Source of the DNA: a virus
Reading direction: 5' to 3' (one strand)
Virus record (IMG/VR): IMGVR_UViG_3300045988_177924
Length of the DNA stretch: 64,000 nt
The notes under the pieces were generated by a model that was not told the origin of the DNA, did no database searches, and saw only the letters and a list, made by a program, of their open reading frames with translations. The position numbers and the translations under genes were made by a program. How positions within the stretch are numbered: position 1 is the stretch's first letter; each line of letters begins with the position of its first letter. Below, in pieces: positions 1-64,000 of this stretch.

Positions 1-163
1 TAAGGCTTATGGCCTTAATTATTTCTTTATCTTTGAGGGAATACCCCCAAAGTTTTGCGCGTTTGTCGCCTTCAAGGGAAAGGATATTTAATCCTTTCCC
101 GGCGTCCGACGCTGTTTGTGCCAGACAAATATGTCTGGCAATTTCTTTATTGAGATTAAACAT
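1..163 (-). CDS. small hypothetical protein (first 54 aa visible; continues past the window start)
   Basis: Hand translation of the minus strand (below the 60-aa cutoff of the ORF track). ATG at 163-161, AAGGAGG about 10 nt upstream (rc of 171-180). MFNLNKEIARHICLAQTASDAGKGLN... stays open to position 1. Confidence 0.4.
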   Translation of the reverse strand, partial: MFNLNKEIARHICLAQTASDAGKGLNILSLEGDKRAKLWGYSLKDKEIIKAISL

Positions 164-178
164 ATTGAATTTACCTCC

Positions 179-343
179 TTATTCTTGTGTCAAAGACACA
201 ATTTTTACAGCGCTGTGGCCGCAAGCCCGCAGTTGTTGCGCGGTTTCTTCAGCACTCTTTCGAGTGATGAAAAAGTTGTTAAAGACCTGCACGGTCTTTG
301 ACCTGTCGCCGTAAGCGACGTAGTGTATAATCCAAATCTTCAT
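179..343 (-). CDS. small hypothetical protein, 54 aa (MKIWIIHYVAYGDRSKTVQVF...)
   Basis: Hand translation. ATG at 343-341 preceded by GGAGGA (rc of 351-356). The TAA stop at 181-179 overlaps the RBS of the next ORF, giving tight operon packing with 358..657. Confidence 0.45.
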   Translation of the reverse strand: MKIWIIHYVAYGDRSKTVQVFNNFFITRKSAEETAQQLRACGHSAVKIVSLTQE

Positions 344-357
344 TAGATTGTCCTCCT

Positions 358-657
358 TTATTTGATGTATTCAGTAAGAACGACGGTGATTTCGCCGTCG
401 TGTTCGTCTTCATCTTCACAGAAGTAACTGGCAGTTACTCCTTTGATTTTATTGAGGGATTGCGCGACTAACTCAGAGTTATAGAACCAAATGTTGGCAG
501 GATTTTTGCTTTCAAGCGCCGCTTGAAATACTTCAAAATCCGTAATGTGCATTACGGGTTTCCCAAATGTTTTATATTGCATTTGGATTTTGTTATAGAG
601 GATATCAGCGATTGTGTCGTTGATAAGCACGGGGTTGTTGTTTTGATTATTTAGCAT
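358..657 (-). CDS. hypothetical protein, 99 aa
   Basis: ORF track. Phage-like K/E/N-rich composition, and co-oriented with the tightly packed downstream small ORFs. Confidence 0.6.
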   Translation of the reverse strand: MLNNQNNNPVLINDTIADILYNKIQMQYKTFGKPVMHITDFEVFQAALESKNPANIWFYNSELVAQSLNKIKGVTASYFCEDEDEHDGEITVVLTEYIK

Positions 658-679
658 AAGTTTGCCTTTTCCCTTATCC

Positions 680-1420
680 CTGGGAGCTAGGAGTTATTTT
701 TGTGCTTTCAGTTCATCTTTCGATGATGCAGAGCCACGACGAGCACGTAAGCACTTGGCTCCATTACTTCTATCCCTTAGACAGTCCTCTCATCCTTGCT
801 CTTTCTGGTGAGCCCCCTGTCATTTCCGCACCAGGTTTTGCACCCTGGCACGTTTCGGGATATCGGCAATCAGGCTTGCCGCGATTTAGGTTTTGTGCCC
901 TCTTTGTAAGTGGGACACACGCAGTTGTCTCTGCGCCTGGGGTTGGTTTAACTCCCAGATATACCAATATCAAGTCGTTGCTTGACTCGGAGTGTGCTTA
1001 ACGTAGACTCCTCTACAGGTTAGTTTGTTATTATGTGCAGTCCAACACACCTGAATGTCGTGTTGGGCTTCCAACTTGGTGTGAAAACACACCAACGCTA
1101 ACAAGTACGGCTTTCCCTTTAGCTCCATACTTGTTACGGGAACTGATGAATTTTTCGTTGGCTAGACTACTTACCTCGTTTAAGGTCCCTTCATCTGGGT
1201 TGCTACACTTATTGACGCCAGTGGCAGGCGTATGTTGTTCCCCCGAAAGGAAACATGGGAGTTCCTTGTGGATGGTAAGATTTCATCCCTCTCAAGGGCC
1301 AATCGAGAAGGCCACAAGGAACCATTTATTCCATTCCTGAGAATGGAGTGGGGTGATTAACCCCAACGTGTCAAGTTGTACCGCGAGCGTACTGACTTGA
1401 CACGGAAATTATTTTTTTCG
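680..1420. ncRNA. candidate large (~740 nt) structured non-coding RNA; class and strand unresolved
   Basis: No credible ORF. GC is about 50-55% (66/120 counted for 781-900) against about 35-40% in the flanks.
Dense perfect helices: 1076-1095 ttggtgtg/cacaccaa; 1100-1135 aacaagta/tacttgtt; 1261-1322 gttccttgtgg/ccacaaggaac; 1349-1365 tggggt/acccca; 1367-1404 cgtgtcaagt/acttgacacg; 731-761 gagcca/tggctc; 1042-1067 ccaacac/gtgttgg.
Plus-strand GNRA loops (cc-GAAA-gg near 1243; c-GCGA-g near 1385) and a T7 run after the 1367-1404 hairpin slightly favour the + strand. Confidence 0.6.
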
Positions 1421-1505
1421 ATTGTTGACGGCAGAGCGTCATATTTCCAATCAAAGCTCCTTTTCATCACAGTCTTCACCGTATAAAAAGGCAAGCTAAA
1501 AGTGA

Positions 1506-1534
1506 AATTTACACTTTTTGGAAAGTATTTTCAA
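1506..1534 (-). promoter_or_regulatory. putative sigma-70-type promoter (TTGAAA-17-TAAATT) reading leftward into the structured region and small ORFs
   Basis: rc of 1529-1534 = TTGAAA, 17-nt spacer, rc of 1506-1511 = TAAATT. It lies just downstream of the tandem minus-strand terminators. Confidence 0.4.
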
Positions 1535-1602
1535 TCGAAAATACAATTTCAGGACAAAAATATTCATAAACCCATTTTCCCGCCCCAACCCAATTTCCCC
1601 AT

Positions 1603-1634
1603 AAAAAAAAGGCGCCGACATCCGTAGTCAGCGC
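1603..1634 (-). terminator. intrinsic terminator (second of a tandem pair)
   Basis: On the minus strand, stem gcgctgac/gtcggcgc (one G-U pair) is followed by T8 (A-run 1603-1610 on +). Confidence 0.65.
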
Positions 1635-1654
1635 TCATCTCACCTCACACACAT

Positions 1655-1684
1655 AAAAAAAAGAGGAGCCAGGCACTCCTCTTC
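1655..1684 (-). terminator. intrinsic terminator after the 1689..1994 gene
   Basis: On the minus strand, stem agaggag/ctcctct (1662-1668 / 1676-1682) is followed by T7-8 (A-run 1655-1661 on +). Confidence 0.75.
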
Positions 1685-1688
1685 TTAA

Positions 1689-1994
1689 TCAAAACCAGAA
1701 AAAGTCATTCAAGACATCGAACATCGACGGCATCGAACTCTTCCCATTATAACTTATATGGAAAGAGCCGTAGTCCTTGACGAACTCTTTCAGCAACTTT
1801 TGTGCTTCGGCCTCAGCCTCTCGCGCCTTTTTAAAGGCGTCGACGACAGCCTTCGACCTCGTCTCGCGTTCGTTTTTAAGAGCCAGCTGTTTCTCTTCTT
1901 CGGCTTTCTTTTTTGCGACAATAGCCTCTTCGGCTTTTTCGCACTCTTCTTTTGTTTCATAGACCTTGTCGGTCATCTCACTGTAATACTTCAT
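1689..1994 (-). CDS. hypothetical coiled-coil protein, 101 aa
   Basis: ORF track. Charged K/E-rich helical sequence, with a terminator immediately downstream. Confidence 0.65.
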   Translation of the reverse strand: MKYYSEMTDKVYETKEECEKAEEAIVAKKKAEEEKQLALKNERETRSKAVVDAFKKAREAEAEAQKLLKEFVKDYGSFHISYNGKSSMPSMFDVLNDFFWF

Positions 1995-2064
1995 ATTGTA
2001 CTCCTTTTGAGCGTTCCTTATCTTCGCTCTAATTTATATTTCCCATCGTTCTCTGCTGACGGGA

Positions 2065-2496
2065 TTATTCACCCAAACCTGCCTGGTCGGTATCGGATTT
2101 TTCTTTTTCAGCCTGCATCATATGCCGAAACTCAGCATCCGTGCGTGAGGCATACTCCCTCACTTTCTGACGTCGACAGCGCTCGTAGACATCAGCGACA
2201 TCCTTCGCCTGTTGTTTGGTATAAAACCACCCTTTGATCAATCCTGTAGTCGTTGACGTTATTGGTCTGAGGACGTACTCGGGGTAAACACCATTATGAT
2301 CATCGAAGTCGTAAACCAGCGGAATATATCGGACAACTTTAGTGTCTTTATCTTTCACCTTTTTATACTTTATTGGGAATGGAAACTCGAGGGTACCATA
2401 ACTTGCCCAACAGGCCACGAGGTAAATCTTTGGCAGCTTAGCGAGCTTGTCTTTGGTTTTTTGATTGTAGGGCAGATGTTTTCTTACTATACACAT
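2065..2496 (-). CDS. hypothetical protein, 143 aa
   Basis: ORF track. Co-oriented and downstream of iscB; the + strand ORFs overlapping it look like antisense artefacts. Confidence 0.6.
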   Translation of the reverse strand: MCIVRKHLPYNQKTKDKLAKLPKIYLVACWASYGTLEFPFPIKYKKVKDKDTKVVRYIPLVYDFDDHNGVYPEYVLRPITSTTTGLIKGWFYTKQQAKDVADVYERCRRQKVREYASRTDAEFRHMMQAEKEKSDTDQAGLGE

Positions 2497-2573
2497 GGGG
2501 TTGCTCCTTATTTATATTTGTATTTTTTAAGCGAGAAAACCCGTTGGTCTTTAGCCAATGGGATGAATCGCTA

Positions 2574-3836
2574 TTAATCTTGACTGTTAATGATATTTTG
2601 ACTTATATATAAGCAACTTCTTCTCGCTGAGATTCTGTTACAGTTTGATAATTTTGGTGTCTTATAGCCTCTCGGCATATAACTAAAATCTATCTGATTA
2701 TTAAATATGTCCATAAGTATAGCAAATCCAGAACTCATCTTTCCTTTGATGAAATACTCTTTTCCAAAGTATTTGACCTTATCAAATTTTCTAAATCCTT
2801 GAATCTTACCTACAGGGATTTTTTGTTCTCCACGAACGCCCCTAGTTAATTGATAATTTCCTTTGGATACTCTTCGCTTTTGATAGATAGTGTCATTGAG
2901 CGTGAACTCTTTACCACCGGAAGAGATGACACAAGCATCTATGAAATGGTCTTTTGGTAGATGGAGACTTTCACGATTCGTCTTAGTAACAAATCCAAAA
3001 GTCTCAATAGCGTCAGGATAGACCTTAAGCAACCGACTTCTGATGATACTCATGTGAGTTGCATACTTTAAATTCATCTTTTTAGGTTTTTTGTTTAGTG
3101 CAATTTTCCCACTATGGACTCCGGTGTGGCAATCTTCACATAAGGTTATGAGATTGCTCTCATCATCTGTTCCACTTTGACTTTTAAAGACGATGTGATG
3201 AACCTCTAATCTGGTATGTTTCTTACCGCAAATCTGGCAGGTATAACCATCACGATTAAGTATGGCTTCTCGTCTACTGGCCCATTCATAGTTAAAACCC
3301 TTTTGATACCCCCAGTGTTTGACCTTCTCCAAAATCAAACTTGGATTTTTCATCAGATGTGTATCAAACTGACTGACTTCAAGTACAATCTTTGAAATTG
3401 GGAGTATCTTTTTGCAGAACTCGATTTCATCAATGTGTGCTTGTACCTTGTGCTTGACGGAAGGTGGAAGCCTGTTTAATTTGGTAGAGTTATTACGGTT
3501 GAGGAATCTTGACTCACGATAACGAGTCTTTCTGTTGCGTCTATTCCTACGAGCCTGTCTCCTACTATCCATCTTCGACTTGATATCGTCTCGAAGTTTT
3601 ACATTTGACTGATACAAAACTTTGTTATTGCCAACACAAGCAGTACCAATATATTTTGAGCCTGTATCTTGTCCTAAGACAACGTCTTGTGTATACTCAG
3701 TGGAGTCATAAGTAAGTTGAATTGTAAATGGACATCTCTTTTTGACTTTAGCTTTGCCATCTTTGAGAAGCAATCTTGCGACCACATTCTCGCATGGCAT
3801 TAGCGGTTTCCCACTTTTTGAAATTACATAAACCAT
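2574..3836 (-). CDS. iscB: IscB, OMEGA-family RNA-guided RuvC/HNH nuclease (420 aa)
   Basis: All IscB modules are recognisable in order:
- PLMP domain: MVYVISKSGKPLMP...PFTIQLTY
- RuvC-I: VLGQDTGSKYIG
- Arg-rich bridge helix: RRQARRNRRNRKTRYRESRF
- RuvC-II: IVLEVSQFD
- HNH: CQICGKK..EVHHIV..NLITLCEDCH
- RuvC-III: KDHFIDACVIS
Catalytic residues appear intact. Confidence 0.9.
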   Translation of the reverse strand: MVYVISKSGKPLMPCENVVARLLLKDGKAKVKKRCPFTIQLTYDSTEYTQDVVLGQDTGSKYIGTACVGNNKVLYQSNVKLRDDIKSKMDSRRQARRNRRNRKTRYRESRFLNRNNSTKLNRLPPSVKHKVQAHIDEIEFCKKILPISKIVLEVSQFDTHLMKNPSLILEKVKHWGYQKGFNYEWASRREAILNRDGYTCQICGKKHTRLEVHHIVFKSQSGTDDESNLITLCEDCHTGVHSGKIALNKKPKKMNLKYATHMSIIRSRLLKVYPDAIETFGFVTKTNRESLHLPKDHFIDACVISSGGKEFTLNDTIYQKRRVSKGNYQLTRGVRGEQKIPVGKIQGFRKFDKVKYFGKEYFIKGKMSSGFAILMDIFNNQIDFSYMPRGYKTPKLSNCNRISARRSCLYISQNIINSQD

Positions 3837-4162
3837 AAATAAGTCTCCTTAAAATTCTCACTCTTAATGAGTGGTAACGCCTATCTTAACTCTGTTACCA
3901 AGTTAAGAATTGGTCTTCCTTTCGTCAATGTTAATTAGGCTTTTGCGACATACACACAGGGCTTTTCTTACTCCAACCCAACTTAATGTATATCGACAGA
4001 GCGACGGTCTAAGGCGACAACCGAAGGTGTCATGACCTAACTAACGTAGCTCTCATTTCTGAGGCTGAGACTTGTGAACTATTTAATGGAAGCCTACGAG
4101 TTTTTAGCTCATAGGTGGCTCACTAGGATTATTACATCACTTTACTCCTTTATATCTTATAT
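3837..4162 (-). ncRNA. putative omega RNA (HEARO-type guide RNA) of IscB
   Basis: About 325-nt ORF-free leader directly 5' of iscB, the canonical omega-RNA position.
Predicted helices on the minus strand: cctatgag/ctcgtagg, ggtaac/gttacc, cactc/gagtg, and a UUCG-loop hairpin.
A consensus promoter places the TSS near 4162. The exact 5' guide/scaffold boundary is not determinable by eye. Confidence 0.7.
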
Positions 4163-4168
4163 ATTAAT

Positions 4169-4209
4169 ATTATACACTATTTGATTATAAAAGTCAACTG
4201 TAGATGACA
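4169..4209 (-). promoter_or_regulatory. promoter for omega RNA-iscB: TGTCAT-N6-TTGACT-N17-TATAAT
   Basis: rc of 4192-4197 = TTGACT, 17-nt spacer, rc of 4169-4174 = TATAAT. The upstream TGTCAT (rc of 4204-4209) is shared with four other promoters in the window. Confidence 0.75.
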
Positions 4210-4286
4210 TAATTCTTTAAGATTCTGTGAGTATGTGTGGTAGTTTTTCTTTGGGAAAAATATTTTTTATTTTTTTTTGTATTTTC

Positions 4287-4327
4287 TGTCATTGGTAGTT
4301 GACAAATGGTATTTTTCTGTGTATAAT
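4287..4327 (+). promoter_or_regulatory. consensus promoter TGTCAT-N6-TTGACA-N17-TATAAT firing rightward into the AT tract
   Basis: TTGACA at 4299-4304, 17-nt spacer, TATAAT at 4322-4327. The transcript would begin with GGGGTGGGTGGTCGGG. Confidence 0.75.
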
Positions 4328-4357
4328 AGGGGTGGGTGGTCGGGAGAATGAGATCAC

Positions 4358-4558
4358 TATTTTTTATTATATTATATTTTAATATATATTTAACATATTA
4401 TATGTTATAATGATAGAATATATGTTATATGATCATATATTATATATATTTAATTATATTTTAATATATTATTACTTTTTTAATATATAATAATATTAAT
4501 TATAATTAATATTATTTATATTAATATTTATAATTATTATATATTTATATATAAATAA
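4358..4558. other. about 200-bp tract of 96% A+T (candidate DNA-unwinding element)
   Basis: I counted only 8 G/C in 201 nt, and 4441-4558 holds a single C. No ORF and no repeat-spacer periodicity. Confidence 0.8.
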
Positions 4559-4594
4559 GCAAGATCTTCTTATCTATACCCGCCCACCACCCAA

Positions 4595-4635
4595 ATTATA
4601 ACAACTTTGAAAAGAAAAGTCAACCTACAATGACA
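4595..4635 (-). promoter_or_regulatory. consensus promoter TGTCAT-N6-TTGACT-N17-TATAAT firing leftward into the AT tract
   Basis: rc of 4618-4623 = TTGACT, 17-nt spacer, rc of 4595-4600 = TATAAT. The transcript would begin with GGGTGGTGGGCGGG. It mirrors the 4287-4327 promoter. Confidence 0.75.
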
Positions 4636-4669
4636 CAAAAATAAAAAAAATTTTAAAACTTTACAAAAA

Positions 4670-4710
4670 TGTCATCATATGTTGATATTAAATATGATAT
4701 GTGTTATAAT
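4670..4710 (+). promoter_or_regulatory. promoter for the rightward gene block: TGTCAT-N6-TTGATA-N17-TATAAT
   Basis: TTGATA at 4682-4687, 17-nt spacer, TATAAT at 4705-4710. The first gene starts at 4785. Confidence 0.7.
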
Positions 4711-4724
4711 ATAAATATAATAAG

Positions 4725-4748
4725 AAGAAAGAGAATATCCTCTTTCTT
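4725..4748 (+). promoter_or_regulatory. 9-bp perfect hairpin in the 5' leader of the 4785 gene
   Basis: aagaaagag (4725-4733) pairs with ctctttctt (4740-4748), with a 6-nt loop. Function unknown (RNA stability, attenuation or a protein site). Confidence 0.35.
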
Positions 4749-4784
4749 TAGGAATCTATATCACTTCTAAGGAACTACATTATT

Positions 4785-5354
4785 ATGAGCAAACACTTAC
4801 ACCTAATTGTAGAAGACAATGTAATTTTTAATTGTGCGGAGACAATAACCAAAAAACTTAATGAAAAATACAACACTAATTATTCTGTAATCGATTTTTA
4901 CGAAAACAAATTCCAAACGGTCTGTGGTCAAGATCATGATTTCGAAATCATTGATTGTATCAAAAGTCTGAATGTACCTGACTTGCGGATTCGAGAAGGC
5001 GCGGAAGATTTTCTTGATACCATCACAGAACTTGCGGAGAACTGTAAGCTCACTATCGAGATTGAAAGTTATGCTGAAGCTTATAGAACGGCAACAATGG
5101 AAGATGTAGAAAAAATTCGTCTTTTTGGAGACTCGGTTATATATATAGGCAGCGATTACCGTATGTGCGCTAATTATTTAGCTGATATGGTCGTGTTATT
5201 TACTGGCGATGTTGAACATCAGCGTAACCGTGTTGAAGGTAATGAGGAAGATTTTTATATCATACATAACTTTAACGACTTAGAAGCGTTGGTGAAGTTT
5301 TATGCCGATTACCCTGAATTTGTGGGGAACCCTTCGTCGATTATTGAGGAGTAA
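4785..5354 (+). CDS. hypothetical protein, 189 aa
   Basis: ORF track. First gene after the 4670-4710 promoter. Confidence 0.65.
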   Translation: MSKHLHLIVEDNVIFNCAETITKKLNEKYNTNYSVIDFYENKFQTVCGQDHDFEIIDCIKSLNVPDLRIREGAEDFLDTITELAENCKLTIEIESYAEAYRTATMEDVEKIRLFGDSVIYIGSDYRMCANYLADMVVLFTGDVEHQRNRVEGNEEDFYIIHNFNDLEALVKFYADYPEFVGNPSSIIEE

Positions 5355-5355
5355 A

Positions 5356-5904
5356 ATGAAAACATTATTTTGTGTACTTGGCAGAAGTGGAACCGGAAAA
5401 GATACAGTCGTTGATCGTGTGTGCCAGCTGACAGGAATGAAGAAAGTGTGTTCTTATACCACGCGCCCCAAGAGAATTAACGAAGGTGACACCCACATTT
5501 TTATTCGACCTGAGGATGTGGATAAATATAAAGATGATATTATTGCGCAGACTGTAATTGGAGATGTGGAATATTTTGCTACAGTTACACAAGTGTTAAA
5601 TAGTGATTTTTATATAATCGATCCTAAAGGGCTTGGAGATTTGTGGAAGTATTGGAATTTCGAAAAACATCCATTAAAAATTGTGGCTGTTTTGATTTCT
5701 GTACCTACGGATGTACAACGTGGATTCTTGATGAAACGGGGCGATGATGTTGAAATTGCCCAGAAGAGAATGGCTGCGGAAGACGCGCAGTTCTGTGAGT
5801 TCGAGAAGGAATATAAAAATAAATACGTTTTGACAAATTTAGATTTGACACAAACGGTGAATGATTTGCTAGATATTATTAAACGCGAAAAAGAGGAAGA
5901 TTAA
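5356..5904 (+). CDS. guanylate kinase-like / nucleoside monophosphate kinase
   Basis: P-loop GRSGTGKDT and the guanylate-kinase signature TTRPKRINEGDTHIF. I placed the start at ATG 5356, after GAGGAG, rather than at the track start 5302, which overlaps the previous gene. Confidence 0.7.
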   Translation: MKTLFCVLGRSGTGKDTVVDRVCQLTGMKKVCSYTTRPKRINEGDTHIFIRPEDVDKYKDDIIAQTVIGDVEYFATVTQVLNSDFYIIDPKGLGDLWKYWNFEKHPLKIVAVLISVPTDVQRGFLMKRGDDVEIAQKRMAAEDAQFCEFEKEYKNKYVLTNLDLTQTVNDLLDIIKREKEED

Positions 5905-5906
5905 GA

Positions 5907-7541
5907 GTGCCTAATTTACAAAACCTATATCAAGTTTTTAAACTTAAATCTAGTTTTATTGTAGAGAACAACTTAAATATAGTTAATTATTCAAAATCTA
6001 AGGCAGCTCGCGATGGAGCGCTGGTATCAATTGGTGATAATCTGGTTTTTCAACAAATCAGAAAATATTATAATGATACCAGAAGTCATCGAGAGATTTT
6101 TAACGATGTCCAACAATTTCGTCGCGCTATAAGAGCCGCGAAGAGAGAGGGACGAACTAAGGAAGCTGGTATTCTTAATCGGTTTTTGACAGATGCGTTG
6201 TTTGTTAAAGATATTATTAACGTTGAAGTCGTGACCAAGAAAGAATATAAAGAATTGGCCAAGAATGGTTTTGACGTTAACGGTATTCATTATGTGAGAT
6301 TTTGTTGTGGTTCGGGACAAATGAGGCGCAACACTATTACCTTTATTAACGAAGCTCTTTATGACACCTTGTACAAAAACCTGATGTGCGGGTTGGACAC
6401 CAAGATTTCAGAAATGAATTTGGCGAAATATCATGCGTATTTTGCGTTGGCGTTTTCAAGTGTTATGTGGGTGCGAACTCCGAGGGTATGCGTAGTTAAG
6501 GATTTCTTTAATGTGGTGAAGGATCAATCGGTTGATTGGATTTGCCCCAATCCCGAGACTGGGAAAAAACAGATTAAAGAAAGAATAATGGATATCGAGT
6601 TAAACTGCGCTGATGGACAGGGGTTGATAGATCCTAAGTTTGCGGCGCTGTGGGCAGAAGATATGAATTTATCATATACGCCGTCGTCGTTCGTTGTCCG
6701 TAGCGTTTTTGTGAAGGGGTGCTTGGTTCCATTTGATTTTCGAGAATTTGGAGCTGTACACGGTATTGACTCAATTCGTGACCGGTGGGGAATCTCGCAT
6801 AGGTTAGAGGATATTGATGTTATATTGAGTGAATCTCAATTCAAGATGTATAAATATTATGTATCTTGGTATGAATATCAAAAGTATGTAGATGCGGCTG
6901 GTATTCAGTGGGGAGTTGCGAGATATAATAAAAAGTACGATGACGAATATGTGCTGGCTAATTATCAATATCTGCAAGTGTTGGATATCAATAAGGATGA
7001 TATTCTGGAATTGATTCAACCGACGATTGATTGGATTAAAAAGATTTGTTCAGGTGACCAATTGTATACAATGCTGTATATGTTGGGTTGCAAGGGCGAA
7101 CAGGTCAGTTTTAAAGAGCTGTACAATGGAGCGCAAAGCACGGCGTTGAGGGCTATTATTAAAAACCCGATAATGTTGGAAGACGCTCATGTACAGAAGA
7201 AAATATATCGCAATATTGCTGAGACGATAAACAAGGCGAAGATTGGTAAGATATGGGTGAGAGGAAATTATAGTTTTATGATTTCCGATCCCGTGGCACA
7301 GTGCCAATCGGCGCTTGGGTTGGAACCGGTGGGGTTAATTGGGCCTGACCAAGTGTATTCAAATTTCTGGAGGCAGCGAAGTGTGGGTTGTGTTGACCTG
7401 TGCCGCAGCCCGATGATTGACTCGCACGAACACAACCCTTGTAAAGTAGTATCGTCCGAAGATATGGATTATTGGTATCAATATATTAAGAGTGGAATCA
7501 TTTATAGTATATATGATACTTCAACATTACGACACTCCGAT
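5907..7541 (+). CDS. YonO / RdRP-family single-subunit two-barrel RNA polymerase, exon 1
   Basis: Family-type motifs CADGQGLID, VVRSVFVKGCLV (R..KG) and CRSPMIDSH. The ORF runs into an in-frame stop 4 codons after the proposed 5' splice site. Exon 1 ends ...RHSD with a U at 7541. Confidence 0.7.
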
Positions 7542-8587
7542 AGTGACTTAACATAATGGGTCCGTCGGATGGTAACATTCGATTGCTACTCAGTGAACCT
7601 GGCAATCCAGGGTGTGGGATAAAATCCTGCTAACAGTAAAAATCGTAAGTTTTGTTGGTCGGCCTGGAGAGAAATGCCGACAGAAGAAAAAGAATTCTAT
7701 GTCTATGAATGGATAAACAAAGACACGGGAGAGATTTTCTACGTAGGGAAAGGTAGTGGTTATCGTTGGAAACGTAAAACCGCCAGCTCTCGAAACAGAT
7801 ATTTCAATCGTTATGTCCAAAAATATCCAAATTGTGAACCTCGAAAAGTTTATGAAAATTTAACTGAAGAAGAGGCTTACAACAAAGAGCGAGAATTAAT
7901 AGCCGAATATAAAGCACAAGGCGTTCAGCTGGTTAACTTCGACGAAGGAGGACGACGAGGTGGACGCTCACCTGGAAAGCTAAATGGTATGTATGGGAAA
8001 ACACATACACCAGAAGCTCGAAAGAAAATAAGCGAAGCCAATTCCGATGGCCACAATGCGGGAATCAACAATACTCAATATGGAATTAGTCCAAGAGAGC
8101 GTATGAGTCCTGCGATATACGAGCAGTGGCGTACGGCACACAAGAAAGTAGTTGGTGCAGCAAATCCAAATTGCCATCATACAATTTTGTTTAATCTTGA
8201 ACATGAGATTGTGAAAGAGTTTGAATATACGATTGAATGTGCGCATTTTTTGGAAGAGCAAGAGCATTTAACTAATGGAATTGAGAATATTCGCTCGCAA
8301 ATCAAATATTACAGCAATACAGGACACGTTATGTTCAATAAGTATTATGTAAAAGTGATTCGGCCAACAAAACAAGACAATACTGTGCCAAGCCTCGTGA
8401 AAGAGGAAGGTTAAACGACTACCGAAAGCATATCAAGCGAGAAAAACGTTTGAAAAGAAGCAAGTAGGGTAGAGAACGGTGCAAATCCGGTTCTCGAAGT
8501 GCTGAGGGAACTATGAACGGTAAAAGAACATAGCTCTAAGAGATAGTCTACTCCCCTAATAAATATCGGGAAACCGAGGGTATAAAG
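7542..8587 (+). mobile_element. group I intron (1046 nt) carrying a GIY-YIG homing endonuclease ORF
   Basis: The 5' exon ends in U (7541) and the intron ends in G (8587). P1 pairs exon tccgaU (7536-7541) with the internal guide Gtcgga (7564-7569), with the U-G wobble at the splice site. Splicing restores one frame and creates the motif DVDGD. ORF-free structured arms lie at 7542-7673 and 8415-8587. Confidence 0.8.
7674..8414 (+). CDS. GIY-YIG homing endonuclease (I-TevI-like) with NUMOD3-type motif
   Basis: GIY-YIG region FYVYEW..GEIFYVGKGSGYRWKRK, the NUMOD3-like NGMYGKTHTPEARKKISEAN, and its own RBS GGAGAG. It lies wholly inside the intron. Confidence 0.85.
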   Translation: MPTEEKEFYVYEWINKDTGEIFYVGKGSGYRWKRKTASSRNRYFNRYVQKYPNCEPRKVYENLTEEEAYNKERELIAEYKAQGVQLVNFDEGGRRGGRSPGKLNGMYGKTHTPEARKKISEANSDGHNAGINNTQYGISPRERMSPAIYEQWRTAHKKVVGAANPNCHHTILFNLEHEIVKEFEYTIECAHFLEEQEHLTNGIENIRSQIKYYSNTGHVMFNKYYVKVIRPTKQDNTVPSLVKEEG

Positions 8588-9820
8588 GTTGACGGAGATG
8601 TAGTAATGTCCACGGATAATAAAATCTTTATCAAGGGTGCGCAAAAATGGCACAATGTCATCACATATGAGAAAGGTGCGGTGCCGGTTCAGAAGATTTG
8701 TTTAAAGAATTCAATCGCGACCGATATTCGCGGCTTGGGAACTGGGGTTGGAGGTTTTTCTAACTGCGCAACAATAATGCACGCAATGAAGGGAATTTTC
8801 CAAAAAGACACCCAAAAAGAACAAAGAGACGAACTCACTTTGCGTATTAAATTACTTCGAGAAATTGTTGGTCAAGAAATTGATAGAATTAAAGGAACAG
8901 CCGCGCCGGAGCTGCCAAAAGAGTGGAAAAAATTCATCCGAATTAATGATGATGACACTGATGCGGTTAAGGCTGATAAATATAAAAGAAATTCGATGGT
9001 TATTTCTAAAAAACCCTATTTCTTTAGATATTTATATCCAGAGCTAAACCAACAGTTCAAGCAATACGAAAACAGTTACAATATGGCGTCCAAAAACATG
9101 TTTGGTATTAAATTTAAAAAGCTTTTAACCAAACCTAATAAGTCAGAAGACGAGATGAATTTGGTACGCCGTTATCAAAAGTATTCGCCGCTAATCACCG
9201 CACCGTGCATAATGAATATATTGTGTAAGGAATTTGAAAATGTCGATTTTGATATTAATTTCAATAAAAACGCGGTAAGTATGTTGCCTACCTTTGAGGA
9301 TTGTTTTGAATTTGATCAAGAACGGTTTGCTATTGTTAAAGATTTGTATCGCAAATATACAGCGCGTAAACAAGTAAAAACCTTGGAGAGTATTGTTGAT
9401 AATATTGATTTACCGAATCGTGACGAATATGATGAGATTAGATTCGGGGCAATGACATTTATCAGAACGGAAATTCAAGAGGCGATTGAGTCTGCGTCGT
9501 TCAGTGGCAAAGAATTGCTTTACTACTGCCATTGTTTATCAAAAGAATACAAACAGTTTAATTGGGATTTTGCTTGGGACATTTTAGACGAAAGCGTGTT
9601 GGATTTAATCCCTCGTGGAATTGTTCAGATTCCCGTAAAAAATGAGACTGGATTTGAATACCTTGGTAATCGATACACTTTACAAGTAATTCACGAAGAT
9701 CGCGTCAGCGAGTTGTGTGATGATGACGATTGGAATCAAACGGCGTGGGAAGAAATTTTGGGGCAAGATTTAGATTTTGACTTCGATGCTGATAACTTAT
9801 TTGGAGGCGATGACGTATGA
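8588..9820 (+). CDS. YonO / RdRP-family RNA polymerase, exon 2
   Basis: The reading frame is open from 8540 and reads ...VDGDVVMSTDNK. Joined to exon 1 it gives HS-DVDGD-VV, the DxDGD metal-binding motif, 45 aa after the RSP motif. The spliced product is about 955 aa. Confidence 0.7.
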   Translation, partial: VDGDVVMSTDNKIFIKGAQKWHNVITYEKGAVPVQKICLKNSIATDIRGLGTGVGGFSNCATIMHAMKGIFQKDTQKEQRDELTLRIKLLREIVGQEIDRIKGTAAPELPKEWKKFIRINDDDTDAVKADKYKRNSMVISKKPYFFRYLYPELNQQFKQYENSYNMASKNMFGIKFKKLLTKPNKSEDEMNLVRRYQKYSPLITAPCIMNILCKEFENVDFDINFNKNAVSMLPTFEDCFEFDQERFAIVKDLYRKYTARKQVKTLESIVDNIDLPNRDEYDEIRFGAMTFIRTEIQEAIESASFSGKELLYYCHCLSKEYKQFNWDFAWDILDESVLDLIPRGIVQIPVKNETGFEYLGNRYTLQVIHEDRVSELCDDDDWNQTAWEEILGQDLDFDFDADNLFGGDDV

Positions 9821-10398
9821 CAATTGAAGAACAAATTTGTAAGAAATCGATCGAAAAAGGCAGCAGTGTTGTAAAAATCATTAATTTGTTAAGAGCCGAA
9901 GGTATGACCGACGGCTCTATACGAGAATTTCTCCTTGAGTGTGAACGCGGGTTTGAATTAAATAACCAATGTTTTGAACAAATTGTGGACTGTTTATTAA
10001 AAGCCCCTCTTGATACCAAAAATACATTCACAACCTTCGTGGTTTATGAGGATGAATGGAACTTTTTATTAAATATTAGTAATGAGGAAGTTCGAGCCTT
10101 ATTTGGGGTGTTAATATATGTGGCTAAAACAAATTGGCACGACTCGGGGTGGATCAAATATAACGAACCACAAATTATGCAATTGTTGGGGATGAAGGAT
10201 CATAAGAAGTTTTTAGAATTGGTGCATCAGGCCGTGAAGCTTAAATTAGAATTTAGAGTGGTGGGTAGTAAAAATCCGATCTTATGTTTTAAACTCCCGG
10301 TGTTCGTGCGAGAAAATGAAGATGAGCTGTTCGCCCTTGATTATTCTTTACAAGAATTCTTGGCTGTACTGCGCACATCGGTGATGACAAGGAGTTAA
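9817..10398 (+). CDS. hypothetical protein, 193 aa
   Basis: ORF track. ATGA overlap with the upstream stop indicates translational coupling. Confidence 0.6.
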   Translation: MTIEEQICKKSIEKGSSVVKIINLLRAEGMTDGSIREFLLECERGFELNNQCFEQIVDCLLKAPLDTKNTFTTFVVYEDEWNFLLNISNEEVRALFGVLIYVAKTNWHDSGWIKYNEPQIMQLLGMKDHKKFLELVHQAVKLKLEFRVVGSKNPILCFKLPVFVRENEDELFALDYSLQEFLAVLRTSVMTRS

Positions 10399-10401
10399 TC
10401 T

Positions 10402-11154
10402 ATGTTAATTTTGGACTGGAATAAAAATTCAGAAGCGGTGTTAAAACAAGGGTATTATAACACACGACGTAGTATTAACACTGAACAAACACACCTTTGT
10501 CAATATTGGCAAGAACAAGGGGTGACTAAAGAGACCGCCTATAAGATTTGGGTGGAACTAGAGTCACCGCAAGTTGTAGGGTGTTTTAGTGAAGAAGAAA
10601 CTCGTGAGTATTTTGACAAGTTTTGGGAGAAGGCGTTACATTACGGCTTTAATAGAAAATATATTTATGGGCTAACAGCAAAAGAATATAATTTTATTGA
10701 AGGTTTAGATGTAGATAAAGAATACAAAGAGTTTTTGCGAATTTTAGTTGAGTGCCAACGCTCCTTTGGACGAGCCGATGGATTTTTTTGTAGCCAGGAA
10801 GTTTGGGAAGGGTTGGTTAAAGGTACCCGCCGCCAGCGCCGCCCATATAGAGTTGCACAAATGGACAAGTGGAATGCCCAATACAACTTATATACTATGC
10901 ACCAGAAAGCCTATTTCAGAGACGGGAAACCTGTTTACGGGAACGTAATCGAATTAAATTTTTTTGATAATAAAGGGACGGTTAAGACAGATTTCCAATT
11001 TAGCGAATATAGTGGTACTTGTAGGTCGTGTGGTAAGAGGTTTATCGTGGGGAAAAAGAAATATAAGGATTTATGCCCCGATTGTTATAAAACCGAATTA
11101 ACACAGCGTAAAAACGAGTTAAAACGGCGTTCTCGACAGGCCAAAAAAACCTGA
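10402..11154 (+). CDS. hypothetical protein with C-terminal zinc ribbon (CRSCGK...CPDCYK) and a basic tail
   Basis: ORF track, with a CxxC...CxxC pair near the C-terminus. Confidence 0.6.
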   Translation: MLILDWNKNSEAVLKQGYYNTRRSINTEQTHLCQYWQEQGVTKETAYKIWVELESPQVVGCFSEEETREYFDKFWEKALHYGFNRKYIYGLTAKEYNFIEGLDVDKEYKEFLRILVECQRSFGRADGFFCSQEVWEGLVKGTRRQRRPYRVAQMDKWNAQYNLYTMHQKAYFRDGKPVYGNVIELNFFDNKGTVKTDFQFSEYSGTCRSCGKRFIVGKKKYKDLCPDCYKTELTQRKNELKRRSRQAKKT

Positions 11155-11255
11155 TTTAGGGTAGATGTCGAAAGGTACGGTGTTCTAATATTCTATGGAA
11201 AGAGTAAAATAATAGTTTTATAGTTGGTTTTTTGCTCTTCATTAGAGAATTGGGA

Positions 11256-11296
11256 TGTCACTAAAATTTGACAAAAAATAGAGATTGTGATAGTAT
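11256..11296 (+). promoter_or_regulatory. promoter TGTCAC-N6-TTGACA-N17-TAGTAT
   Basis: TTGACA at 11268-11273, 17-nt spacer, TAGTAT at 11291-11296. The upstream TGTCAY element has the same N6 spacing as the four promoters at 4169-4710. Confidence 0.65.
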
Positions 11297-11326
11297 TAAA
11301 CTATCTAGAAGCACAAGGAGAAATAC

Positions 11327-12562
11327 ATGACTCAAACCGATTTTTTAGAGTTCCTCAAAAAGTTTAATGAAGAAAACTTAACCGAGGACGATTTGTTTGA
11401 AATAGGGGTAACCCACAAAGAGTTACCATTAGGAGTAAAAAACTGGAGTGCCCTGAATGAGATGTTGGGGATGCCTTTTACGACAGGTGAAAATTATCGT
11501 TGTTGGGTAAAGCAAAAACTTGCACGCTCCGGCGAATTACCTAGAAACTCAAAATTATTATCCAACAAAACAGTTGAAGAATTGTCCACCCAAGAAATGG
11601 AAGATGAAATCCAAGGACAAATTCAAGATTTATATAAGCAACAAGTTAAAACACGCGATTCTTTAAACGCTTATCGAAGAATGATGAGAGAAGAAGCGCG
11701 TTTGGATGATTTTAAAGCTTTGATGAAAGAGTTGGTTGTGGATATTACAAAACTTCCCAAAGTTGTGTATCATCCTGTTGGAAATACTTACACAGAAGCG
11801 GTTTTAATGTTGTCGGACTTACATATTGGTGTAGAGATTGATAATTATTATAATAAATACAATCTCACCATCGCTCGTAAAAGAGTGAATAAACTAATCC
11901 AAGATGTAATTAGATATTGTGTAAACAACAATGTCCAAAGATTAAATATTTTAGGACTTGGCGATTATTGCCAAGGGCATATTCACACAAGTGCAAGATT
12001 GGAGCAACAAATCGACGTTGTTGAACAAATCATGGTTGCATCCGAGATTATTGCAGACACGCTCAATCAACTACAGGCTGCCGCACCAGATGTGAGATAT
12101 TATTCTGTTACCGATAATCATTCACGAATGACGCCTTCTCTTAAAGAAAGTATTGAGGCCGAAAACTATGGTAAACTGATTACTTTTTATCTAAAAGAAA
12201 GGTTGAGGGATACTAACATTACTTTTGAGGAAAATGTTCTCGATCAGGAAATTGGTATGATTAATTTCCAAAACGGGAAGACCGGTGTGTTTGTGCATGG
12301 GCATCATGATAATATCACAACGCTTTTCCAAAATATGACCGCTTACACTGGGATAGTGGTAGATTATGCTTTTGTCGGCCATTATCATTGTGAAAAACTG
12401 AAAACGTTCAACAATTTCAAAGTTTATGTAAATGGTAGTATTGTTGGCGTAGATCAATATGCGTTTAGCAAACGCCTGTTTGGTAAACCAAGCCAAACCC
12501 TGTTGATCTTTGATGGTGACAACGTGTTGCATCATAGTATTAACTTAGATATTCAAGAGTAA
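11327..12562 (+). CDS. calcineurin-like metallophosphoesterase with about 150-aa N-terminal extension
   Basis: Ordered motifs SDLHIG, GLGDYCQGH, TDNHSR, VHGHHD and VGHYH. Confidence 0.8.
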   Translation: MTQTDFLEFLKKFNEENLTEDDLFEIGVTHKELPLGVKNWSALNEMLGMPFTTGENYRCWVKQKLARSGELPRNSKLLSNKTVEELSTQEMEDEIQGQIQDLYKQQVKTRDSLNAYRRMMREEARLDDFKALMKELVVDITKLPKVVYHPVGNTYTEAVLMLSDLHIGVEIDNYYNKYNLTIARKRVNKLIQDVIRYCVNNNVQRLNILGLGDYCQGHIHTSARLEQQIDVVEQIMVASEIIADTLNQLQAAAPDVRYYSVTDNHSRMTPSLKESIEAENYGKLITFYLKERLRDTNITFEENVLDQEIGMINFQNGKTGVFVHGHHDNITTLFQNMTAYTGIVVDYAFVGHYHCEKLKTFNNFKVYVNGSIVGVDQYAFSKRLFGKPSQTLLIFDGDNVLHHSINLDIQE

Positions 12563-12584
12563 TTCAAGGATATGCTGTTCAAAG

Positions 12585-12612
12585 AGCCTTCGCTGTTGCG
12601 GGGGCTTTTTTG
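12585..12612 (+). terminator. intrinsic terminator
   Basis: Stem agccttcgc / gcgggggct (two G-U pairs, consistent with the + strand), loop tgtt, then T6. Confidence 0.8.
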
Positions 12613-12643
12613 AATGGTTGTGTGTAGATTACAAGGAGGGCTT

Positions 12644-13819
12644 ATGGCCACTGAAAGGAAGATTTTATCAGCTTTTGGCACAATAGCCCAAAAGTTATAT
12701 TGTGTAGGATGCAAGACCAGTTTGGACCCCGAAGAGTTTTGGGGCAGTAATGGGACAATATCCGCACTTCGAACGGTGAAAGATAAAGAGCACAAATCTT
12801 TATTATGTAAAGAATGTACTCGTGCATTATATAATAAAATATTAGCAGAATGTGAAAATGACCATCTTGAGGCACTTTTCCAACTCTGCGCAATCAATGA
12901 CTGGTATTATGATGATTTACTTGCGTCAAGTGTGGCAACATCATTGGATGCGACTGAAATAATGCCAGATAAATATTTAGAGATTATTTTTACAAACGAA
13001 GAATATTGTAATAGGTCTTTTTGCAAACAGTTAAGCCGGTCAGTATTTATAAAGATGGCCAGTTTCAAAGAGGGTGAAGACGAGCTTACGGAAGATGATA
13101 AACAAAATCGTAATGATATTAAAAAAAGTTTTGGTTACGACCCGTTTGAATCTAAACCTATATCACAACGTTCAATGTTGTATCGTTCACTCAGCCAAAT
13201 GATCGATCCGACTTTAAATAATGACTTGGTACGTCAAAGAGCGGCAATTGAAATAGTGACTAACTATGAGGAAATTGACCGATTGGATTTGGCGATTGCA
13301 AAATTATCTATAACACCTGACGACATCGTAAAAAACGCCAAAGACTTGGAAGTTTTGCGAAAAATGAAATCAGATGTTAATAAAAATATTTCAATGTTAT
13401 GTAAAGACCACGGATTGTCGGCGAAATATGCTAACTCCAAGAGTCGAGGTGCTGGTACGTTGTCAGGTATTATGCGCGACATGGAAGAGAGCAATTATGA
13501 TGATGGCAAAACTAATCTTTACGATATTGAGACAAGTTCAAGTATTCAGCAGTGTTCTGATATTAGTGCAAAATCAATTATGGCACAATTGAGGTTGTCA
13601 GATTCTGATTACGCTCAAATGGTTGAGGAACAAGCAATGGTTGTACGCAGAGAGATTGCGGCGCGTAAGCAAGCGGAAGAAGCTTTGCGAATGTGCAAAG
13701 AATATTTGCGTAAACAAGAGTTGATTGCTGAACTTATTAAAGAATATAAACGTAAAGGGATTCCTTCAGAAGAAATAGAGGAACTGCTTGCTCCTGAGTT
13801 TAAGGAGAGCAGCACTTGA
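12644..13819 (+). CDS. putative terminase small subunit (positional call), with N-terminal zinc ribbon
   Basis: Start chosen at ATG 12644, after AAGGAGGG. CVGC...CKEC motif. It ends overlapping the terminase large subunit start. No diagnostic motif was recognised. Confidence 0.4.
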   Translation: MATERKILSAFGTIAQKLYCVGCKTSLDPEEFWGSNGTISALRTVKDKEHKSLLCKECTRALYNKILAECENDHLEALFQLCAINDWYYDDLLASSVATSLDATEIMPDKYLEIIFTNEEYCNRSFCKQLSRSVFIKMASFKEGEDELTEDDKQNRNDIKKSFGYDPFESKPISQRSMLYRSLSQMIDPTLNNDLVRQRAAIEIVTNYEEIDRLDLAIAKLSITPDDIVKNAKDLEVLRKMKSDVNKNISMLCKDHGLSAKYANSKSRGAGTLSGIMRDMEESNYDDGKTNLYDIETSSSIQQCSDISAKSIMAQLRLSDSDYAQMVEEQAMVVRREIAARKQAEEALRMCKEYLRKQELIAELIKEYKRKGIPSEEIEELLAPEFKESST

Positions 13820-15492
13820 TTTCAGTCTATGGGAATCTCACAGATAACGAAGTAAATATTCGCAAACAAGAAAGTTTTGAAAGATATAATCGGTTAATTC
13901 AATGGGGCCGCAAGCACCCCACGCGATTTATTGAAAAAATTCTTGGAATACAATTGTTGGATTATCAACGGTGGATTATTATGGGCACCTGGACGGCAGA
14001 AAAAGCCGCTTGGGTATGTTCACGAAACGCGGGTAAAACATTTTTGGGAGCGGTATATTTGATGGCGAAGGCTATTTTGTTCCCACAATTTAAAATAAAT
14101 ATCATGAACGTTTCGGGGCGTCAGTCTTTTGACACCTTTATGAAAATCGAAGATATTGCAAAAAAGAATATTGCTTCATTATTGAATACGACAGACGTGT
14201 TTTTTGATGAACTCATCAAGAGCAACGCTAATACCGACGGGTTTACCCATAGCCAAAAGGGTTATGAGTGTAATCTGTATAACGGTTCGCGTATTAGGGC
14301 GCTTGTGGGTAAACCAGAGACCGTCGTCGGTGTTCGTTCTAATATTAACTTCTATGACGAGGCGGGAAAGATTCCACAGGCATTTTTCGATTTAACAGAA
14401 CCTTTTACAGCGCAAAACCGCGACTTTAAAACTGGTTCTGGTTTTGACGCGTCGGTTTATCCTAAGGATATACCAACACAGTGTATTTACTCGTCGTCAG
14501 CCGAAGACATTAATACCCATTTATGGTCAATGTATAAACTTTGTGCTACAAATATGATGATGGGTATACCTGGATATTTTTGTGCAGATGTCAACTGCGA
14601 TATTCCACTTGCACCGAAACTCAACGGGAAACCAATGTCACCATTGCTTAAACAAAGTGAGATAGATGACGCGCTAAAAAGCAATGAGTCTCGAGCAATG
14701 CGCGAGTATTATAACATATTCGATAACACGGGTGGTATTGACGCGTTAGTAAAACGACAAGATATTTTACGAAACGAACAAGACTATTTACCAATCTTTA
14801 AATCAGAAGGTCCAGAACACCATTATGGTTTATTTTTTGACCCCGCATTGCAACAAGACAACAGTTTTGTGCTTATTGTTGAATATTGGAAAGACAAAAA
14901 ACGCGGATGGATGGGTAAAATTGTTAATGGTATTAACCTTATCGAAAAATTACCAAACGGCGATAAGAAGCCCTTGCGTTCTCCTGAACAATTAGAGTGG
15001 ATTCGCAAGCTTATTGTAGCATACAATGGGAAATCACCTGAGTACGAAAACGTTATGTTTTATGTTGACGCTGGTTCCGGTGGTGGTGGTCGTAGTTATG
15101 CTGACAACCTAATGCTTCCTTGGACAGATCGTGATGGAGTAGAGCATGCGGGGATTATCGACTTAACTGATGATACAGCCAAAGAACAGGCAGAAAAATT
15201 CAGGCAAGCTAAGGATGTTTGTCGAATCATTGAGCCTCGTAAATGGCGTCCTACTATGTTTAGCGAATGCGCTGAAATGATTATCAACGATTATCTTATT
15301 TTCCCTATGCCCGTACCAAAACAAGGTGTTTGGGAAAAAGATGGCGAAAAATATGAACTTTCAAAAGAAGAATTAAGAGCATTGCTTGAAATTGATCTTA
15401 TGAAAGAAGAACTTGTAGCAATTGTGAAAACAAAGACTCCGAGTGGTGATGTAAAATACGGATTACCACCCGATAAGTCTCGTAAAATGCAT
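13816..15492 (+). CDS. terL: terminase large subunit, exon 1
   Basis: Walker A-like CSRNAGKT and Walker B NFYDEAG. The C-terminal nuclease region is interrupted just before the conserved H-DD motif, and the track ORF continues for only 9 aberrant codons (EQHCALAA*). Confidence 0.85.
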
Positions 15493-15731
15493 GAACAACA
15501 TTGTGCACTTGCGGCATAATACATAAACCGCTCGATTAAATCTTGTCTAATTGACTTGGAGGTCCAGAAGTGGATAACAAGGCGGAAGTCAATGACACCG
15601 TGAACGACTAAACGACGAGAGCCCGCGTTAGCGGGTGTGCGCTAGTCTGAACTCGCGATATAACAACAGAAACGCGAGAGAGGGGATGAAGAGCCCCTCC
15701 GCTTAGAAATAAGTCTTAAAGTAACAGAATG
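15493..15731 (+). mobile_element. ORF-less group I intron (239 nt) in terL
   Basis: The 5' exon ends in U (15492) and the intron ends in G (15731). P1 pairs exon tgcaU (15488-15492) with Gtgca (15503-15507).
Internal helices: ttgactt/aagtcaa, cccgc-gtta-gcggg, ctcgcg/cgcgag, gagggg/cccctc.
Splicing gives the in-frame ...SRKMH-DDRCYTCVLAAHH. Confidence 0.7.
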
Positions 15732-15926
15732 GATGATAGATGCTACACCTGTGTGTTGGCAGCTCACCACTTAGCACAATTGCGAAGAGAAGAAATTTTA
15801 GGTTCGGCTGAACCAACTACAAATATGGATGTTTTGTTTAGTAATCGAATTGCTCAAGGATTCAAGCAAAGACAAAGCGCCAATCCGTTTAGTGGATTCA
15901 CTAATCCATTTGGGCGGAGAAGATAG
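15732..15926 (+). CDS. terL: terminase large subunit, exon 2 (C-terminal 64 aa)
   Basis: The frame is open from 15720. DDR...LAAHHLAQL completes the RNase-H-like nuclease C-terminal Asp motif. The stand-alone 65-aa ORF in the track has no RBS. Confidence 0.7.
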   Translation, partial: DDRCYTCVLAAHHLAQLRREEILGSAEPTTNMDVLFSNRIAQGFKQRQSANPFSGFTNPFGRRR

Positions 15927-15946
15927 AAGCAAAAGGAGGCAGAAGG

Positions 15947-16360
15947 ATGATCTGTAAAATAATTTTCGATCATACTGGGATTGACATAGAAAATCTCTTA
16001 GATAAAATTGGGAAAATGGGCTCTTTTATGCTAATAAAAGGAGTAATTTATTTCCAAACACTGGGAGAGTGTTCTAAACAAAAATTAAAATCTGCTATCA
16101 AACGCAGTGGCGTGTCGGATTGTGTAATTTTGGAGATTACAGAAGACAGCCTTTGTAATGAGGGCGGATATGTTGCTGATTGGGCGCGTGAGCATTTTAC
16201 TAATCTTGCAACCAAACGGGCGATAGACGAATTAAATAGCGAGAAATATCGGAAGAAAATGGAAATCGAGGCACTTAAACTTGAGTTAGCCCAAGCCTTG
16301 GCTTCCGGCCAATTAATCGCAGTACCGAAACATCAAAAGGAGGATTGCACCAATGGGTGA
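15947..16360 (+). CDS. hypothetical protein, 137 aa
   Basis: ORF track, with RBS AGGAGG upstream. Confidence 0.6.
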   Translation: MICKIIFDHTGIDIENLLDKIGKMGSFMLIKGVIYFQTLGECSKQKLKSAIKRSGVSDCVILEITEDSLCNEGGYVADWAREHFTNLATKRAIDELNSEKYRKKMEIEALKLELAQALASGQLIAVPKHQKEDCTNG

Positions 16361-18305
16361 AGCCAATAAGACCACAAACAAAGGTGGCCGTCCAAAGAAA
16401 CAAATTCCCATTACCGAACAAGAACAACCGCAAGACTCCAAGTTGTTGATGACGACAGGAGGCGCTGGGACCGAAGTTAAAGATGTGTTGCAAGGCTGCA
16501 CGGATTTCTTTAATCGGTTTTTAGGAGATGTTGATTCCAACAGTGTTCTTGGTCAAGGTATTTATAATTTAAATCAATATAATCCATTTTTACAAAATAC
16601 ACGATTGAAGACGTTGGCGGGTCTGCCAATTGAGATGAGCAAAGATGGTATTATCAATGCGTTAAAAAACCCTCAATTCCACGAGGAAGATATTCGTGGG
16701 GCAGCGGCTTCATTATCGTCAAGCCAGTATTTGTATTATAAAATACTTCGTCAAGCGGGTGATATCCCTCTAATGAAGTATGTTAAATATCCGCCTTTTT
16801 TAGAAGCATCTGAATATAAAACGGAAAAATTCAAAAAAGATGACGACTTTGTGGACGAGTGGCTCGAAAAATTCGATATAGTGAACACTTTTAAACGCAT
16901 TGCGATTGAAGTGAAACGCGAAGGTAAGCCGAGTTATTTGTTGCGTAGTCATGTGACAAAAAAAGGTGGTAAAAAGATTGTAGATTATGCGGCGTTGCAA
17001 AAACTCCCGCCACAATTTGTCAAACTTACGGCAATTGGGGAACATGGTTTTGTAGCAAGTTTTAATTTAATGGTCTTTATGAATCCAGCATTTGTTCCTG
17101 ATCAATACCCCGCTTTTATTCAAAGAGTGTGGAGTGATATGATCAATAATAAAATTGCAGTCTTCGATCCTAAGAAAAATTCATACAAATTGGACATTGC
17201 GAAAGCGACTAACTACGCGTTCGTCGATGAGGACGGCAATTCTTATGATACATTGCTGGAGAGGACTGAAAAAAGGACATATATGTTCTGGGTCCAATTA
17301 CCTCAAGATTTGTGTTATACTTTCTGTAGCGATACCTCTACAGCTACCGCAGCGCCTGATACAGCAGGTCTATTTATGGATTTGCAAGAATTGACGGATT
17401 ACTCGGTACTGGCGGGACTTATTGCTAGTACACCTTTGACGTCGTTGCTGACGGGTGAAATTGAGCTGATCCCTAATCCATCAACCGGTCGTGATCAGAC
17501 GGCAATGAACCCCGAAACGGTTTTAAAATTCCAAAACTTGTTTAACAGTATGACGAGCACTAATACGGAAGCGTTCTTTGCTCCGTTGAAGAATTTAAAA
17601 TTGCAAAGTCTTAATAACGTTCCTAACAGTAGTGACATTAAGACTAAAGCGGTTTCAAACTTTATTAGTGTCGCGGGCGAAGGGGGCAATATTATCGCTA
17701 CTGAAAAACCGAGTATTGCGCAGGTAAAAACTGCTAATATGCTTTCGGCTGCCCAATATGATTTTGTGGTGAAACAGTTTAAATCAGCACTTAACAATAT
17801 TGTTCAAGAATGTATAGGTGCCGATTACAAATGGAAAGTGGATATCTTTGGGGATATTTTCTCTGAACAAAATCAGAAAAAGTATTTGAAAGAACTGGTT
17901 ACCGCAGGTATGAAAGGTTTGGTTCCTAAACTTCTTGCTTACGAGGATATAACTGTTAAAGACTCTAAAGCAGCAGAATTGTATTTGGACTCAATTGGAT
18001 TCTATGACAATTTAACAACGCTCACGCAAGTTGCGGCCTCAAAGTTAAATACACAACAAGAAAAGTCAGCCGACTTAAACACTAACGAAGATGGTTCGGC
18101 TAAGAAAGTTGGCCGTCCCGCATTAGAAGATGAAGATATAGAGTCTGATGAGACTGCTGCGTCACGCGAAAAAGGCGAAAACACAAGCGAGAATAAGGAT
18201 ATATATGCCGCAAAACGGTGTGCAATTTGCGGGGCAGAATTAGACAACGAAGATGATGTTCTTTGCGATGATTGTTGCGAGGCATATCTCGAAGAGCACA
18301 ACTAA
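16353..18305 (+). CDS. putative portal protein (positional and size call), with C-terminal Cys cluster
   Basis: 650 aa, downstream of terL. Acidic C-terminus ending CAICGAEL..CDDCCE. No motif-level proof. Confidence 0.5.
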   Translation: MGEANKTTNKGGRPKKQIPITEQEQPQDSKLLMTTGGAGTEVKDVLQGCTDFFNRFLGDVDSNSVLGQGIYNLNQYNPFLQNTRLKTLAGLPIEMSKDGIINALKNPQFHEEDIRGAAASLSSSQYLYYKILRQAGDIPLMKYVKYPPFLEASEYKTEKFKKDDDFVDEWLEKFDIVNTFKRIAIEVKREGKPSYLLRSHVTKKGGKKIVDYAALQKLPPQFVKLTAIGEHGFVASFNLMVFMNPAFVPDQYPAFIQRVWSDMINNKIAVFDPKKNSYKLDIAKATNYAFVDEDGNSYDTLLERTEKRTYMFWVQLPQDLCYTFCSDTSTATAAPDTAGLFMDLQELTDYSVLAGLIASTPLTSLLTGEIELIPNPSTGRDQTAMNPETVLKFQNLFNSMTSTNTEAFFAPLKNLKLQSLNNVPNSSDIKTKAVSNFISVAGEGGNIIATEKPSIAQVKTANMLSAAQYDFVVKQFKSALNNIVQECIGADYKWKVDIFGDIFSEQNQKKYLKELVTAGMKGLVPKLLAYEDITVKDSKAAELYLDSIGFYDNLTTLTQVAASKLNTQQEKSADLNTNEDGSAKKVGRPALEDEDIESDETAASREKGENTSENKDIYAAKRCAICGAELDNEDDVLCDDCCEAYLEEHN

Positions 18306-18324
18306 ATAAAGGAGGAAGTTAATC

Positions 18325-18828
18325 GTGAGATTACATGAAGAAACTTATAATGCGTTAAATGAGCTAATGAAGATGTGTTTTGAGATGAATGCTGTTGCTG
18401 ACAATATCTACTATAATATGGCAAATCTGTATTATAATCATTCAGCAGAGTTATTCCATCATAGTTATGCACACGCTTGGGGTCAAGTTGCGGATATGAT
18501 TAGCGACGAAATGCTCAAATTAAACGCGAGACCAATTAGGCTACCCGTGGAGGGAGCAAATGAAGAATATGATAATCTTGAACTCATGATGGTCGTCAAT
18601 TTGGCTGCTGTTAATAAGGTTTTTGAGAAGTGTAAGGAAATCGTAGATTTGGCGGATATGCTGGACGATGTGGACATCAGAATTTTTGGAGAAAATTTAC
18701 TTAATGGTGTATTGTTGAATTATGTAAAACAATCAGACGAGTGGCTTAAGGTTATAAAAACCGTACCGGCGTACCATTTTGATATTCACTTTAGCGATTA
18801 TACACACTTCATTCCTATTGTCGAATGA
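18325..18828 (+). CDS. hypothetical helical protein, 167 aa
   Basis: ORF track (GTG start after GGAGGA). Confidence 0.55.
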   Translation: MRLHEETYNALNELMKMCFEMNAVADNIYYNMANLYYNHSAELFHHSYAHAWGQVADMISDEMLKLNARPIRLPVEGANEEYDNLELMMVVNLAAVNKVFEKCKEIVDLADMLDDVDIRIFGENLLNGVLLNYVKQSDEWLKVIKTVPAYHFDIHFSDYTHFIPIVE

Positions 18829-18836
18829 GGTAAATT

Positions 18837-19547
18837 ATGGGTCCTGGAGAAATTGTAAAATTAATTATTGAATATGGTATTTATCCTGTTCTTATGGGAA
18901 TTCTTTTGTGGCTACTTTTAGCTATACAAAAACGGCAAAACCGTGCAGCAGAAGAACAGGAGAAACGCCTAACAGGTCTTATCGATTCGAGTGTTAAATT
19001 AGCCATACACGATTCTAAAAAACATGGTCCAATAGAAGAGGCCGACAACCGTAAGGTTGCGACCTACATTAAATCTCAATTAAACACAATCGTTCAGGAA
19101 AATGGTGCAAATCGCGCCTTTTGTGTAGCATATCATAATGGCGGCACATATCTAAACGCGCGTAATTTTTCTAAATGCAGCATAGTGGCTGAAAGTGTGG
19201 ATAACCAAACAAGACCGTTTATGATGGATTATCAAAATGTCCAACGGGCTTTGTTTATTGAGTTGGATAATGAGTTGGCCACAAAGGGCGAATGTTATAT
19301 TGATGATATTGAGTCGATAAAAGATAGAAACCCTGGTAGTTATCATTTTTTAAAGTGCTGGGGTAGTGATGCTATTTATTTCAAAGCTTTGGTGGATAAC
19401 ACTTCTGATGTTGTGTTAGGGTTCATTGCGGCTGAATTTAATACAAAAACGCCCGAGGATAAAGAAGCTTTAAAATTATGTTTGAGTAAAAGAGCTCAAC
19501 GCATTTCTGGAGCCCTTCAATTTTCTCACGCTGAATCAGAAATATAG
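18837..19547 (+). CDS. hypothetical protein with N-terminal transmembrane helix
   Basis: Hydrophobic segment IYPVLMGILLWLLLAI near the N-terminus. Confidence 0.6.
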   Translation: MGPGEIVKLIIEYGIYPVLMGILLWLLLAIQKRQNRAAEEQEKRLTGLIDSSVKLAIHDSKKHGPIEEADNRKVATYIKSQLNTIVQENGANRAFCVAYHNGGTYLNARNFSKCSIVAESVDNQTRPFMMDYQNVQRALFIELDNELATKGECYIDDIESIKDRNPGSYHFLKCWGSDAIYFKALVDNTSDVVLGFIAAEFNTKTPEDKEALKLCLSKRAQRISGALQFSHAESEI

Positions 19548-19564
19548 TAAGGAGGCTGAAACTT

Positions 19565-21025
19565 ATGAATCCAATGGTGTTTAGCCTAGAGGCCGATAGG
19601 ATTAAGTTAAAGAAAATACTTGGTAGTAATTTCTTACAACTTGAGATGAAGGCTATTTCAGAAGGCGAAAATCGTAATCACAGTAGCTTCTCTTTAGAAG
19701 CGATGCAGGGGGCTCTTCCCAGTTTTAGAAACAAACCAATTTTGGGATATTTTAATACAAAAGAGCAAGATTTTGAATCTCACAACGGCACTTGGAAAAG
19801 AGATTCTGAGACCGACACACCTTATTGGGACACAACTATGCCCAACGGTGAGAGAATATTAGGATTGATCAGAGAGTCTGATTCTATCTCTATAGAGCCT
19901 GATAATAAGGGGAAAAATTGGATTGTACTTACATGCGCTCTGTGGGTACAATACGCTTTGCCTCAAATTAAAAGGTTGCTTAAAGATAAGAAAAAGAAAG
20001 TCTCTGTTGAGATCGATATAAAGGACTACGAGGATAGGGATGGTATCAGATATATCAATAAGTTTGAACTTCTGGGCATCACTATATTAGGTTCGAAAAA
20101 CGGGAAACCAGTTACGGAAGGTATCGAGGGTGCATCGGCGTCAGTCTTGGATATCATCGATAATGAGGTTTTCAACAGACAGAAGACGGCATTGTGTTTT
20201 GCCTACAAAGAATTGGATGGCGACGCAATGGAAGTCGAAAAATCTAACAAGGAGGATAGCGAGCAGTTGGACAATGAATTGACTTTACAGGAAGAAGCCC
20301 AAGTCGTTAACTGTAGTGAAGGTGAAGTGGCGCAAGAAGAGTGCCCAGTTGCACCGGAACAAGAAGACGCTCAGTGTCAAGATTGCCATATGGACGACGA
20401 TAACGACGACGATCAAGATGACGATCAAGATGATGACGATTCAGATGACGACAAAGGTACCGATAATCCTGAACCTGCATATTCGGAATGTCCCTCTGGT
20501 GAAGAAGGTGCAGAACCTGCTTATTCGGGAGAGCCCGAAGGCGACGGCGAACCTGCCCCTAATCCAGAAGCAGAGCTTTTGATGAAATGCGGCGAACTCG
20601 AAGCAAAAAATTGCGAACTTATGAAACGCATTGAAGAGCTTGAGTGTAAGATGGCCGAAAAAGAAGAAGCTTATTCTAAATATTTCGATTATGACGAGAT
20701 CAAAGAACAACTCGCTAAAGCCAACCAAGCGCTATTTGCTATTGAGTGCGAGAAGCGTGTGGCAGAAGCGCACGAGCTTTTGGATGACGAAAACGTCAAT
20801 AAAGAGCAATGTGATGCGATTTTCGATAAGTGCGCACGTGGCGAGTATGCTTCGTCTGACGCATTGCGTGCAGAAGTAGCATTGGCAGTCTTTAACGCGA
20901 ACAAGGGCAGTAAAACTCACAAAAAAGAGACGTTTACCACACCTATCGCAAAACCCGTAGAAATCAAATCTGAGAAGAATATGAGTGCTATGGACAAACT
21001 AAAACTGTATGTTGGAAGAGAATAA
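19565..21025 (+). CDS. putative scaffolding / prohead-maturation protein with poly-acidic linker and coiled-coil C-terminus
   Basis: Sits upstream of the capsid genes. DDDNDDDQDDDQDDDDSDDD tract and a heptad-like C-terminal region. Confidence 0.45.
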   Translation: MNPMVFSLEADRIKLKKILGSNFLQLEMKAISEGENRNHSSFSLEAMQGALPSFRNKPILGYFNTKEQDFESHNGTWKRDSETDTPYWDTTMPNGERILGLIRESDSISIEPDNKGKNWIVLTCALWVQYALPQIKRLLKDKKKKVSVEIDIKDYEDRDGIRYINKFELLGITILGSKNGKPVTEGIEGASASVLDIIDNEVFNRQKTALCFAYKELDGDAMEVEKSNKEDSEQLDNELTLQEEAQVVNCSEGEVAQEECPVAPEQEDAQCQDCHMDDDNDDDQDDDQDDDDSDDDKGTDNPEPAYSECPSGEEGAEPAYSGEPEGDGEPAPNPEAELLMKCGELEAKNCELMKRIEELECKMAEKEEAYSKYFDYDEIKEQLAKANQALFAIECEKRVAEAHELLDDENVNKEQCDAIFDKCARGEYASSDALRAEVALAVFNANKGSKTHKKETFTTPIAKPVEIKSEKNMSAMDKLKLYVGRE

Positions 21026-21080
21026 TCAGCATACGAAAAATAATACATTTTATTTAATTATATAAAGGAGAAAACTTATT

Positions 21081-21641
21081 ATGGCAAAAGTGTTTAGAGC
21101 GGCTGAAATGATGTCGGAAGACGTTCAGTCCTATGTAATTTCCTGCCAATACCAAGCTAACAGCGTCGACGCTCCTATCGAAGACGGCGCGTTTGTTAAA
21201 CTTGGCGAACTCAAAGACGATAAAACTTATGTTGCAGCTGGCGATAAAGATTACAACGTTTATCTCGCTGCTGCGCCGACCGCTGTGACCGACGAAGTTG
21301 TCGTTATCGATTATCCTGGCGTTTCTGAAGGAGCTATCTCTGGTAACTCTTATAGAATTGGCGTCAAACTTTTTGACCTTGTAGCACCTGCTGGCCGTCC
21401 TGTTCGTGCTCGCAGACTTGCTCTCCATGACAGATTCTGGCTTGGCGAAGGCAACTTTAATGGTGCTGTTGTCGTTGGCAACATCGCGGGTCTTGAAGCA
21501 AACAAAACGACCCTTAAAGACAGTGGTGCGCAAACTATTGTTGAGGGTCAACTCAATGTCAAAATTCACCTCGGCAAAGATTTCAACTATGGCCAGTCGG
21601 CCAATGGCAAACTCTATCTTTGCGAAGTCGTTGGACTTTAA
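21081..21641 (+). CDS. putative head decoration / minor capsid protein
   Basis: 186 aa, directly upstream of the capsid candidate. Strong RBS and a codon pattern like the other abundant virion genes. The long minus-strand ORFs here are antisense artefacts. Confidence 0.4.
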   Translation: MAKVFRAAEMMSEDVQSYVISCQYQANSVDAPIEDGAFVKLGELKDDKTYVAAGDKDYNVYLAAAPTAVTDEVVVIDYPGVSEGAISGNSYRIGVKLFDLVAPAGRPVRARRLALHDRFWLGEGNFNGAVVVGNIAGLEANKTTLKDSGAQTIVEGQLNVKIHLGKDFNYGQSANGKLYLCEVVGL

Positions 21642-21660
21642 TTAAGGGAGGACTACAGCA

Positions 21661-22758
21661 ATGATGGAACATTTCAATTTTAATAGTCAAGACGACAATT
21701 TCAACGCAATCATCAATTCGATCGTTGAAAGTGCTCAAGCTCATTATGAAGCAAAATCTGAGCCCTCGAAAGACGACCTCAGACTCCAAAACGAAGCAAT
21801 CGTTAAATACGCGCTTGAAGGCACCCGTTTCGAAGCTAAATTCGAGCAGGAAGGCCTTGCTTGCATGAAGAATCCTCAAATCACGAAAAACGAAACCGTT
21901 CGTAGCAACTTCGAAGCTGTTATCGCTGAAGTAGTCAATGCGATCGCTCCGTCGGTTACCAGTGCGGATTATTCGAGATTCCTTGCTGAAGTTCGTCAAA
22001 TCGGTTGGGGCGACACTGGTCGTTTCATTATCCGTTCTAACGAGCTCTTCAAAGTCAACGAAATCGCAGAAGGTGTAAACCGTGGTGTATTGCAACCCAT
22101 CTTCGATAACGAAGTTACGGTTAACCCCTCGCCGATCGAAATCGCAACGGCTATTGACTGGTATGCAGTCGCGGCTGGTGTGTTCGATTGGGGTGACTTC
22201 GGTCTCCGTGCTGGTCGTTCGTTCGAAGCATATATCTTCCTGAAAGTTATTGCTGCTATGACTTCGGTCACGGGCGATATGATGGGCGCTGGTTATATTG
22301 CTAACGGCTACACTCCCGCTAACTGGACCGGCCTTGTTCAGAAAGTTTCGGCGGCAAACGGTGGCGCTCCCGTTTATGCAATTGGTTCGCTTGGTGCGTT
22401 GATGAAAGTCAACACCACGGGTGCTAACGGCCTTGGCCTTCAATATTTTGTTGGCGAAGATTATCTCTCCAAGGGCTATCTTGATAAATTCCTTGGCGCG
22501 AGAATGATTCCCGTTGATCCCGCTCTCGTTCCGACAACCATCAATACGACGGCTGACCTTGCGGTTCCCGATAACAAGATTTATCTGGTTGCGGCAGATG
22601 CGTACAAACCTGTTAAGATCGTTTTCGAAGGCACTTCGATGACGGTTGAAAGAATCCCCGAAGAAACCACTGACAAGAGATACGGTATCCGTATTCAAAT
22701 GAGGGTTGGTGTTTCGGCGATCGTTGGTTCGAAATTTGGTCGTATCGATCTTCAATAA
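21661..22758 (+). CDS. putative major capsid protein
   Basis: 365 aa, positioned after the scaffold gene. Strong RBS GGGAGG and a strong terminator immediately downstream. Positional call only. Confidence 0.55.
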   Translation: MMEHFNFNSQDDNFNAIINSIVESAQAHYEAKSEPSKDDLRLQNEAIVKYALEGTRFEAKFEQEGLACMKNPQITKNETVRSNFEAVIAEVVNAIAPSVTSADYSRFLAEVRQIGWGDTGRFIIRSNELFKVNEIAEGVNRGVLQPIFDNEVTVNPSPIEIATAIDWYAVAAGVFDWGDFGLRAGRSFEAYIFLKVIAAMTSVTGDMMGAGYIANGYTPANWTGLVQKVSAANGGAPVYAIGSLGALMKVNTTGANGLGLQYFVGEDYLSKGYLDKFLGARMIPVDPALVPTTINTTADLAVPDNKIYLVAADAYKPVKIVFEGTSMTVERIPEETTDKRYGIRIQMRVGVSAIVGSKFGRIDLQ

Positions 22759-22777
22759 TTAATTTAAAGTCTAATTA

Positions 22778-22803
22778 GGGCCTCCTTTTGGAGGCCCTTG
22801 TTG
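22778..22803 (+). terminator. intrinsic terminator after the capsid gene
   Basis: gggcctcc-tttt-ggaggccc, followed by a T-rich stretch. Confidence 0.75.
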
Positions 22804-22845
22804 AGACTTATTATCTTAGATTTTTAGTTCACAAGGAGACTTATT

Positions 22846-23538
22846 ATGGCAAATAACAAGGAAGCTACCCAGACGGTAGAAAAGGCAATAAAAGAAGAAA
22901 AGGTTGTAAAAACTGAAATTAAACCTGATAACAAACAGGAAGAAATAGATTTTTTGCGTAATCAAAACGCAGAACTTCAAGATGCAATGAAGTCTTTGAT
23001 GGCTCAGTTTGCAGAATTGAAGAATAATATAGCGACGCCTGTTGCTCAATCGACGAGTTATAATCGTAATGACGAAGTGACGATTGTCCATCTGTTTGAT
23101 AATGCGCCTGGTATTACCACACACATCGATCTGTCAAATTATTCTATTGATATGGCAGCATTCGGCGAAGTAAGAACTCTTACGGTTCAACAATTTGAAG
23201 AGTTGGTCGGCAGATATCGCTCTTGGTTTGATCGTGGTATTATTGCTGTCGGTGCTGGTTCGGAATACTATGCACGTCGTAACAATCTTAAAATGGCGTC
23301 TGAGTCGTTGATAAGCTCTGAGTTTATTCGCAAACTTGGTACACTTCCTATGAATGAAGTGCAGGATATTTATGAAAAAGTTTGCGATGGTCAAAAAGAT
23401 TTCATTGTAAGTTACTGGAAACGTAAATTCATTGAAAAAGCACCGGAATTCAGAGATTTGAAAAAGTTGCAGATTCTTAATGGTTTTACCAACAACGCGT
23501 TCGAGTACGAAATCCTCGAGCTAACTACTAACAAATAA
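22846..23538 (+). CDS. hypothetical virion-module protein, 230 aa
   Basis: ORF track, with RBS AAGGAG. Confidence 0.6.
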   Translation: MANNKEATQTVEKAIKEEKVVKTEIKPDNKQEEIDFLRNQNAELQDAMKSLMAQFAELKNNIATPVAQSTSYNRNDEVTIVHLFDNAPGITTHIDLSNYSIDMAAFGEVRTLTVQQFEELVGRYRSWFDRGIIAVGAGSEYYARRNNLKMASESLISSEFIRKLGTLPMNEVQDIYEKVCDGQKDFIVSYWKRKFIEKAPEFRDLKKLQILNGFTNNAFEYEILELTTNK

Positions 23539-23557
23539 TTTTTAATAGGGGGTCGTT

Positions 23558-24250
23558 ATGATTCTATTTGAAGATATTTTTAATCGCGCGGTGAATTTAT
23601 TCGATGACCCCGATATTTTACGTGCTTATGAACTCAACCCCGTTGAATTTTCAAAAACAATGAGACCATACTTGATTAACGGCTTAGGGATGTTTGCAAA
23701 TCCCACAACAGTTTCCTCAAGGTTTTCTAATTATACAGAAGCTCAAGGAAGGTTAGAGGTTTTTGACGGCAACGGTGGCGCTAGTTATACTTTGTCTACG
23801 ACTCCGCTGGATAATGCGGTAATGAGTTTTTTCATTGGAAAAACACCCGATCCACTGGCGGAGTACAATCCCGAAACCAAAGTCGTGACATTCTCGCACG
23901 ACGTGCCAAACGGAACACCTTGTTCGGCTGAGTGGTATTATGCTGGCGAGTTTGCGGCAGATTTCACAGGGTTTTCGTCAAACATTTCGTCTGCGTTTAT
24001 AGAATCGCGTACGAAAGATATTTTAGCACACTGTTTGCTTTTGGGGTGGGCTGAGAATGAAAAGAACTTCATGTTGGATATTCGCAATATTTTAACTGAT
24101 ACAGATTTTAAATTACATTCGCCGGCCAATTCTGTAAGAGCAAAAACCGAGTGGTACCAAAATATCCGTGAAGGTTTAAATGATTTGACACAGAAGTTAT
24201 CATGGGATTTATGGTCAGGAGCAATTGGAGGTAAACAAATTGGCAAATAA
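23558..24250 (+). CDS. hypothetical virion-module protein (head-tail connector region by position)
   Basis: ORF track, with RBS GGGGG. Confidence 0.55.
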   Translation: MILFEDIFNRAVNLFDDPDILRAYELNPVEFSKTMRPYLINGLGMFANPTTVSSRFSNYTEAQGRLEVFDGNGGASYTLSTTPLDNAVMSFFIGKTPDPLAEYNPETKVVTFSHDVPNGTPCSAEWYYAGEFAADFTGFSSNISSAFIESRTKDILAHCLLLGWAENEKNFMLDIRNILTDTDFKLHSPANSVRAKTEWYQNIREGLNDLTQKLSWDLWSGAIGGKQIGK

Positions 24251-24563
24251 GTTAATACTACCCTTAGAGGCAAAAAAAGATTACCTTCACAAACTGAGTA
24301 AGCGATGTATAAAAATTCTGTATCTTATTGAAGATGAAACCAAAAACACTGTTCAAGATGAACATAGAATCACTGCGGATGATTATATTGTAAGCCAGTT
24401 GTTTGAGGTGAATTCGGCCAATATTTTATTTGATGGTGCTTTGGTTGATGTAATTGTAAAACTAAACGGTATTCGAGATTATAAAAATCTCCCTTATTCG
24501 TTGGTGCGGAAACAAATTTTTGAAACCAAAGGCATTATCGATCATTTGTTAAAAAGCTTGTGA
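24225..24563 (+). CDS. hypothetical protein, about 107-112 aa
   Basis: ORF track. An alternative TTG start at 24240 lies after GGAGGT. Confidence 0.5.
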   Translation: MEVNKLANKLILPLEAKKDYLHKLSKRCIKILYLIEDETKNTVQDEHRITADDYIVSQLFEVNSANILFDGALVDVIVKLNGIRDYKNLPYSLVRKQIFETKGIIDHLLKSL

Positions 24564-24582
24564 TAATGAGGAGGTGGTGCGA

Positions 24583-25725
24583 ATGGGTAAAGTTTATGAT
24601 ACTACAAACAGACCAAATCCTTATAATTTGATTTCACAAACTCCACGCAATTACGTACCTCAAAATTATTGGCTAAAAGAAATTCAAGATAAGGTAGATG
24701 CCGACTGGGATTATCGTCCCAATCGTGCATTGATTGAACAAGAGACGGCAATTGGGACAAACCAGTTCGTCCCCTTGGAGGTCGTTTTACAAACAGTTAA
24801 AACCGATAAAGGCGTTCCGATTTCTGACGACTGGCGTCGCGTGGTATTTCGCGATGTGCACTATCAATGTCCCTTGGGATTAAAATTTAAATTTTCATTC
24901 CAATATGATATTGATGAGCCAGAGGAAAACAAGAGTATTTGGTTAACGACTAACCGTAATACCGGTGGCGCAACCGCAAGCGCCATTATTGCGCGATGCA
25001 ACGGTACTTTAGGTAGCGAATACTTAGACGCTCAAGGTATAACACATTATCATTATGAGCCTGCAGTTCAAACAAAAGAGCTTGCTGGCGTTAACATAGT
25101 GTATAATCAGACAGCGGTAAGCCAATCATCGGATTTAACCGTAATTGTGCAGCACAATGAGTTTACGCGTAAATATTATGTCAACCAACGGTTTATTGTT
25201 GGATATGATCAAGTTTATCGTATACAAGCAATTAGCAAATTTGCTTCAAATCGCACATTTGTGGATGATGATTTAGGAACAATTATTCTGTATTTTGAAG
25301 TTGTCCAAAAATCTGAATACGATAATTTTCAAACGCGCATTGCGTATAACCAAAAAGAAAGCGTTGTTGTTGAAGAAACTGGCACAGAAACGGATTATCA
25401 AATCCGATTAGACGAACCATCTGTTATTCCCGAAACGCTTTCAAATGAGCCGTTGATATTTAAGCCTGTGGTATATGCTTCTGGTGTATCTACCGATACG
25501 CCGGTTGTAACTACGTATCAACTTATGAATGCCTCTAGTCCACCACAACCCGTTGACGATTCAGTTAGAGACAAATATGTCAAATTTGAGCAATTGGAAG
25601 GTAATAGCTTTTCGTTGCAAAAATTAAAATTCTATCCGGCGGGGAATTTAGAAGTTACCTGCAAGGCAATTCTTGAAGGTGTGGACGTGACATATAAATT
25701 TAATATTTCACTAAGGGGGTTATAA
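24583..25725 (+). CDS. hypothetical virion-module protein, 380 aa
   Basis: Start moved to ATG 24583, which is 8 nt after AGGAGG. Confidence 0.6.
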   Translation: MGKVYDTTNRPNPYNLISQTPRNYVPQNYWLKEIQDKVDADWDYRPNRALIEQETAIGTNQFVPLEVVLQTVKTDKGVPISDDWRRVVFRDVHYQCPLGLKFKFSFQYDIDEPEENKSIWLTTNRNTGGATASAIIARCNGTLGSEYLDAQGITHYHYEPAVQTKELAGVNIVYNQTAVSQSSDLTVIVQHNEFTRKYYVNQRFIVGYDQVYRIQAISKFASNRTFVDDDLGTIILYFEVVQKSEYDNFQTRIAYNQKESVVVEETGTETDYQIRLDEPSVIPETLSNEPLIFKPVVYASGVSTDTPVVTTYQLMNASSPPQPVDDSVRDKYVKFEQLEGNSFSLQKLKFYPAGNLEVTCKAILEGVDVTYKFNISLRGL

Positions 25726-25731
25726 GGTATT

Positions 25732-26424
25732 ATGGCAGGATATCAAGGTAGTTATGATGAGATGAGCAACTATAATAGGTTTACCAACCTTGACAGCATC
25801 GAGTGGAAAATCATATCCCATTTGTTGTATAGTCAAACGAAAAATGCTCAAAATATTTGGAAAATCTTAAAGTATCCAACCATGGATTGTTTGTTTAAAG
25901 ACAATGTTTCACTCGAAGAGCGTTATGCTCTAATCGACACTGAAGATGGTCAAGAAACAAATAAAAGAGTGTTTTTATCCAGATATGTTGACGACGCGTG
26001 GACTGAACAATGTGCACATCTCCATATTTATATAGACGGCATTTTCCCGACTAACCACGAGGTTGCTGTAGTTAATATTGCGTTAGAAACAATTTCACAC
26101 AGCAAGATTATTAAAATTATGGGAGATGCCGACGCACAAGATATAAACCCCTTACTTCCCAATCCGAATCCCAACGATTCGGATAAAAAAGGAGAAGCGG
26201 TGGTTTTATATAAAAATCGCGAGAGCGTTCTGTTAAAGAGCGTGATTGCAGAGTTGAACGGTTTGTATTTGGATGGAATTGGGTACTTCCAGTTTAACCA
26301 AAAAACAAATTATTATAACAACTCACAACAAAATTTGTGGAATGGTCGAACCTATCTGGGCCACGTTACCAAGATGGCAATGTTGGTATCAGGATTAGCG
26401 GAAGGACCGAATAGCAATTTCTAA
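25732..26424 (+). CDS. hypothetical virion-module protein, 230 aa
   Basis: ORF track. Confidence 0.6.
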   Translation: MAGYQGSYDEMSNYNRFTNLDSIEWKIISHLLYSQTKNAQNIWKILKYPTMDCLFKDNVSLEERYALIDTEDGQETNKRVFLSRYVDDAWTEQCAHLHIYIDGIFPTNHEVAVVNIALETISHSKIIKIMGDADAQDINPLLPNPNPNDSDKKGEAVVLYKNRESVLLKSVIAELNGLYLDGIGYFQFNQKTNYYNNSQQNLWNGRTYLGHVTKMAMLVSGLAEGPNSNF

Positions 26425-26497
26425 AGGATTTCAATAGCTTAAAATGAGCGCAATATATTAATAGCTACTGAAATATAAGGATGAGAGGGAGGATAGA

Positions 26498-27421
26498 ATG
26501 GACAGATATGGGTGTTTGAACGAAAAAATAGCCAACGAAATTCAACAGTATGAGGCTACGTATTTTACCTATGATGAACCCGTTCCCTTTTGTGGGTTAC
26601 AAATTTATCCAATAATTATGCGGAACTACAACGATTTTATGTTGGTAAATCCGTGTTTAACGTTGAATAAAAACGAAACCCTTGAAGGCCTTAAACAAAC
26701 TCATCTAGATTTTTTGATCGGAAAACTTAATGATCAAGAAGAAGGACAACTTTGGACTCTTCGTTTGAGTAAGTTGTTTGAGTTGATTTTCCATTTAAAA
26801 GATGGGGTGTGGTGCCCTCAATGTGGCAACACAATGACTTACGCCGAGTTTATAACTCAACACAGAGAAATTCTCACTCAGGAAAAACCAGAAGAGGAAA
26901 AGTTGGTGGCTTGTCCCAAGTGTGGTTCAACACAACTTGAGGCAATGATACGGTATGTTGCAGATCCGGAAACGAAGAAGTATAAGTTAGTCGTAGCGGG
27001 ACATTCAATCGACGCTGCGGCGTTTGAGCGTTTAAGGCAAATTGTAATGTATCAGAATTTACCTGATTATTATGATGACAGCAAGATTGATCCTGACTTG
27101 AAGGCTGACTACGCAGAACGTATCAGAATCAAAAGCCAAAAGAGTGGAAAAGCGACCACTGAGAAAAAGATGGTGTGTGTTTCGGCTAAAACCAGCTATA
27201 AGCTGAGCGAGCTGTATGATATGCCAATCCGAAAGTTCTTGATGTTGTTAACGACGGTCGATGATGTAATCCAATATGAGGCCACTCGTGTTGGTATGAT
27301 GACCGGAATGGTTTCAATGAAAGAACCGCCTGAACATTGGATATATAAAAAAGAGACAGATGTTTTGGGCGACGCTTACAGGACTCTTGATGAATTCAAG
27401 GGTGAAATGTCTCAAATCTAA
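26498..27421 (+). CDS. hypothetical protein with zinc ribbon (CPQCGN...CPKCGS)
   Basis: ORF track, with RBS GGGAGG. Confidence 0.6.
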   Translation: MDRYGCLNEKIANEIQQYEATYFTYDEPVPFCGLQIYPIIMRNYNDFMLVNPCLTLNKNETLEGLKQTHLDFLIGKLNDQEEGQLWTLRLSKLFELIFHLKDGVWCPQCGNTMTYAEFITQHREILTQEKPEEEKLVACPKCGSTQLEAMIRYVADPETKKYKLVVAGHSIDAAAFERLRQIVMYQNLPDYYDDSKIDPDLKADYAERIRIKSQKSGKATTEKKMVCVSAKTSYKLSELYDMPIRKFLMLLTTVDDVIQYEATRVGMMTGMVSMKEPPEHWIYKKETDVLGDAYRTLDEFKGEMSQI

Positions 27422-27454
27422 AAACATAATTTAATTATATAAGGAGAAACTAAT

Positions 27455-28471
27455 ATGGCAAAATATTTTTTAGGCTCCGTTGGTAGCGCTGAAGCTTTCC
27501 GTATGGTTAATGGCCAACCGAAAATGGCTTTCGTCGCAAAGACTTTGACGGACTCTTCGATTTCTGTCACGATCACGAAAGACGAACTTCGTGGTGGTAC
27601 TGGCGCACCTGTTGTGACCAACTTCTTCCACGATCCTGCAGTGGCAATTACGCTTACTGACATTCTTTTCAAAGAAGGTTATGTTGAGGCACAACTTGGT
27701 ACCAACTTCACCGCTTCTGCGGAAGCTTATCAGAGCGAAACCATCAAAGCGGCTGAAGCCGGAAAACTCGTTTTGAGCAAAACCCCTGTTGATCTGGGTG
27801 TTTTAAAATGCAGTGACGGCGGCACCATTATTGCTTGGTATTCCGAAGAAGGGAAAGACGACTATAAGGCCGTTATTATTTCTGCTGTGGATGCTGGTAC
27901 GAAAACCTTGAGCGACAGCGGTATCGAAAATGGCAAAACCTATTGCGTACGTTATCTTGCGTCTGATAACAATGCCCTCGAAGCAATCGTTAAGAGCGAT
28001 ATGATTCCTCATGAACTTGCTCTTATTATTACGGTTCCTATTTTTGCAGGCGATGCTTGTGCGGCTTCTAAAGGCAGCAAGGCTGGTACGCTCACCTTCG
28101 AAGTTCCGAGATTCCAACTTGATGGTGGCCAAGAATTCACGTTCAATATGAGCTCGAATGCCACGATGAACCTCAATGGTACTGCTATGGTTATGACCGA
28201 AGGTTGTGACGTTAATAGTGGTAAACTCTTCCGCATGATCGAGGTGATTGAGGGTAGAGTTGTGGAAGACATCATGATTGATGAAGCAACGGCAAAAGTT
28301 GGAGCATCCAAAGAAGACGTCGTTGTTTATGCACTTTATAGCGATAAAAAGATAGCCGTTGTGAACAATCCTGAACTTTCTGGTGCAGCGATTGGCGAAG
28401 ACGGTATTTTGAAAGCTGGTGAACTTACCGCTGCTGCTCTTGGCAAGACTGCGAGCTATACGATTGAATAA
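27455..28471 (+). CDS. putative major tail (tube) protein
   Basis: 338 aa. It shares a conserved leader with the 21081 gene, and codon usage suggests abundance. Positional call. Confidence 0.45.
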   Translation: MAKYFLGSVGSAEAFRMVNGQPKMAFVAKTLTDSSISVTITKDELRGGTGAPVVTNFFHDPAVAITLTDILFKEGYVEAQLGTNFTASAEAYQSETIKAAEAGKLVLSKTPVDLGVLKCSDGGTIIAWYSEEGKDDYKAVIISAVDAGTKTLSDSGIENGKTYCVRYLASDNNALEAIVKSDMIPHELALIITVPIFAGDACAASKGSKAGTLTFEVPRFQLDGGQEFTFNMSSNATMNLNGTAMVMTEGCDVNSGKLFRMIEVIEGRVVEDIMIDEATAKVGASKEDVVVYALYSDKKIAVVNNPELSGAAIGEDGILKAGELTAAALGKTASYTIE

Positions 28472-28473
28472 TT

Positions 28474-28659
28474 ATGAGTAAATATCACAATTGCCTTCAC
28501 GCCGAGGGCGATGGATTTGATTGTTTTAAATGTTCAATTTTTATTGAACAAAAACAGGATAATTCAATTTGCCCTTTTCAGCGTTATTGTCACAACGAAA
28601 AACGCTGGGTTTCTACAAATTGTAAGGACAATTGTAAAAATTTTCAGTCGGCAAATTGA
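28474..28659 (+). CDS. small Cys-rich protein, 61 aa
   Basis: 8 Cys. The C-terminal CKDNCKNFQS resembles the CPTECKKFQS of the 60796 ORF. Confidence 0.5.
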   Translation: MSKYHNCLHAEGDGFDCFKCSIFIEQKQDNSICPFQRYCHNEKRWVSTNCKDNCKNFQSAN

Positions 28660-28673
28660 TTTTAAGGATTTTT

Positions 28674-28713
28674 GGGGTCGTACATTTGTGTATGGCCCCA
28701 ATTTTCTCTTTTA
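28674..28713 (+). terminator. possible intrinsic terminator
   Basis: ggggtc/ggcccc stem followed by aattttctctttt. Confidence 0.4.
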
Positions 28714-28716
28714 CAA

Positions 28717-28732
28717 ATAGACACGTGTCTAT
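28717..28732. promoter_or_regulatory. perfect 16-bp palindrome ATAGACACGTGTCTAT (operator-like)
   Basis: Read directly from the sequence, in the intergenic gap between the tail tube block and the holin-like gene. Confidence 0.4.
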
Positions 28733-28805
28733 CCTAACTATGAAAACAATCCCACAGCGTGTGGGTACAAATAAAAATATCATTTTATTTAACGAGGTGG
28801 AATCC

Positions 28806-29132
28806 ATGAGTAATGTAGATATTGGATTAATCGTCTCACTTGTTAGTGTTGTCGTTGCTGCGATTACTGCTATGGTTGCAATGTTTACAAAACTGAAAAA
28901 GAAGTTTGGCGAATTAGCAAAAGATGGCAATTGGAAAAAACTTTATCCTATGATTTTGCGGGCTATGGCAGATGCCGAAGCCACTGGGCAATCTGGGGCA
29001 GAAAAAAAAGAAATTGTTATGGCAGCTGTGGATTCTTTTGCGAAGGAATTAGGTGTTCAATATGAGGCTGATCAAATTTCCGACGCAATTGAATTTATTA
29101 TTGATTTTTCAAAAAAAGTAAATAAGAAGTGA
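28806..29132 (+). CDS. LL-H-family holin-like membrane protein, 108 aa
   Basis: Start at ATG 28806, after GAGGTGG. One N-terminal TM helix (IGLIVSLVSVVVAAITAMVAMF), then a GAEKKEIVMAAV...AIEFII pattern typical of that family. Confidence 0.5.
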   Translation: MSNVDIGLIVSLVSVVVAAITAMVAMFTKLKKKFGELAKDGNWKKLYPMILRAMADAEATGQSGAEKKEIVMAAVDSFAKELGVQYEADQISDAIEFIIDFSKKVNKK

Positions 29133-29142
29133 GGGGAAAATT

Positions 29143-29349
29143 ATGGGACAAAAATATGAAGGCACACTGATTATTCAAACCAACGATAATTATAGTCCTA
29201 CGGGCGAATATCGTTTGGAGTCAATACCTGATCTGGCATCCGAAGAAGACATCCTGAAAGGTAAAAAAGCTTATGGAGCACAGGGCGTGGTATTGAACGG
29301 GTCTTATGTCGCACCGGAGAAAGATCCTGAACCTGAACCTGCGGCGTAA
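29143..29349 (+). CDS. small protein, 68 aa, paralog of 29410..29730
   Basis: N-terminus MGQKYEGTLIIQTNDNYSPTGEY is shared with the next gene. Confidence 0.55.
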   Translation: MGQKYEGTLIIQTNDNYSPTGEYRLESIPDLASEEDILKGKKAYGAQGVVLNGSYVAPEKDPEPEPAA

Positions 29350-29409
29350 ACAACTATCGCAAAAGCATCCACACTATTGGTTATGGGTGATTTGGCAGGA
29401 GGAGAAAGT

Positions 29410-29730
29410 ATGGGACAAAAATACGAGGGGACGCTAATTATCCAAACTAATGATAATTATAGTCCAACAGGAGATTATGTATTAACCCCTCTTGGCAATC
29501 AGGCAGATGCGGCCAAGGTTTTAAAGGGTTATTCAGCTTACGATTCGTATGGAAAGGTAATTAATGGTACTGGAGAACTTGGTTCGATCGAAAACCCCAT
29601 TATAGCCAAAACCGAAGAAGAGATGAACAAGCTGAATGTGAGTGAGTTTTTTGGCAAATTTGTTAAGTATGTGGGACCGACCACGGAAAAATATGTTCAA
29701 AACGCTTACTATATAATTACAGAGGGTTAA
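29410..29730 (+). CDS. small protein, 106 aa, paralog of 29143..29349
   Basis: Start moved to ATG 29410, after GGAGGAG. N-terminus MGQKYEGTLIIQTNDNYSPTGDY. Confidence 0.55.
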   Translation: MGQKYEGTLIIQTNDNYSPTGDYVLTPLGNQADAAKVLKGYSAYDSYGKVINGTGELGSIENPIIAKTEEEMNKLNVSEFFGKFVKYVGPTTEKYVQNAYYIITEG

Positions 29731-29733
29731 AAG

Positions 29734-30204
29734 ATGATTCAAAGAATTATGATTGCTGATTATAATCAGCTGCTTAACACTCCAATTGAGAACAAAGATC
29801 TGAGTTCTTTTTCTCCGAAGGACGCAAGCGATAATAAAATCTATCATCATCTTGGTGCCACAACGGAGAAATTAGAACACAACGGTCTATATCGTTCAGA
29901 TGGTTCTAATTGGATAGCCTTGGATTCAACCGAGGAACTACAAAAGTATCAACAAAAATTAACAGCTGGTTCTGGAATTACAATTGACGAAAATAACGTT
30001 ATTTCTGCTTCGGGCGTTACCGCAGGGGCTGTTCAAGTGAGTACACGCGAACAACTACCCACTGTTGGCGATGTTGGTGGTGTGTACTTTGTATTATCAG
30101 AACAAGCAACCTATTGCTGGGATAAGGAAGAAAAATCTTATAAAAGCATGGGACAAAATTACGAGCATTTTATTTTCAATGGCGGAGACGCGTTGAATGA
30201 ATGA
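29734..30204 (+). CDS. hypothetical fibre-associated protein, 156 aa
   Basis: ORF track. Confidence 0.55.
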   Translation: MIQRIMIADYNQLLNTPIENKDLSSFSPKDASDNKIYHHLGATTEKLEHNGLYRSDGSNWIALDSTEELQKYQQKLTAGSGITIDENNVISASGVTAGAVQVSTREQLPTVGDVGGVYFVLSEQATYCWDKEEKSYKSMGQNYEHFIFNGGDALNE

Positions 30205-30230
30205 CAAACTTATTCCAAAAAGGAGAGTTT

Positions 30231-31496
30231 ATGGAGAAACAAATACGTACTACTTTAATTTTACGTAATGACACCAGCACCAATTGGGCTGCTTCCAAGC
30301 TTGTTTTGAAAAAAGGTGAAGTTGGTTATGATACCGATTTACACATTTTCAAGGTTGGAGATGGCACCAAAACTTGGAGCGAAATTACCATTTCATTTGT
30401 GGATTTGGCAGCCGTCGAAAAAGCAATCGGCGATGCTACCAAAAATTTGCACACAACCGATGTTTATCAGAAAGACATCGCGTTGGGTGGTGACAAAGCG
30501 GCAGCGCTTGCTGAAATCACAGCACCTGTCAAAGGTGATATTGCGATCATCAGGGAAGCGTTGGCTGGTGGAAAATATCAGTATACCGCATATGTACGCG
30601 GCGAGACCAACTGGGAAGCCATGGATGGCAATTACGACGCAGGTAATGTCTATTTTAAAGATGATATCACAGCAACCACAGCGTTTGGTATTTATGCTCC
30701 TGACGCATCTGGTTCGGTTGTGTTGCCTGCAAGTGGTAAGTCTGTAGAAGAATTCTTAAAAGGAGCGCTCGCAAAGGCTAATAACACTCCTACGGTGAAA
30801 CAACCGTCGGTTTCAATCAGTTTGACTGGAGCTGGAGCAAAAGAAGTTGGTAGCGAATTCACTCCTGCATATACGGTAAGTTTTAATAAAGGTAGTTATC
30901 AATATGGCCCTGATACGGGCATTACGGCAACCTATGCGGTCAGTGATACGGCTTCGCACACGGCTACTACAGCCACGGGTTCGTTTGCTAAGTTTACAGT
31001 TGGTGACAGCACTAATTACAAGGTCAGTGTTGTTGCTACGCACACGGCTGGTGCTGATCCTAAAAACAATCTTGGTGTGACTGAGGGTGTAGCTGGTAAA
31101 ATTGCGGCTGGCACAAAGAATGCTACTTCGGGTGCTGTTACTGGTTATAGAAACAGCTTCTGGGGTGGTGTCAACTCTAAAGAAGGCATTCCCACGAGTG
31201 CGATTATTAGAGGTTTGGCTGGTAAGAAAGGCGGCGCAATTGCGGCAGGTAATACGGGCGATGCTCAAGAGGCTGTTGGTGACATGCGTGTTATCATAGC
31301 TGTTCCTGCACCGAGAACCATCAATTCAATCAAAGACGTTAACGGATTGAACGCAGAAGCGTTCAGCGCATTTACCCATGTTACTGTGGATGTAGAAGGC
31401 GCGAATGGCTATGAGGCTAAGTCGTATAACGTATATTACAAAGATAATGCTGCAGCTTGTGACAAAGCGAATAAGTGGCATTTCACCGTAGCATAA
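30231..31496 (+). CDS. tail fibre protein (paralog family 1 of 4)
   Basis: N-terminal anchor pattern R.D...NW......L.KGE.G.D.....FKVGDGTKTW. Start at ATG 30231, after AAAGGAG. Confidence 0.65.
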   Translation: MEKQIRTTLILRNDTSTNWAASKLVLKKGEVGYDTDLHIFKVGDGTKTWSEITISFVDLAAVEKAIGDATKNLHTTDVYQKDIALGGDKAAALAEITAPVKGDIAIIREALAGGKYQYTAYVRGETNWEAMDGNYDAGNVYFKDDITATTAFGIYAPDASGSVVLPASGKSVEEFLKGALAKANNTPTVKQPSVSISLTGAGAKEVGSEFTPAYTVSFNKGSYQYGPDTGITATYAVSDTASHTATTATGSFAKFTVGDSTNYKVSVVATHTAGADPKNNLGVTEGVAGKIAAGTKNATSGAVTGYRNSFWGGVNSKEGIPTSAIIRGLAGKKGGAIAAGNTGDAQEAVGDMRVIIAVPAPRTINSIKDVNGLNAEAFSAFTHVTVDVEGANGYEAKSYNVYYKDNAAACDKANKWHFTVA

Positions 31497-31514
31497 TAGA
31501 GGGAGGTATATACT

Positions 31515-33212
31515 ATGTCAATGGATTTTGGTAAATTAAATTTTGCTGTTGGCTTTAATAGGACTTCTGCTTTCCCACTGGATGCTAATAGCTATTTTGA
31601 GAATTATAATGACGCCGTCACTGCTGCTGCGGGTGCCGCAGAAGTAGGCAGTGCAGATAGTGCATATTATATTGGTCAATTATTGATCGTTAAGGATACC
31701 ACCGAAGGTGTTGGTCTTTATCAAATCAATGCAGGTAAAACCCTTACGAAGTTTGGTCAGGCTTCTAGCGCAGACGAACTTGCAGGCAAAATTAGTGCAC
31801 TTGAAGCACGTTGCGCGGTAATCGAAGGTAAACTCATTCTTGCGACAACGGAAAAAGATGGTTTCCTGTCGAAAGAAGACAAAGCAAAACTTGACGGTAT
31901 TGCCGCTGGCGCACAAGTTAACGTTCTTGAAGGTGTTAAGGTCGACGGCGTTGATGTTGAAATAGTCGACAAAAAAGTAAACATTGATTTAAGTCCCTAT
32001 GCTAAGACTACGGAAGTTGAGGCTGTGCAAGCTATTGCAGACGCCGCAATGCCTAAAGCAGGTGGTGCTTTCACTGGCGCTATAACAATTCAAGCTCCGG
32101 CGGAAGATATGAACCCCGCAACGAAGAAATACGTTGATGATGCTATTAGCGGTATAACCGAATTTGAATTCAGCGTTGTTAATGCACTTCCTCAGACTGG
32201 CGAAAAGGGTATTATATATCTTGTAGCGCATGCACACGGAACGGGCGACATATATGATGAATATATCTGGGTAACCGATAAGTTTGAAAAGATTGGTAAT
32301 ACAGATATTGACTTGTCTTCTTATGTAACTGATGACGAACTTACAGCAGAAATCAGTAAGCTGACTCTTGCACAAGTAGCTATTGGGGCTGGTAAAACAC
32401 TCAAAACTATTAAACAAGAAAATGGTAAGGTTACAGTTGAACTTCAAGATATTGCAATTACTCAAGCTCAGGTTGAAGGGTTAGCGGACGCATTAGCAGG
32501 CAAACAGGCTGCTAACGCAAATCTCGATAAGTTAAACGCTATAACTGGTACTGGTCTTGTTAAGAAAACTGCTGACGGTTACGAAGTCGACAATTCTGCA
32601 TACATTACTGGGGCAGCTCTTGATGGTTATGCTAAATCAGCAGATGTCACGAGTGAAATCGGCACAGCGGTTAGCGGAGTAAAGGCTGAACTCGAAGGCG
32701 AGATTAATAAAAAACAATCTATTATCGACGCTGACCACAAATTGAGTGGTGCATTGATTGAAGGAGCCGTAGCGAACGCGGGTGTTGCTGATTCGGTTAA
32801 AAACATTTTAACGGCCGGTGGTAAAACTTATAACGGCTCTGAAGCTGTTGAAATTACTGCTGCTGATCTTGGCGCACTGACCGAGATCCCCCAAGCCACA
32901 ACTGATGCTCTTGGTGGTATCAAACTTGGACACACGGAAGGCGGAAACGAACACGCGGTTGTGTTGGACGCAGAAGGGAAAGCTTATGTTACGGTTCCCG
33001 TACCTGAACCCCTTACGTATAACGTCCTTGTTAACGGTGGTCTTGCCATCAATGAGCAACGCGAGTTCTCAATTGCTCCCGGTGGCGTGTTGACGGCGAT
33101 GATTGGGGATGGTCAAGTGACTGACGCAAAAATTAGTGCGTTGAATGTGAACAAGCTTGTCCAGACGGACGGAGATGAGCTCATTCTTAATGGCGGCACC
33201 GCAAACGCTTAA
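31515..33212 (+). CDS. tail fibre protein with coiled-coil and repeat modules
   Basis: Shares the module MPKAGGAFTGA.T.QAP...MNPATK.YVD...IGNTDIDLS.YV with 33234..34925. Confidence 0.65.
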   Translation: MSMDFGKLNFAVGFNRTSAFPLDANSYFENYNDAVTAAAGAAEVGSADSAYYIGQLLIVKDTTEGVGLYQINAGKTLTKFGQASSADELAGKISALEARCAVIEGKLILATTEKDGFLSKEDKAKLDGIAAGAQVNVLEGVKVDGVDVEIVDKKVNIDLSPYAKTTEVEAVQAIADAAMPKAGGAFTGAITIQAPAEDMNPATKKYVDDAISGITEFEFSVVNALPQTGEKGIIYLVAHAHGTGDIYDEYIWVTDKFEKIGNTDIDLSSYVTDDELTAEISKLTLAQVAIGAGKTLKTIKQENGKVTVELQDIAITQAQVEGLADALAGKQAANANLDKLNAITGTGLVKKTADGYEVDNSAYITGAALDGYAKSADVTSEIGTAVSGVKAELEGEINKKQSIIDADHKLSGALIEGAVANAGVADSVKNILTAGGKTYNGSEAVEITAADLGALTEIPQATTDALGGIKLGHTEGGNEHAVVLDAEGKAYVTVPVPEPLTYNVLVNGGLAINEQREFSIAPGGVLTAMIGDGQVTDAKISALNVNKLVQTDGDELILNGGTANA

Positions 33213-33233
33213 TAATTTGGAGGAATAAAAACA

Positions 33234-34925
33234 ATGGCAACTACTACACTTAATACAAGAATTGCTTTAAAATATGATACTTTAACCAATTGGAACGCTT
33301 CCGAATTCATCCTGAAAAAGGGTGAGGTCGCAATTTGTTCATTGGCGAATAGTGAGACTGCCGAACAATCCACGCCTCCTGCGGTATTGTTCAAGGTGGG
33401 CGATGGTGTTCACAAATTTAGAGAGCTTCCGTGGGCGAGCGGTCTTGCTGCCGATGTTTATGGATGGGCCAAAGCGGCGACCAAACCATCCTACACCCCA
33501 GGTGAAGTTGGTGCCGATAGTGCTGGTTCAGCGGCTAGTGCATTAGCCAGCGCTAAAGCTTACACAGATCAACAAATTGGGGCTCTTCCAGCACAAGCTG
33601 AATACATGCTTGAAACCGGAGCTGCTGATGGCTCGCTTGTTCTGAAAAAGGACGGTGTCGCAGTTGGTGATGCTGCTGTTGTTAAAGGCTGGGCTACGCT
33701 GCTTGCCAAAGCTCAGAAAGGTGTCGATGACGCTGCTGCTGCCGCAGCTGCTGCACAAGCTGCACAATCTACAGCAGACGGTAAATATTCAAAACCTAAG
33801 GACGGCATTCCTAAAACAGATTTAGCACAAGCTGTTCAAACCTCTTTAGGTAAAGCTGACACTGCTCTTCAGAATCACCAGACAGTTACTCTTGAGTCTG
33901 GTACTAACAACGGTACAGTAAAGATTACCGTTAATGGCACTGCTACTGACAATGTTGCTGTTAAAGGTCTTAAGAGCGCGGCTTATACCGAAAGTTCTGC
34001 TTATGCAACTGCGGCACAAGGCACGAAAGCTGACAATGCAATGCCCAAGGCTGGTGGCGCGTTTACAGGTGCTGTAACGGTTCAAGCGCCTACGGCAGAA
34101 ATGAACCCTGCAACCAAACAGTATGTTGATACCGCAATAAATGCTGTTAAACAATTTGAATATCAAGTTGTTACTGAGCTACCCACTGCTGCACAAGCAA
34201 CAATGGGCAAGATTTATCTTAAGGCTCATTCGCACAATCCGAGCGACGGACAGCCTGATAGTTACGATGAATTCATCACAGTTCAGTCTGGGTCAACTTA
34301 TAAGTGGGAGCGTATCGGCAATACAGACATTGACCTTTCTGGATATGTTCCTACAACAAGAAAAATCAACAACAAAGCACTTTCAAGTGACATTAACTTG
34401 AGTGCTGCTGATGTTGGCGTTAATGAAACAGCATTTCCTGGCTTGAACAAAACTGGTACTGTTACTGCTGTTAAGATGAACGGCACAACAAAGAATCCAG
34501 CTTCTGGTGTTGTTGACCTTGGTACTGTTATCACCGCTCACCAAGATATTTCGGGTAAACAAGATAAGTTGACCGCTGAACAACTTAATGCAGTCAACTC
34601 TGGTATTACCGAAGCAAAAGTTAGCACGTATGACGGTTATGCAACCACTATTGCTGGCAAACAAGATAAACTTTCGACTGCACAACTCGGCGCCGTTAAC
34701 TCTGGTATCACTGCAGCAAAAGTTGGCACTTATGATGGTTATGCAGATAAGATTACTGCTCTTGAAGGCAAACCTGGTCTAGATAAAGTTGGTACCGTTA
34801 CTAATGTTAGCGCCGGAGTTGGTTTGAAAGTGACTGGCACCGCTACTGTTGCTCCGAAAGTCGAAATTGACGATTCGGTAGTGTTCGTGTTTGACTGTGG
34901 TTCAGCTACGGTAAATATCGACTAA
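33234..34925 (+). CDS. tail fibre protein (paralog family 2 of 4)
   Basis: N-terminal NW..S.FILKKGEVA...FKVGDG anchor, an Ala-rich coiled coil, and modules shared with 31515, 35048 and 37985. Confidence 0.7.
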   Translation: MATTTLNTRIALKYDTLTNWNASEFILKKGEVAICSLANSETAEQSTPPAVLFKVGDGVHKFRELPWASGLAADVYGWAKAATKPSYTPGEVGADSAGSAASALASAKAYTDQQIGALPAQAEYMLETGAADGSLVLKKDGVAVGDAAVVKGWATLLAKAQKGVDDAAAAAAAAQAAQSTADGKYSKPKDGIPKTDLAQAVQTSLGKADTALQNHQTVTLESGTNNGTVKITVNGTATDNVAVKGLKSAAYTESSAYATAAQGTKADNAMPKAGGAFTGAVTVQAPTAEMNPATKQYVDTAINAVKQFEYQVVTELPTAAQATMGKIYLKAHSHNPSDGQPDSYDEFITVQSGSTYKWERIGNTDIDLSGYVPTTRKINNKALSSDINLSAADVGVNETAFPGLNKTGTVTAVKMNGTTKNPASGVVDLGTVITAHQDISGKQDKLTAEQLNAVNSGITEAKVSTYDGYATTIAGKQDKLSTAQLGAVNSGITAAKVGTYDGYADKITALEGKPGLDKVGTVTNVSAGVGLKVTGTATVAPKVEIDDSVVFVFDCGSATVNID

Positions 34926-34943
34926 TTTTTTCTAAATTCAAAA

Positions 34944-35290
34944 ACTTAAATAATCGACGGGGGTGTAGCAACCCCCGTCGAGCTTTGAGTGAAATCGATC
35001 TCAAAGCTCTGTTTCGGCTTAATTTGAAATTGATAAAGGAGGCCCAAATGGCTACTGAAAAAAAAATAAATTCACGAATTCAACAAAAACATGACGTCGC
35101 TGCCAATTGGGCAAAAGCGACAAACTTTATTCCTCAAAAAGGGGAAATTATTATATATGACGCAGAATACAATGCAAGTGGAAGTGAAACCCAGGCTGTT
35201 AGATTTAAAATCGGTGATGGCACTAGAACGGTTAATAATCTCCCATTTGCTGTTATAGATTATAACAATAGAATCACTGCTCTTGAGAGC
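34944..35290 (+). repeat. direct repeat copy A (347 bp): terminator hairpins + RBS + 5' end of a fibre gene
   Basis: Aligns by eye with 37881-38227 at high identity (roughly 85%). It includes gacggggg...cccccgtc and gagctttgag...ctcaaagctc hairpins, AAGGAGGCCC, and about 80 codons. Confidence 0.8.
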
Positions 35291-35737
35291 AAGCCTGGTT
35301 TAGACAAGGTTGGTACTGTCACATCGGTGAAAGCCAATGGAACAAATTTTAACCCTGACGCAACAGGTAAAGTTGATTTAGGGAACTTGGGTGGCGGTTC
35401 GGGACCTCTCACATTCGCTGATGTCGTTGTTATGACAGAGGCTGAATTTTCTGAAGCGTATCTGGCTGGCACTTTACAAGATGATAAATTATATTTAATT
35501 GAAGGCGAAACAGGAACGGTAAATTTTGTTTCTACCGCTGACCATATAGTTTATAATAATGCTAATTCAGGGCTCACAGCGACGAATTTACAGAGTGCTG
35601 TTGATGAAATGTGCCAAAGATTACTAACAACTGCACAATTAAATAAACTGATTGCTTTATTAGACAAACTCACTGTTGCTAATGATTCCGTTACCTTTAA
35701 TACAATAGTTAAAGCAACAACCTTTGATGTTCAGTAA
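35048..35737 (+). CDS. tail fibre protein (paralog family 3 of 4), 229 aa
   Basis: Start at ATG 35048, after AAGGAGG. MATEKKINSRIQQKHDVAANW...RFKIGDGTRT is nearly identical to the N-terminus of 37985. Confidence 0.7.
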   Translation: MATEKKINSRIQQKHDVAANWAKATNFIPQKGEIIIYDAEYNASGSETQAVRFKIGDGTRTVNNLPFAVIDYNNRITALESKPGLDKVGTVTSVKANGTNFNPDATGKVDLGNLGGGSGPLTFADVVVMTEAEFSEAYLAGTLQDDKLYLIEGETGTVNFVSTADHIVYNNANSGLTATNLQSAVDEMCQRLLTTAQLNKLIALLDKLTVANDSVTFNTIVKATTFDVQ

Positions 35738-35748
35738 TGAGGTGAGTT

Positions 35749-37854
35749 ATGCCTATTTATATTTATAAAGGGAATAGTCAAATTAGCACAAATGCTGTAA
35801 GAAATGATAAAGTAGTTAAAGCAATTTACGCCAAAGAACAAGGACAAGAAGCTGTGTGTGTATGGGGTGGTGGCGTAAATCTTTTGCCTTTTGCGTACAC
35901 TAAAGATGCTACTTCGGTAACGATTACTGGATTAAGGACCGGTCTTACCTGGGAGCACTTAACCATTCCTGAAAGAGTTGAAAATTTACCAGTTACTCAA
36001 ATAACATCAAACGCATTTAAGGATAGCACAACACTTCAATCAATTGAATTGCCCAATTCCTTAATTAGTATTGGTAATGATGCTTTCAATGGCTGTACCG
36101 GGCTTACGAGCATCACAATCCCCGACAGTGTCACAAGCATAGGCTCTGATGCCTTCCGTGGTTGCACAGGTCTTACTAATATAATAATCCCTAATGGTGT
36201 GACGTATATCAGCGCTGCCTTTAGAGATTGTGCATCGCTTGAAAGCATAACGATTCCGTTTGTTGGCGCCTATGACCCAGAGGGGTTTGGATACGATGAG
36301 GTGTTTGGCTATATATTTGGATATACTACGACAAGCAGTGAGTCCTCGGTACCAGGAGCGACTTATCAATATTATTATGGTGGTTCTTCCAGGTATTTTT
36401 ATTACTACATACCATCAAGCATAAAGTCCGTAATTATAAGAGGGGGAAACATTCCATCCTGTGCTTTCAAAAATTGCACCGAACTCACAAGCATAACAAT
36501 CCCTGACAGCGTCACAAATATTGGCGATGATGCCTTCTCGGGTTGTACTAGTTTGACAAGCATAACGATTCCCGACAGCGTGACGAGCATCAGCTCTAAT
36601 GCCTTCGCGGGTTGCACGGGGCTTACGAGCATTACAATTCCTGATAGCGTAACGAGCATAGACCGCAATGCCTTCGATAATACAGCATGGTACAACAATC
36701 AGCCTGACGGTCTTGTATATGTGGGTAAATTCGCTTATAAGTACAAAGGCGAGATGTCAAGTGATACCTCGATTGTTTTAAAAGAAGGAACATTAGGTAT
36801 TAGTAATTATGCCCTTAGTGATTACAGAGGTCTTACGAGCGTTACAATCCCTGACAGCGTGACGAACATTGGTGATTCTGCCTTTTGGGCTTGCTCTAAT
36901 CTTACGAGCGTAACAATAGGCAACAGTGTGACAAGCATCGGCGATGATGCCTTCTCCGGTTGCACCAGGCTTACGAGCATAACAATCCCCGACAGCGTGA
37001 TGAGTATCGGCGATGATGCCTTCTATGGCACTACTTGGTACAACAATCAACCTGATGGACTTGTGTACGCAGGTAAAGTCGCTTATAAGTATAAAGGAAC
37101 TATGCCAAGCAACACCTCGATTGTATTAAACGAAGGAACATTGGGCATTGCCGATTTGGCCTTCTATGGTTGCAGCAGCTTGACGAGCATAACTATCCCA
37201 AACAGCGTGACGAGCATCGGCGAGCGTGCCTTCGATGGTTGCACCGGACTTACGAGTGTGACAATCGGAAATAGCGTGACGAGCATCGACGATGAGGCTT
37301 TCCGTAATTGCAGTGGTTTAACAAGCATCACAATCCCCGACAGCGTGACGAGCATCGGCGTTCAGGCCTTCTCTGATTGCACAGGGCTTACAAGTGTGAC
37401 AATAGGCAACGGTGTGAAGAGTATAGACTATTGGGCCTTTCTTCGTTGCACGGGGCTTACGAGTATCACGATCCCTGATAGTGTGACGAGTCTTGGCAAG
37501 CAGGTTTTCCAGGATTGTGCTGGGCTTACGAGCGTGACAATTGGAAACGGCGTTACGCGCATCAGAAGGTATGCCTTCGATGGTTGTACAAGTTTGACCA
37601 ATATAACGATTCCTGACGGTGTGACGAGCATCGACGTTGCCGCCTTCTGTGATTGTACTAGTTTGACACACATAACGATTCCAAACAGCGTGACGCGCAT
37701 TGGCGGAATAGTCTGCCGTAACTGCACTGGTCTTACAAACATTATATTTAAGGGTACAAAAGCACAATGGAATGCAATAACAAAGAGCACTTCGTGGAAC
37801 TCCAACACAGGTAATTATACGATCCATTGTACAGATGGAGATATACCGAAATAA
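35749..37854 (+). CDS. BspA-type leucine-rich-repeat (LRR_5) surface-binding protein, 701 aa
   Basis: About 20 tandem copies of L(T/E)SITIP(D/N)SVTSIG..AF.GC.. Confidence 0.85.
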   Translation: MPIYIYKGNSQISTNAVRNDKVVKAIYAKEQGQEAVCVWGGGVNLLPFAYTKDATSVTITGLRTGLTWEHLTIPERVENLPVTQITSNAFKDSTTLQSIELPNSLISIGNDAFNGCTGLTSITIPDSVTSIGSDAFRGCTGLTNIIIPNGVTYISAAFRDCASLESITIPFVGAYDPEGFGYDEVFGYIFGYTTTSSESSVPGATYQYYYGGSSRYFYYYIPSSIKSVIIRGGNIPSCAFKNCTELTSITIPDSVTNIGDDAFSGCTSLTSITIPDSVTSISSNAFAGCTGLTSITIPDSVTSIDRNAFDNTAWYNNQPDGLVYVGKFAYKYKGEMSSDTSIVLKEGTLGISNYALSDYRGLTSVTIPDSVTNIGDSAFWACSNLTSVTIGNSVTSIGDDAFSGCTRLTSITIPDSVMSIGDDAFYGTTWYNNQPDGLVYAGKVAYKYKGTMPSNTSIVLNEGTLGIADLAFYGCSSLTSITIPNSVTSIGERAFDGCTGLTSVTIGNSVTSIDDEAFRNCSGLTSITIPDSVTSIGVQAFSDCTGLTSVTIGNGVKSIDYWAFLRCTGLTSITIPDSVTSLGKQVFQDCAGLTSVTIGNGVTRIRRYAFDGCTSLTNITIPDGVTSIDVAAFCDCTSLTHITIPNSVTRIGGIVCRNCTGLTNIIFKGTKAQWNAITKSTSWNSNTGNYTIHCTDGDIPK

Positions 37855-37880
37855 TGATTAACATCAATAAATACACATAA

Positions 37881-38227
37881 ACTTAAATAATAGACGGGGG
37901 TGTGGCAACCCCGTCGAGCTTTAAGTGAAAACGATCTTAAAGCTTTTATTTTCGGCTTAATTTGAAAACGATAAGGAGGCCCGAATGGCTGCTGAAAAAA
38001 AAATAACTTCTAGAATACAACAAAAGCACGACACTGCTGCCAACTGGGCAAACGCAACGACTTTTATTCCCAAAAAGGGAGAAATTGTGATATATGATGC
38101 GGAATATAACACCAGCGGAGTCCAGACACAAGCAGTGCGTTTTAAAATTGGCGACGGTTCGAGAACGATCAACAATCTCCCGTTTGCCCTAATAGATTAT
38201 GACAATAGAATTACTAGTCTCGAAAGC
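37881..38227 (+). repeat. direct repeat copy B (347 bp)
   Basis: See copy A. Confidence 0.8.
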
Positions 38228-39367
38228 ACGGTCAATGGACTAGGCACTGCTGCTCAAAAAGACGTAGGGTTCTTTGCTACCGCAGCACAAGGCACAAAAG
38301 CAGACAACGCTGTACCCAACACAAGAAAAGTTAATAATAAAGCTCTAAGTACAGACATTAAACTAGAACCAAGCGATGTGGGTGTCACAGAATCCGCGTT
38401 CCCTGGTTTGAATAAAACTGGTACTATTACTGAAATTAAGATGAACGGTGCAAGCAAGGGTACTAGCGGTGTTGTTGATTTGGGAACTGTTTTAACATCC
38501 TCTGACAATCTTGCAAAACTTGATACTGAAAACACCTTTACCGCTAAACAGACAATAAATTCTGGTTATGGCACTGTCAGCTTAAAAACACAGGGATATG
38601 TGGAAATAAACGCATCCTGGTTAAGCGGAAACTTGGGGGGTTTGTTAGGCATAAAACGTGACGATACAAGTGGTAGAATATATGCCGTCGCTACGAAGAA
38701 CTTAGGGCTTGTTAGCGCTATCAGGATTAATAATTCTACCAAACAACCCGATGGCGACTGCGTTGTCGACCTTGGAACTGTTTTAACTACTCATCAAACT
38801 ATTAAAACACTAAAAACAAATAACGATACAGCACAAGAAGTAAGTGCAAGTGAAGCTATTTCAGGGTCAGGAACAATAAATCTACACAAAGTTGCAAAAA
38901 CTGGCAATTATAATGATTTATCTAATAGGCCAACGATTCCAACAGATACTGGTGCCACGAGTGTAGAAGTGACTGGAACAGGTAATGCTGTTACTGCGGC
39001 GTCTTACAACGCTACAAACAGAAAATTAACCTTAACAAAAGGTTCAACATTTCTCACAAGTCATCAAGATATAAGTGGAAAGGCAAACCTTGCTGGAAAT
39101 AACACGTTCACAGGAGGGCAAACAATAACAGGGCAAACTTCTGGCGGATATTCGGTAGACGCAAGCGGATATGTAAGAGGCAGTTGGTTGCAATCAAGTG
39201 TTAAGTCAAATTATGGTAGGGGAACTGGAATGGTTTGTGTATTTGACAGCTCAGGCTGGATATATTACAGGACACCGAGCGAGATTTTGACCGAAGCTGG
39301 CGGTGCCAAGGCAAGCGATATACCCACCTTCGAACTTTCGGGAGACACGTTAATTATCAACTTCTAA
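37985..39367 (+). CDS. tail fibre protein (paralog family 4 of 4), 460 aa
   Basis: MAAEKKITSRIQQKHDTAANW...RFKIGDGSRT anchor. The AFPGLNKTGT.T..KMNG module is shared with 33234. Confidence 0.7.
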   Translation: MAAEKKITSRIQQKHDTAANWANATTFIPKKGEIVIYDAEYNTSGVQTQAVRFKIGDGSRTINNLPFALIDYDNRITSLESTVNGLGTAAQKDVGFFATAAQGTKADNAVPNTRKVNNKALSTDIKLEPSDVGVTESAFPGLNKTGTITEIKMNGASKGTSGVVDLGTVLTSSDNLAKLDTENTFTAKQTINSGYGTVSLKTQGYVEINASWLSGNLGGLLGIKRDDTSGRIYAVATKNLGLVSAIRINNSTKQPDGDCVVDLGTVLTTHQTIKTLKTNNDTAQEVSASEAISGSGTINLHKVAKTGNYNDLSNRPTIPTDTGATSVEVTGTGNAVTAASYNATNRKLTLTKGSTFLTSHQDISGKANLAGNNTFTGGQTITGQTSGGYSVDASGYVRGSWLQSSVKSNYGRGTGMVCVFDSSGWIYYRTPSEILTEAGGAKASDIPTFELSGDTLIINF

Positions 39368-39415
39368 GGTAACATAGTACACAAGGTAATACACAAGGAA
39401 AACAAGGAGAAACGA

Positions 39416-40147
39416 ATGGAAGCAAAATTCCTCAAACGGTTAAGTGATTATAAGTACGCTCTCGTATGCGATTTGGCGCAATACGAGAGCGGCTTTGCTC
39501 TTTTAGATGTATCAACAAATGCCCTCATAGAGGTGCAACAGATATCCGTATCTCGAACGACAGATCAGCCTACCGGTGAAATGTATCAAATGTTCGACGA
39601 GATGGTCAATGACTTCTTGGATAGGTACAATCTTCAGGCAGAAGATTTAATTATTATTAAAGAACAACTGCCTATTAACTGCGGACCACACTCAACGGCT
39701 CAAACATTACAGGCCCTTGCGGCGGCACACGCAGTTTTCAATATCAACACTTATTTAAGAAAACTCTATACTTATTCCAACGGTATTCATTCGATTTCTG
39801 TGAAGACATATTTCAAGAAACTTCTAGGGATTGAGAAACCGCAAAAAGACGACATCCGTGCGGCGGTATGTAAATATTACGACATCGATCCCGAATCGAT
39901 TACGCGCGACGAATCAGACGCCATCGCACTTTGGTTCTGTCTTCGAGGTGCCAAATGGAATAAAGATATAGACGACCAAATTAAACTTGAAAAAAAACAT
40001 CGCAAAACTTTGACAGCAAATCATGCCATCAAAGATGTCGATAATGAAATAGAAAGATTGGAGGGACTCAAATGGGACGAACAACAGTTTACAACGCAAA
40101 TCTCACTCAAGCTTGGCCTTCAGTCAGTAAGCCAAACAGACAATTAG
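39416..40147 (+). CDS. RuvC-like Holliday junction resolvase
   Basis: RNase-H-like acidic pattern: ALVCDLAQYESG, IIIKEQLP, and a C-terminal DESDAIALW typical of RuvC-family resolvases. Confidence 0.55.
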   Translation: MEAKFLKRLSDYKYALVCDLAQYESGFALLDVSTNALIEVQQISVSRTTDQPTGEMYQMFDEMVNDFLDRYNLQAEDLIIIKEQLPINCGPHSTAQTLQALAAAHAVFNINTYLRKLYTYSNGIHSISVKTYFKKLLGIEKPQKDDIRAAVCKYYDIDPESITRDESDAIALWFCLRGAKWNKDIDDQIKLEKKHRKTLTANHAIKDVDNEIERLEGLKWDEQQFTTQISLKLGLQSVSQTDN

Positions 40148-41064
40148 TTAAAGAGTTTATAGATTATTGCAAAGCGAATGACCGCAGTGCGCAAACCATC
40201 AAGCAGTATGAGGCTCAGTTGAAGGTTTTCTTCTGTTGGAATTATACCGAGAATGAAGACAAGTTTTTCATCGATCTCAAAAAGCGAGATTTTGTGAGAT
40301 ACATTGGTTATTTGCGCGGGCTCGGTTTGAGTTCTAATAGGGTGGCTTCTTTAAAGTCCGCCATCAGCAGTCTGTCGAACTGTATTGAGGTTTTGGACGA
40401 AGATTTATATCCAAACTTTAGGAATTTAATCAAAAGCCTTGAACCGGTGCACAAAGAACCAGTACGCGAAAAAACGGTGTTGACCGACGAACAAGTCGAA
40501 GAGTGTTTAGACAAACTCTTGGCACAAGGTCAGTGTCAAATAGCCTGTGCACTCGCATTAAGTTTTGCGTCGGGAATGAGAAAGGCCGAATTGACCAGGA
40601 TGAAGGTTGAGTTTTTTGATGACGCACATTTAATTCTTAATGGTAAAATGTACAAAACGGGTGTCATTAAGACAAAAGGACGCGGCTCAAACGGAAAGCA
40701 GATTCCTAAATATGTATTAAAAAATAAATTTCAACCCTATTTTGATGCTTGGATGAAACAGCGCGAGGAGCGCGGAATAGAATCGCCATGGCTATTTGTG
40801 ACTACCAGTGATGGCAAATTTGTTCAAGCAACGGTGTCGCAAATGAATACGTACGCTGAGAAGATTGGTGCGTTGATGAATGTGCCTTTTTATTTCCACT
40901 GTATGAGACATTTGTGGACAACTAATATGCAAAAAGAAGGTATTTCGGATTCGGCTATTGCTGAAATCCAATCTTGGGATTCTCTTGAAATGGTCAAGAG
41001 ATATTCAGATATTCCGACAGAAGAGCGTTGGGCTCAATTTTTTGTTGGAGACGAAGAGGAGTGA
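40072..41064 (+). CDS. tyrosine site-specific recombinase (XerC/D / phage integrase family)
   Basis: SAM-like N-domain. Catalytic pattern ASGMRKAEL (R), HCMRHLW (HxxR..H/W) and LEMVKRY (Y). RBS GGAGGG. It overlaps the resolvase ORF by 76 nt. Confidence 0.8.
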   Translation: MGRTTVYNANLTQAWPSVSKPNRQLVKEFIDYCKANDRSAQTIKQYEAQLKVFFCWNYTENEDKFFIDLKKRDFVRYIGYLRGLGLSSNRVASLKSAISSLSNCIEVLDEDLYPNFRNLIKSLEPVHKEPVREKTVLTDEQVEECLDKLLAQGQCQIACALALSFASGMRKAELTRMKVEFFDDAHLILNGKMYKTGVIKTKGRGSNGKQIPKYVLKNKFQPYFDAWMKQREERGIESPWLFVTTSDGKFVQATVSQMNTYAEKIGALMNVPFYFHCMRHLWTTNMQKEGISDSAIAEIQSWDSLEMVKRYSDIPTEERWAQFFVGDEEE

Positions 41065-41066
41065 AT

Positions 41067-41723
41067 ATGGAAAACAAGGTTTTATTATCAAATATAGTAT
41101 TAAAATGGCTTCGGTATCGCGAAGCGTTGCAAAAGGGGGAAGCGACCGCCGAGCAAGCGGAAGACTTTGACAAAATCTTCCCTCAAATTTTGGTAAAAGA
41201 TTATTTACCAATGGCCCAAAAAGAAAACTTGGTTGCACAAATTGTATGGTATACTTTTGATAAACAAGCAGACGAGACTTATATAGATTATATGACCAAT
41301 TTTGAAATTTGTTTAATTTTATATGGTCTATTGGGTTATACAACCATCGAAAATGATTTACAAATGGCAGCGTTAAGCTCGGCGATTGTAGACATATTAT
41401 ATGAGTGTGGTTTTGTAGATAAAATTTTAAATTTTTGTAAGAAAGACTACGACCGACTGTGCACAATGGCCGATCGTGCGGTGAACTTTAGAACGGGATT
41501 AGAATTGATTAATTCTATCGCGACGTTTGACCCGCAGCAATTACAAACAGTTACAAAAGAGTTAAAAAACACTGTGGGAGGATTGCAACCCGAAGTGGTT
41601 GAAAACTTGATTAAAATTGCTCACATTAACGATCCGGTGACATTGGCGGTAGCCGATGCTTTGGATAGGTATGGAGTTTTGCAAAGTAAAGAAGAAATTA
41701 TAACAGAAGAGAAGCGGGATTAA
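41067..41723 (+). CDS. hypothetical protein (tail assembly chaperone position)
   Basis: Start moved to ATG 41067, after GAGGAG. Immediately upstream of the tape-measure-containing gene. Confidence 0.45.
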   Translation: MENKVLLSNIVLKWLRYREALQKGEATAEQAEDFDKIFPQILVKDYLPMAQKENLVAQIVWYTFDKQADETYIDYMTNFEICLILYGLLGYTTIENDLQMAALSSAIVDILYECGFVDKILNFCKKDYDRLCTMADRAVNFRTGLELINSIATFDPQQLQTVTKELKNTVGGLQPEVVENLIKIAHINDPVTLAVADALDRYGVLQSKEEIITEEKRD

Positions 41724-41777
41724 GGGCGGATTGGAACCACATTGCCCCGCGCTCATTCATAAAGAGAGGAGGCTATT

Positions 41778-44700
41778 ATGGAAGGAATGGACTATACTCC
41801 CATTTTAACAAGCGTTGGTTCGGCTGATAGTGCAATTATTGCGATGCTCGAAGATTCGCAACTTACCGCAGAGAATTTAGGGACGACAGCCGCATATTTA
41901 ACAGACACTTTAAAAACAACAACTGATAAACAGTTAGAGGCTGCAGTTCAACAACAAAAAATCACACAAGCCCAACAAAAGGCGCTTGCTTGGATTCGAG
42001 ATAATTTTGAACAATTTCCTGGTGAAGTAAGGAAAACTCTTAAAGACACTTTTTCGAGTTTGTCAACACAGATGGCCAAATTGCCTCCCGCTGTAGTCCA
42101 CGAAGCTACTCGAACGTTAGTGTTGCCGTTGGTTGATAAAATTATCGGTAGCTTAAACGATGAGGAAATTGGCCGCTTGGCTATGGCGAAGATAAATCAG
42201 GGTTTAGGTGTGGACAACTTAAACAAGTACTCTGCTGGTTATAGAGCAATCTTTGAACAAATTAACAAAGAGTACAAATCGGTTTTAAAAGATTCTACTG
42301 ACCTTAGTGAACAATTTAAAAAAGCCAAGAAAGCACTTGCTAACACCACTTTAGCGGACTTTTCATCCACGAGTGGCTCGCCAGCGGTGAATAGAGAAAT
42401 TGCCACATTGCTAGATATGGCAAAAAAGGCCAAACAACAAAAAAATCCCGATTACAATCCAACGATAACCAACAAGGATGTTACTGGTAGTGCTCGTAGA
42501 GTAACAAAGGTCGCAGAAAAAATACAACAAAACGCTTTCTCGACGCAGAAAGAAGCGGAAAGTATTATTCTTCAATATTTTGATCCCAAAAAATTGACTC
42601 AAGAGGGGAAAAATCGTGCCAAGCAAGCCGCGGAATATGCTGCTAATATGCAAAAAGCGGGATATGGAGTAAGCTTCGCCCAAGATAACGGTTCTCAAGA
42701 GATTAAAGTTATTGTTTATGACAAAAATAGTGTCAATGCTTTCGATAGAAAGGGAAGGGTAAATCGTCAAAATGCCGCCATTGCTTCTTTTGCGGTTGGG
42801 GGCTTAGATAAGCGAAATGACGATTATGTAATTGATCAAGCCAAGAGAGTGAAAGTGTCGGATGCCGAGGCTCAAAAATTTGTTGAGATGTCTCAACATG
42901 CTCCCAAAACAATCGCAAGTGCGCGTAAACGTATTGGGGACATTAAAAACGAAACTGTTCACAAATCAACCTCAAAGTTTGATCGACAAGACAACCTGTA
43001 TGGTGTTGGCGCAGATAAGGCGTTAGTTGAAAGCAGAACTCGTTTTGAGAATGAGGCGAAACGTTTAGCAAAATTTGAGAAAGATCAAGGTTCTACCATG
43101 ACCGAATCGGAACTCGTTAAGTTGTTTTCTCAAATGTTTGTTAGCTTTGCTGGATTTGGGGAGCGGGATATTGGCGTACAAAAGAGTTTACGAGACCAAC
43201 AAATGAAAAACGGTCTCTCAGACGCAGTTATACGAGAATTTAATAAAAACTTTTCTTGGTTACCTTTGGTTGGCTCAATGGGTGAGGAAGATTCTGGCCA
43301 CTATCGACTGTGGGGCGCCAAAGAAATGAAGGACAAAATGGCCCTCGTAACTCGTAAAATACAAGGTCGTGATATCCAGCCTTACGCTAAACAAGGTAAA
43401 CCCGAACGTGTACAAAACATAGAAGTTGACGTCAACCGTTTGTTTGATCAAGTTGACGATTTGCTTAATAGCGCAGACGACAAAAAACGCGAGGCGGCGC
43501 AACTCCTTGATAAAAATCGTGACTTAATCGAGGGTTTGGTTGATGGTATGGCCCTGGTGTCGAAAGATCAAATTCAAAATTTGGACACAATTCGAGAGGG
43601 CGTATCGGTTAAGATTTCTAAAGCCGATTTGTTCAAATACGGGTTAAAAGGCAAGAAGAAGAAAAGTGCCGAAAACAGACGAAAAGCCTATCAAAAACTT
43701 TTGGCGGCCGAAGGCCGAGAGGCCACGGATGATAATGTTGATTTTTATATTGATCCTGAGACAGGAGATGTAACCTTAACCGGGAAAGAGGTGGTTAGGG
43801 CGCATACGGGTACAAAAGCCAATAGTGCCTACGGTAACTTACGTGTCGTTTATCGTGAAGTAGTTCCAGAAGTTATTAAGGCTATTTCCACAATAACAGG
43901 AGTTGAATTAATGCCCGAAAAAGACTCGCGCGCGACTGTGGTGTCAGCAAGAGAAGAAACCAGTTCAAGAAATATCGGACCGCTTGTAACTAGGGCTATA
44001 GACAACGCGATAAATGAACTAGATAAGAGTCAGATTGAAGCCAGTGTGAACAAACTTGGTACCACAAACCTGTCGACCAACATTGGACAAGCCTTAGTTG
44101 ACGTTTTGTTGAAAAAATTGAGCTTTAGCGATGCTTTGGACAAGTACGTGGGCTCAAACGTATCGGCTCGTACCAAATTTACGGGTGAAACCTTATATCT
44201 GTTAGATGAGTTGACGGGCGGAAAAAATGGATATGAAATTGTTGATGGGAAATTACAAACTAAGGCCCTTGCGTCTAGCTTTACTGATGTTGTTGGCGCA
44301 CGTTATGGTGAATATGAACCAAGAGGTGCGGCCAGCTTGCCAACAAACTGGGAAGTAGAAGATCTTGAACGTTCGGCTCGTGCAGCCGGTGTGGAAATAA
44401 CCCCCGAAAATAGTGATTTTTTACGCACTGTTCAACTTGTTGCTTTTGGAGCAACCGCAAACGATATCGAAGAAAAAAAGAAACTTATACGAGACTATAA
44501 TGAACATATTGAGCGTCAAGCTCAACTAATAGGTTCGCGAGCGGGGTTAAACCCTGATTATATCAATCGAAATGCGGGTGTTAACACAATCGTTGTTGGC
44601 TCAAAAGACATATATGGCAATCAAGCACACTTTATTGACATAAACGCACTTCGTCGCACTGAGAAATTAGACAACGGACAAAGTGATCCCGAACAAAGAG

Positions 44701-47700
44701 GTGAAACCATTTGGGGTAAACTTGATGAGCAGTTGCAATCTATAGACCAAACTCAAGCAAAAATTTTGGTTGATTTGGGCGCGGATATGGGAGAAGCGCG
44801 ATATTTCGATTTGGGCAAATACACTGATGAAATTGGAGATTATAACGAAAGTTTAGAAAGTTTACTTGACGCGGTTCGAACGGGGAAAACAGCGTCCGAA
44901 AAGAAAGACTTGCTAACCGCTGTCTTAAAGGCAGAGGCTTACAACTTTGAAAACACTGGCGGGGCTGTTAATGAACAATTCTTAGCAAAAATGGCTCGCC
45001 ACCAAGAAGAGGCAAGGAAAGCGGCTCAAGAGAGATATGATAAGAAATATAAGAAACGTTTAGCGTACTCTACGTTTTATGGCGAAAATACCAATATTGT
45101 AGCGACAGATACTACGAATGAAGTTGACGCCTTGCAAGAACGCATGAAGGATAGCGGTACTTATGTCGATAAAGAACATATTAGAGCAAGTGTCGCGCTT
45201 GGGTTGAATGCCTATAAGGGTGATGATAATGATGCTTTTGTAAAAAACTTAGCGCAATATTTGCAACTTTTTGCAGAACAGGGGCAAGACAAAGCTATCG
45301 AATCAGCTCTCGCCAATCAAAACTTTAAGAATTTTGCCGAAATGGTCGATTTTGCGACCAATATTTTTACCACGGGAACCTCAGAACATGAGAATTTTTA
45401 TGGCGGCACGAATCCTATTTTAAGTCGCGGTGTTGAAGCTGTATTGGGGAGGCAGCCTTATAGCCAAGCCATTAACTTACAATACGGAGGGTTGGTCTTT
45501 GGTAAAGAGGGCCTAGGAACAAACGTAATCGAAAGTAACCGTGGTCTCAACAAATTGATCATGGGGGATTTTGACGGTGATAAATTATACACCGCTTTAG
45601 TTCAACTTCGACAGGCTGCCCAGCTAATAGGCGCTACTTCCGAACAGTTTGGCTGGTTAGACGAAACCTTGGAAAGAGTCAAACGTTATAATGAATTTTT
45701 ATATAGAGTTATAGGAAAGAATATTCCGGCTATTACCTCATCCGACGCCGACTCATCGGTAATTCTTGATTTGGCGAAAAATCAAGTGTTAAACGATAAG
45801 CAAATGGCAATAGTGCGTTCCTATCAAAACCAGGCGAAAGACAAAACGGGTAACTGGTCCAACGTTGCAAAAGGTGCTCGAAATGTTTTAGAGTTACAAA
45901 AGTTGGGTACGGGTGCTGTTGTAGGCGGAGATTTGAATTCAACTATCGACTTTATTAAGGGGTCGTTTGTTTTTGAAGCACTAGAACAAGCTGAGCAAAA
46001 TGCGATTTCTTCTAAGAAACTTTGGGACGTTGCAATCCAAGATATGCAAACCACGCTTGGTTCCGATTTGGATAAAGTTGATGAACAAACGTTCGCTGAG
46101 CAACTTGACAAGTCTTTTAATATCGCGATTAACAAAGTTATTGATGAAGTTTACAAAAATAAAGCAAATGTGAACGATGTGATTCAAGCCGGTGCGGAAC
46201 AAGGAATCTATAAAGACAACAAATTAGAGGCCTGGCGTTCCCAACGAATATTGGGCACTTTGGCGATGAGCAAAAACGTTTCAGCGTACAAAGCTTTGGA
46301 AGAGTCTGGTATTTCCCCAGGTGACTTGGAAGCAATTGCTCAAATTGTTAAACCGGGCCGGAATTGGGAAAGTTTCAGAGGTCAACAAGGTGACTTTCAA
46401 AGTCAGTTACTGGACCAACTGAATCAAGGCGCTTTTAACCAATTTGGCTTTAGTGTAGACACATTAAAGGCATTTGGCGGCAATTTAGATGATGATTTTT
46501 TAGCGCAGGCTAAACAAGCACACGGGCGATTCCGTGAAGAAACAGGTCCTACAGGGCTTGGTACGGCAGCTGGAGAACTTATCAAAGCTATTAACAAATT
46601 AACGGTAGCAGAGACAAAAGTTGATAAGACAGGATTCGACCCTAAAATTGTTAGTATATTAGAAGAAATTCGAGACTTGCTTGCTAAACAAGGCCGAGGC
46701 GGTCTTAACGGACGTTATGGGCAGACCTATATGACACCAACGGGTATTGTCTCGAGTTTAAATCCTTCTTCGATCGATGAATCGGCTTGGGGTTATTTAC
46801 AGGGAAGAATGTTAGGGTTTAAGGGTTCAAATATCGATTGGACAAAACTAAATGTCAAAGAAAAGGCAAAACAGTTTGGCTACGCGGATATAGAACAATT
46901 TAAACAAGATAGAGAAGGTGTAGTTAGTACGTTTATAGGAACACTAGCTCACGCATTTTCTGAAGGTGAGATTAAACAGGATCCTGAAATTTTTAAACAA
47001 GCAACAAAGGATTTTACACAAGCTTTATCAATGCTGTTTGATAAAAAGGATGTCGACAAATATTTACTTGTTGCAAATGAATATGCACAAAGGGGTTATA
47101 ACGCATACGACCGATTAGCTGGACCAGACGCGTATCGTGCGGCGGAAGAACGGGTGCGATTAAATGAGAATTCTGATGTGGTAAAAGGTAAGACTGACGC
47201 CATTTACACAAGTAAGCGTATGGCTGAAAGTGGTCAAGAATATCAAGTGTTTAATGTTGTTGACTTTAAAAACAAGGCTAAAGTTGATGCTAATAGTATA
47301 GAACAGGTCTTGATTTATGTCGAGATGTACCGCCGTATTAAACAAGATTTGGATAAATTGGTGCGAGAAATTGGAGAAGACGCTGCTTTGGAAAAAATGA
47401 GCAAGCAGACACTCTTGTCGGCTGATACATTACGCCAATTACACGAATCGTTGGATGTTAGTGCTCAAATTGTCCAAAATTATCAAGGGAAAACCAAAGT
47501 GTATGATGTCGCAAATGTTCCCAGAGACATTGCGCAAGCTCTGGTGGAGGGGCGTTCTTTAACGGCAGAACAACAAAAGATTATAAATAATGCTGCCACA
47601 GCGTCGTCGCCACTGACACAAACCATGTCGCCTGATTTCCAAAAAAAATATTATAAGCTCACCGGTGAAATTTTTGGGGTAGATGGGTATAGTAAAAATA

Positions 47701-50700
47701 CGGTTGATTATGAGAAAAAAATAGCTGAACAAAAAGCTCTTGAGGAACAATTAAATAAAGTTCAAACAGAGCAAGGCGAAGAATCAACCGTGTTTAAGAA
47801 ACTCACACAATATTACAACAATCTTCTCGAAGAAATTAAGGCTCTGGAAGAAATTCGCAAACGACAGGTTCAAGAATTAAAACTTACCAAAGGTATGAAG
47901 GGGTCGGTGACACGCACGACTCGCAATCAAGTTCAACAACTTCTCGAAACGGGAGATTTACACTTTGGGTATGAAAAAATTCTAAAAGATGATGAGAAAC
48001 AGCGCTTACTTGCCCAAAAGCAACGAGAAGCCGTATTGAACCAGTACAAACGCTATAACGATCAGATTGCTAAGACGGAAAAGGACATGTTGGTTTTGGA
48101 CAAACAATCTAGAACCACACCGAGTAAACTCGAAAGAGGAATTCAAGCCGATAGAGGACAAATTGATATACTAAAGGCTGAACTCAAAGAGTTAGTTGAA
48201 AAACGTAATCTGCTTGTTGAAAACAATAAATTGACACAGGCAGAAACCGCCGAAGCCGATGCTCAACTTCAAACCAAGAGAGAATTAAACAGGCTTAAGG
48301 TTGCTGGAATGGCCAAGGGCGCCGGGAATTGGTTAGATGTTATTGGAAGTGGTGTTAAAAATACCATTACGAGAATGTTCGATTACAATGGTGTATATCG
48401 TATTCTGAATCGTATAACACAAGGTTTGCGTCAGCTTGTGCAACAGGTAAATGAGCTTGATGTTGCAATGTTCAACTTGCAAGTTGTTAGTGGTGACAGT
48501 CGTCAAGAAGTTTCAGCATTAATTAATGATTATGGCAAACTTGCTCAACAATTACACACTACTACAACTCAAATTGCTGCTTCGGCAAACGAGTGGCTTA
48601 GACAAGGTTATGAAGCAGGACAGGCTAACGAGCTGATCAAAGCTTCAACATATTTGAGCAAATTAGGCATGATTGAGGCTGGCCAAGCTACAACTTATTT
48701 GACGTCTATGATCAAGGGCTTCAAATTAGAGGCTGCCGACGCAGTTAATATTGTTGACAAGTTAACCGCTGTTGATATGGAAGCGGCTGTTAGCGCTGGT
48801 GGTATTGCTGCAGCAATGCAAAACGTTGCAACAACTGCTCAGTTAGCGGGGTTATCCATTGATAAAACAATTGGTTACTTGTCAACCATGATTGAAGTTA
48901 CCCAACGAGACCCTTCCTCTATGGGTATGGCTTTGCGCACGGTTTTAGCGCGTTATGGTAATGTTAAAGCAGGGACTTTCACAAATATGACGGGTATAGA
49001 AAGTTCCGATGCTGATTTAGAAAATGTTAACGATATTGAAAAAGTTTTAGGCAAAGTAGGAATACGCATTCGCGAAAATGCACAAGAGTTTAGAGATTTC
49101 GGAGACGTAATTGATGAACTGAGTGAAAAGTGGCAAAAATACGATTCTGTTACTAAAAACGCGATTGCTACTGCTATGGCTGGTGTTCGTCAACGTGAAT
49201 CTTTCTTGGTTTTAATGGAAAACAAAGATAGGGCTGACGAGTTGGAAGATGTGTCATCTTTATCAAAGGGCACCGCCGACACAAAATATGCTGCTTACCA
49301 ACAGACGTTAATGGCAGCAAAGGCCGATTTACAGACGTCACTACAAAGTTTGGCAAAATCAATACAAGACAGCGGATTACTTATTGCCTTTACCAAGTTG
49401 GCTAATATTTTGATTAAAACGGTTGTTCCTGGGTTTAACGCGCTTGCTTCTATGCTATGGGCGCGAAATTCGTTTAAACTAACAGAACAAATCAAATATA
49501 GTTTAAACCAACGTAAAACAACTTCCGCAGCCTCTCTCGGATTTTTTGCACAAAAAACACAACAAGAAGCATTAAGAAGACAAGAGTGGCAACAGGAGTT
49601 TTATAAAAAGAAAGAGGGCACTAATCAAACGTATGTTGACAGGTTATTGGGGAAAACATCACCCAAGACTGCGCTTTCGTCGTTTACTAATGTGTTGAAT
49701 GATGCGTCTACAGCAGTACGTGGTTTTACGGGTGCCATAAATGGCTCACCGGTTCAGTCCACAACCTCTTCTCAAGCACCATCGAAGACGCCTGTGGTAG
49801 ATCCAAGGCGTCTGGTGTATACCGAGGCCGGCGAGTGGCCTAGTGTAGATGAATACGCCAAAGGTTCTAGGTTTAGACGCCTTAATAGGGCAAAAATTCG
49901 TAAAGATTTACAAAGCGGTCGCATAACCACTGTTGACGCGAGCAATATTAAACAAAAATATAAACAAATAGCAAAAGAAGATCGACAACAAGCCAAAGCA
50001 CTTTTAGGCCAGCAAATTACAGGGAACGTAGCAGGTGCGGTTGGCGCCGGTGTCACCTCTGCATTAACCACGGGGTTTAACCAAGAGGGTTCCGCAGGGG
50101 CGAAGGCGACTGCTGGAGTTACAGCTGGTGCTTTGACAGGTGTTGGTGCATTATTTGGTCCAATGGGAGCGGTTATAGGTTCCACTTTGGGTTCAATATT
50201 GGGACCGGTTTTTGCTAAATTGGTTGACAAAGAAGAAAACGAACGTAAACAACGTGCAGAAGCAGCTCAGAAACAATTGGACGCTTTAAATTCATTAAAC
50301 AATACATTTGATGAAGTGCATGATTATACCGAGAAAGAGTATTTAACTTCAGAGGCCATTTTAGCTATTAAAGAGCGAGTTGACTCTATTGACGAGCAGA
50401 TGGCTACAAGTGGTTTAAGTTTCGACGATTATCTTAAACAAGCTGCTACCCAACTTGGATTGGGTGAGGATTTTCAAACTATAGAAGATATTCGTGAGCT
50501 ATTAACCGCTGCTGATGAGAAAACTCGTCAAAAGGCACAAGAGGTGTTTGACTTAGCCCAAAGTATGGCCAAAGTACAAACAACGCAAGAGTCCAAGGCA
50601 GTGTCGGATATGTCATATGATGAGAAGAGAGTTTATTGGCGGGCATTAGACAAAGAGTATATTAAACAAGCGTTTATTACATCTGGTCTGGAGCAAATGT

Positions 50701-53105
50701 CGCTTCGTCAGTTGTCTCAAACAAATCTTGATGACGCAATCAAACAAGTTGCCGCACAATTTGAAAAATTGGAACTTACGCCCAAGTCGTTTGCTCTTTA
50801 TGACTCGAAAGGAAATGTGACAGAAGAGGCTGCGAAGTATATTACCGATCAATTGCGTAAATCCGACAGGATGCAGGAGTTACTGCAAGGTTCTGTTTTG
50901 ACGCTTTCTGAGGCTTTACAGGATAAGGACAAAAACGCCAATGTGATAGAATCTTTTGCGTCGGCTTTGGGGGTTTCAACGACGCGTCTTGAAGAGATGT
51001 CGAAGCAACTGGGGGCGCTTAAATTATCTGATTTGGTTAAATCCTCTTCTCAGTTACGCGAAATGCTCAACGGGTTGTACAGCATTCTAGACAGTTATTA
51101 CGAAACGGGGTATTTGGACTTAGATGCTCAGGAAAAAATTATTTCTAATTATCCCGAATATGTTGATTTCATTTCAGATCCCAGCAAGATTGTTGACCAC
51201 ATCAACCAAATAACGGCGGGTGTGAAAGAGTTGCATATAAGAAACTCTTTAAACGATTGGGCAAAAAACGAAAAAAATGCCGAGATTTACGTACGTGATT
51301 TTCTCAAGAGTTACCAAAATGGTGATTACAAAGGCTTGTTTACGGACAAAAGGTATTTTGGCGAACTTAGTACTCCCGAACAAATGCTTCAGCGCATCGA
51401 GCTCCTGCTCAACGCCGATGACGAGAACGAGGCTGTTTTAAATGCCGTAAAAAACAATATTACACAAGGTATGAAGAACCATGAGGCTATAGCTACAGCT
51501 TTAGCCGAACAGCTAGATAATTCTAAGAAACTTGAAAGTGTCAATAAGTATTTGGATAAATCTTATGAAAAACAAATTAACGCACTAGAAGAACAAAAAT
51601 CTGCACTAGAGCAAATCAACAGTCAACGGGAATATGAAAATAAACTTATTGAGGCTAAAATTAAACTTGAGAACGCTCAAAACGAAAAGAAGAAAGTGTG
51701 GAGAGAAGGCGTTGGTTGGGTTTACGAAGCAGATACTGCCGCAATCGCAGATGCTCAAAAAGAGTTGGAAGATTTGGACAATGAGAAAAAAATTAACGAA
51801 TTACAAACTCAAATTGATGAACTGCAGGCACAGCGCGAATATCTTGGGGACATTGCCAGTACCCAAGAGCTTGAGGGATTAAAAAAGGTTTATGAAAGTT
51901 GGCAAAAAGAAATAGGTATTAGTAACACAGGACAGGCACAGGCATTACATTATTTTGCTGAGGCTTATACCAAAATTCAACGACTAAACCTTGATACAAC
52001 TCAAACAGGCTCCGACGGCAAGAAGACAGAGGATTATTTAAAAAATATCTCGGATAAACGCATTGAAGCCTTGGGTGCTGCCAAGGGAGCTTTTGAAGCA
52101 GGCATCACTGAAGCACCAGCATCGCGACAAGATTATACAGTAGCCGCTGTTGAGCAAGTTAACAAATACAATAGTAAACTATCAGATTTTAAAAAAAGTG
52201 CTGATAAGTATTTGGAAGCTGGCGGTTCAAAAGAAGAATTGGCAAAAGAACTGGGGCTTACAACGGATGATAAAGGGACTGCAGTAGACAAACTCGACGC
52301 AATGCTAAATCGTGAAGAAGTGAAATTGGCGCCTGTTCGAGGAGCATATTTTGACTGGGATGGGCGGAAAAATATTTATGCGACTTGGCAACCGAGTCAA
52401 ACCACCGATGCAGGGTGGAAAAAAGCCAAATCCAAAGACACGTACGTTTTACTAAACGGTGGAAAATGGGCTCGTGTAGATCAAGCGTTTGGCATTTCGG
52501 AAAACAAAGGGTTGGACGACCCTAAATATGCTGGGCTATTTTTTGTTGAACTTAAGGGCAAAGATCAACTTTTTTGGAATTCTGGGAATGGCATGTACAA
52601 AGCCTCTTTAAACGAAAAGGATTATGCGCAGACCCAAGGTGTTGATGATAGCGCGCCCGTTTCGTTCCCTACTCTAGAGGGCGGTTTTAACAAAGGTTAC
52701 GATCTCGATCGCACTAAAAAATGGTTAGCATTAGAAGGCTTTGGGGCACACGCCGATGGTACTCTATCTACCGCCGGTGGCCTCTCTCTCGTCAATGACG
52801 ATCCTCAATATGGTCTTGAAGGCATCATTACTCCTCAAGGTACTTTGACGGCTCTTCCGTCGAAGTCTGGAGTTGTTCCCGCCGACCTTACGCGCAACGT
52901 ATGGCAACTGGGCGAGGTTGCTCCTAACCTGATTAAACAACTTGTGGACATCAATGGCAAGTTCAGTCACACAACAGGGTTCGGAACCGACGAATCGTTT
53001 AATGTTGAACATCTGGATGTTCATATGGTTGCTCAACCTGGGTTTGATATGGATGACTTTGTGCGACAACTTCAAGCTGCACGTAATCTCACAAGACATT
53101 CTTAA
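41778..53105 (+). CDS. giant 3775-aa virion protein: N-terminal two-barrel RNAP-like region fused to a TP901-type tape measure domain
   Basis: Single uninterrupted ORF.
- Beta-like motif TGKEVVRAHTGTKANSAYG (around nt 43780-43830).
- Beta-prime-like motif LGRQPYSQAINLQYG...(39 aa)...IMGDFDGDKLY (RQP at nt 45450-45458, DFDGD at nt 45567-45581).
- TP901-family TMP core NELDVAMFNLQVVSGDS...TYLSKLGMIEAGQATTYLTSMIKGF...AAMQNVATTAQLAGLS (around nt 48440-49000).
- Gly/Ala-rich hydrophobic segment (around nt 50020-50220).
- Long coiled coils. Confidence 0.8.
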   Translation: MEGMDYTPILTSVGSADSAIIAMLEDSQLTAENLGTTAAYLTDTLKTTTDKQLEAAVQQQKITQAQQKALAWIRDNFEQFPGEVRKTLKDTFSSLSTQMAKLPPAVVHEATRTLVLPLVDKIIGSLNDEEIGRLAMAKINQGLGVDNLNKYSAGYRAIFEQINKEYKSVLKDSTDLSEQFKKAKKALANTTLADFSSTSGSPAVNREIATLLDMAKKAKQQKNPDYNPTITNKDVTGSARRVTKVAEKIQQNAFSTQKEAESIILQYFDPKKLTQEGKNRAKQAAEYAANMQKAGYGVSFAQDNGSQEIKVIVYDKNSVNAFDRKGRVNRQNAAIASFAVGGLDKRNDDYVIDQAKRVKVSDAEAQKFVEMSQHAPKTIASARKRIGDIKNETVHKSTSKFDRQDNLYGVGADKALVESRTRFENEAKRLAKFEKDQGSTMTESELVKLFSQMFVSFAGFGERDIGVQKSLRDQQMKNGLSDAVIREFNKNFSWLPLVGSMGEEDSGHYRLWGAKEMKDKMALVTRKIQGRDIQPYAKQGKPERVQNIEVDVNRLFDQVDDLLNSADDKKREAAQLLDKNRDLIEGLVDGMALVSKDQIQNLDTIREGVSVKISKADLFKYGLKGKKKKSAENRRKAYQKLLAAEGREATDDNVDFYIDPETGDVTLTGKEVVRAHTGTKANSAYGNLRVVYREVVPEVIKAISTITGVELMPEKDSRATVVSAREETSSRNIGPLVTRAIDNAINELDKSQIEASVNKLGTTNLSTNIGQALVDVLLKKLSFSDALDKYVGSNVSARTKFTGETLYLLDELTGGKNGYEIVDGKLQTKALASSFTDVVGARYGEYEPRGAASLPTNWEVEDLERSARAAGVEITPENSDFLRTVQLVAFGATANDIEEKKKLIRDYNEHIERQAQLIGSRAGLNPDYINRNAGVNTIVVGSKDIYGNQAHFIDINALRRTEKLDNGQSDPEQRGETIWGKLDEQLQSIDQTQAKILVDLGADMGEARYFDLGKYTDEIGDYNESLESLLDAVRTGKTASEKKDLLTAVLKAEAYNFENTGGAVNEQFLAKMARHQEEARKAAQERYDKKYKKRLAYSTFYGENTNIVATDTTNEVDALQERMKDSGTYVDKEHIRASVALGLNAYKGDDNDAFVKNLAQYLQLFAEQGQDKAIESALANQNFKNFAEMVDFATNIFTTGTSEHENFYGGTNPILSRGVEAVLGRQPYSQAINLQYGGLVFGKEGLGTNVIESNRGLNKLIMGDFDGDKLYTALVQLRQAAQLIGATSEQFGWLDETLERVKRYNEFLYRVIGKNIPAITSSDADSSVILDLAKNQVLNDKQMAIVRSYQNQAKDKTGNWSNVAKGARNVLELQKLGTGAVVGGDLNSTIDFIKGSFVFEALEQAEQNAISSKKLWDVAIQDMQTTLGSDLDKVDEQTFAEQLDKSFNIAINKVIDEVYKNKANVNDVIQAGAEQGIYKDNKLEAWRSQRILGTLAMSKNVSAYKALEESGISPGDLEAIAQIVKPGRNWESFRGQQGDFQSQLLDQLNQGAFNQFGFSVDTLKAFGGNLDDDFLAQAKQAHGRFREETGPTGLGTAAGELIKAINKLTVAETKVDKTGFDPKIVSILEEIRDLLAKQGRGGLNGRYGQTYMTPTGIVSSLNPSSIDESAWGYLQGRMLGFKGSNIDWTKLNVKEKAKQFGYADIEQFKQDREGVVSTFIGTLAHAFSEGEIKQDPEIFKQATKDFTQALSMLFDKKDVDKYLLVANEYAQRGYNAYDRLAGPDAYRAAEERVRLNENSDVVKGKTDAIYTSKRMAESGQEYQVFNVVDFKNKAKVDANSIEQVLIYVEMYRRIKQDLDKLVREIGEDAALEKMSKQTLLSADTLRQLHESLDVSAQIVQNYQGKTKVYDVANVPRDIAQALVEGRSLTAEQQKIINNAATASSPLTQTMSPDFQKKYYKLTGEIFGVDGYSKNTVDYEKKIAEQKALEEQLNKVQTEQGEESTVFKKLTQYYNNLLEEIKALEEIRKRQVQELKLTKGMKGSVTRTTRNQVQQLLETGDLHFGYEKILKDDEKQRLLAQKQREAVLNQYKRYNDQIAKTEKDMLVLDKQSRTTPSKLERGIQADRGQIDILKAELKELVEKRNLLVENNKLTQAETAEADAQLQTKRELNRLKVAGMAKGAGNWLDVIGSGVKNTITRMFDYNGVYRILNRITQGLRQLVQQVNELDVAMFNLQVVSGDSRQEVSALINDYGKLAQQLHTTTTQIAASANEWLRQGYEAGQANELIKASTYLSKLGMIEAGQATTYLTSMIKGFKLEAADAVNIVDKLTAVDMEAAVSAGGIAAAMQNVATTAQLAGLSIDKTIGYLSTMIEVTQRDPSSMGMALRTVLARYGNVKAGTFTNMTGIESSDADLENVNDIEKVLGKVGIRIRENAQEFRDFGDVIDELSEKWQKYDSVTKNAIATAMAGVRQRESFLVLMENKDRADELEDVSSLSKGTADTKYAAYQQTLMAAKADLQTSLQSLAKSIQDSGLLIAFTKLANILIKTVVPGFNALASMLWARNSFKLTEQIKYSLNQRKTTSAASLGFFAQKTQQEALRRQEWQQEFYKKKEGTNQTYVDRLLGKTSPKTALSSFTNVLNDASTAVRGFTGAINGSPVQSTTSSQAPSKTPVVDPRRLVYTEAGEWPSVDEYAKGSRFRRLNRAKIRKDLQSGRITTVDASNIKQKYKQIAKEDRQQAKALLGQQITGNVAGAVGAGVTSALTTGFNQEGSAGAKATAGVTAGALTGVGALFGPMGAVIGSTLGSILGPVFAKLVDKEENERKQRAEAAQKQLDALNSLNNTFDEVHDYTEKEYLTSEAILAIKERVDSIDEQMATSGLSFDDYLKQAATQLGLGEDFQTIEDIRELLTAADEKTRQKAQEVFDLAQSMAKVQTTQESKAVSDMSYDEKRVYWRALDKEYIKQAFITSGLEQMSLRQLSQTNLDDAIKQVAAQFEKLELTPKSFALYDSKGNVTEEAAKYITDQLRKSDRMQELLQGSVLTLSEALQDKDKNANVIESFASALGVSTTRLEEMSKQLGALKLSDLVKSSSQLREMLNGLYSILDSYYETGYLDLDAQEKIISNYPEYVDFISDPSKIVDHINQITAGVKELHIRNSLNDWAKNEKNAEIYVRDFLKSYQNGDYKGLFTDKRYFGELSTPEQMLQRIELLLNADDENEAVLNAVKNNITQGMKNHEAIATALAEQLDNSKKLESVNKYLDKSYEKQINALEEQKSALEQINSQREYENKLIEAKIKLENAQNEKKKVWREGVGWVYEADTAAIADAQKELEDLDNEKKINELQTQIDELQAQREYLGDIASTQELEGLKKVYESWQKEIGISNTGQAQALHYFAEAYTKIQRLNLDTTQTGSDGKKTEDYLKNISDKRIEALGAAKGAFEAGITEAPASRQDYTVAAVEQVNKYNSKLSDFKKSADKYLEAGGSKEELAKELGLTTDDKGTAVDKLDAMLNREEVKLAPVRGAYFDWDGRKNIYATWQPSQTTDAGWKKAKSKDTYVLLNGGKWARVDQAFGISENKGLDDPKYAGLFFVELKGKDQLFWNSGNGMYKASLNEKDYAQTQGVDDSAPVSFPTLEGGFNKGYDLDRTKKWLALEGFGAHADGTLSTAGGLSLVNDDPQYGLEGIITPQGTLTALPSKSGVVPADLTRNVWQLGEVAPNLIKQLVDINGKFSHTTGFGTDESFNVEHLDVHMVAQPGFDMDDFVRQLQAARNLTRHS

Positions 53106-53123
53106 TGTATTTTAACTTATTTC

Positions 53124-53157
53124 ACGCAGATTCCCCATTTATTAGGGGATTCTGCGT
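53124..53157 (+). terminator. long hairpin after the giant gene (terminator-like; weak T-tract)
   Basis: acgcagattcccc / ggggattctgcgt, 13 bp with one mismatch. Confidence 0.4.
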
Positions 53158-53272
53158 TGAAATAATAAAATCTTCATTTTATTTGAAGGTTGATAACGAG
53201 TTTTTAGCGACGTTCTCGAAAAAACGTCTCTTCCAAAATACTTTAGGGGGCTTAGTCCCGAAGGAGTGAAAC

Positions 53273-56200
53273 ATGAGTTATAAATTAACCCAAACGGGGC
53301 AAAAAGTTCAAGAACTGCTCAATCAGATGCAGAACGATGGGCAATCACAAGTCACTGATGCGGTGTTGTATTCTGAGCAGGCTCTCAATGAAAAAGAACA
53401 AGCACAAGCAAGGAAAAATATAGGGGCCGCTGCTGAAAATCAAATTCCCACCGGAGCGGTGTTGTATTCCCAACAACAAAACCTCACAGGTGACCAACAA
53501 GCGCAAGCGAGAACTAATATTGGTGTGCCTAACAAGGTAAGTGAATTAGAAAATGATGCTCACTACATTACCGAAAGCCAAGTGCCCATTGCTCTTCCTC
53601 AAAAAACTGGAGCTATACAAAGTGGTGTCTTACCCACATCTGGGTGGAGCACCTTTGACAAAGAGTGGGTACAAACCACACTACCTGCAAATAGAAGGTG
53701 GCATGATGTGGCCTATGGCGACGGTAAATTTGTCGCGGTTGCAAGTGATAGTGACAAAGGTGCATACTCAACTGATGGTATAAGTTGGACAGAAATGAGT
53801 ATGCCTGCAAACCGTGATTGGTACAGCGTAACATACGGTAACGGTAAGTTTGTTGCGGTCGCACTTGGAACAGATAAAGGTGCATACTCTACCGATGGTA
53901 TAAACTGGACAGAATTCACAATGCCCGCAAGCCGTGATTGGCGAAGCGTAACCTATGGCGACGGCACGTTTGTTACAGTAGCACATAATAGTTCCGTGGG
54001 CGCATACTCGCCTGACGGCATCACTTGGACTACAACGACTTTGCCCGCAAATCGATATTGGTACAGTGTAACCTATGGCAACGGAAAGTTTGTTGCGGTC
54101 GCAGAAAATTACAATAGTAGCGCGTGTGATAAAGGGGCATGTTCTAATGACGGAATAAATTGGGTTGAAGTTACTTTACCCGCACGCCAACGGTGGCGGT
54201 GTGTAGCCTATGGCAGTGGTAAATTTGTTGCGATGGGGCTAGATTCTAGATACGGAGCATACTCAACTGATGGCATCAATTGGGGGCGAATGTCTTTGTC
54301 TGCAAGCCGTAGTTGGCTCAATATAACATATGGCGATGGTAGATTCGTGTCGCTGGCGAGTAGTAGCGAAAAAGGTGCATACTCTACTGACGGCATAAAT
54401 TGGGTTGAATTTACTTTGCCTTCGACGGAATTTTGGAGTGGTGTAACCTACGGCAATGACAAGTTTGTAGCCGTGGCGTCACAGACCAACAAAGGGGCAA
54501 GTGGCCCAAAAGTAACCTATTTAATTACCGACACTTTCATAACCGCCAACAGTGATATCCTTATGGAACTCACAGATGAAGGCGGAGTAAAGTCCTATTC
54601 AATGGAAGCAGGCAAGATAACGGTTATCCGCGACACAGTGCCTACACAGCCTATCCCGTACACCTACAAGGTCAAGCAGACGAACGCAAGCGGGCAGTTT
54701 ACTTTGGTAAACCACTATGTGCCCCAAAAGGTAAGCGAATTCGAAAACGATGCGCATTATGTCACCCAAAACCAGGTGCCAGTTGCTCTTCCTCAAAAAA
54801 CTGGTGTAATACAAAGTGGTGTCTTACCAACAACCGGGTGGAGTCCGTTTGATGGAGACTGGCAAGACACAACGATGCCTTGGGAGCAACCCTGGAACGA
54901 TGTGGCCTATGGCGATGGCAAATTTGTCGCTATAGCCGAACAAACATCACGCGGAGCTTATTCTGAAGATGGTATAACATGGAAACAAATGAACATGCCA
55001 GTTTCGGCCTATTGGAGCAGTATAGCTTATGGTAACGGGAAATTTGTTGCTGTTTCGTACAATCATTCAACAGTGAGTGCTTATTCGCTCGACGGTGTAA
55101 ATTGGACTCAAACAACGATGCCTGCGAGCGCCAACTGGTGTAGCGTGATTTATGGGGCGGATAAATTTGTTGCGGTTGCCAATCCAAGCGATCGTGCGGC
55201 ATACTCTTTAGACGGCATCACTTGGGTTGAGACAACGATGCCATCTAATTCTCCTTGGCTCGACATCGCATATGGTAATAATAAATTTATTGTAGTTAGT
55301 TATGAAGGGGGTAATTTAGCTTACTCAAACGATGGAATCACTTGGGAACAAACCACCATGTTTCCATATGCCGGCTGGAGAAGCGTTGCTTATGGCAATG
55401 GCGTATTTGTAGCTGTTGAACGTGACAGTAATAATGCGGCCTATTCTTCCGACGGGATCAACTGGACGATGACAAAATTGCCAGCAAGCGGGTTTTGGGG
55501 GCATGTGGTCTATGGTAATGGTTTGTTTGTGGCAACCATAGGAGATGGCTCTGCCGCCGCGTATTCTCGCGATGGTATTAATTGGACTTCGTTAGGTAAA
55601 ACAACTAGGGATTATTGGGATGTGGCCTATGGTGATGGCAAATTTGTTGCTGTGTTTTATGGCCAAGAGGGGGCATATTTAAAAATTGCTCCTGGGGTTG
55701 TGTACACTATTCGTGATAATTCGATTACAGAGACTAGTGATGTGTTAATGGAAGTGTCAGACAGTGGACAGATTCAAGCACACGGAATTTCAAAATATAA
55801 CATCACTATTATTCGTGACACAGAGCCCACAGCTTCAATTCCATACACTTACAAAGTTAAGGAGACAAATAATCAAGGGCAGTTTACCATTGTTAATAAC
55901 TATTTGCCAGACATCCCCACAAAGGTGAGTCAATTAGAAAATGATGCCCACTATATTACCGAATCTCAGGTTCCTACTAAAATTAGCCAATTCGCGAATG
56001 ATATGGATTATGCCACTGTAGGGCAAATACCGACAAAAGTGAGCCAACTTAATAACGATCAGAATTTCACTGATAACATTGGTACCATCACCCAAATTAA
56101 AATTAACGGCAAAGTTAAAAATCCACAACCTAGTGGTCTCATCGATTTGGGCAATATTACACCAGAGCCTACGGATTGGACAACGGTGCCTATCACTACG

Positions 56201-58192
56201 GCTTTAGAAAACGGGAAAACTTATGTTGTTAAACTTGACACGACACCTTACCCATTGACCGCAATCTTCACAATGAGCGAAGCTCTGGATGCTATTGACG
56301 CTAATGTTGTTGGTGGCACCCAGCAGGGAACAGATGGTGCATCCACATATGAACTGAAGTCTGCAACCATCACGGTGAAAGATGGTAAGTTGACTGGACT
56401 CAAATCGACCAACCTGGTTTCTAATGCTAATCCCGGCGCGGCGAATTTGGCTTACAGTGAGTCCACGTTTGCTGATTTGGGAATTACACAGTATCACTAT
56501 ATTGAATTGCTGAACTCTGTTGGCGGCGGAATGTCTGGCAAGGGGGTAAACTACACCGCGATTAAAGACACTCTGGCGATAGACAAATGGACAACTGATG
56601 AAATTCACGTTGAGGGAGAAATCTTACCTACGGCAGAAATTGTGTTGATGACCTTCGATAGCACTGTGCAACACACCATCGACAAGACGAAAGAAAATAC
56701 CTTGTTAATTGGTCACGCAACGGCGGACGAGTTGAAAAATATTGGGTATTGGGCTTTTGATGGACAATCTTTGGTTGTGAACGTAATCTCCTCTACCGAC
56801 CCAGACACCAACACTCCTCTTCCGGTGCTGTTTAGTGAAACAACTGATACGTATTTTAAATATCTTTACCAGGAAAGGAATACTACGTTGGCTACATTAT
56901 ATGTATATAAATCAAATTACGATACGTATACAGCTGGGGATATTGTGCTTGTGCTTAGTGCGGATGTGGCCAGTGGTATTGATTGGTTAAAATGTAGCAC
57001 GTTAACACCCTCTTCGGAGCTTGCAGGAATGTCGGCAGTTAATTTTTACGGATATACGTTCCCTTCGGATTTAACAGGAACCTCTATTACCATAGATGTT
57101 TTGTGCACAAAAACAGATAACCCTGATATACGCAAAACTTTGCTGATGCCGTATATGGGCGCCGAAGAAGTCGCCCCTGGCGCAATGCTTCATATGTATA
57201 TTTATGAACCAGCTACAGCAGAGGAGGCGCAGGCCTTCCCAATGGCTTTTATGGCTTATGTATTTACCTCAAACATACCTGAGCTTGCACCGGCTGGGAC
57301 GATAATTGTATTCGGCGGAGATCAAAGTTCGGGGAGTGATCCCAAATATGTGTTCTCAAAGCTTTTTTCTTTGACTACTGCTGGGATGGCGCCCGTAACC
57401 TACACATATTTAAACGAGAATATTAAACTTGAATCTGCAATTAAAGTATATTTGAACGACAGTGAAAATATTCAAATCATTGACAGACAAGAGGGGTATG
57501 TTCAGTTCAAGCGTGCTAAGGTGGCAGACATTCCGTTTAGTATGGAGATCCTTGACACGGAAGAAGAAGGGTTGTTGCGACTGTTCAATTCTTATATGCC
57601 ACAAAAGATTAGTGCATTCCAAAACGATGCCAAGTACTTAACGGCCCAGAATTTGGATTATAGTTCTCCAATATCTCTTGATAAGGCGGAGGACGGGACG
57701 GTTACGATTGGTATATCATCAAGCGGTAACACAGCATTTGCTCAATATTCTTCTTCGCCGACAAGCGGTACTCTACAGGTCGACAAATGGGTTGAAGAAA
57801 GTGGGTATTATACTTATACTATTTCGGATTATTCTATTTATTACGACACTGATATCATCTTGAACGTGAATACGCCAGTAGCATTGTCAGCGTTGAGTTT
57901 AAGCAGTGACACACTTAAGATTAAAGCCTTGACTAAGCCTACCGAGTCGATTGATTATTCGTACAAAGCTTTGCGCACTAATCGAAGTGGTCAATTCACA
58001 ATTGTTAATAGTTATATGCCAACTATGCCAACCAAGGTTAGCGAATTGGAGAATGACAGTGGTTATATTACGCAGCTAGTGACTGAAACATTGCACGGAA
58101 CCAAACGATATAAAACATTTGAAGATTTAACCGATTGTGTATTAGAGTTGGGACAATACGACGCGGAGGGCAAGTATGTATATTGTGTATAA
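53273..58192 (+). CDS. 1639-aa receptor-binding-type tail protein with two 7-bladed beta-propeller repeat arrays
   Basis: Two sets of seven W..V.YG.GKFVAV....G.YS.DGI.W units (approximately nt 53680-54530 and 54830-55670). Each is followed by a conserved I.RDT.PT..IPYTYKVK.TN..GQFT.VN.Y.P module and KVS.LENDAHY.T..QVP linkers. Confidence 0.75.
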   Translation: MSYKLTQTGQKVQELLNQMQNDGQSQVTDAVLYSEQALNEKEQAQARKNIGAAAENQIPTGAVLYSQQQNLTGDQQAQARTNIGVPNKVSELENDAHYITESQVPIALPQKTGAIQSGVLPTSGWSTFDKEWVQTTLPANRRWHDVAYGDGKFVAVASDSDKGAYSTDGISWTEMSMPANRDWYSVTYGNGKFVAVALGTDKGAYSTDGINWTEFTMPASRDWRSVTYGDGTFVTVAHNSSVGAYSPDGITWTTTTLPANRYWYSVTYGNGKFVAVAENYNSSACDKGACSNDGINWVEVTLPARQRWRCVAYGSGKFVAMGLDSRYGAYSTDGINWGRMSLSASRSWLNITYGDGRFVSLASSSEKGAYSTDGINWVEFTLPSTEFWSGVTYGNDKFVAVASQTNKGASGPKVTYLITDTFITANSDILMELTDEGGVKSYSMEAGKITVIRDTVPTQPIPYTYKVKQTNASGQFTLVNHYVPQKVSEFENDAHYVTQNQVPVALPQKTGVIQSGVLPTTGWSPFDGDWQDTTMPWEQPWNDVAYGDGKFVAIAEQTSRGAYSEDGITWKQMNMPVSAYWSSIAYGNGKFVAVSYNHSTVSAYSLDGVNWTQTTMPASANWCSVIYGADKFVAVANPSDRAAYSLDGITWVETTMPSNSPWLDIAYGNNKFIVVSYEGGNLAYSNDGITWEQTTMFPYAGWRSVAYGNGVFVAVERDSNNAAYSSDGINWTMTKLPASGFWGHVVYGNGLFVATIGDGSAAAYSRDGINWTSLGKTTRDYWDVAYGDGKFVAVFYGQEGAYLKIAPGVVYTIRDNSITETSDVLMEVSDSGQIQAHGISKYNITIIRDTEPTASIPYTYKVKETNNQGQFTIVNNYLPDIPTKVSQLENDAHYITESQVPTKISQFANDMDYATVGQIPTKVSQLNNDQNFTDNIGTITQIKINGKVKNPQPSGLIDLGNITPEPTDWTTVPITTALENGKTYVVKLDTTPYPLTAIFTMSEALDAIDANVVGGTQQGTDGASTYELKSATITVKDGKLTGLKSTNLVSNANPGAANLAYSESTFADLGITQYHYIELLNSVGGGMSGKGVNYTAIKDTLAIDKWTTDEIHVEGEILPTAEIVLMTFDSTVQHTIDKTKENTLLIGHATADELKNIGYWAFDGQSLVVNVISSTDPDTNTPLPVLFSETTDTYFKYLYQERNTTLATLYVYKSNYDTYTAGDIVLVLSADVASGIDWLKCSTLTPSSELAGMSAVNFYGYTFPSDLTGTSITIDVLCTKTDNPDIRKTLLMPYMGAEEVAPGAMLHMYIYEPATAEEAQAFPMAFMAYVFTSNIPELAPAGTIIVFGGDQSSGSDPKYVFSKLFSLTTAGMAPVTYTYLNENIKLESAIKVYLNDSENIQIIDRQEGYVQFKRAKVADIPFSMEILDTEEEGLLRLFNSYMPQKISAFQNDAKYLTAQNLDYSSPISLDKAEDGTVTIGISSSGNTAFAQYSSSPTSGTLQVDKWVEESGYYTYTISDYSIYYDTDIILNVNTPVALSALSLSSDTLKIKALTKPTESIDYSYKALRTNRSGQFTIVNSYMPTMPTKVSELENDSGYITQLVTETLHGTKRYKTFEDLTDCVLELGQYDAEGKYVYCV

Positions 58193-58216
58193 AAAATTAG
58201 ATGGGAGGAATAAAGA

Positions 58217-60700
58217 ATGGCAACATTAGGAAGTCTGCCCATCGGGGCGAAAATAAAAGTACCTCATTCGGTAATAGGGGATATCATATTTCTCAAGTGT
58301 GACCAAAATCACGAGGGATATCCCGAAAACTCAACGACGCTTATTACGGACAGCATTATTTTATTCCGTCCGTTTGATGCAAAAGAGCCACAGAATGACA
58401 CTTTTGCACAACAGAGGAATAAAGAAGGAAACAACCGCTATTCTGTATCAAACATAGACCAATGGTTAAATTCATCAGCTTCTGCCGGCAATTGGTATTC
58501 GCCACAACACTCCAAAGATCAGGCTCCAGACAGCTGGAGTGTTGCAACTCAAAATTTTTATGCTGCAGATGCTGGATTTCTGAGGGGGTTTAACGCACGG
58601 TTTGTTTCAGCACTTAAAGATACTACGATAACAGTTGCGCGAAGCACAACAGAAGACGGGGGCGGTTATGATACTCTTGTAAGGAAAGTTTTTTTACCGT
58701 CAAAAGCAGAACTCTTTAATCAGGCCGAAAACTCAATTATGGAAGGCTCATTGTTGCAGTATTTCCAAGCAAACACCGATGATATAAGAATAGCTATTAT
58801 GTCTAGATACTGTGCGGAAGACAACAACAAGCGGGCAGAACAATTAGGCGAATCGATTCGATATTTACTTGAGGCGGGGAAAAATGGAGCATACCGGTTG
58901 AGAACGCCACAAGCTAGCCACGGTTCTTTCGTTAGATACGTAACCACTTCGGGTGCATTATATCAGAATGCGGCATTTTCTACTTATGAAAGTGGTATTC
59001 GCCCAATGTGTAATTTGGCTTCCGACACTTTCGTCTCTGACCAACCCGATAGCGACGGAACTTATCAAATTGAAGATCCGCCTATGGAAATTTCTGGCAA
59101 TGAAGAACCGTTGGGCACATTTGTTTTTCCATTTGTTTATAAGTATAATATACTTAACGCAACCGGCGTTACCGTGGTTGAAAAACTAAATCAAACACAA
59201 GTGCGCAGCTATACTGCCACCAGCGACGAAGAACAAACTTTCGCTTTAACTAATGAGCTGTGGGCTACTGTGTCAAATGGAGACAACTTCATTCAGATTA
59301 CCGCCACAAAAGATGACAAAACAGTTACACAAACAAAGCATTTTATTAAAAACTCGACTTTGCAACTAAAATACACTGTGAGTCCATCTACAACGACACA
59401 ACCGACCGCAATCAACGTAGAACTAGACTATGCCAAACCATTTGGCGCAGATTTAGAAGTGTTAGTATGTAACAACGGCAACGATGAACAACCCACTTGG
59501 GAAGATATGACCACGGCGGTCAAAATGGGGGCAAATCACATTTTTAAAAACACCGCGAAAACAGCCACACAATGGAAACCCATGCTTCAAGTTTCTATAA
59601 CGCGCGATTCATCAACCGGCGACATAAGATTACGCGGTATTAAAACCGTATTTAACAAAGACCTTGATCAAGGACGACTTGAAAACATATATGGTGTAGA
59701 CTTTGTTGGTTCTGAGGATCCAAACGCCCTTGTACGAACGGACGATGCTGTTGGTTTGAATGTAACGGTCGGCACTTCAGAAATCACGAGCGATTTCGAC
59801 AACTGTTATCCTTGGAATAATATCAAAGAGATCACCGACGAATTTGGGAACGTGTTTATCAAGATACCGAAATTCTATAGCAAAATTACAAAAAACGCGG
59901 ACGGCACCTATAAGCACCAACTTTCTGGCATAAAACATGAAGGTTATGACACATTGTTTAAAGTTGGGGATAAAGAAATAGACTACGTCTTGGTCGGCAA
60001 GTACGAAGGAAGTGGCTCGTCGTCAAAAGTATGGTCGAAATCGGGACAAACGCCGCTTGTAGATATTACAATGGACGACTTCCGTAACGGGTGTAAGGCG
60101 CACGGCGCAGGCTATCAGCAGTACGACTTTTTGATTGACCTTATCTTGAAAGAATTGTGGCTTGTCGAAATGGCGACTACAAACTGTCAGTCGATTATGT
60201 ATGGATATGTCAATGGCTCCTTATCAACGAGTAACACGGGCACAACTGACAGCGTTGCCACTCCGTCCGGTTCACCAGAAAGCAATACCGACGGCGAACA
60301 CGCTTGTAAATACCGTGGTATAGAAAACCCGTGGGGTAATATCTCTAAGTGGTGCGACGGTATATCATTCAGCGGCTCATCGGTGTATGTATGTACAGAA
60401 CCAAACGCCTATTCTGCGGGCAAGACTACGGATACTTATGTACTATATGGTGAAAGAGCGGTTACCAGCGGTTGGGTAAAGACTGTTGCCCCGCTTAAGG
60501 AAAACTCACTTATCCAATACGTAACAAACATCGGTGGCGACGAAAGCACTTATTATAGCGACAAGTCGTATCAAGGCGGAACCGTTCTCTATTGCGGTTA
60601 CATCAGCACGAACGCTGGCTTGTGGTCTTGGAATGGTGGCAAATCTGCGTCGTACTCAAGCTACAGCCTTGGTGGTCGCCTTTGCTATAAACCTGTTTAA
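58217..60700 (+). CDS. 827-aa tail protein with C-terminal FGE-sulfatase / C-type-lectin-like domain
   Basis: C-terminal motifs YRGIENPWGNISKWCDG (compare the GNVWEW motif) and the terminal ...GGTVLYCGYISTNAGLWSWNGGKSASYSSYSLGGRLCYKPV. Confidence 0.65.
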   Translation: MATLGSLPIGAKIKVPHSVIGDIIFLKCDQNHEGYPENSTTLITDSIILFRPFDAKEPQNDTFAQQRNKEGNNRYSVSNIDQWLNSSASAGNWYSPQHSKDQAPDSWSVATQNFYAADAGFLRGFNARFVSALKDTTITVARSTTEDGGGYDTLVRKVFLPSKAELFNQAENSIMEGSLLQYFQANTDDIRIAIMSRYCAEDNNKRAEQLGESIRYLLEAGKNGAYRLRTPQASHGSFVRYVTTSGALYQNAAFSTYESGIRPMCNLASDTFVSDQPDSDGTYQIEDPPMEISGNEEPLGTFVFPFVYKYNILNATGVTVVEKLNQTQVRSYTATSDEEQTFALTNELWATVSNGDNFIQITATKDDKTVTQTKHFIKNSTLQLKYTVSPSTTTQPTAINVELDYAKPFGADLEVLVCNNGNDEQPTWEDMTTAVKMGANHIFKNTAKTATQWKPMLQVSITRDSSTGDIRLRGIKTVFNKDLDQGRLENIYGVDFVGSEDPNALVRTDDAVGLNVTVGTSEITSDFDNCYPWNNIKEITDEFGNVFIKIPKFYSKITKNADGTYKHQLSGIKHEGYDTLFKVGDKEIDYVLVGKYEGSGSSSKVWSKSGQTPLVDITMDDFRNGCKAHGAGYQQYDFLIDLILKELWLVEMATTNCQSIMYGYVNGSLSTSNTGTTDSVATPSGSPESNTDGEHACKYRGIENPWGNISKWCDGISFSGSSVYVCTEPNAYSAGKTTDTYVLYGERAVTSGWVKTVAPLKENSLIQYVTNIGGDESTYYSDKSYQGGTVLYCGYISTNAGLWSWNGGKSASYSSYSLGGRLCYKPV

Positions 60701-60795
60701 TTCAAGAGCTACTAATCAACAAAATGTCTGGGTGGCTAAGTTAATTAGCCCCCAGACGACAAATAAAACAATACTTTTATTCGGGAGGCAATGAT

Positions 60796-60999
60796 ATGCC
60801 AGACACAAACCGTTTTAATAAAAAATGTAAATTTTTAATTCCCGACGGGAATTTTTATTTGTGTGCCGCAACTGAAAGCGACCGCATTAAGAATTGCATC
60901 TCATTTTGCCCAACCGAGTGCAAAAAATTTCAAAGTAAAAAAGGTAAAACAGCCGAGGATTCCTCGGTAATTGAAGGAGGAACAAATGGCAGTTTATAA
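60796..60999 (+). CDS. small Cys-rich protein, 67 aa
   Basis: RBS GGGAGG. The CPTECKKFQS motif is shared with 28474..28659. Confidence 0.5.
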   Translation: MPDTNRFNKKCKFLIPDGNFYLCAATESDRIKNCISFCPTECKKFQSKKGKTAEDSSVIEGGTNGSL

Positions 61000-63898
61000 A
61001 CCTACTTATTGTTACCCTTATCTTGAACCCGTGGATTTAACCATCCCGGATGGTGAAAAATATTTTACTTGCCAAATTGACACGTCGAATATTGCAATCA
61101 CGGGTTACAAGATTGAGGTTTACGACGAAAACAATACACTGGTATTTCCACACAAGGATAATAAAAATAAGATTAGCCCCGTTAGCGAATTATCAAGTGT
61201 AACAAATATAGATGGTCTAAATGGCAGCGAATTGCGTATTCCATTTATTCAACATTTTGAACCAAAAATTACCGCATCGTATAACGCTATTTATTTTAAG
61301 GCGACACGGTATGTGGATTATTACCGAGAAGAAATATGGAACACCGGTAAGACATATAAAATAGGCGATAATGACCAACTCTGTGAGGAAATTGAGATAG
61401 ACCCCAACACAAAAAGTAAGATCTTAAAACCGGTTGAGATTGATGGTTCCCTTATATTTGTTGGAGATACGTTTTTAGCAAAAGACTCAATCTACACCGT
61501 AACCGCATCAGGCGCTACGGCTGCCCCTGCGCTGACAGAAATTGATATTATCTACGTTAAAAGTGGATATACATACGCGGGAAGTATTTTCCAATATAAA
61601 GATGGAAAGTTGGTTGAATCTATAGACGGCGTATGGGTAGATTGCGATGGAAACGCTTTATCCCTATCTAATCAAGGTAAGACATATAAATGGCAAATAA
61701 CCTTATACTCTGGTTCTAAAGGAGCTACTCTAGAACCGCCAATGGCCGGTTCGGGGGACCCAGGTCCTCAAAACCTTGTTGCACGTACCATTAACTACGA
61801 TGCAATGGCCGACTCTGAATTTGACACACTGTTGACCAGTGGAACAATTCTGGGCTCGACCGAAGATAGGATTCAAGGTCCAATAAGTGATAAGATTTAT
61901 GCTAAACAATGGTTACAGTTGTTACGGAAAGACGGTGACAAGTGGGGGCAAGTTGGCACGCGCACTTATATAGAATCATACAGCCAGAGTCTAGGGCATA
62001 TTTATCCTGTTTCGGGTGATTCTCGTGGTTTTGACAATAGTGATTTATATGATACTAAAACCGTGATAGTAAACGACGAAGAAAAAACGATTCCGCCTGC
62101 GACTCATTTTGCAGTTTACAAATACTCTAACGATCCTAATTCTATAACTTCACAAAACTCGGTTGATGAATCAATTAATTTTGTTTTGACAAATTACGGA
62201 GCTTCTCATACCACAGGGAGTTATTCTTATGAAGTGACTGGTAGCACGCAAAAAGAGGCTTTAGCAAACATTAAGGAATTTAATGAGCAATGTATCGCAG
62301 ACAGGTCGACCCCGCTTTGTAAAATTAGTGATGATGGAACTTCGGGAGTTTATAGTGGCAAATCTGTTCTTATTTGGAACAAATCGGGCACAACTGGCAC
62401 AACTGGGAACCCGCTAACTGGTTATTTCACTATTGGTTTTTCCCTTGTGAATGGTAGTAATAATGAAAAAATCCCCAAATTTGTGTTTGACATGGTTTAT
62501 GCTTATCGTAAGGTTTCTTCTTACATCGGTAAAGTGTTCTTTGTCAAAGAGGGCTCTTTCGCGAACGAGAATATAGTATCAAAGGCAGAAGCGACAGGAG
62601 AACAGGATGTTGCATCTTTGGGCTTCCCAATTCCTTTCAATGAAGAAGAACCTTTGGAAATTTATCCTGATGCACCCGACGCAACTGGAAAACTCTATGG
62701 TGAAATTTACAAAAACAGTGTTAAAGATGAAATAGGCACCGTTTACGTCTCTCCGTTTGTTGGATTACAAGCGGGGGCAAGACTCTATGTTTCCGATGGG
62801 ACAGTTATTAAAGCACAAACTGTTGACACGACGACTTGGGCAGTAACCTATGGTGTCACCGCACCTGCTTCGACGAGTGCTTATTCTTCTACTAATCCAT
62901 TGAAGTACGAAATTCGTACTAACTTTAAATCAAGTGACGAAACGCCGTTTTATGCTTATGATTCGCCGCGTCTCGTACCTTGGGTTTTAGAACATCTAGC
63001 GGTTGCAAACGAGCATGGACATGAGTTTCTATTAGAATCCGGTGGAGAAATTTTAACAGTGCCGATTTTGTGTTCACAAAAAGTTGATCGCCGTTATATC
63101 GAAGTCGGTGGTCAATATTTACAAGCACAAAACAAATCCTGGACTTCATATCGTTGGCTATTGGTCGACGCATATGGTAATATCATTCAAGACACTGGCA
63201 AGCAATATGATGGCGCCATTAAAACAACCTTCTATGGATTAGATGGACCTACGTCTAAAGCAGTTGCGCAACATCAGGCGATACCTAATGTCTATTACAT
63301 TGTGTTAATTGTAGAAGACGAACTTGGCAACGTGTTGTTAATGGGTATTAAGATTGAGGTTACTATCGATCCTACCGACTTGATAGCACAGTTTTCAAGG
63401 GAGTTTGATTGTAAGACACATTCGGTGAAATTAGGTATTCAAGATTATGGTTACCCCGCTTTATCAAAGGATAAAGATAATACAGCGATCAAACTTGGTG
63501 ATGCTGATGGTGTGGTAACACATAAAGGGGTACCATCATATGTTGGCTTACAAGGGGTTGACAAGGGGACAGGCAACACGGGGAATTCTGTGACAACGCC
63601 CTCGTGGAAGGCTGCTTCAAAAATGGCACTCCCCTTAGAAGGAGCGCAACTGAAGCGATTCTTTAAATACAAAGCCAATCAGATTACTGATATCACACAA
63701 ACTCCAAGCAAAATGGTCGCTAACAAGGAAGGCAACATAGAATTCCACACACAGGTGGAGTTAGATGCCAACTTCTGTGGCGACATCTTCACATATGTGG
63801 TTGATATCGGTGACCGTTTTGGCAATACAGATAAATTACGCATTTCATTGGCGTTACCAGAGAACTTTTTAACATTACAAGGGGGCGATAAGGCATGA
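60986..63898 (+). CDS. 970-aa tail / baseplate-type structural protein
   Basis: Start moved to ATG 60986, after GAAGGAGG. Large beta-rich protein in the distal tail block. Confidence 0.6.
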   Translation: MAVYKPTYCYPYLEPVDLTIPDGEKYFTCQIDTSNIAITGYKIEVYDENNTLVFPHKDNKNKISPVSELSSVTNIDGLNGSELRIPFIQHFEPKITASYNAIYFKATRYVDYYREEIWNTGKTYKIGDNDQLCEEIEIDPNTKSKILKPVEIDGSLIFVGDTFLAKDSIYTVTASGATAAPALTEIDIIYVKSGYTYAGSIFQYKDGKLVESIDGVWVDCDGNALSLSNQGKTYKWQITLYSGSKGATLEPPMAGSGDPGPQNLVARTINYDAMADSEFDTLLTSGTILGSTEDRIQGPISDKIYAKQWLQLLRKDGDKWGQVGTRTYIESYSQSLGHIYPVSGDSRGFDNSDLYDTKTVIVNDEEKTIPPATHFAVYKYSNDPNSITSQNSVDESINFVLTNYGASHTTGSYSYEVTGSTQKEALANIKEFNEQCIADRSTPLCKISDDGTSGVYSGKSVLIWNKSGTTGTTGNPLTGYFTIGFSLVNGSNNEKIPKFVFDMVYAYRKVSSYIGKVFFVKEGSFANENIVSKAEATGEQDVASLGFPIPFNEEEPLEIYPDAPDATGKLYGEIYKNSVKDEIGTVYVSPFVGLQAGARLYVSDGTVIKAQTVDTTTWAVTYGVTAPASTSAYSSTNPLKYEIRTNFKSSDETPFYAYDSPRLVPWVLEHLAVANEHGHEFLLESGGEILTVPILCSQKVDRRYIEVGGQYLQAQNKSWTSYRWLLVDAYGNIIQDTGKQYDGAIKTTFYGLDGPTSKAVAQHQAIPNVYYIVLIVEDELGNVLLMGIKIEVTIDPTDLIAQFSREFDCKTHSVKLGIQDYGYPALSKDKDNTAIKLGDADGVVTHKGVPSYVGLQGVDKGTGNTGNSVTTPSWKAASKMALPLEGAQLKRFFKYKANQITDITQTPSKMVANKEGNIEFHTQVELDANFCGDIFTYVVDIGDRFGNTDKLRISLALPENFLTLQGGDKA

Positions 63899-64000
63899 AA
63901 GGAAATATAGAAAAAATTTACGGCGTAAACCTTGTTGGTTCTCAAGATCCCAATGCGCTTATACGTGTGGATGATGCAGTGGGATTGAATATAACAGTTG
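63895..64000 (+). CDS. tail protein paralogous to the C-terminal domain of 58217..60700 (5' end only)
   Basis: ATGA overlap with the upstream stop. MKGNIEKIYGVNLVGSQDPNALIRVDDAVGLNITV aligns with LENIYGVDFVGSEDPNALVRTDDAVGLNVTV at about nt 59670. Confidence 0.6.
   Translation, partial: MKGNIEKIYGVNLVGSQDPNALIRVDDAVGLNITV

What the first reader, a model, noticed from the sequence alone, without database searches (positions are those of the whole stretch)
680..1420. ~740-nt GC-rich, ORF-free, helix-dense island: candidate large ornate ncRNA in a phage early region
GC jumps to about 50-55% in a genome of about 35-40% GC, a classic sign of structured RNA in AT-rich genomes.

The only ORFs in the region translate to non-phage-like, low-quality peptides without RBS.

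I can hand-fold at least ten perfect 5-11-bp helices, including an 11-bp long-range pair at 1261-1271/1312-1322 and a 10-bp stem at 1367-1404. Several hairpins are capped by GNRA loops when read on the + strand.

The region is insulated upstream by two tandem minus-strand terminators (1603-1684).

The size and phage context resemble the large phage/prophage-associated RNAs (ROOL, GOLLD classes). I cannot recognise a specific family by eye, so it may be an undescribed class.
Basis: partly seen in the sequence, partly recalled or inferred. Interest (0 to 1): 0.8.

Follow-up and report, generated by a model that had tools for sequence, protein, structure and literature searches.

The report
New large structured phage RNA
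The flagged island is a real, roughly 800-nucleotide, non-coding RNA with many helices and two pseudoknots; it lies on the minus strand of a human-gut phage, matches no RNA family in Rfam, and most resembles the enigmatic giant phage RNAs ROOL and GOLLD.

Summary
Window 702-1505 has no conserved ORF and folds far better than shuffled sequence (z about -6).

I found 12 further homologous copies in gut-phage contigs, forming two subtypes about 55% identical. They share invariant core blocks and differ by whole inserted or deleted hairpins. Indels are not multiples of three and substitutions show no codon periodicity.

Covariation supports about 25 helices and two pseudoknots:
- Core domain: 94.5% of cells paired, 13 pairs with double changes, against 1-3 in slid controls.
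- 3' domain: 98.9% paired, 9 of 21 pairs with double changes.

G-U versus A-C counts, the flanking genes and a conserved promoter place the RNA on the minus strand, not the plus strand.

No Rfam family matches either subtype. ROOL, GOLLD, HEARO and introns were included, and the same tool scored a genuine ROOL at 275 bits in a related phage.

The RNA lies between a conserved early promoter and the ribosome-binding site of the first early ORF. Close relatives carry a small ORF plus a pistol ribozyme, or a P-loop kinase gene, at this position.

My best reading is a new class of autonomous large phage RNA. Its function is unknown.

The parts
1603..1686 (-). Two tandem intrinsic terminators that end the upstream 101-aa gene (1689-1994). 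The stems are at 1658-1686 and 1612-1634, each followed by a T run.
   Evidence: terminator scan. Conserved in relatives.
1506..1580 (-). Conserved promoter region. It has three parts: an invariant block ATGGGTTTATGAATATTTTTGTCC (1552-1575); an inverted repeat whose sequence varies while its complementarity is kept (about 1520-1546); and a -35 TTGAAA (1529-1534) with a -10 TAAATT (1506-1511). The transcription start is inferred a few bases downstream, at about 1498-1505.
   Evidence: TTGAAA-17-TAAATT. (alignment of 16 loci: AAAAAGTGTAAATT is invariant and the hairpin arms covary). (in relatives without the RNA, a ribosome-binding site and ATG follow TAAATT after about 20 nt). The start site is inferred, not shown.
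702..1505 (-). The structured non-coding RNA as a whole, about 800 nt.
1330..1505 (-). 5' hairpin series: P0 (1464-1505, a 5'-terminal hairpin), P0b (1418-1454), P1 (1367-1404), P2 (1350-1364) and P3 (1330-1347). Sequence differs between subtypes A and B, but the order and shape of the hairpins are kept.
   Evidence: (independent folds of 13 members), (coordinates).
1142..1327 (-). Conserved core:
- P4 (1312-1323 with 1261-1271) closes a three-way junction with P5 (1288-1311) and P6 (1270-1288).
- It is followed by P7 (1236-1255), P8 (1215-1231), P9 (1187-1199) and P10 (1173-1186).
- Then comes a 31-nt near-invariant strand, AAGUAGUCUAGCCAACGAAAAAUUCAUCAGU (1142-1172).
- Pseudoknot PK1 pairs the P5 loop UUGGC (1298-1302) with GCCAA (1158-1162).
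   Evidence: 94.5% of cells paired, 13 pairs with double changes against 1-3 in slid controls. PK1 reads C-G in 7 sequences and U-A in 4, plus one U-G. One search gives the same result on a structure-blind MAFFT alignment.
864..1138 (-). Variable middle region: P11 (1096-1138), P12 (1076-1095), P13 (1039-1069), P14 (937-958), P15 (919-936), P16 (895-918) and P18 (864-881). Lineage-specific hairpins are inserted here in other members.
   Evidence: P15 reads GCGCAG/CUGCGU or GUGUGG/CCACGC; P18 reads UCGGCA/UGCCGA or ACGCCA/UGGCGU. Compensatory changes in P11 and P12 are seen in L003 and L057.
702..863 (-). 3' region:
- Long-range P19 (857-863 with 770-776) encloses P20 (828-851) and P21 (780-821; its internal loop is CAGAAAGAGCAAGG).
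- Then come P22 (730-762) and P23 (713-726, GAAA loop).
- Pseudoknot PK2 pairs GUGCUU (749-754) with AAGCAC (702-707).
   Evidence: (folds): 98.9% paired and 9 of 21 pairs with double changes, against 0-1 in slid controls. PK2 pair 21-65 occurs as U-A, G-C and C-G.
358..693 (-). Downstream elements: the motif CTCCTAGCTCCCAGGGATAAGGGAAAAGG (665-693), then the first downstream ORF (657..358, 99 aa). No terminator separates the RNA from this ORF.
   Evidence: The downstream ORF family differs among members.

Best explanation
This is a non-coding RNA gene of a previously undescribed class, about 800 nt long, on the minus strand (about 1505 to 702) of a roughly 130-140-kb human-gut phage of SD-using, probably Bacillota, hosts.

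**Transcription (inferred).** The upstream gene ends at two terminators. A conserved sigma-A-like promoter (TTGAAA-17-TAAATT) then starts a new transcript whose first ~800 nt are this RNA.

**Fold (shown by covariation).**
- The RNA starts with a 5'-terminal hairpin and a row of hairpins.
- The core is a three-way junction locked by a loop-to-strand pseudoknot, next to a 31-nt near-invariant strand.
- A variable middle region follows.
- The 3' domain is closed by a second pseudoknot. In several members this pseudoknot ends about 10-15 nt before the ribosome-binding site of the first small early ORF.

**Mode of action (inferred).** The RNA is made early, as the untranslated head of the early operon transcript. 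It acts as an autonomous module rather than as a regulator of one gene. It is most likely a stable, possibly self-assembling scaffold or decoy RNA in the manner proposed for ROOL and GOLLD. Its structured 5' and 3' ends would protect it from exonucleases after, or without, separation from the mRNA.

Its molecular target is unknown.
For: **Real and structured.**
- MFE z is about -6 on both strands.
- There are 13 members in two subtypes about 55% identical, with invariant blocks and whole-hairpin indels.
- Covariation in the core: 94.5% paired, 13 double-change pairs against 1-3 in slid controls, 0 of 500 shuffles as good.
- Seven helices on a structure-blind alignment: 94.8% paired, 11 double-change pairs against 0-2 in slid controls.
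- The 3' domain and PK2: 98.9% paired, 9 of 21 pairs with double changes.

**Non-coding.** Substitutions show no 3-periodicity, most indels are not multiples of 3, and no ORF is conserved.

**Minus strand.**
- In the curated pairs there are 43 G-U against 11 A-C.
- 119 against 52 pairs are shared by at least 5 independent folds.
- The RNA runs in the same direction as all flanking genes.
- The plus-strand T run after the 1367-1404 stem is not conserved.

**Promoter and co-transcription.**
- The -10 box is conserved in all relatives.
- In RNA-less L002 a ribosome-binding site and ATG follow it after about 20 nt.
- In L028, L022, L010, L026 and L057 the site AAAGGAGG follows the RNA directly.

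**Autonomous module.**
- The first downstream ORF belongs to at least four different families among members.
- Relatives with 96%-identical flanks replace the whole module.

**Kinship of context with ROOL.** A related phage (L013) has a bona fide ROOL (275 bits) and a tRNA array next to the same 101-aa gene.
Against: - There is no expression data.
- There is no terminator at the 3' end, and the RNA sits in what is formally a 5' UTR. A cis role therefore cannot be excluded.
- Only 13 sequences in a few lineages were found, so the covariation counts partly reflect a single A/B split. R-scape-type statistics could not be run.
- No tRNAs lie nearby in this window, unlike typical ROOL and GOLLD loci.
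- Nothing was tested that bears on oligomerisation or stability.
- The -35 box is weak in subtype B. The covarying inverted repeat upstream of the -10 box leaves the exact transcription start uncertain.
Confidence: 0.62

Rival explanations
1. It is a giant cis-acting 5' leader. The structured RNA stays attached to the early mRNA and controls its translation, stability or processing. For example, the 3' pseudoknot next to the ribosome-binding site could gate initiation, or the RNA could sense a host signal.
For: - The RNA lies exactly between the promoter and the ribosome-binding site of the first ORF.
- There is no terminator and no room for a second promoter.
- Relatives carry self-cleaving pistol and twister-sister ribozymes in the same operon, so leader and mRNA processing is a theme here.
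Against: - The first downstream ORF differs among members (fam9, fam7, fam3 and others).
- In type A an extra 29-nt motif separates the RNA from the ORF.
- Two short subtype-B members (L004, L021) lack the 3' domain altogether.
- From general knowledge, about 800 nt with about 25 helices and two pseudoknots far exceeds known bacterial leaders.
- Close relatives express the same ORFs without it.
Confidence: 0.22
2. It is a new ribozyme or self-processing mobile RNA element inserted in the leader, such as an intron-like or self-cleaving element that excises itself.
For: - Presence and absence between near-identical flanks looks like insertion.
- The neighbourhood is rich in self-cleaving ribozymes.
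- The near-invariant 31-nt strand and the pseudoknots would suit an active site.
Against: - No group I or II intron, nor any known ribozyme model, matches even at E up to 10.
- There is no flanking coding exon to restore.
- No target-site duplication or terminal repeats were seen at the junctions.
- There is no second copy in the window.
Confidence: 0.08
3. The RNA is on the plus strand. It would end at the 1367-1404 hairpin, which would act as its terminator.
For: - The plus-strand fold is about as stable (z -5.99).
- In the window the hairpin is followed by a T run.
Against: - The T run is deleted or changed in L025, L022, L003 and subtype B.
- G-U pairs outnumber A-C pairs 43 to 11 when read on the minus strand.
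- Conserved-fold votes favour the minus strand, 119 to 52.
- No plus-strand promoter is conserved.
- All neighbouring genes and the conserved promoter point the other way.
Confidence: 0.03
4. It is not an RNA at all. It is a decayed protein gene, or a DNA-level element such as an origin or packaging site with DNA hairpins.
For: - The region has two ORFs of about 100 aa on the plus strand.
- It lies about 3 kb from a very AT-rich stretch at 4300-4700.
Against: - Substitutions show no codon periodicity, indels break the frame, and the ORFs are not conserved.
- Compensatory changes, frequent G-U pairs and two covarying pseudoknots point to RNA-level selection.
Confidence: 0.03

Closest known systems
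ROOL RNA (Rfam RF03087)
   Same: - Both are large (about 0.6-0.8 kb), phage-encoded, protein-free-looking RNAs with many helices and multiple pseudoknots, and their function is unknown.
- A related phage (L013) carries a genuine ROOL next to the homologue of the same 101-aa gene.
- ROOL is described as encoded in phages and prophages, often near tRNA islands, and as forming an octameric cage (PMC12286853).
   Different: - There is no sequence or structure match to the ROOL model, even at E up to 10, in either subtype.
- No tRNAs lie nearby in the window.
- Here the RNA sits in the 5' leader of an early operon.
- Oligomerisation was not tested.
GOLLD RNA (Rfam RF01998)
   Same: - Both are about 800 nt, phage-encoded, ornate, with conserved and variable halves.
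- GOLLD expression is reported to rise during phage lysis (PMC12286853).
   Different: - There is no match to the GOLLD model.
- Here the most conserved part is the central core plus a 3' pseudoknot domain.
- There is no tRNA association.
HEARO / IscB omega-RNA (Rfam RF02033)
   Same: Both are structured RNAs in the same phage region. A true HEARO lies at 3910-4123 (-), next to an IscB-like ORF at 2574-3836.
   Different: - The candidate does not match HEARO.
- It lies about 1.1 kb beyond the IscB element.
- It occurs in relatives that lack IscB, such as L028 and L033.
Promoter-early stem-loop (PeSL) cassette boundaries of T4-type phages
   Same: A conserved early promoter, with a stem-loop whose arms covary, marks the left edge of a slot whose cargo is swapped between close relatives. 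This resemblance is recalled from general knowledge and was not tested.
   Different: This concerns the boundary of the slot, not the RNA itself. Only one copy of the element was seen per locus.

Membership tests
ROOL (RF03087) | Match to the Rfam covariance model at or above its gathering score (99.1 bits) | tested here: not met
   There was no ROOL hit at gathering, or at E up to 10 with relaxed filters, for subtype A or subtype B. Positive control: ROOL in L013 scored 275.2 bits.
ROOL (RF03087) | Phage or prophage location, often beside tRNA arrays | tested here: inconclusive
   The phage context is met: terminase and portal, IMG/VR contigs. There are no tRNAs in the 64-kb window.
ROOL / GOLLD | RNA-only homo-oligomeric cage (PMC12286853) | not testable with these tools
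   This needs native gels, SEC-MALS or cryo-EM of the transcript.
GOLLD (RF01998) | Match to the Rfam covariance model | tested here: not met
   No GOLLD hit.
HEARO / omega-RNA (RF02033) | Match to the model, and position directly upstream of an IscB/HNH ORF | tested here: not met
   HEARO matches only 3910-4123. The candidate has no hit and is present without IscB in L028 and L033.
Group I / group II introns and known self-cleaving ribozymes | Match to the Rfam models, and flanking exons that join into a gene | tested here: not met
   There are no such hits at E up to 10. The flanks are a promoter and a ribosome-binding site, not exons.
Gene-specific cis-regulatory leader (riboswitch or T-box type) | Constant association with one downstream gene family | tested here: not met
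   The first downstream ORF belongs to different families among members.
Structured non-coding RNA (generic) | Compensatory base changes above controls, and a non-coding substitution pattern | tested here: met

The most novel reading that the evidence does not exclude
This is a third class of giant 'ornate' phage RNA, unrelated in sequence and fold to ROOL and GOLLD. It would assemble into an RNA-only particle or act as a decoy or ribozyme early in infection. It occupies an accessory slot that close relatives fill with a pistol-ribozyme cassette or an AAA_33/KTI12-type P-loop kinase. That exchangeability would point to a counter-defence or RNA-metabolism role.
Probability: 0.3. Interest if true: 0.9.

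Novelty: new variant of a known kind. Interest (0 to 1): 0.77.

Why it matters
Very few classes of large, protein-independent structured RNA are known in bacteria and phages (OLE, GOLLD, ROOL, raiA, HEARO). Their functions remain largely unsolved even after cryo-EM showed that GOLLD and ROOL form cages.

A further, unrelated class would help in two ways:
- It comes with natural variants that carry or lack the RNA between nearly identical flanks.
- It has a defined place at the head of an early operon.

Together these give a comparative handle on what such RNAs do for phages. The RNA is also a new target for RNA structure determination. The phage itself appears common in human gut metagenomes: the neighbouring 101-aa protein is indexed in 959 blocks of the collection.

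Tried and rejected
- **Rfam.** I ran the whole window at gathering threshold, and both subtypes at E up to 10. Only chance-level hits (snoRNA, IRES, miRNA) appeared.
- **BLASTN against GenBank phages (INPHARED).** No match.
- **More homologues by exact-pattern scans of IMG/VR.** Three different conserved motifs returned only the same three contigs. The single metagenome scan gave 6 contigs and the genome scan 1.
- **Look-ups of nine variants of the neighbouring 101-aa protein.** These added only L028, L033, L031 and L057.
- **A profile HMM and the covariance model R1.** Neither found cryptic copies in the RNA-less relatives.
- **RNAalifold on the full 1283-column alignment.** The consensus was poor because MAFFT puts several helices out of register between subtypes. 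I switched to per-segment folds, a covariance-model realignment and a hand-gapped 3' alignment.
- **mafft-qinsi.** It could not run because MXSCARNA is missing.
- **DGR or retron-type template.** Rejected: no second copy in the window.
- **A + strand terminator at 1367-1404.** Rejected: the T run is not conserved.
- **AlphaFold model of the neighbouring 101-aa protein.** It shows a beta-hairpin plus one long helix (mean pLDDT 82.6). This gave no functional lead and I did not follow it up.
- **Group I intron in the split RNA-polymerase gene.** Not found by Rfam.

Full report
**1. The observation**

- Window 680-1420 lies between minus-strand genes: 657..358 downstream and 1994..1689 upstream. 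It contains only short ORFs, or ORFs on the opposite strand.
- Both strands fold far better than dinucleotide shuffles: -259.9 kcal/mol with z -5.99 on plus, and -265.2 with z -5.62 on minus.
- GC of the flagged span is 47.9% against 41.0% for the window. The sd for 740-nt windows is 3.6%, and only 2.3% of such windows are as GC-rich.
- The two minus-strand terminators at 1612-1634 and 1658-1686 are confirmed.
They correspond to P4 and P1 of the model below.

**2. Known families**

- Rfam 15 at gathering thresholds finds one RNA in the whole window: HEARO at 3910-4123 (-), next to an IscB-like HNH ORF at 2574-3836.
- A relaxed search (E up to 10) of 400-1800 gives only chance hits. So does a search of a subtype-B homologue.
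- The same tool recognises ROOL at 275 bits, and pistol, twister-sister and tRNAs, in related loci. The negative result is therefore meaningful.
- The region has no BLASTN match in GenBank phages. The window has no tRNA.

**3. Homologues**

- I searched with the upstream 101-aa protein ('fam1') and with an invariant core motif. This recovered copies in IMG/VR, ENA, JGI and Logan gut-metagenome contigs, and in one 6.4-kb contig binned as a Treponema MAG.
- There are 13 distinct members:
  - Type A: window (= L031), L028, L033, L025, L003, L023, L024, L022.
  - Mosaic: L057.
  - Type B: L010, L026, L004, L021.
- Lengths from the promoter to the last helix range from 730 to 1111 nt. Types A and B are about 55% identical.
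- The alignments show the signature of a structured RNA. Invariant blocks, such as a 44-nt stretch identical in A and B, alternate with segments where whole hairpins are inserted, deleted or replaced.
- Substitutions show no 3-base periodicity. Most indels are not multiples of three. The longest ORF changes strand and frame from member to member.
- L025, L022 and L057 are mosaics of A-like and B-like segments. This suggests recombination within the RNA.

**4. Strand**

All members lie in the direction of the flanking genes, which is the window's minus strand. Four observations place the RNA on that strand:

- Independent MFE folds of ten members, mapped onto the alignment, share 119 pairs in at least 5 sequences on the minus strand, against 52 on the plus strand.
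- In the curated core structure there are 43 G-U cells against 11 A-C cells. Most of the A-C cells come from a one-column register slip in P4.
- The T run that would make 1367-1404 a plus-strand terminator is absent from L025, L022, L003 and type B.
- A G-U pair inside P7 is conserved. It would be a C-A mismatch on the plus strand.

**5. Structure and covariation**

*5' end.* Both subtypes have a terminal hairpin (P0), a bipartite hairpin (P0b) and three simple hairpins (P1-P3). These occur in the same order although the sequences are unrelated.

*Core (window 1327-1142).*
- P4 closes a three-way junction with P5 and P6.
- P7-P10 follow, then a 31-nt near-invariant strand.
- The P5 loop UUGGC pairs with GCCAA in that strand (PK1). 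Type B has UUGGU with ACCAA, and L057 has a U-G at the first pair.

I tested the core in two ways:
- A covariance model of the core (R1) realigned all 13 members. On that alignment 94.5% of cells are paired and 13 of 53 pairs change on both sides, against 1-3 in slid controls. The covariation score is 0.268 against 0.04-0.09, and 0 of 500 shuffles reach it.
- That alignment is fitted to the model. I therefore repeated the count for seven helices that are in register on the structure-blind MAFFT alignment A2. There 94.8% of cells are paired and 11 of 35 pairs have double changes, against 0-2 in slid controls. The score is 0.297 against 0.02-0.08.

*Middle region.* P11-P18 hold compensatory changes and lineage-specific insertions.

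*3' domain.*
- P22, its inner hairpin, and P23 covary strongly.
- So does a second pseudoknot, PK2 (GUGCUU at 754-749 with AAGCAC at 707-702).
- 98.9% of cells are paired and 9 of 21 pairs have double changes, against 0-1 in slid controls.
- One PK2 pair occurs as U-A, G-C and C-G. That alignment was gapped by hand.

*Caveat.* Much of the signal comes from the single A/B split plus a few within-type events. I could not run R-scape.

**6. Context and boundaries**

*Upstream.*
- After the two terminators comes an intergenic element shared by nearly all relatives, including those without the RNA.
- It has an invariant 24-mer, an inverted repeat whose arms covary, and the invariant AAAAAGTGTAAATT.
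- The scan reads this as -35 TTGAAA, 17 nt, -10 TAAATT.
- Sequences diverge about 10 nt after the -10 box.
- In the RNA-less relative L002, a ribosome-binding site and ATG of a 52-aa ORF follow within about 20 nt, and then a pistol ribozyme.
- In L028, L022 and type B, the same kind of site (AAAGGAGG) and ORF follow directly after PK2.

*What this implies.*
- The RNA occupies the stretch between the transcription start and the first ribosome-binding site of a minus-strand, presumably early, operon.
- It has no terminator of its own, so it must be co-transcribed with the ORFs.

*The slot is exchangeable.*
- The flanks of L002 are 96% identical to the window up to position 1506, and unrelated after it.
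- Other relatives carry a 320-aa AAA_33/KTI12 P-loop kinase there, or only about 250 nt.
- Roughly 7 of about 54 loci fetched through fam1 carry the RNA.

*Neighbours.*
- The first ORF after the RNA belongs to at least four families among members.
- The upstream fam1 gene is constant, but it also occurs without the RNA.
- In the more distant L013, a genuine ROOL and a tRNA array sit just upstream of the fam1 homologue.

*The phage.*
- It has a terminase, a portal and a PF05183 RdRP-like (YonO-type) polymerase.
- The terminase is only distantly similar to those of Bacillus and Clostridium phages.

**7. Interpretation**

*Shown:*
- a conserved, non-coding, minus-strand element with extensive covarying secondary structure and two pseudoknots;
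- unrelated to any Rfam family;
- modular in its distribution.

*Inferred:*
- transcription from the conserved promoter;
- co-transcription with the early ORFs;
- an autonomous role for the RNA.

I favour an autonomous RNA over a gene-specific leader for three reasons:
- The downstream genes vary.
- The whole module comes and goes between near-identical flanks.
- Its size and tertiary complexity match ROOL and GOLLD rather than any known leader.

ROOL and GOLLD are phage-encoded, abundant, of unknown function, and form RNA-only cages (PMC12286853). A ROOL in the same neighbourhood of a related phage makes functional analogy a reasonable lead, but it is not a test.

The main rival is a giant cis-acting leader, because of the RNA's position in the 5' UTR. 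A new self-processing ribozyme or mobile RNA is a minor rival. The plus-strand, pseudogene and DNA-element readings are effectively excluded.

**8. Novelty and score**

- It is not a member of ROOL, GOLLD, HEARO or any intron or ribozyme family; the defining models were tested and not met.
- It belongs to the same broad kind, a large ornate phage RNA, but it is a new class with a distinctive placement.
- I rate it a new variant of a known kind, with interest about 0.77.

Noticed in passing
window 2574-4123 (-): A HEARO/omega-RNA (3910-4123, 94.6 bits) lies directly upstream of a 420-aa IscB-like ORF with RRXRR and HNH domains (2574-3836). Among ten contigs carrying the identical neighbouring protein, only one (L031, equivalent to the window) has this element. 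It therefore looks like a recent mobile insertion.
   Followed up: partly
window 5907-9820 (+): The PF05183 RdRP-like (YonO-type) RNA polymerase is one 960-aa gene in relatives. Here it appears split into 549 aa (5907-7556) and 404 aa (8606-9820) by an insert that encodes a 246-aa protein with a NUMOD3 homing-endonuclease motif (7674-8414). Rfam finds no intron there. I did not check that the 404-aa ORF is the polymerase's C-terminal part.
   Followed up: partly
window 1520-1580 (-), and the same element in L002-L012 and L021-L026: A conserved intergenic element sits upstream of the RNA. It has an invariant 24-mer, then an inverted repeat whose arms covary between phages, then the invariant AAAAAGTGTAAATT. 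It marks the left edge of the variable slot and is single-copy per locus. It recalls the promoter-early stem-loops of T4-type phages.
   Followed up: partly
window 665-693 (-); two or more copies in L001/L003, L012 and L023: The 29-nt motif CTCCTAGCTCCCAGGGAnAAGGGAAAAGG lies just upstream of small early ORFs and recurs within single phage genomes. It may be a shared translation-initiation or processing signal.
   Followed up: no
L002 1787-1853; L006 4865-4925; L004, L006, L008, L011, L012, L022, L025 (twister-sister); L013 614-3778: The early region of this phage group is packed with known structured RNAs. Pistol ribozymes occupy the same slot as the candidate RNA. One or two twister-sister ribozymes lie further down the operon. 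In L013 there are about 10 tRNAs, a DUF3800-XI RNA and a ROOL.
   Followed up: partly
L006 4477-5370 (+): The slot cargo of this relative, which includes its pistol ribozyme, is very strongly structured (MFE z -11.9). It ends with a sequence resembling a tRNA T-arm (GAGGUUCGACUCCUU). It may hold further unannotated RNAs.
   Followed up: no
window 4300-4700: An extremely AT-rich stretch (GC 12-25%) separates the leftward and rightward gene blocks. It may be a divergent promoter region or an origin of replication.
   Followed up: no
window 41778-58192 (+): There are two giant ORFs, of 3775 aa and 1639 aa. They were not analysed.
   Followed up: no
L005, L007, L037-L043 (slot downstream of the 101-aa gene): In these relatives the slot holds a 320-aa protein with an N-terminal AAA_33/KTI12 P-loop kinase domain. 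Its exchange with the RNA might hint at a shared theme in RNA metabolism or counter-defence.
   Followed up: no

What the first reader, a model, noticed from the sequence alone, without database searches (positions are those of the whole stretch)
2574..4209. Complete, TnpA-less IscB + omega-RNA (OMEGA) module wired to the phage's own early-promoter class
The 420-aa ORF has every IscB hallmark (PLMP, split RuvC, Arg-rich bridge helix, HNH) with catalytic residues apparently intact.

The ~325 nt upstream is ORF-free and helix-rich, which is where omega RNAs (HEARO) lie.

I see no TnpA/Y1 transposase next to it. A perfect TTGACT-17-TATAAT promoter sits at the 5' end and carries the same TGTCAT-N6 upstream element as the neighbouring phage promoters. 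That argues the nuclease is expressed as part of the phage early programme rather than being a passive IS passenger.

With a TSS near 4162, the guide would be the AT-rich sequence about 4145-4162 that abuts the candidate origin.

Possible roles are RNA-guided homing into IscB-less relatives, or exclusion of competing phages.
Basis: partly seen in the sequence, partly recalled or inferred. Interest (0 to 1): 0.8.

Follow-up and report, generated by a model that had tools for sequence, protein, structure and literature searches.

The report
Mobile IscB guide-RNA nuclease in phage
A large gut phage carries an intact, mobile RNA-guided nuclease (IscB with its guide RNA) inserted just downstream of one of the phage's own early promoters. 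It is an ordinary member of a known transposon family, and its guide exactly matches the unoccupied site in sister phages, so it gives a natural setting to test phage-to-phage RNA-guided homing.

Summary
ORF 2574-3836(-) is a bona fide IscB (NCBIfam guided_IscB 336.7 bits against a cut-off of 175), with all RuvC, HNH and zinc residues intact. A full-length HEARO/omega RNA lies at 3910-4123(-) (94.6 bits, gathering score 83), and 48 of 68 predicted pairs covary. A TGTCAT-N6-TTGACT-17-TATAAT promoter sits at 4209-4169(-). It belongs to a class of five such promoters in the window. No Y1 TnpA is present in the window.

Comparison with six IscB-less sister phages, and with about 90% identical copies at six other sites, defines a discrete ~1.6-kb element (4123 to 2522/2518). 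It is inserted about 39 nt downstream of a pre-existing phage promoter.

It is 4124-4139 (TGATGTAATAATCCTA), not 4145-4162. It matches the unoccupied allele of two sister phages perfectly, but that allele is followed by ATTAA rather than the inferred TAM ATAAA.

"TnpA-less" and "driven by an outside promoter" are the published norm for IscB, so neither argues for domestication.

Verdict: a functional, non-autonomous IS200/IS605-type IscB element that is mobile among related gut phages. It is a new member of a known kind and of moderate interest.

The parts
4169..4209 (-). Phage early-type promoter P1: TGTCAT (4209-4204), N6, -35 TTGACT (4197-4192), 17-nt spacer, -10 TATAAT (4174-4169). It lies outside the mobile element. 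Predicted TSS is about 4162.
   Evidence: The same promoter is present in the IscB-less relatives L002, L003 and L005, so it pre-dates the insertion. The TSS is inferred from the -10 position only.
4140..4162 (-). Predicted 5' leader upstream of the guide. It is phage sequence shared with the relatives and contains an AAAGGAG-N7-ATG-TAA start-stop that runs into the guide.
   Evidence: Whether it is trimmed from the mature omega RNA is unknown.
4124..4139 (-). Guide segment of the omega RNA: TGATGTAATAATCCTA, the 16 nt immediately 5' of the scaffold, encoded by phage DNA outside the element.
   Evidence: Homology to the IscB-less relatives runs exactly to 4124, and homology to other element copies starts at 4123. 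It is identical in L002 and L003 and has 1 mismatch in L005. It is unique in the window. The 16-nt length is taken from my own knowledge of characterised IscBs and was not measured here.
3837..4123 (-). Omega-RNA scaffold, which is the transposon RE. The Rfam HEARO match covers 3910-4123, and a 3' extension with a conserved hairpin runs to the iscB RBS.
   Evidence: 94.6 bits, gathering score 83; 68 predicted pairs, 48 of them with compensatory changes across 11 copies, including the hairpin at about 3900-3870.
2574..3836 (-). iscB gene, 420 aa: PLMP, split RuvC (D57, E153, H297, D300), Arg-rich bridge helix, HNH (H213/H214, N228), two CxxC pairs, and a divergent C-terminal ~115 aa.
   Evidence: dN/dS is 0.08-0.15 among the intact copies at different sites.
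2518..2573 (-). 3' terminus of the element (transposon LE), with an imperfect subterminal hairpin CCCATTGG-CTAAAGA-CCAACGGG (2562-2540) and the conserved CTCGCTTAA motif (2535-2527). The last base of the element is 2522 or 2518.
   Evidence: The terminus is conserved in L008, L009, L010, L029 and L031. The boundary was calibrated on filled/empty allele pairs for L009 and L029 and by donor-joint alignment. The 4-nt ambiguity remains unresolved.
2513..2521 (-). TAM position flanking the element. It reads ACAAA (2521-2517) if the element ends at 2522, or ATATA (2517-2513) if it ends at 2518. The inferred family TAM is ATAAA (TTTAT on the other strand).
   Evidence: ATAAA follows the target in the five unoccupied L009 alleles. 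It also follows the terminus of L008, L010 and L029. It is the reverse complement of the TTTAT TAM reported for ISGst2 (PMC10055086).
2065..2496 (-). First phage gene downstream of the element (143 aa, function unknown). It is probably co-transcribed with the omega RNA and iscB from P1. The anchor gene used to find sister phages.
   Evidence: No terminator-like site lies on the minus strand between 4160 and 1690; the first ones are at 1686-1612.

Best explanation
This is a functional, non-autonomous IS200/IS605-family (ISC-type) element about 1.6 kb long, spanning window 4123 to 2522/2518 on the minus strand. It consists of an omega-RNA scaffold, an intact iscB gene and a short hairpin-bearing terminus.

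It sits in the 5' leader of the leftward early operon of a ~140-kb gut phage that encodes a YonO-type RNA polymerase. The insertion point is about 39 nt downstream of the predicted start of a strong promoter that belongs to the phage.

Proposed mechanism:
1. Transcription from that promoter yields an RNA whose 5' part carries 16 nt of phage leader (TGATGTAATAATCCTA, 4124-4139) fused to the scaffold. The same transcript continues into iscB and the downstream phage genes.
2. IscB loaded with this RNA recognises the same 16 bp where it is followed by a TAM (inferred to be ATAAA-like) instead of by the element. That is the unoccupied allele.
3. When an IscB-less sister phage shares the cell, or after excision, that allele would be cut and repaired from the occupied copy. 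This copies or retains the element (homing). Where repair fails, the competitor is simply damaged.
4. Movement to new sites needs a Y1 TnpA supplied in trans, probably from the host bacterium.

Shown here: the identity of the parts, the element boundaries, mobility between sites, the guide match to empty alleles, purifying selection, and that the promoter is phage-derived.

Inferred: the TSS, the guide length, the TAM, actual cleavage and homing, and the source of TnpA.
For: Protein identity and intact active sites.

Omega RNA above Rfam's curated threshold, with strong covariation.

Boundaries from two independent comparisons that agree:
- Homology to the IscB-less sister phages L002, L003 and L005 stops at 4124 and resumes at about 2512.
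- Homology to other element copies (L008, L009, L010) spans 4123/4124 down to 2512-2523.

Mobility:
- Copies 88-92% identical in protein (L008, L009=L030, L010, L029, L031) lie in six other contexts with unrelated 5' flanks. L051 is a further, frameshifted copy.
- Contigs 172055 and 163652 lack the element at the window's site but carry it elsewhere.

Filled and empty alleles:
- L009's 22-mer guide region occurs unoccupied in five contigs, followed directly by ATAAAG, and occupied in one.
- The window's guide is identical in L002 and L003.

Selection: dN/dS is 0.08-0.15 among the intact copies.

The promoter is present in the IscB-less relatives. Four of the seven close copies lie just downstream of the same GTCAY-N6-TTGAC promoter class.

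No close relative was found in 185,579 bacterial and archaeal genomes; the best hit was 46% identical.

Literature: external transcription and rarity of TnpA are general for IscB, and IscB cleaves donor joints (PMC10055086). Homing into co-infecting phages is discussed as theoretical (PMC13565253).
Against: - There is no expression or cleavage data.
- The relatives' unoccupied allele is followed by ATTAA(A), one mismatch or a 1-nt indel from the inferred TAM. GstIscB is reported to be highly sensitive to TAM mutations, so L002, L003 and L005 may be resistant alleles rather than current targets.
- The window's 3' flank is not a perfect continuation of the relatives' sequence. The donor joint aligns with small gaps. 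The relatives also carry an extra 0.27-1.5 kb cassette before the 143-aa gene.
- The element's 3' boundary is ambiguous by 4 nt.
- For L029 the 'empty' alleles carry 12 unexplained extra nucleotides.
- The predicted transcript has about 23 nt 5' of the 16-nt guide, and its fate is unknown.
- Only about 71 kb of the ~140-kb genome could be checked for TnpA.
Confidence: 0.8

Rival explanations
1. The IscB module has been domesticated by the phage as part of its early programme, as a weapon that excludes competing phages (interference competition). On this view it is no longer a mobile element.
For: It is the first gene behind a strong phage early-type promoter. It is under purifying selection. 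This IscB lineage was found in phage and metagenome contigs but not in cellular genomes. Sixteen contigs carry the identical protein. Intron endonucleases are known to mediate competition between phages (cited in PMC13565253).
Against: The guide is simply the DNA flanking the insertion, as in any IS copy, and differs at every site. The distribution among sister phages is patchy, with many different insertion sites. One copy is decaying (L051). An external promoter and absence of TnpA are generic to IscB. A fixed exclusion weapon would be expected at a conserved locus, with a guide against a conserved essential target of competitors.
Confidence: 0.12
2. It is a passive, currently inert IS passenger. 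The element landed once by TnpA-mediated transposition and persists only because it is harmless. The guide match to relatives is an automatic by-product with no consequence, for example because the remaining empty alleles lack a working TAM or the omega RNA is not matured.
For: The guide match follows by construction for any IscB insertion. The relatives' TAM position reads ATTAA, not ATAAA. The window's own flanking TAM position is also off consensus (ACAAA or ATATA). There is a long 5' extension before the guide.
Against: dN/dS of about 0.1 with all catalytic residues kept across copies that have diverged to dS 0.3-0.5. Widespread compensatory changes in the omega RNA. Susceptible-looking empty alleles with a perfect target plus ATAAA exist for the sister copy L009. 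A decaying copy (L051) shows what relaxed selection looks like.
Confidence: 0.08

Closest known systems
OgeuIscB with its omega RNA (human-gut metagenome IscB; PDB 7utn, 7xht, 8csz)
   Same: Same domain order and catalytic residues. phmmer E~1e-43 over residues 1-305. Same HEARO-type omega RNA upstream on the same strand.
   Different: About 75 aa shorter (420 against 496 aa), and the C-terminal ~115 aa (the presumed TAM-interacting part) does not align. The TAM is probably different: ATAAA-like here, against NWRRNA for OgeuIscB (the latter from my own knowledge).
ISGst5 / GstIscB of Geobacillus stearothermophilus (Meers et al., PMC10055086)
   Same: Non-autonomous IS605-type element. The scaffold derives from the RE and the guide from the outside flank. 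Transcription comes from outside the element. The TAM is A/T-rich and lies at the LE flank (TTCAT or TTTAT in that study; TTTAT inferred here). The nuclease targets the unoccupied or donor-joint allele.
   Different: It resides in a phage genome rather than a bacterial chromosome. No TnpA partner has been identified. The relevant 'homologous copy' would be a co-infecting phage rather than a sister chromosome.
Free-standing phage homing endonucleases (T4 Seg/Mob) and intron endonucleases used in phage competition
   Same: Patchy presence among sister phages. It lies between conserved genes. The nuclease's target is in the allele that lacks it. DNA identity to L002 drops from 97% to 84% across the element, like the nuclease-marked recombination boundaries described for phages.
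   Different: Target recognition is by RNA guide plus TAM, not by protein. Self-protection comes from the element separating the target from the TAM. It can retarget by transposing.
IscB homologues in deposited phage genomes (e.g. Clostridium phage c-st, Clostridioides phage pCD1602_4, Staphylococcus and Ralstonia phages)
   Same: tblastn finds IscB-like ORFs in 123 phage records, usually annotated 'HNH endonuclease'. Phage carriage of IscB is therefore not new.
   Different: All are below 41% identical to this protein. I did not examine their omega RNAs, guides or empty alleles.

Membership tests
IscB (OMEGA RNA-guided nuclease) | N-terminal PLMP/RRXRR domain, RuvC split by an Arg-rich bridge helix and an HNH insertion | tested here: met
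   Pfam RRXRR 9.5e-59 and HNH 2.7e-13. NCBIfam guided_IscB equivalog 336.7 bits against a cut-off of 175. PDB IscB chains at E~1e-43.
IscB (OMEGA RNA-guided nuclease) | Catalytic residues of RuvC I/II/III and HNH present | tested here: met
   D57, E153, H297/D300, H213/H214 and N228 align with OgeuIscB D61, E193, H340/D343 and H247. The OgeuIscB residue numbers are from my own knowledge. These residues are invariant in 12 of 13 copies; the exception is the frameshifted L051.
IscB (OMEGA RNA-guided nuclease) | HEARO-type omega RNA directly upstream on the same strand | tested here: met
   RF02033 over the full model, 94.6 bits against a gathering score of 83. 48 of 68 pairs show compensatory changes.
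IscB (OMEGA RNA-guided nuclease) | Guide lies 5' of the scaffold and is encoded by flanking DNA outside the element | tested here: met
   The flank/element break is at 4124|4123 in both kinds of comparison. The 5' flanks of the copies are unrelated to each other.
IscB (OMEGA RNA-guided nuclease) | RNA-guided, TAM-dependent double-strand DNA cleavage | not testable with these tools
   This needs biochemistry or an interference assay.
IS200/IS605 (ISC) non-autonomous transposon | Discrete conserved ends shared by copies at different genomic sites | tested here: met
   The same 5' end (GTGA[G/A]CCACC) and 3' end (GGCTAAAGACC...CTCGCTTAA) occur at seven sites.
IS200/IS605 (ISC) non-autonomous transposon | Subterminal imperfect hairpins, no terminal inverted repeats, no target-site duplication | tested here: inconclusive
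   An imperfect hairpin at 2562-2540 is visible in the sequence and varies with partial compensation among copies. No duplication is seen at the L009 junction. I ran no formal test.
IS200/IS605 (ISC) non-autonomous transposon | Insertion next to a conserved short motif (TAM) at the LE flank | tested here: inconclusive
   ATAAA (TTTAT) follows the target in five empty L009 alleles, and follows the terminus of L008, L010 and L029. The window (ACAAA or ATATA), the filled L009 allele and L031 deviate. The boundary is ambiguous by 4 nt.
IS200/IS605 (ISC) non-autonomous transposon | Y1 (HUH) TnpA transposase, required only for autonomous members | tested here: not met
   None of the 117 window ORFs hits PF01797, and none is among the genes called in L001. 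Absence is expected for ~98.5% of iscB loci, so this does not exclude non-autonomous membership. About half of the phage genome was not examined.
Phage homing element (functional analogy only) | Occupied and unoccupied alleles co-exist in close relatives, and the nuclease's target is intact in the unoccupied allele | tested here: inconclusive
   The protospacer is 16/16 in L002 and L003 and 15/16 in L005, but the TAM position reads ATTAA. For the sister copy L009, the target plus ATAAA is intact in five contigs.

The most novel reading that the evidence does not exclude
In this group of gut phages, IscB elements act as RNA-guided gene drives that spread from phage to phage during co-infection. 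They preferentially settle, or are preferentially retained, within the first ~20-45 nt of transcripts from one specific class of strong early promoters (GTCAY-N6-TTGAC-N17-TATAAT). That position supplies both the guide-containing omega RNA and early expression. The surviving unoccupied alleles (ATTAA instead of ATAAA in L002, L003 and L005; the 12-nt spacer in the L029-type empties) would then be drive-resistant alleles, which would make this a natural record of a drive-versus-resistance arms race between viruses.
Probability: 0.35. Interest if true: 0.65.

Novelty: new member of a known kind. Interest (0 to 1): 0.42.

Why it matters
IscB biology has been worked out in bacterial chromosomes and plasmids. 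Its spread between co-infecting phages is so far only a theoretical category (PMC13565253).

This locus and its sister phages provide matched occupied and unoccupied alleles with exact guide matches, a defined external promoter, several independent insertion sites and one decaying copy. Those are the materials needed to test RNA-guided homing, or exclusion, between viruses.

It also yields a compact (420 aa), apparently active IscB with a probable ATAAA-type TAM.

In itself, though, it is an expected member of a well-described family.

Tried and rejected
- Megablast of 2000-5000 against deposited phages found nothing. The relatives had to be found through proteins and IMG/VR.
- The genome-contig scan gave no close IscB relative; the best was 46% identical in a Desulfovibrionaceae MAG. 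It therefore gave no clue to the host or to a TnpA donor.
- The exact 17-mer guide search in IMG/VR returned only the two sister phages and one chance hit inside a coding region of an unrelated phage (L025). No wider target population was found.
- Guide searches for L008, L010 and L051 found no unoccupied alleles.
- The flanks of L009 and L010 have no counterpart inside the window.
- A permissive Rfam search of 1-9000 found no group I intron or ribozyme besides HEARO.
- A simple HUH/Y-motif scan found no candidate TnpA, and Pfam confirmed this.
- I considered defining the TAM from the window's own flank and rejected that. The 3' boundary is ambiguous by 4 nt, and the two boundary choices give ACAAA or ATATA.
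- I considered that the 12 extra nucleotides in the L029 'empty' alleles are an excision scar. I could neither support nor exclude this.
- I could not fetch the remaining ~68 kb of the phage contig, because look-ups are restricted to proteins encoded in the window.
Full report
**What is there**

The minus strand of 2574-3836 encodes a 420-aa protein. It is an IscB by every test available:
- Pfam RRXRR (9.5e-59) plus HNH (2.7e-13).
- The NCBIfam equivalog model 'RNA-guided endonuclease IscB' at 336.7 bits against a curated cut-off of 175.
- The solved OgeuIscB structures at E~1e-43.

The residues that align with the OgeuIscB active sites are all present: D57, E153, H213/H214, N228, H297 and D300, plus two CxxC pairs. 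They are invariant in 12 of 13 related copies.

Directly upstream on the same strand, Rfam's HEARO model (the IscB omega RNA) matches end to end at 3910-4123. The score is 94.6 bits against a gathering score of 83. An alignment of 11 copies gives a consensus structure of 68 pairs, and 48 of them keep pairing through changes on both sides. This includes a hairpin between the end of the Rfam model and the iscB ribosome-binding site. The omega RNA scaffold is therefore 3837-4123.

**The genome**

The window is part of a ~140-kb contig from a metagenome; ENA ERZ1745419 NODE_45 is identical over the locus. The gene to the right (5907-7556) is a YonO-type single-subunit RNA polymerase. Its relatives are in SPbeta-like Bacillus phages, Enterocloster phages and Clostridium phage c-st. 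A sister contig is labelled human gut. A Firmicutes host is my inference from these relatives, and it makes sigma-A/sigma-70-type promoters a reasonable reading.

**The promoter claim**

TTGACT-17-TATAAT is literally at 4197-4169(-), with TGTCAT six bases upstream of the -35 hexamer. Three more promoters with the same upstream element lie within 540 nt, at 4288(+), 4634(-) and 4671(+). A fifth lies at 11257(+).

Two points change its meaning:
- The promoter and the leader are present, nearly base for base, in sister phages that have no IscB (L002, L003, L005). The promoter belongs to the phage and pre-dates the insertion.
- Meers et al. (PMC10055086) show that this is how all IscB elements work. 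The scaffold is the transposon's right end and the guide lies outside the element. [quoted passage not shown] Only ~1.5% of iscB genes have a tnpA nearby.

Being TnpA-less and promoter-dependent is therefore the family norm, not evidence of domestication. I found no Y1 transposase among the 117 ORFs of 85-700 aa in the window, nor among the genes called in the extra 7 kb of L001. About half of the phage genome could not be examined.

**Element boundaries and the guide**

Six IMG/VR phage contigs carry homologues of the downstream 143-aa gene (2065-2496). None has IscB or HEARO at that place.
- DNA homology between the window and the three closest (L002, L003, L005) runs to window position 4124 and resumes at about 2512.
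- Independently, homology between the window and IscB copies elsewhere (L008, L009, L010) spans 4123/4124 down to 2512-2523.

The two comparisons meet at the same base. The element starts at 4123 (GTGAGCCACC...), which is also position 1 of the HEARO match.

The 16-nt length is from my own knowledge of characterised IscBs. With a start near 4162 (inferred only from the -10 position), the primary transcript carries about 23 extra nucleotides 5' of the guide. Whether these are trimmed is unknown.

No terminator-like site lies on the minus strand before 1686. The same transcript probably continues through iscB into the phage genes.

**It is mobile**

Copies with 88-92% identical proteins and the same termini lie in six other contexts, each with an unrelated 5' flank (L008, L009=L030, L010, L029, L031, L051). 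Two of them lie in contigs (172055 and 163652) that are unoccupied at the window's site.

Among the intact copies dS is 0.3-0.5 and dN/dS is 0.08-0.15, so the nuclease has been under purifying selection while moving. L051 is frameshifted and shows what decay looks like.

No close relative exists in one genome from each of 185,579 bacterial and archaeal species. The lineage looks phage-borne. The source of the TnpA needed for moves to new sites is unknown.

**Occupied and unoccupied alleles**

The window's 17-mer (guide plus one base) occurs in IMG/VR only in L002's and L003's contigs, plus one chance hit. In both contigs the site is unoccupied, and the 16-nt protospacer is identical. L005 has one mismatch.

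For the sister copy L009, the guide region occurs in six contigs:
- Five are unoccupied: ...GGCTTTTGAAG|ATAAAGTTAG...
- One is occupied.

This is the clearest calibration of the junction and of the motif next to the target.

If the element ends 9-10 nt after CTC[AG]C, the 3' flanks read:
- ATAAAG (the five L009 empty alleles)
- ATAAAC (L029)
- ATAAAA (L008)
- ATAAAG (L010)
- ATAGAC (L009 filled)
- ACAAAT (window)
- TAATAG (L031)

More distant copies show ATGAA or ATAAA at the same position. ATAAA is the reverse complement of TTTAT, and ATGAA is the reverse complement of TTCAT. Those are the two TAMs reported for the Geobacillus elements. I therefore infer an ATAAA-like TAM.

A boundary 4 nt further out fits the donor-joint alignments slightly better, so the last base of the element is either 2522 or 2518.

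**What this means for homing**

With the element removed, the window's flanks align with the relatives' unoccupied sequence: CCTA|AT(A)TAAATA..GCAACCCC. That is consistent with a simple insertion. The relatives additionally carry a 0.27-1.5 kb cassette before the 143-aa gene.

The relatives' TAM position reads ATTAA. This is one mismatch from ATAAA, and GstIscB is reported to be highly sensitive to TAM changes. The protospacer match is shown. Cleavage of these particular alleles is uncertain, and they may be escape alleles. The L009 site shows that fully susceptible-looking empty alleles exist for this element family.

DNA identity between the window and L002 falls from 97.2% on the promoter side to 84.0% on the other side, exactly across the element. 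Phage homing nucleases are described as leaving this kind of mosaic boundary (cited in PMC13565253).

**Verdict**

The finding is real and the module is complete. It is best explained as a functional non-autonomous IS200/IS605-type IscB element that circulates among related gut phages and is read from a phage early promoter.

The mechanism is the known one for the family: guide-directed cleavage of the allele that lacks the element, followed by recombinational copying. It is transferred here to co-infecting phages, a situation that a 2026 review still lists as theoretical (PMC13565253). Phage carriage of IscB-like genes is itself not new, since 123 deposited phage records have a homologue.

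I rate it a new member of a known kind, of moderate interest. Its main value is as a ready-made natural system for testing RNA-guided homing or exclusion between viruses.

**Open points**

- The exact 3' boundary and the TAM.
- The 12 extra in-frame nucleotides in the L029-type 'empty' alleles.
- Whether the tendency of copies to sit just downstream of the GTCAY-N6-TTGAC promoter class (4 of 7) reflects selection for expression or target choice.
- The source of the transposase.

Noticed in passing
window 5907-9820: The YonO-type RNA polymerase appears to be split into a 549-aa part (5907-7556; PF05183; phrog_8308 positions 67-550 of 847) and a 404-aa part (8606-9820; phrog_35857). A 246-aa homing-endonuclease-like ORF lies between them (7674-8414; phrog_314; a NUMOD3 hit in the window probably belongs to it). 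No group I intron was detected by Rfam at E<=0.1. This may be a second selfish nuclease, an intron or intein-like interruption, or a naturally two-part polymerase.
   Followed up: partly
window 4169-4710: Four promoters of one class surround an ~85% A+T core (about 4330-4590) that is full of palindromes. P1(-) and P4(+) face outward. P2(+) and P3(-) face inward into the core and lie in a 40-nt inverted repeat (4264-4303 / 4619-4658). The GC skew changes sign here. This is compatible with a transcription-activated replication origin or a regulatory switch region.
   Followed up: partly
window 4131-4150 (minus strand); also L002, L003, L005: The early leader contains AAAGGAG, 7 nt, then ATG-TAA. 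This is a ribosome-binding site followed by a 'start-stop' mini-ORF. It is conserved in the IscB-less relatives and overlaps the guide/protospacer.
   Followed up: no
L029 versus L081-L085: At the L029 insertion site, the alleles without the element carry 12 extra in-frame nucleotides ([G/A]TGAACGA[T/G]TAG) between the guide match and ATAAAC, within codons 2-5 of a radical-SAM-like gene. The first six of them equal the first six bases of the element in other copies. This could be an excision scar, a target deletion on insertion, or a spacer that separates target from TAM.
   Followed up: partly
L009/L076 versus L073-L078: The L009 insertion site lies within the first ~15 codons of a phage gene. 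The occupied allele has also lost ~28 nt that include that gene's RBS and start codon, and its TAM position is altered.
   Followed up: no
L003 1787-1853 and 4816-4895; L005 9956-10035; L007 9272-9351; L008 6196-6256: The sister phages carry pistol and twister-sister ribozymes in the leftward operon. L008 has a RAGATH-18 RNA 1.3 kb downstream of its iscB; a 2026 review links RAGATH-18 to IS607-type TnpB. None of these is detectable in the window.
   Followed up: no
L051 3001-4262: This copy of the element has a frameshifted iscB (11 stops in the original frame, RuvC-III residues lost), so it is a decaying copy.
   Followed up: partly
window 2512-661 versus 6000-4124, compared with L002: DNA identity to the closest sister phage drops from 97.2% to 84.0% exactly across the IscB element, giving a mosaic or recombination boundary at the nuclease.
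   Followed up: partly
window 35749-53105 and elsewhere: Other features of the window: a 3775-aa ORF (41778-53105), a BspA-type leucine-rich-repeat protein (35749-37854), two proteins with the Mtd_N tropism-determinant domain (one at 37985-39367), a tyrosine integrase and two holin-family hits. The integrase suggests a temperate lifestyle.
   Followed up: no

What the first reader, a model, noticed from the sequence alone, without database searches (positions are those of the whole stretch)
4250..4680. Convergent consensus promoters with G-run leaders flanking a 96% A+T core: candidate transcription-activated origin
Two ~100-bp arms (about 4250-4345 and 4581-4680) form an imperfect inverted repeat. 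Each arm has a T-rich upstream stretch, TGTCATTG(G)TAG(G)TTGAC, a 17-nt spacer, TATAAT, and then a G-run block (GGGGTGGGTGGTCGGG / GGGTGGTGGGCGGG, near-G-quadruplex spacing) and an A/G-rich ...GAGATC/AGATC segment.

The two promoters fire toward each other into a 201-bp tract with only 8 G/C.

The element sits exactly at the strand-switch between the leftward and rightward gene blocks.

Promoter plus G-rich non-template strand plus AT-rich unwinding element recalls the T7 primary origin and R-loop/G4-primed origins (ColE1, the mitochondrial CSBII logic).

Alternatives are a dsRNA/antisense-generating locus or a transcriptional-collision insulator.
Basis: partly seen in the sequence, partly recalled or inferred. 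Interest (0 to 1): 0.7.

Follow-up and report, generated by a model that had tools for sequence, protein, structure and literature searches.

The report
Twin inward promoters flanking AT-rich tract
At the point where an uncultured gut phage's two gene blocks diverge, two consensus host-type promoters with conserved G-rich starts fire towards each other into a 201-bp, 96% A+T tract; it is real and conserved, and it looks most like a transcription-primed replication origin, but that function is not shown.

Summary
The region holds four near-consensus sigma-70/sigma-A promoters (0.05 expected by chance). Two face outward and serve the two gene blocks. Two face inward, and each starts a run of four G-tracts. 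Between them lies a 201-bp tract with 8 G/C, by far the most A+T-rich and least stable DNA in the 64 kb.

The layout is conserved in related phages carrying a YonO-type RNA polymerase, down to about 50% protein identity. The promoters and G-runs are kept, while the core keeps only its A+T-richness.

New facts cut both ways:
- The G-run leader occurs in about ten phage sequence families. It is almost absent from 596 Gb of bacterial genomes.
- Outside the YonO phages it occurs without an extreme A+T tract.
- Each inward promoter is co-oriented with the far-side operon.
- One family has a single arm and a second site in the genome.
- Only two-tetrad quadruplexes are possible.

Best reading (about 0.4): a phage T4 oriF-type origin (promoter plus unwinding element), doubled head-to-head. 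Main rival (about 0.3): interleaved upstream early promoters with antisense leaders. An assembly or terminus artefact is essentially excluded. No experiment bears on function.

The parts
4169..4197 (-). P_L, the outward promoter (TTGACT-17-TATAAT, 11/12) for the leftward block. In this window it drives the IscB omega-RNA.
   Evidence: orientation
4193..4208 (.). GTCA-N8-TGAC palindrome overlapping the -35 of P_L; operator-like.
   Evidence: the same motif is present at all four promoters and in families B and C
4256..4287 (+). T-rich stretch upstream of the left inward promoter, resembling an UP element.
4288..4303 (.). GTCATTGGTAGTTGAC palindrome overlapping the -35 of the left inward promoter.
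4299..4327 (+). Left inward promoter, TTGACA-17-TATAAT (12/12). It fires rightward into the core.
4329..4344 (+). Left G-run, GGGGTGGGTGGTCGGG, on the non-template strand across the predicted start site.
   Evidence: It has the second-highest absolute G4Hunter score in the window (1.9). It is the 16-mer on the + strand that most favours an RNA:DNA hybrid over the duplex. It is 94% identical in family B.
4335..4365 (+). Weak hairpin (GGUGGUC / GAUCACU) followed by U6, a possible attenuator about 35 nt into the rightward transcript.
   Evidence: not conserved in other families
4358..4558 (.). A+T core of 201 bp with 8 G/C; candidate DNA unwinding element.
   Evidence: Its length and sequence vary among relatives: 112 bp are deleted in L005, and it is only about 55-58% alignable to family B. 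It holds no ORF of note and no iterons.
4403..4411 (+). TGTTATAAT, resembling an extended -10 element, inside the core. It is kept in L005, L007 and L009.
   Evidence: significance unknown
4579..4592 (-). Right G-run, GGGTGGTGGGCGGG, on the non-template strand of the leftward transcript.
   Evidence: It is the second most hybrid-favouring 16-mer on the - strand.
4595..4623 (-). Right inward promoter, TTGACT-17-TATAAT (11/12, with TG before the -10). It fires leftward into the core.
4619..4634 (.). GTCATTGTAGGTTGAC palindrome (read on the - strand) overlapping the -35 of the right inward promoter.
4671..4686 (.). GTCATCATATGTTGAT palindrome-like site overlapping the -35 of P_R.
4682..4710 (+). 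P_R, the outward promoter (TTGATA-17-TATAAT, 11/12) for the rightward block: a 189-aa ORF, a nucleotide kinase, the YonO-type RNA polymerase, and then the structural genes.
4725..4748 (+). 10-bp hairpin in the 5' leader of the P_R transcript.

Best explanation
The 4169-4710 region is the early control hub of a virulent siphovirus-like phage that encodes a YonO-type RNA polymerase. Inside it, the two inward promoters plus the shared A+T core most likely form a transcription-primed origin of replication. This would be the T4 oriF/oriG design (promoter plus downstream unwinding element) doubled head-to-head.

Proposed mechanism:
1. Host RNA polymerase starts at each inward promoter. This step is inferred from the consensus sequences only.
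2. The first 14-16 transcribed bases are G-rich, which gives the RNA:DNA hybrid most favoured over the duplex in the whole window. This was computed.
3. The transcript runs into the 201-bp tract, which is the easiest DNA to open. This was computed.
4. A persistent R-loop forms there. This is inferred.
5. The RNA 3' end primes leading-strand synthesis in the direction of transcription, and the displaced strand admits helicase and primase. This is inferred from T4.
6. Because the two units converge on one unwinding element, the two primed leading strands leave in opposite directions. That would give bidirectional replication co-oriented with both gene blocks. This is inferred.

The GTCA-N8-TGAC sites on all four promoters would let one regulator switch the whole hub.
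For: - The promoters are far beyond chance.
- The core is a roughly 7-sd outlier in A+T content and duplex stability, and is unique in 64 kb.
- In the cultured relative PMBT24 the homologous intergenic region holds the only extreme A+T tract found in the parts of its genome that were scanned: 0.945, against at most 0.835 across the whole replication-gene half.
- Promoters and G-runs are conserved in families A, B, C and E (YonO identity 100% down to about 54%), while the core keeps only its composition. T4 unwinding elements behave the same way: sequence-nonspecific and replaceable (PMC3016281).
- The G-runs rank first (+ strand) and second (- strand) in the window for hybrid-over-duplex stability.
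- Both cumulative skew minima fall inside the element.
- In family D a second copy of the module, with a decayed reverse arm, sits between co-directional genes. That suggests a self-contained unit rather than a by-product of two divergent operons. T4 also has several origins.
Against: - There is no replication data of any kind.
- The skew switch coincides with the switch in gene orientation, so it is not independent evidence.
- The G-run leader also heads ordinary promoter-gene units with only modest A+T enrichment in families G to J, so it is not an origin-specific device.
- Each inward promoter is co-oriented with the far-side operon, and no convincing terminator separates them.
- Convergent transcription would put positive, not negative, supercoils into the core.
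- Inside the core, the computed RNA:DNA hybrids are less stable than the duplex by 1-4 kcal per 16 nt.
- No iterons or DnaA-box-like repeats are present.
- The relative PMBT24 encodes its own primase and DnaB-like helicase, so priming by RNA polymerase is not forced.
- The first genes next to the element are small early genes, a DNA methylase and an HD-domain protein. None is an initiator.
Confidence: 0.4

Rival explanations
1. Interleaved upstream early promoters. Each inward promoter is simply the distal member of a tandem promoter pair for the operon on the far side. The left inward promoter and then P_R would serve the rightward genes. The right inward promoter and then P_L would serve the leftward genes. 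The two long A+U-rich 5' leaders overlap in antisense. Polymerase collision, antisense pairing or a leader-bound factor would then tune or time early expression, as in face-to-face promoter switches. Replication would not be involved.
For: - Orientation fits.
- In nearly every family a same-direction consensus promoter follows the G-run promoter 76-430 bp downstream.
- In families G and H the G-run promoter sits 76-86 bp upstream of a second promoter and a gene, with no extreme A+T tract.
- In family D the single arm and the second site drive genes directly: a collagen-like gene, dUTPase and ribonucleotide reductase.
- No conserved terminator follows the G-runs.
- All four promoters share one operator-like palindrome.
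Against: - It gives no reason for a 200-bp leader held at 96% A+T while its sequence drifts. Other intergenic DNA in the window is at most 75% A+T.
- Placing two equally strong consensus promoters head-on wastes both.
- The promoters next to the genes (P_L, P_R) lack the G-run, which is odd if the G-run serves mRNA function.
- The module recurs between co-directional genes, where a reverse promoter would be useless.
- No repressor or switch genes were found next to it.
Confidence: 0.3
2. A generator of non-coding RNA, or a decoy. The inward promoters would make short G-rich RNAs, or a roughly 260-330-bp A+U-rich double-stranded RNA. These would act in trans (sponge, RNase III substrate, defence decoy), or the promoters would simply soak up host RNA polymerase or a regulator.
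For: - The left arm has a hairpin plus U6 about 35 nt downstream.
- The region has no coding capacity.
- The motif is phage-specific: dozens of hits in viral contigs, against 3 in 596 Gb of bacterial genomes.
Against: - No conserved RNA structure was found; leader folding z-scores range from -2.2 to +0.8.
- No Rfam family matches.
- Terminator-like features are not conserved across families.
- The distance of the G-run from the -10 element varies by 0-3 nt, so the RNA 5' end is not fixed.
Confidence: 0.12
3. A genome terminus, a packaging site, an assembly junction or a mobile inverted-repeat element.
For: - Many metagenomic contigs start or end inside the core: L001, L002, L003, L006, L134, L148, L172, L193 and both ends of contig 172055.
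- The arms are an inverted repeat.
Against: - Several independent contigs read straight through the core: L004, L005, L007-L010, L183 and this window.
- The break points differ by up to about 120 bp, which looks like coverage failure in extreme A+T DNA rather than a defined end.
- PMBT24 is circularly permuted and packages by headful from a pac site about 9.6 kb away from the homologous region.
- The terminase gene is 9 kb away.
- The element sits at the same locus in phages about 50% diverged, with no target-site duplication.
Confidence: 0.04

Closest known systems
Phage T4 oriF (uvsY) and oriG (gene 34) R-loop origins (PMC3016281)
   Same: Both have a promoter with a sigma-70-type -10 element followed directly by an A+T-rich unwinding element whose sequence is not conserved. 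In T4 the transcript is proposed to stay as an R-loop and prime the leading strand in the direction of transcription. More than one such site per genome is possible.
   Different: Here there are two units head-to-head sharing one roughly 200-bp element, where T4 has one promoter and about 50-100 bp. The promoters here are full host consensus, with no MotA box. A conserved four-G-tract block lies at the start site. Function has not been tested.
Phage T7 primary origin (promoters phi1.1A and phi1.1B plus an A+T-rich region; PMC8373140)
   Same: Promoters fire into an A+T-rich tract, and transcription is needed for initiation.
   Different: In T7 the promoters are tandem, face the same way and are read by the phage RNA polymerase. 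Here they are convergent and host-type.
Human mitochondrial CSB II primer formation (PMC3488243, PMC4176368) and ColE1 RNA II
   Same: A G-rich non-template strand just downstream of a promoter that gives an unusually stable RNA:DNA hybrid next to a replication start.
   Different: CSB II relies on long G-runs that form a hybrid quadruplex and terminate transcription. Here every variant has one GG tract, only two tetrads are possible, and there is no conserved termination. ColE1 uses a roughly 550-nt folded preprimer, and no such structure is present here.
Face-to-face promoter switches (coliphage 186 pR/pL, P2 Pe/Pc, pCF10 PQ/PX; PMC5001618 for the concept)
   Same: Strong convergent promoters whose transcripts overlap, each leading into an operon beyond the other.
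   Different: Those overlaps are 35-223 bp of ordinary sequence and are paired with repressor genes. Here the overlap is about 330 bp, mostly 96% A+T, in an apparently virulent phage with no adjacent repressor found.

Membership tests
T4 oriF/oriG-type R-loop origin | A promoter active early in infection lies within the minimal origin. | tested here: met
   Met at sequence level only. The two inward promoters score 12/12 and 11/12. Their activity was not measured.
T4 oriF/oriG-type R-loop origin | [quoted passage not shown] | tested here: met
   The core is 201 bp at 96% A+T and is the least stable DNA in 64 kb. Its sequence and length drift among relatives while the composition is kept.
T4 oriF/oriG-type R-loop origin | A persistent R-loop forms in the unwinding element, the RNA is used as primer, and the fragment drives phage-dependent plasmid replication. 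| not testable with these tools
   This needs DRIP or S1 mapping and plasmid replication assays.
T7-type origin | The promoters are read by the phage's own RNA polymerase. | tested here: not met
   The promoters are host sigma-70/sigma-A consensus. The promoter used by YonO-type polymerases is unknown (PMC5467207).
CSB II / G-quadruplex-primed origin | A G-run able to form a stable quadruplex of three or more tetrads that stops transcription. | tested here: not met
   Nearly every variant has a GG tract. ViennaRNA predicts two-tetrad quadruplexes for most leaders and none for A-left, G and H. Termination signals are not conserved.
ColE1-type RNA II origin | A long folded preprimer RNA. | tested here: not met
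   No significant or conserved leader structure was found, and there is no Rfam match.
Iteron or DnaA-box origins (lambda, oriC, SPP1) | Repeated initiator-binding sites next to the A+T-rich region. | tested here: inconclusive
   No iterons were found, only low-complexity repeats. The four GTCA-N8-TGAC palindromes could bind a protein, but each overlaps a -35 element, so they look like operators.
Face-to-face promoter switch (186, P2, pCF10) | Convergent promoters with overlapping transcripts that each lead into an operon. | tested here: met
   Orientation and the absence of an intervening strong terminator fit.
Face-to-face promoter switch (186, P2, pCF10) | Adjacent repressor or antirepressor genes that set the switch. 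| tested here: not met
   The flanking genes are unknown small ORFs, a DNA methylase, an HD-domain protein, a kinase and the RNA polymerase. No repressor domains were found.
Genome terminus, cos or pac site | A fixed end position, proximity to the terminase gene, and ends in virion DNA. | tested here: not met
   Contig break points vary and several contigs read through. The pac site of relative PMBT24 lies 9.6 kb away. The terminase gene is 9 kb away.
MITE-like mobile element | Terminal inverted repeats with target-site duplication, many copies, and presence/absence polymorphism. | tested here: not met
   The window has one copy. The element is at the same locus across families A to E. No duplication was seen.

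The most novel reading that the evidence does not exclude
A previously undescribed, phage-specific promoter-proximal element: four G-tracts placed 0-3 nt after a consensus -10. It would anchor the nascent RNA on its template. In phages with a YonO-type polymerase it would be paired head-to-head across a long unwinding element, so that host RNA polymerase lays down both leading-strand primers of a bidirectional origin. The origin would then be defined entirely by two promoters, with no initiator protein.
Probability: 0.22. Interest if true: 0.8.

Novelty: new variant of a known kind. Interest (0 to 1): 0.6.

Why it matters
Origins of replication are unknown for almost all uncultured gut phages. 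If this is one, it would be recognisable from sequence alone. It would give a simple initiator-free design for bidirectional initiation, namely two convergent promoter-plus-unwinding-element units.

Independently of that, the G-tract leader is a conserved, phage-specific promoter-proximal motif. It was found in about ten sequence families and is essentially absent from bacterial genomes, and no known function explains it.

The extreme A+T core also explains why assemblies of these phages repeatedly break at this point.

Tried and rejected
- **Near and distant BLAST against 50,697 phage records.** I queried the region, the arms and the family D, G and H leaders. Nothing useful came back, so no cultured phage carries the motif.
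- **Rfam.** There is no family in 4150-4800 even at E = 10, and none at the G-run sites of 13 related loci.
- **Leader RNA folding.** No significant or conserved structure was found.
- **Terminator scan over 17 representative loci.** Terminator-like features are not conserved.
- **Leader peptides.** GGGAG-N2-ATG recurs in several arms, but the reading frames and peptides are not conserved, so I rejected this.
- **Pairing of the 5' G-run with the downstream C-run.** The two arms of one genome differ in tract order. The constraint therefore acts on each arm alone, not on complementarity.
- **Chi-like, DnaA-box-like, anti-Shine-Dalgarno and tRNA 3'-end complementarity readings of the G-run.** Each fits only some variants, so I dropped them.
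- **Is the G-run the promoter of the YonO-type polymerase?** The SPbeta promoter sequence is not published. The SPbeta region showed no comparable motif. Families F to J show no YonO gene within the fetched flanks. This remains unresolved.
- **A host-promoter feature?** I rejected this: only 3 hits in 596 Gb of bacterial genomes, about as many as expected by chance on a rough hand estimate.
- **Enterocloster phage CB473P3.** It has a G-rich block near the homologous region, but with no consensus promoter in front of it. It is not the same architecture.
- **A rival unwinding element near the replication genes.** None was found in PMBT24.

Full report
**What is there**

- On the + strand, TTGACA-17-TATAAT (4299-4327, 12/12) is followed after one base by GGGGTGGGTGGTCGGG (4329-4344).
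- On the - strand, TTGACT-17-TATAAT (4623-4595, 11/12) is followed after two bases by GGGTGGTGGGCGGG (4592-4579).
- Both promoters have a T-rich upstream stretch and a GTCA-N8-TGAC palindrome over the -35 element. The arms pair as a 40-nt inverted repeat that is 75% complementary.
- Between them, 4358-4558 is 201 bp with 8 G/C.

Two more near-consensus promoters face outward: 4197-4169 (-) and 4682-4710 (+). The layout is therefore P_L (leftward), the left inward promoter (rightward), the A+T core, the right inward promoter (leftward), and P_R (rightward).

**Is it more than chance?**

- Four promoters scoring at least 11/12 with a 17-bp spacer lie in 661 bp. Composition-matched shuffles give a mean of 0.049, and none of 3000 reaches four. 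The whole window has only one other such match, inside a gene.
- The G-run motif occurs nowhere else on either strand.
- The core is the most A+T-rich 200-bp window of the 64 kb: 0.95, against 0.75 for the next and a mean of 0.59 (sd 0.05). It is also the least stable duplex, at -83 against -131.8 (sd 7.3) kcal/mol per 100 bp.
- It has no ORF of note, no iterons, only low-complexity repeats, and no Rfam match.

**Context**

- The window is a phage with no close match among 50,697 phage records.
- The rightward block starts with a 189-aa ORF, a nucleotide kinase and a 549-aa YonO-type single-subunit RNA polymerase. It runs on through a homing endonuclease, an exonuclease, terminase, portal and tail genes.
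- The leftward block holds small early-type genes. In sister contigs it also holds a DNA methylase and an HD-domain protein.
- GC skew changes sign here. The cumulative G-C minimum is at 4177 and the cumulative A-T minimum at 4546. This agrees with an origin but is confounded with gene orientation.

**Artefact or terminus?**

- Several IMG/VR contigs of the same phage begin inside the core, at positions up to about 120 bp apart. One 135-kb contig has the left arm at one end and the right arm at the other.
- Other contigs and this window read straight through.
- The nearest cultured relative, Enterocloster phage PMBT24, is circularly permuted. It packages from a pac site 9.6 kb from its homologous A+T-rich intergenic region.
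- The core therefore breaks assemblies, probably because extreme A+T DNA is poorly covered. It is not a terminus.

**Conservation**

- Loci fetched through the polymerase gene show the same four-promoter layout in family B (L007-L009, 88-89% protein identity) and family C (L010, 83%).
- The motif scan added family E (L183, 54%) and family F (L172, three arms).
- Compared with the window, family B keeps the left G-run at 94% identity and the promoters at 62-76%. The core aligns at only 55-58% with many gaps. A close relative, L005, lacks 112 bp of the core.
- This pattern is purifying selection on the arms and selection only on composition in the core.

**The G-run leader is a wider, phage-specific element**

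- I scanned viral contigs for TTGAC-N18-TATAAT-N0-3-GGGTGG. About 45 of about 105 distinct hits continue with four G-tracts, at least 69% G over 16 nt. A hand estimate from background G content would put that at a few per cent.
- These hits fall into about ten unrelated flank families, A to J.
- A longer version of the pattern found only 3 hits in 596 Gb of bacterial genomes, roughly what chance would give on a rough hand estimate. At least one of the three looks like binned phage DNA.
- Nearly every variant has one GG tract. ViennaRNA predicts two-tetrad quadruplexes for most leaders.
- The offset from the -10 element varies by 0-3 nt. The two arms of one genome differ in tract order. The constraint therefore acts on each arm separately.

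**Facts that cut against a dedicated origin device**

- In families G to J the G-run promoter heads ordinary units. Typically another promoter follows 76-86 bp downstream and then a gene. A+T enrichment there is only +0.04 to +0.18 over background, against +0.10 to +0.35 in families A to F.
- Family D (YonO identity 49-56%) has a single arm, then an A+T tract, then a same-direction promoter.
- Family D also has a second site about 70 kb away, upstream of a collagen-like gene, dUTPase and ribonucleotide reductase. That site has a decayed reverse arm.
- In this window each inward promoter is co-oriented with the far-side operon. Only a weak hairpin plus U6 at the left arm could stop it, and such signals are not conserved.

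**Facts that favour an origin**

[quoted passage not shown] That element can be swapped for other sequence. In it the transcript forms a persistent R-loop that primes leading-strand synthesis one way (PMC3016281).
- The present element is that design twice, sharing one unwinding element. It would therefore launch two leading strands outward, co-oriented with both gene blocks.
- The G-runs are the first-ranked (+ strand) and second-ranked (- strand) 16-mers of the window for RNA:DNA hybrid stability over duplex stability. The nearest-neighbour values used were recalled from Sugimoto et al. 1995.
- In PMBT24 no other tract above 83.5% A+T exists in the half of the genome that holds all the replication genes. 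The homologous intergenic region reaches 94.5%. That region also contains a nested pair of convergent promoter-like sites.
- The second site in family D lies between co-directional genes. That argues the module is self-contained, and T4 likewise has several origins.
- No other known role demands 200 bp held at 96% A+T.

**Objections that remain**

- Convergent transcription overwinds the DNA between the polymerases.
- Hybrids inside the core are computed to be weaker than the duplex.
- Relatives encode primase and helicase.
- No experiment exists.

**Verdict**

| Reading | Probability |
|---|---|
| Twin promoter-plus-unwinding-element origin | about 0.40 |
| Interleaved upstream early promoters with antisense leaders | about 0.30 |
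| Non-coding RNA generator or decoy | about 0.12 |
| Terminus, artefact or mobile element | about 0.04 |
| Unassigned | the remainder |

The first two readings are not mutually exclusive. T7's origin promoters also express genes.

The finding is real, conserved and unusual. Its function needs RNA end mapping, marker-frequency analysis and a plasmid replication assay.

Noticed in passing
window 2513-4123: An IscB nuclease gene (2574-3836, - strand; RRXRR and HNH domains) sits with its omega-RNA (Rfam HEARO, 3910-4123, - strand, 94.6 bits). In sister contigs L004/L086 the same place holds 1342 bp carrying two small ORFs and an N6/N4 DNA methylase. The junction is exactly the 5' end of the HEARO model. 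The would-be guide (reverse complement of about 4124-4140) is therefore the phage's own early leader, transcribed from P_L. The uninterrupted allele exists in L004, which suggests homing.
   Followed up: partly
window 5907-7556: A 549-aa YonO-type single-subunit, two-barrel RNA polymerase. It hits Pfam RdRP and has 29-36% identity to SPbeta YonO and the Enterocloster phage homologues. It is much shorter than SPbeta YonO (about 840 aa). No other near-consensus host promoter lies in the 59 kb downstream.
   Followed up: partly
window 4193-4208, 4288-4303, 4619-4634, 4671-4686: A GTCA-N8-TGAC palindrome overlaps the -35 of all four promoters and is kept in families B and C. It looks like a shared operator for an unidentified regulator.
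   Followed up: partly
window 7674-8414: A NUMOD3-type homing endonuclease gene lies immediately downstream of the RNA polymerase gene.
   Followed up: no
window 4403-4411: TGTTATAAT, resembling an extended -10 element, lies inside the A+T core. It is conserved in L005, L007 and L009, while the surrounding core drifts.
   Followed up: no
window 41778-53105 and 53273-58192: Two giant ORFs of 3775 and 1639 aa lie in the tail region. Their families were not examined.
   Followed up: no
L167 7765-7960, L169 969-1170, L180 (- strand) 934-1135, L168 7151-7330: Family D phages carry a second G-run promoter plus A+T tract about 70 kb from the first, upstream of a collagen-like gene and dUTPase. Its reverse arm has lost the promoter but still pairs with the G-run over two helices of about 9 bp each.
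   Followed up: partly
L163 4033-5559; L183 6694-6813: tRNA genes and an abiF RNA motif (Rfam RF03085) lie a few kb downstream of the element in families D and E.
   Followed up: no
L081 3300-3460 (PMBT24 record about 9100-9260): The cultured relative PMBT24 has a long palindrome with convergent promoter-like sites centred on a hairpin. It is flanked on both sides by tracts of about 95% A+T, but has no G-runs. This is a differently wired version of the same locus.
   Followed up: partly
L101 2050-2200; L124 12400-12600 and 13130-13210: Family H contigs carry CT-rich GCTCGCTCGCT repeat blocks and short promoter-to-terminator units between genes, next to their G-run promoters.
   Followed up: no
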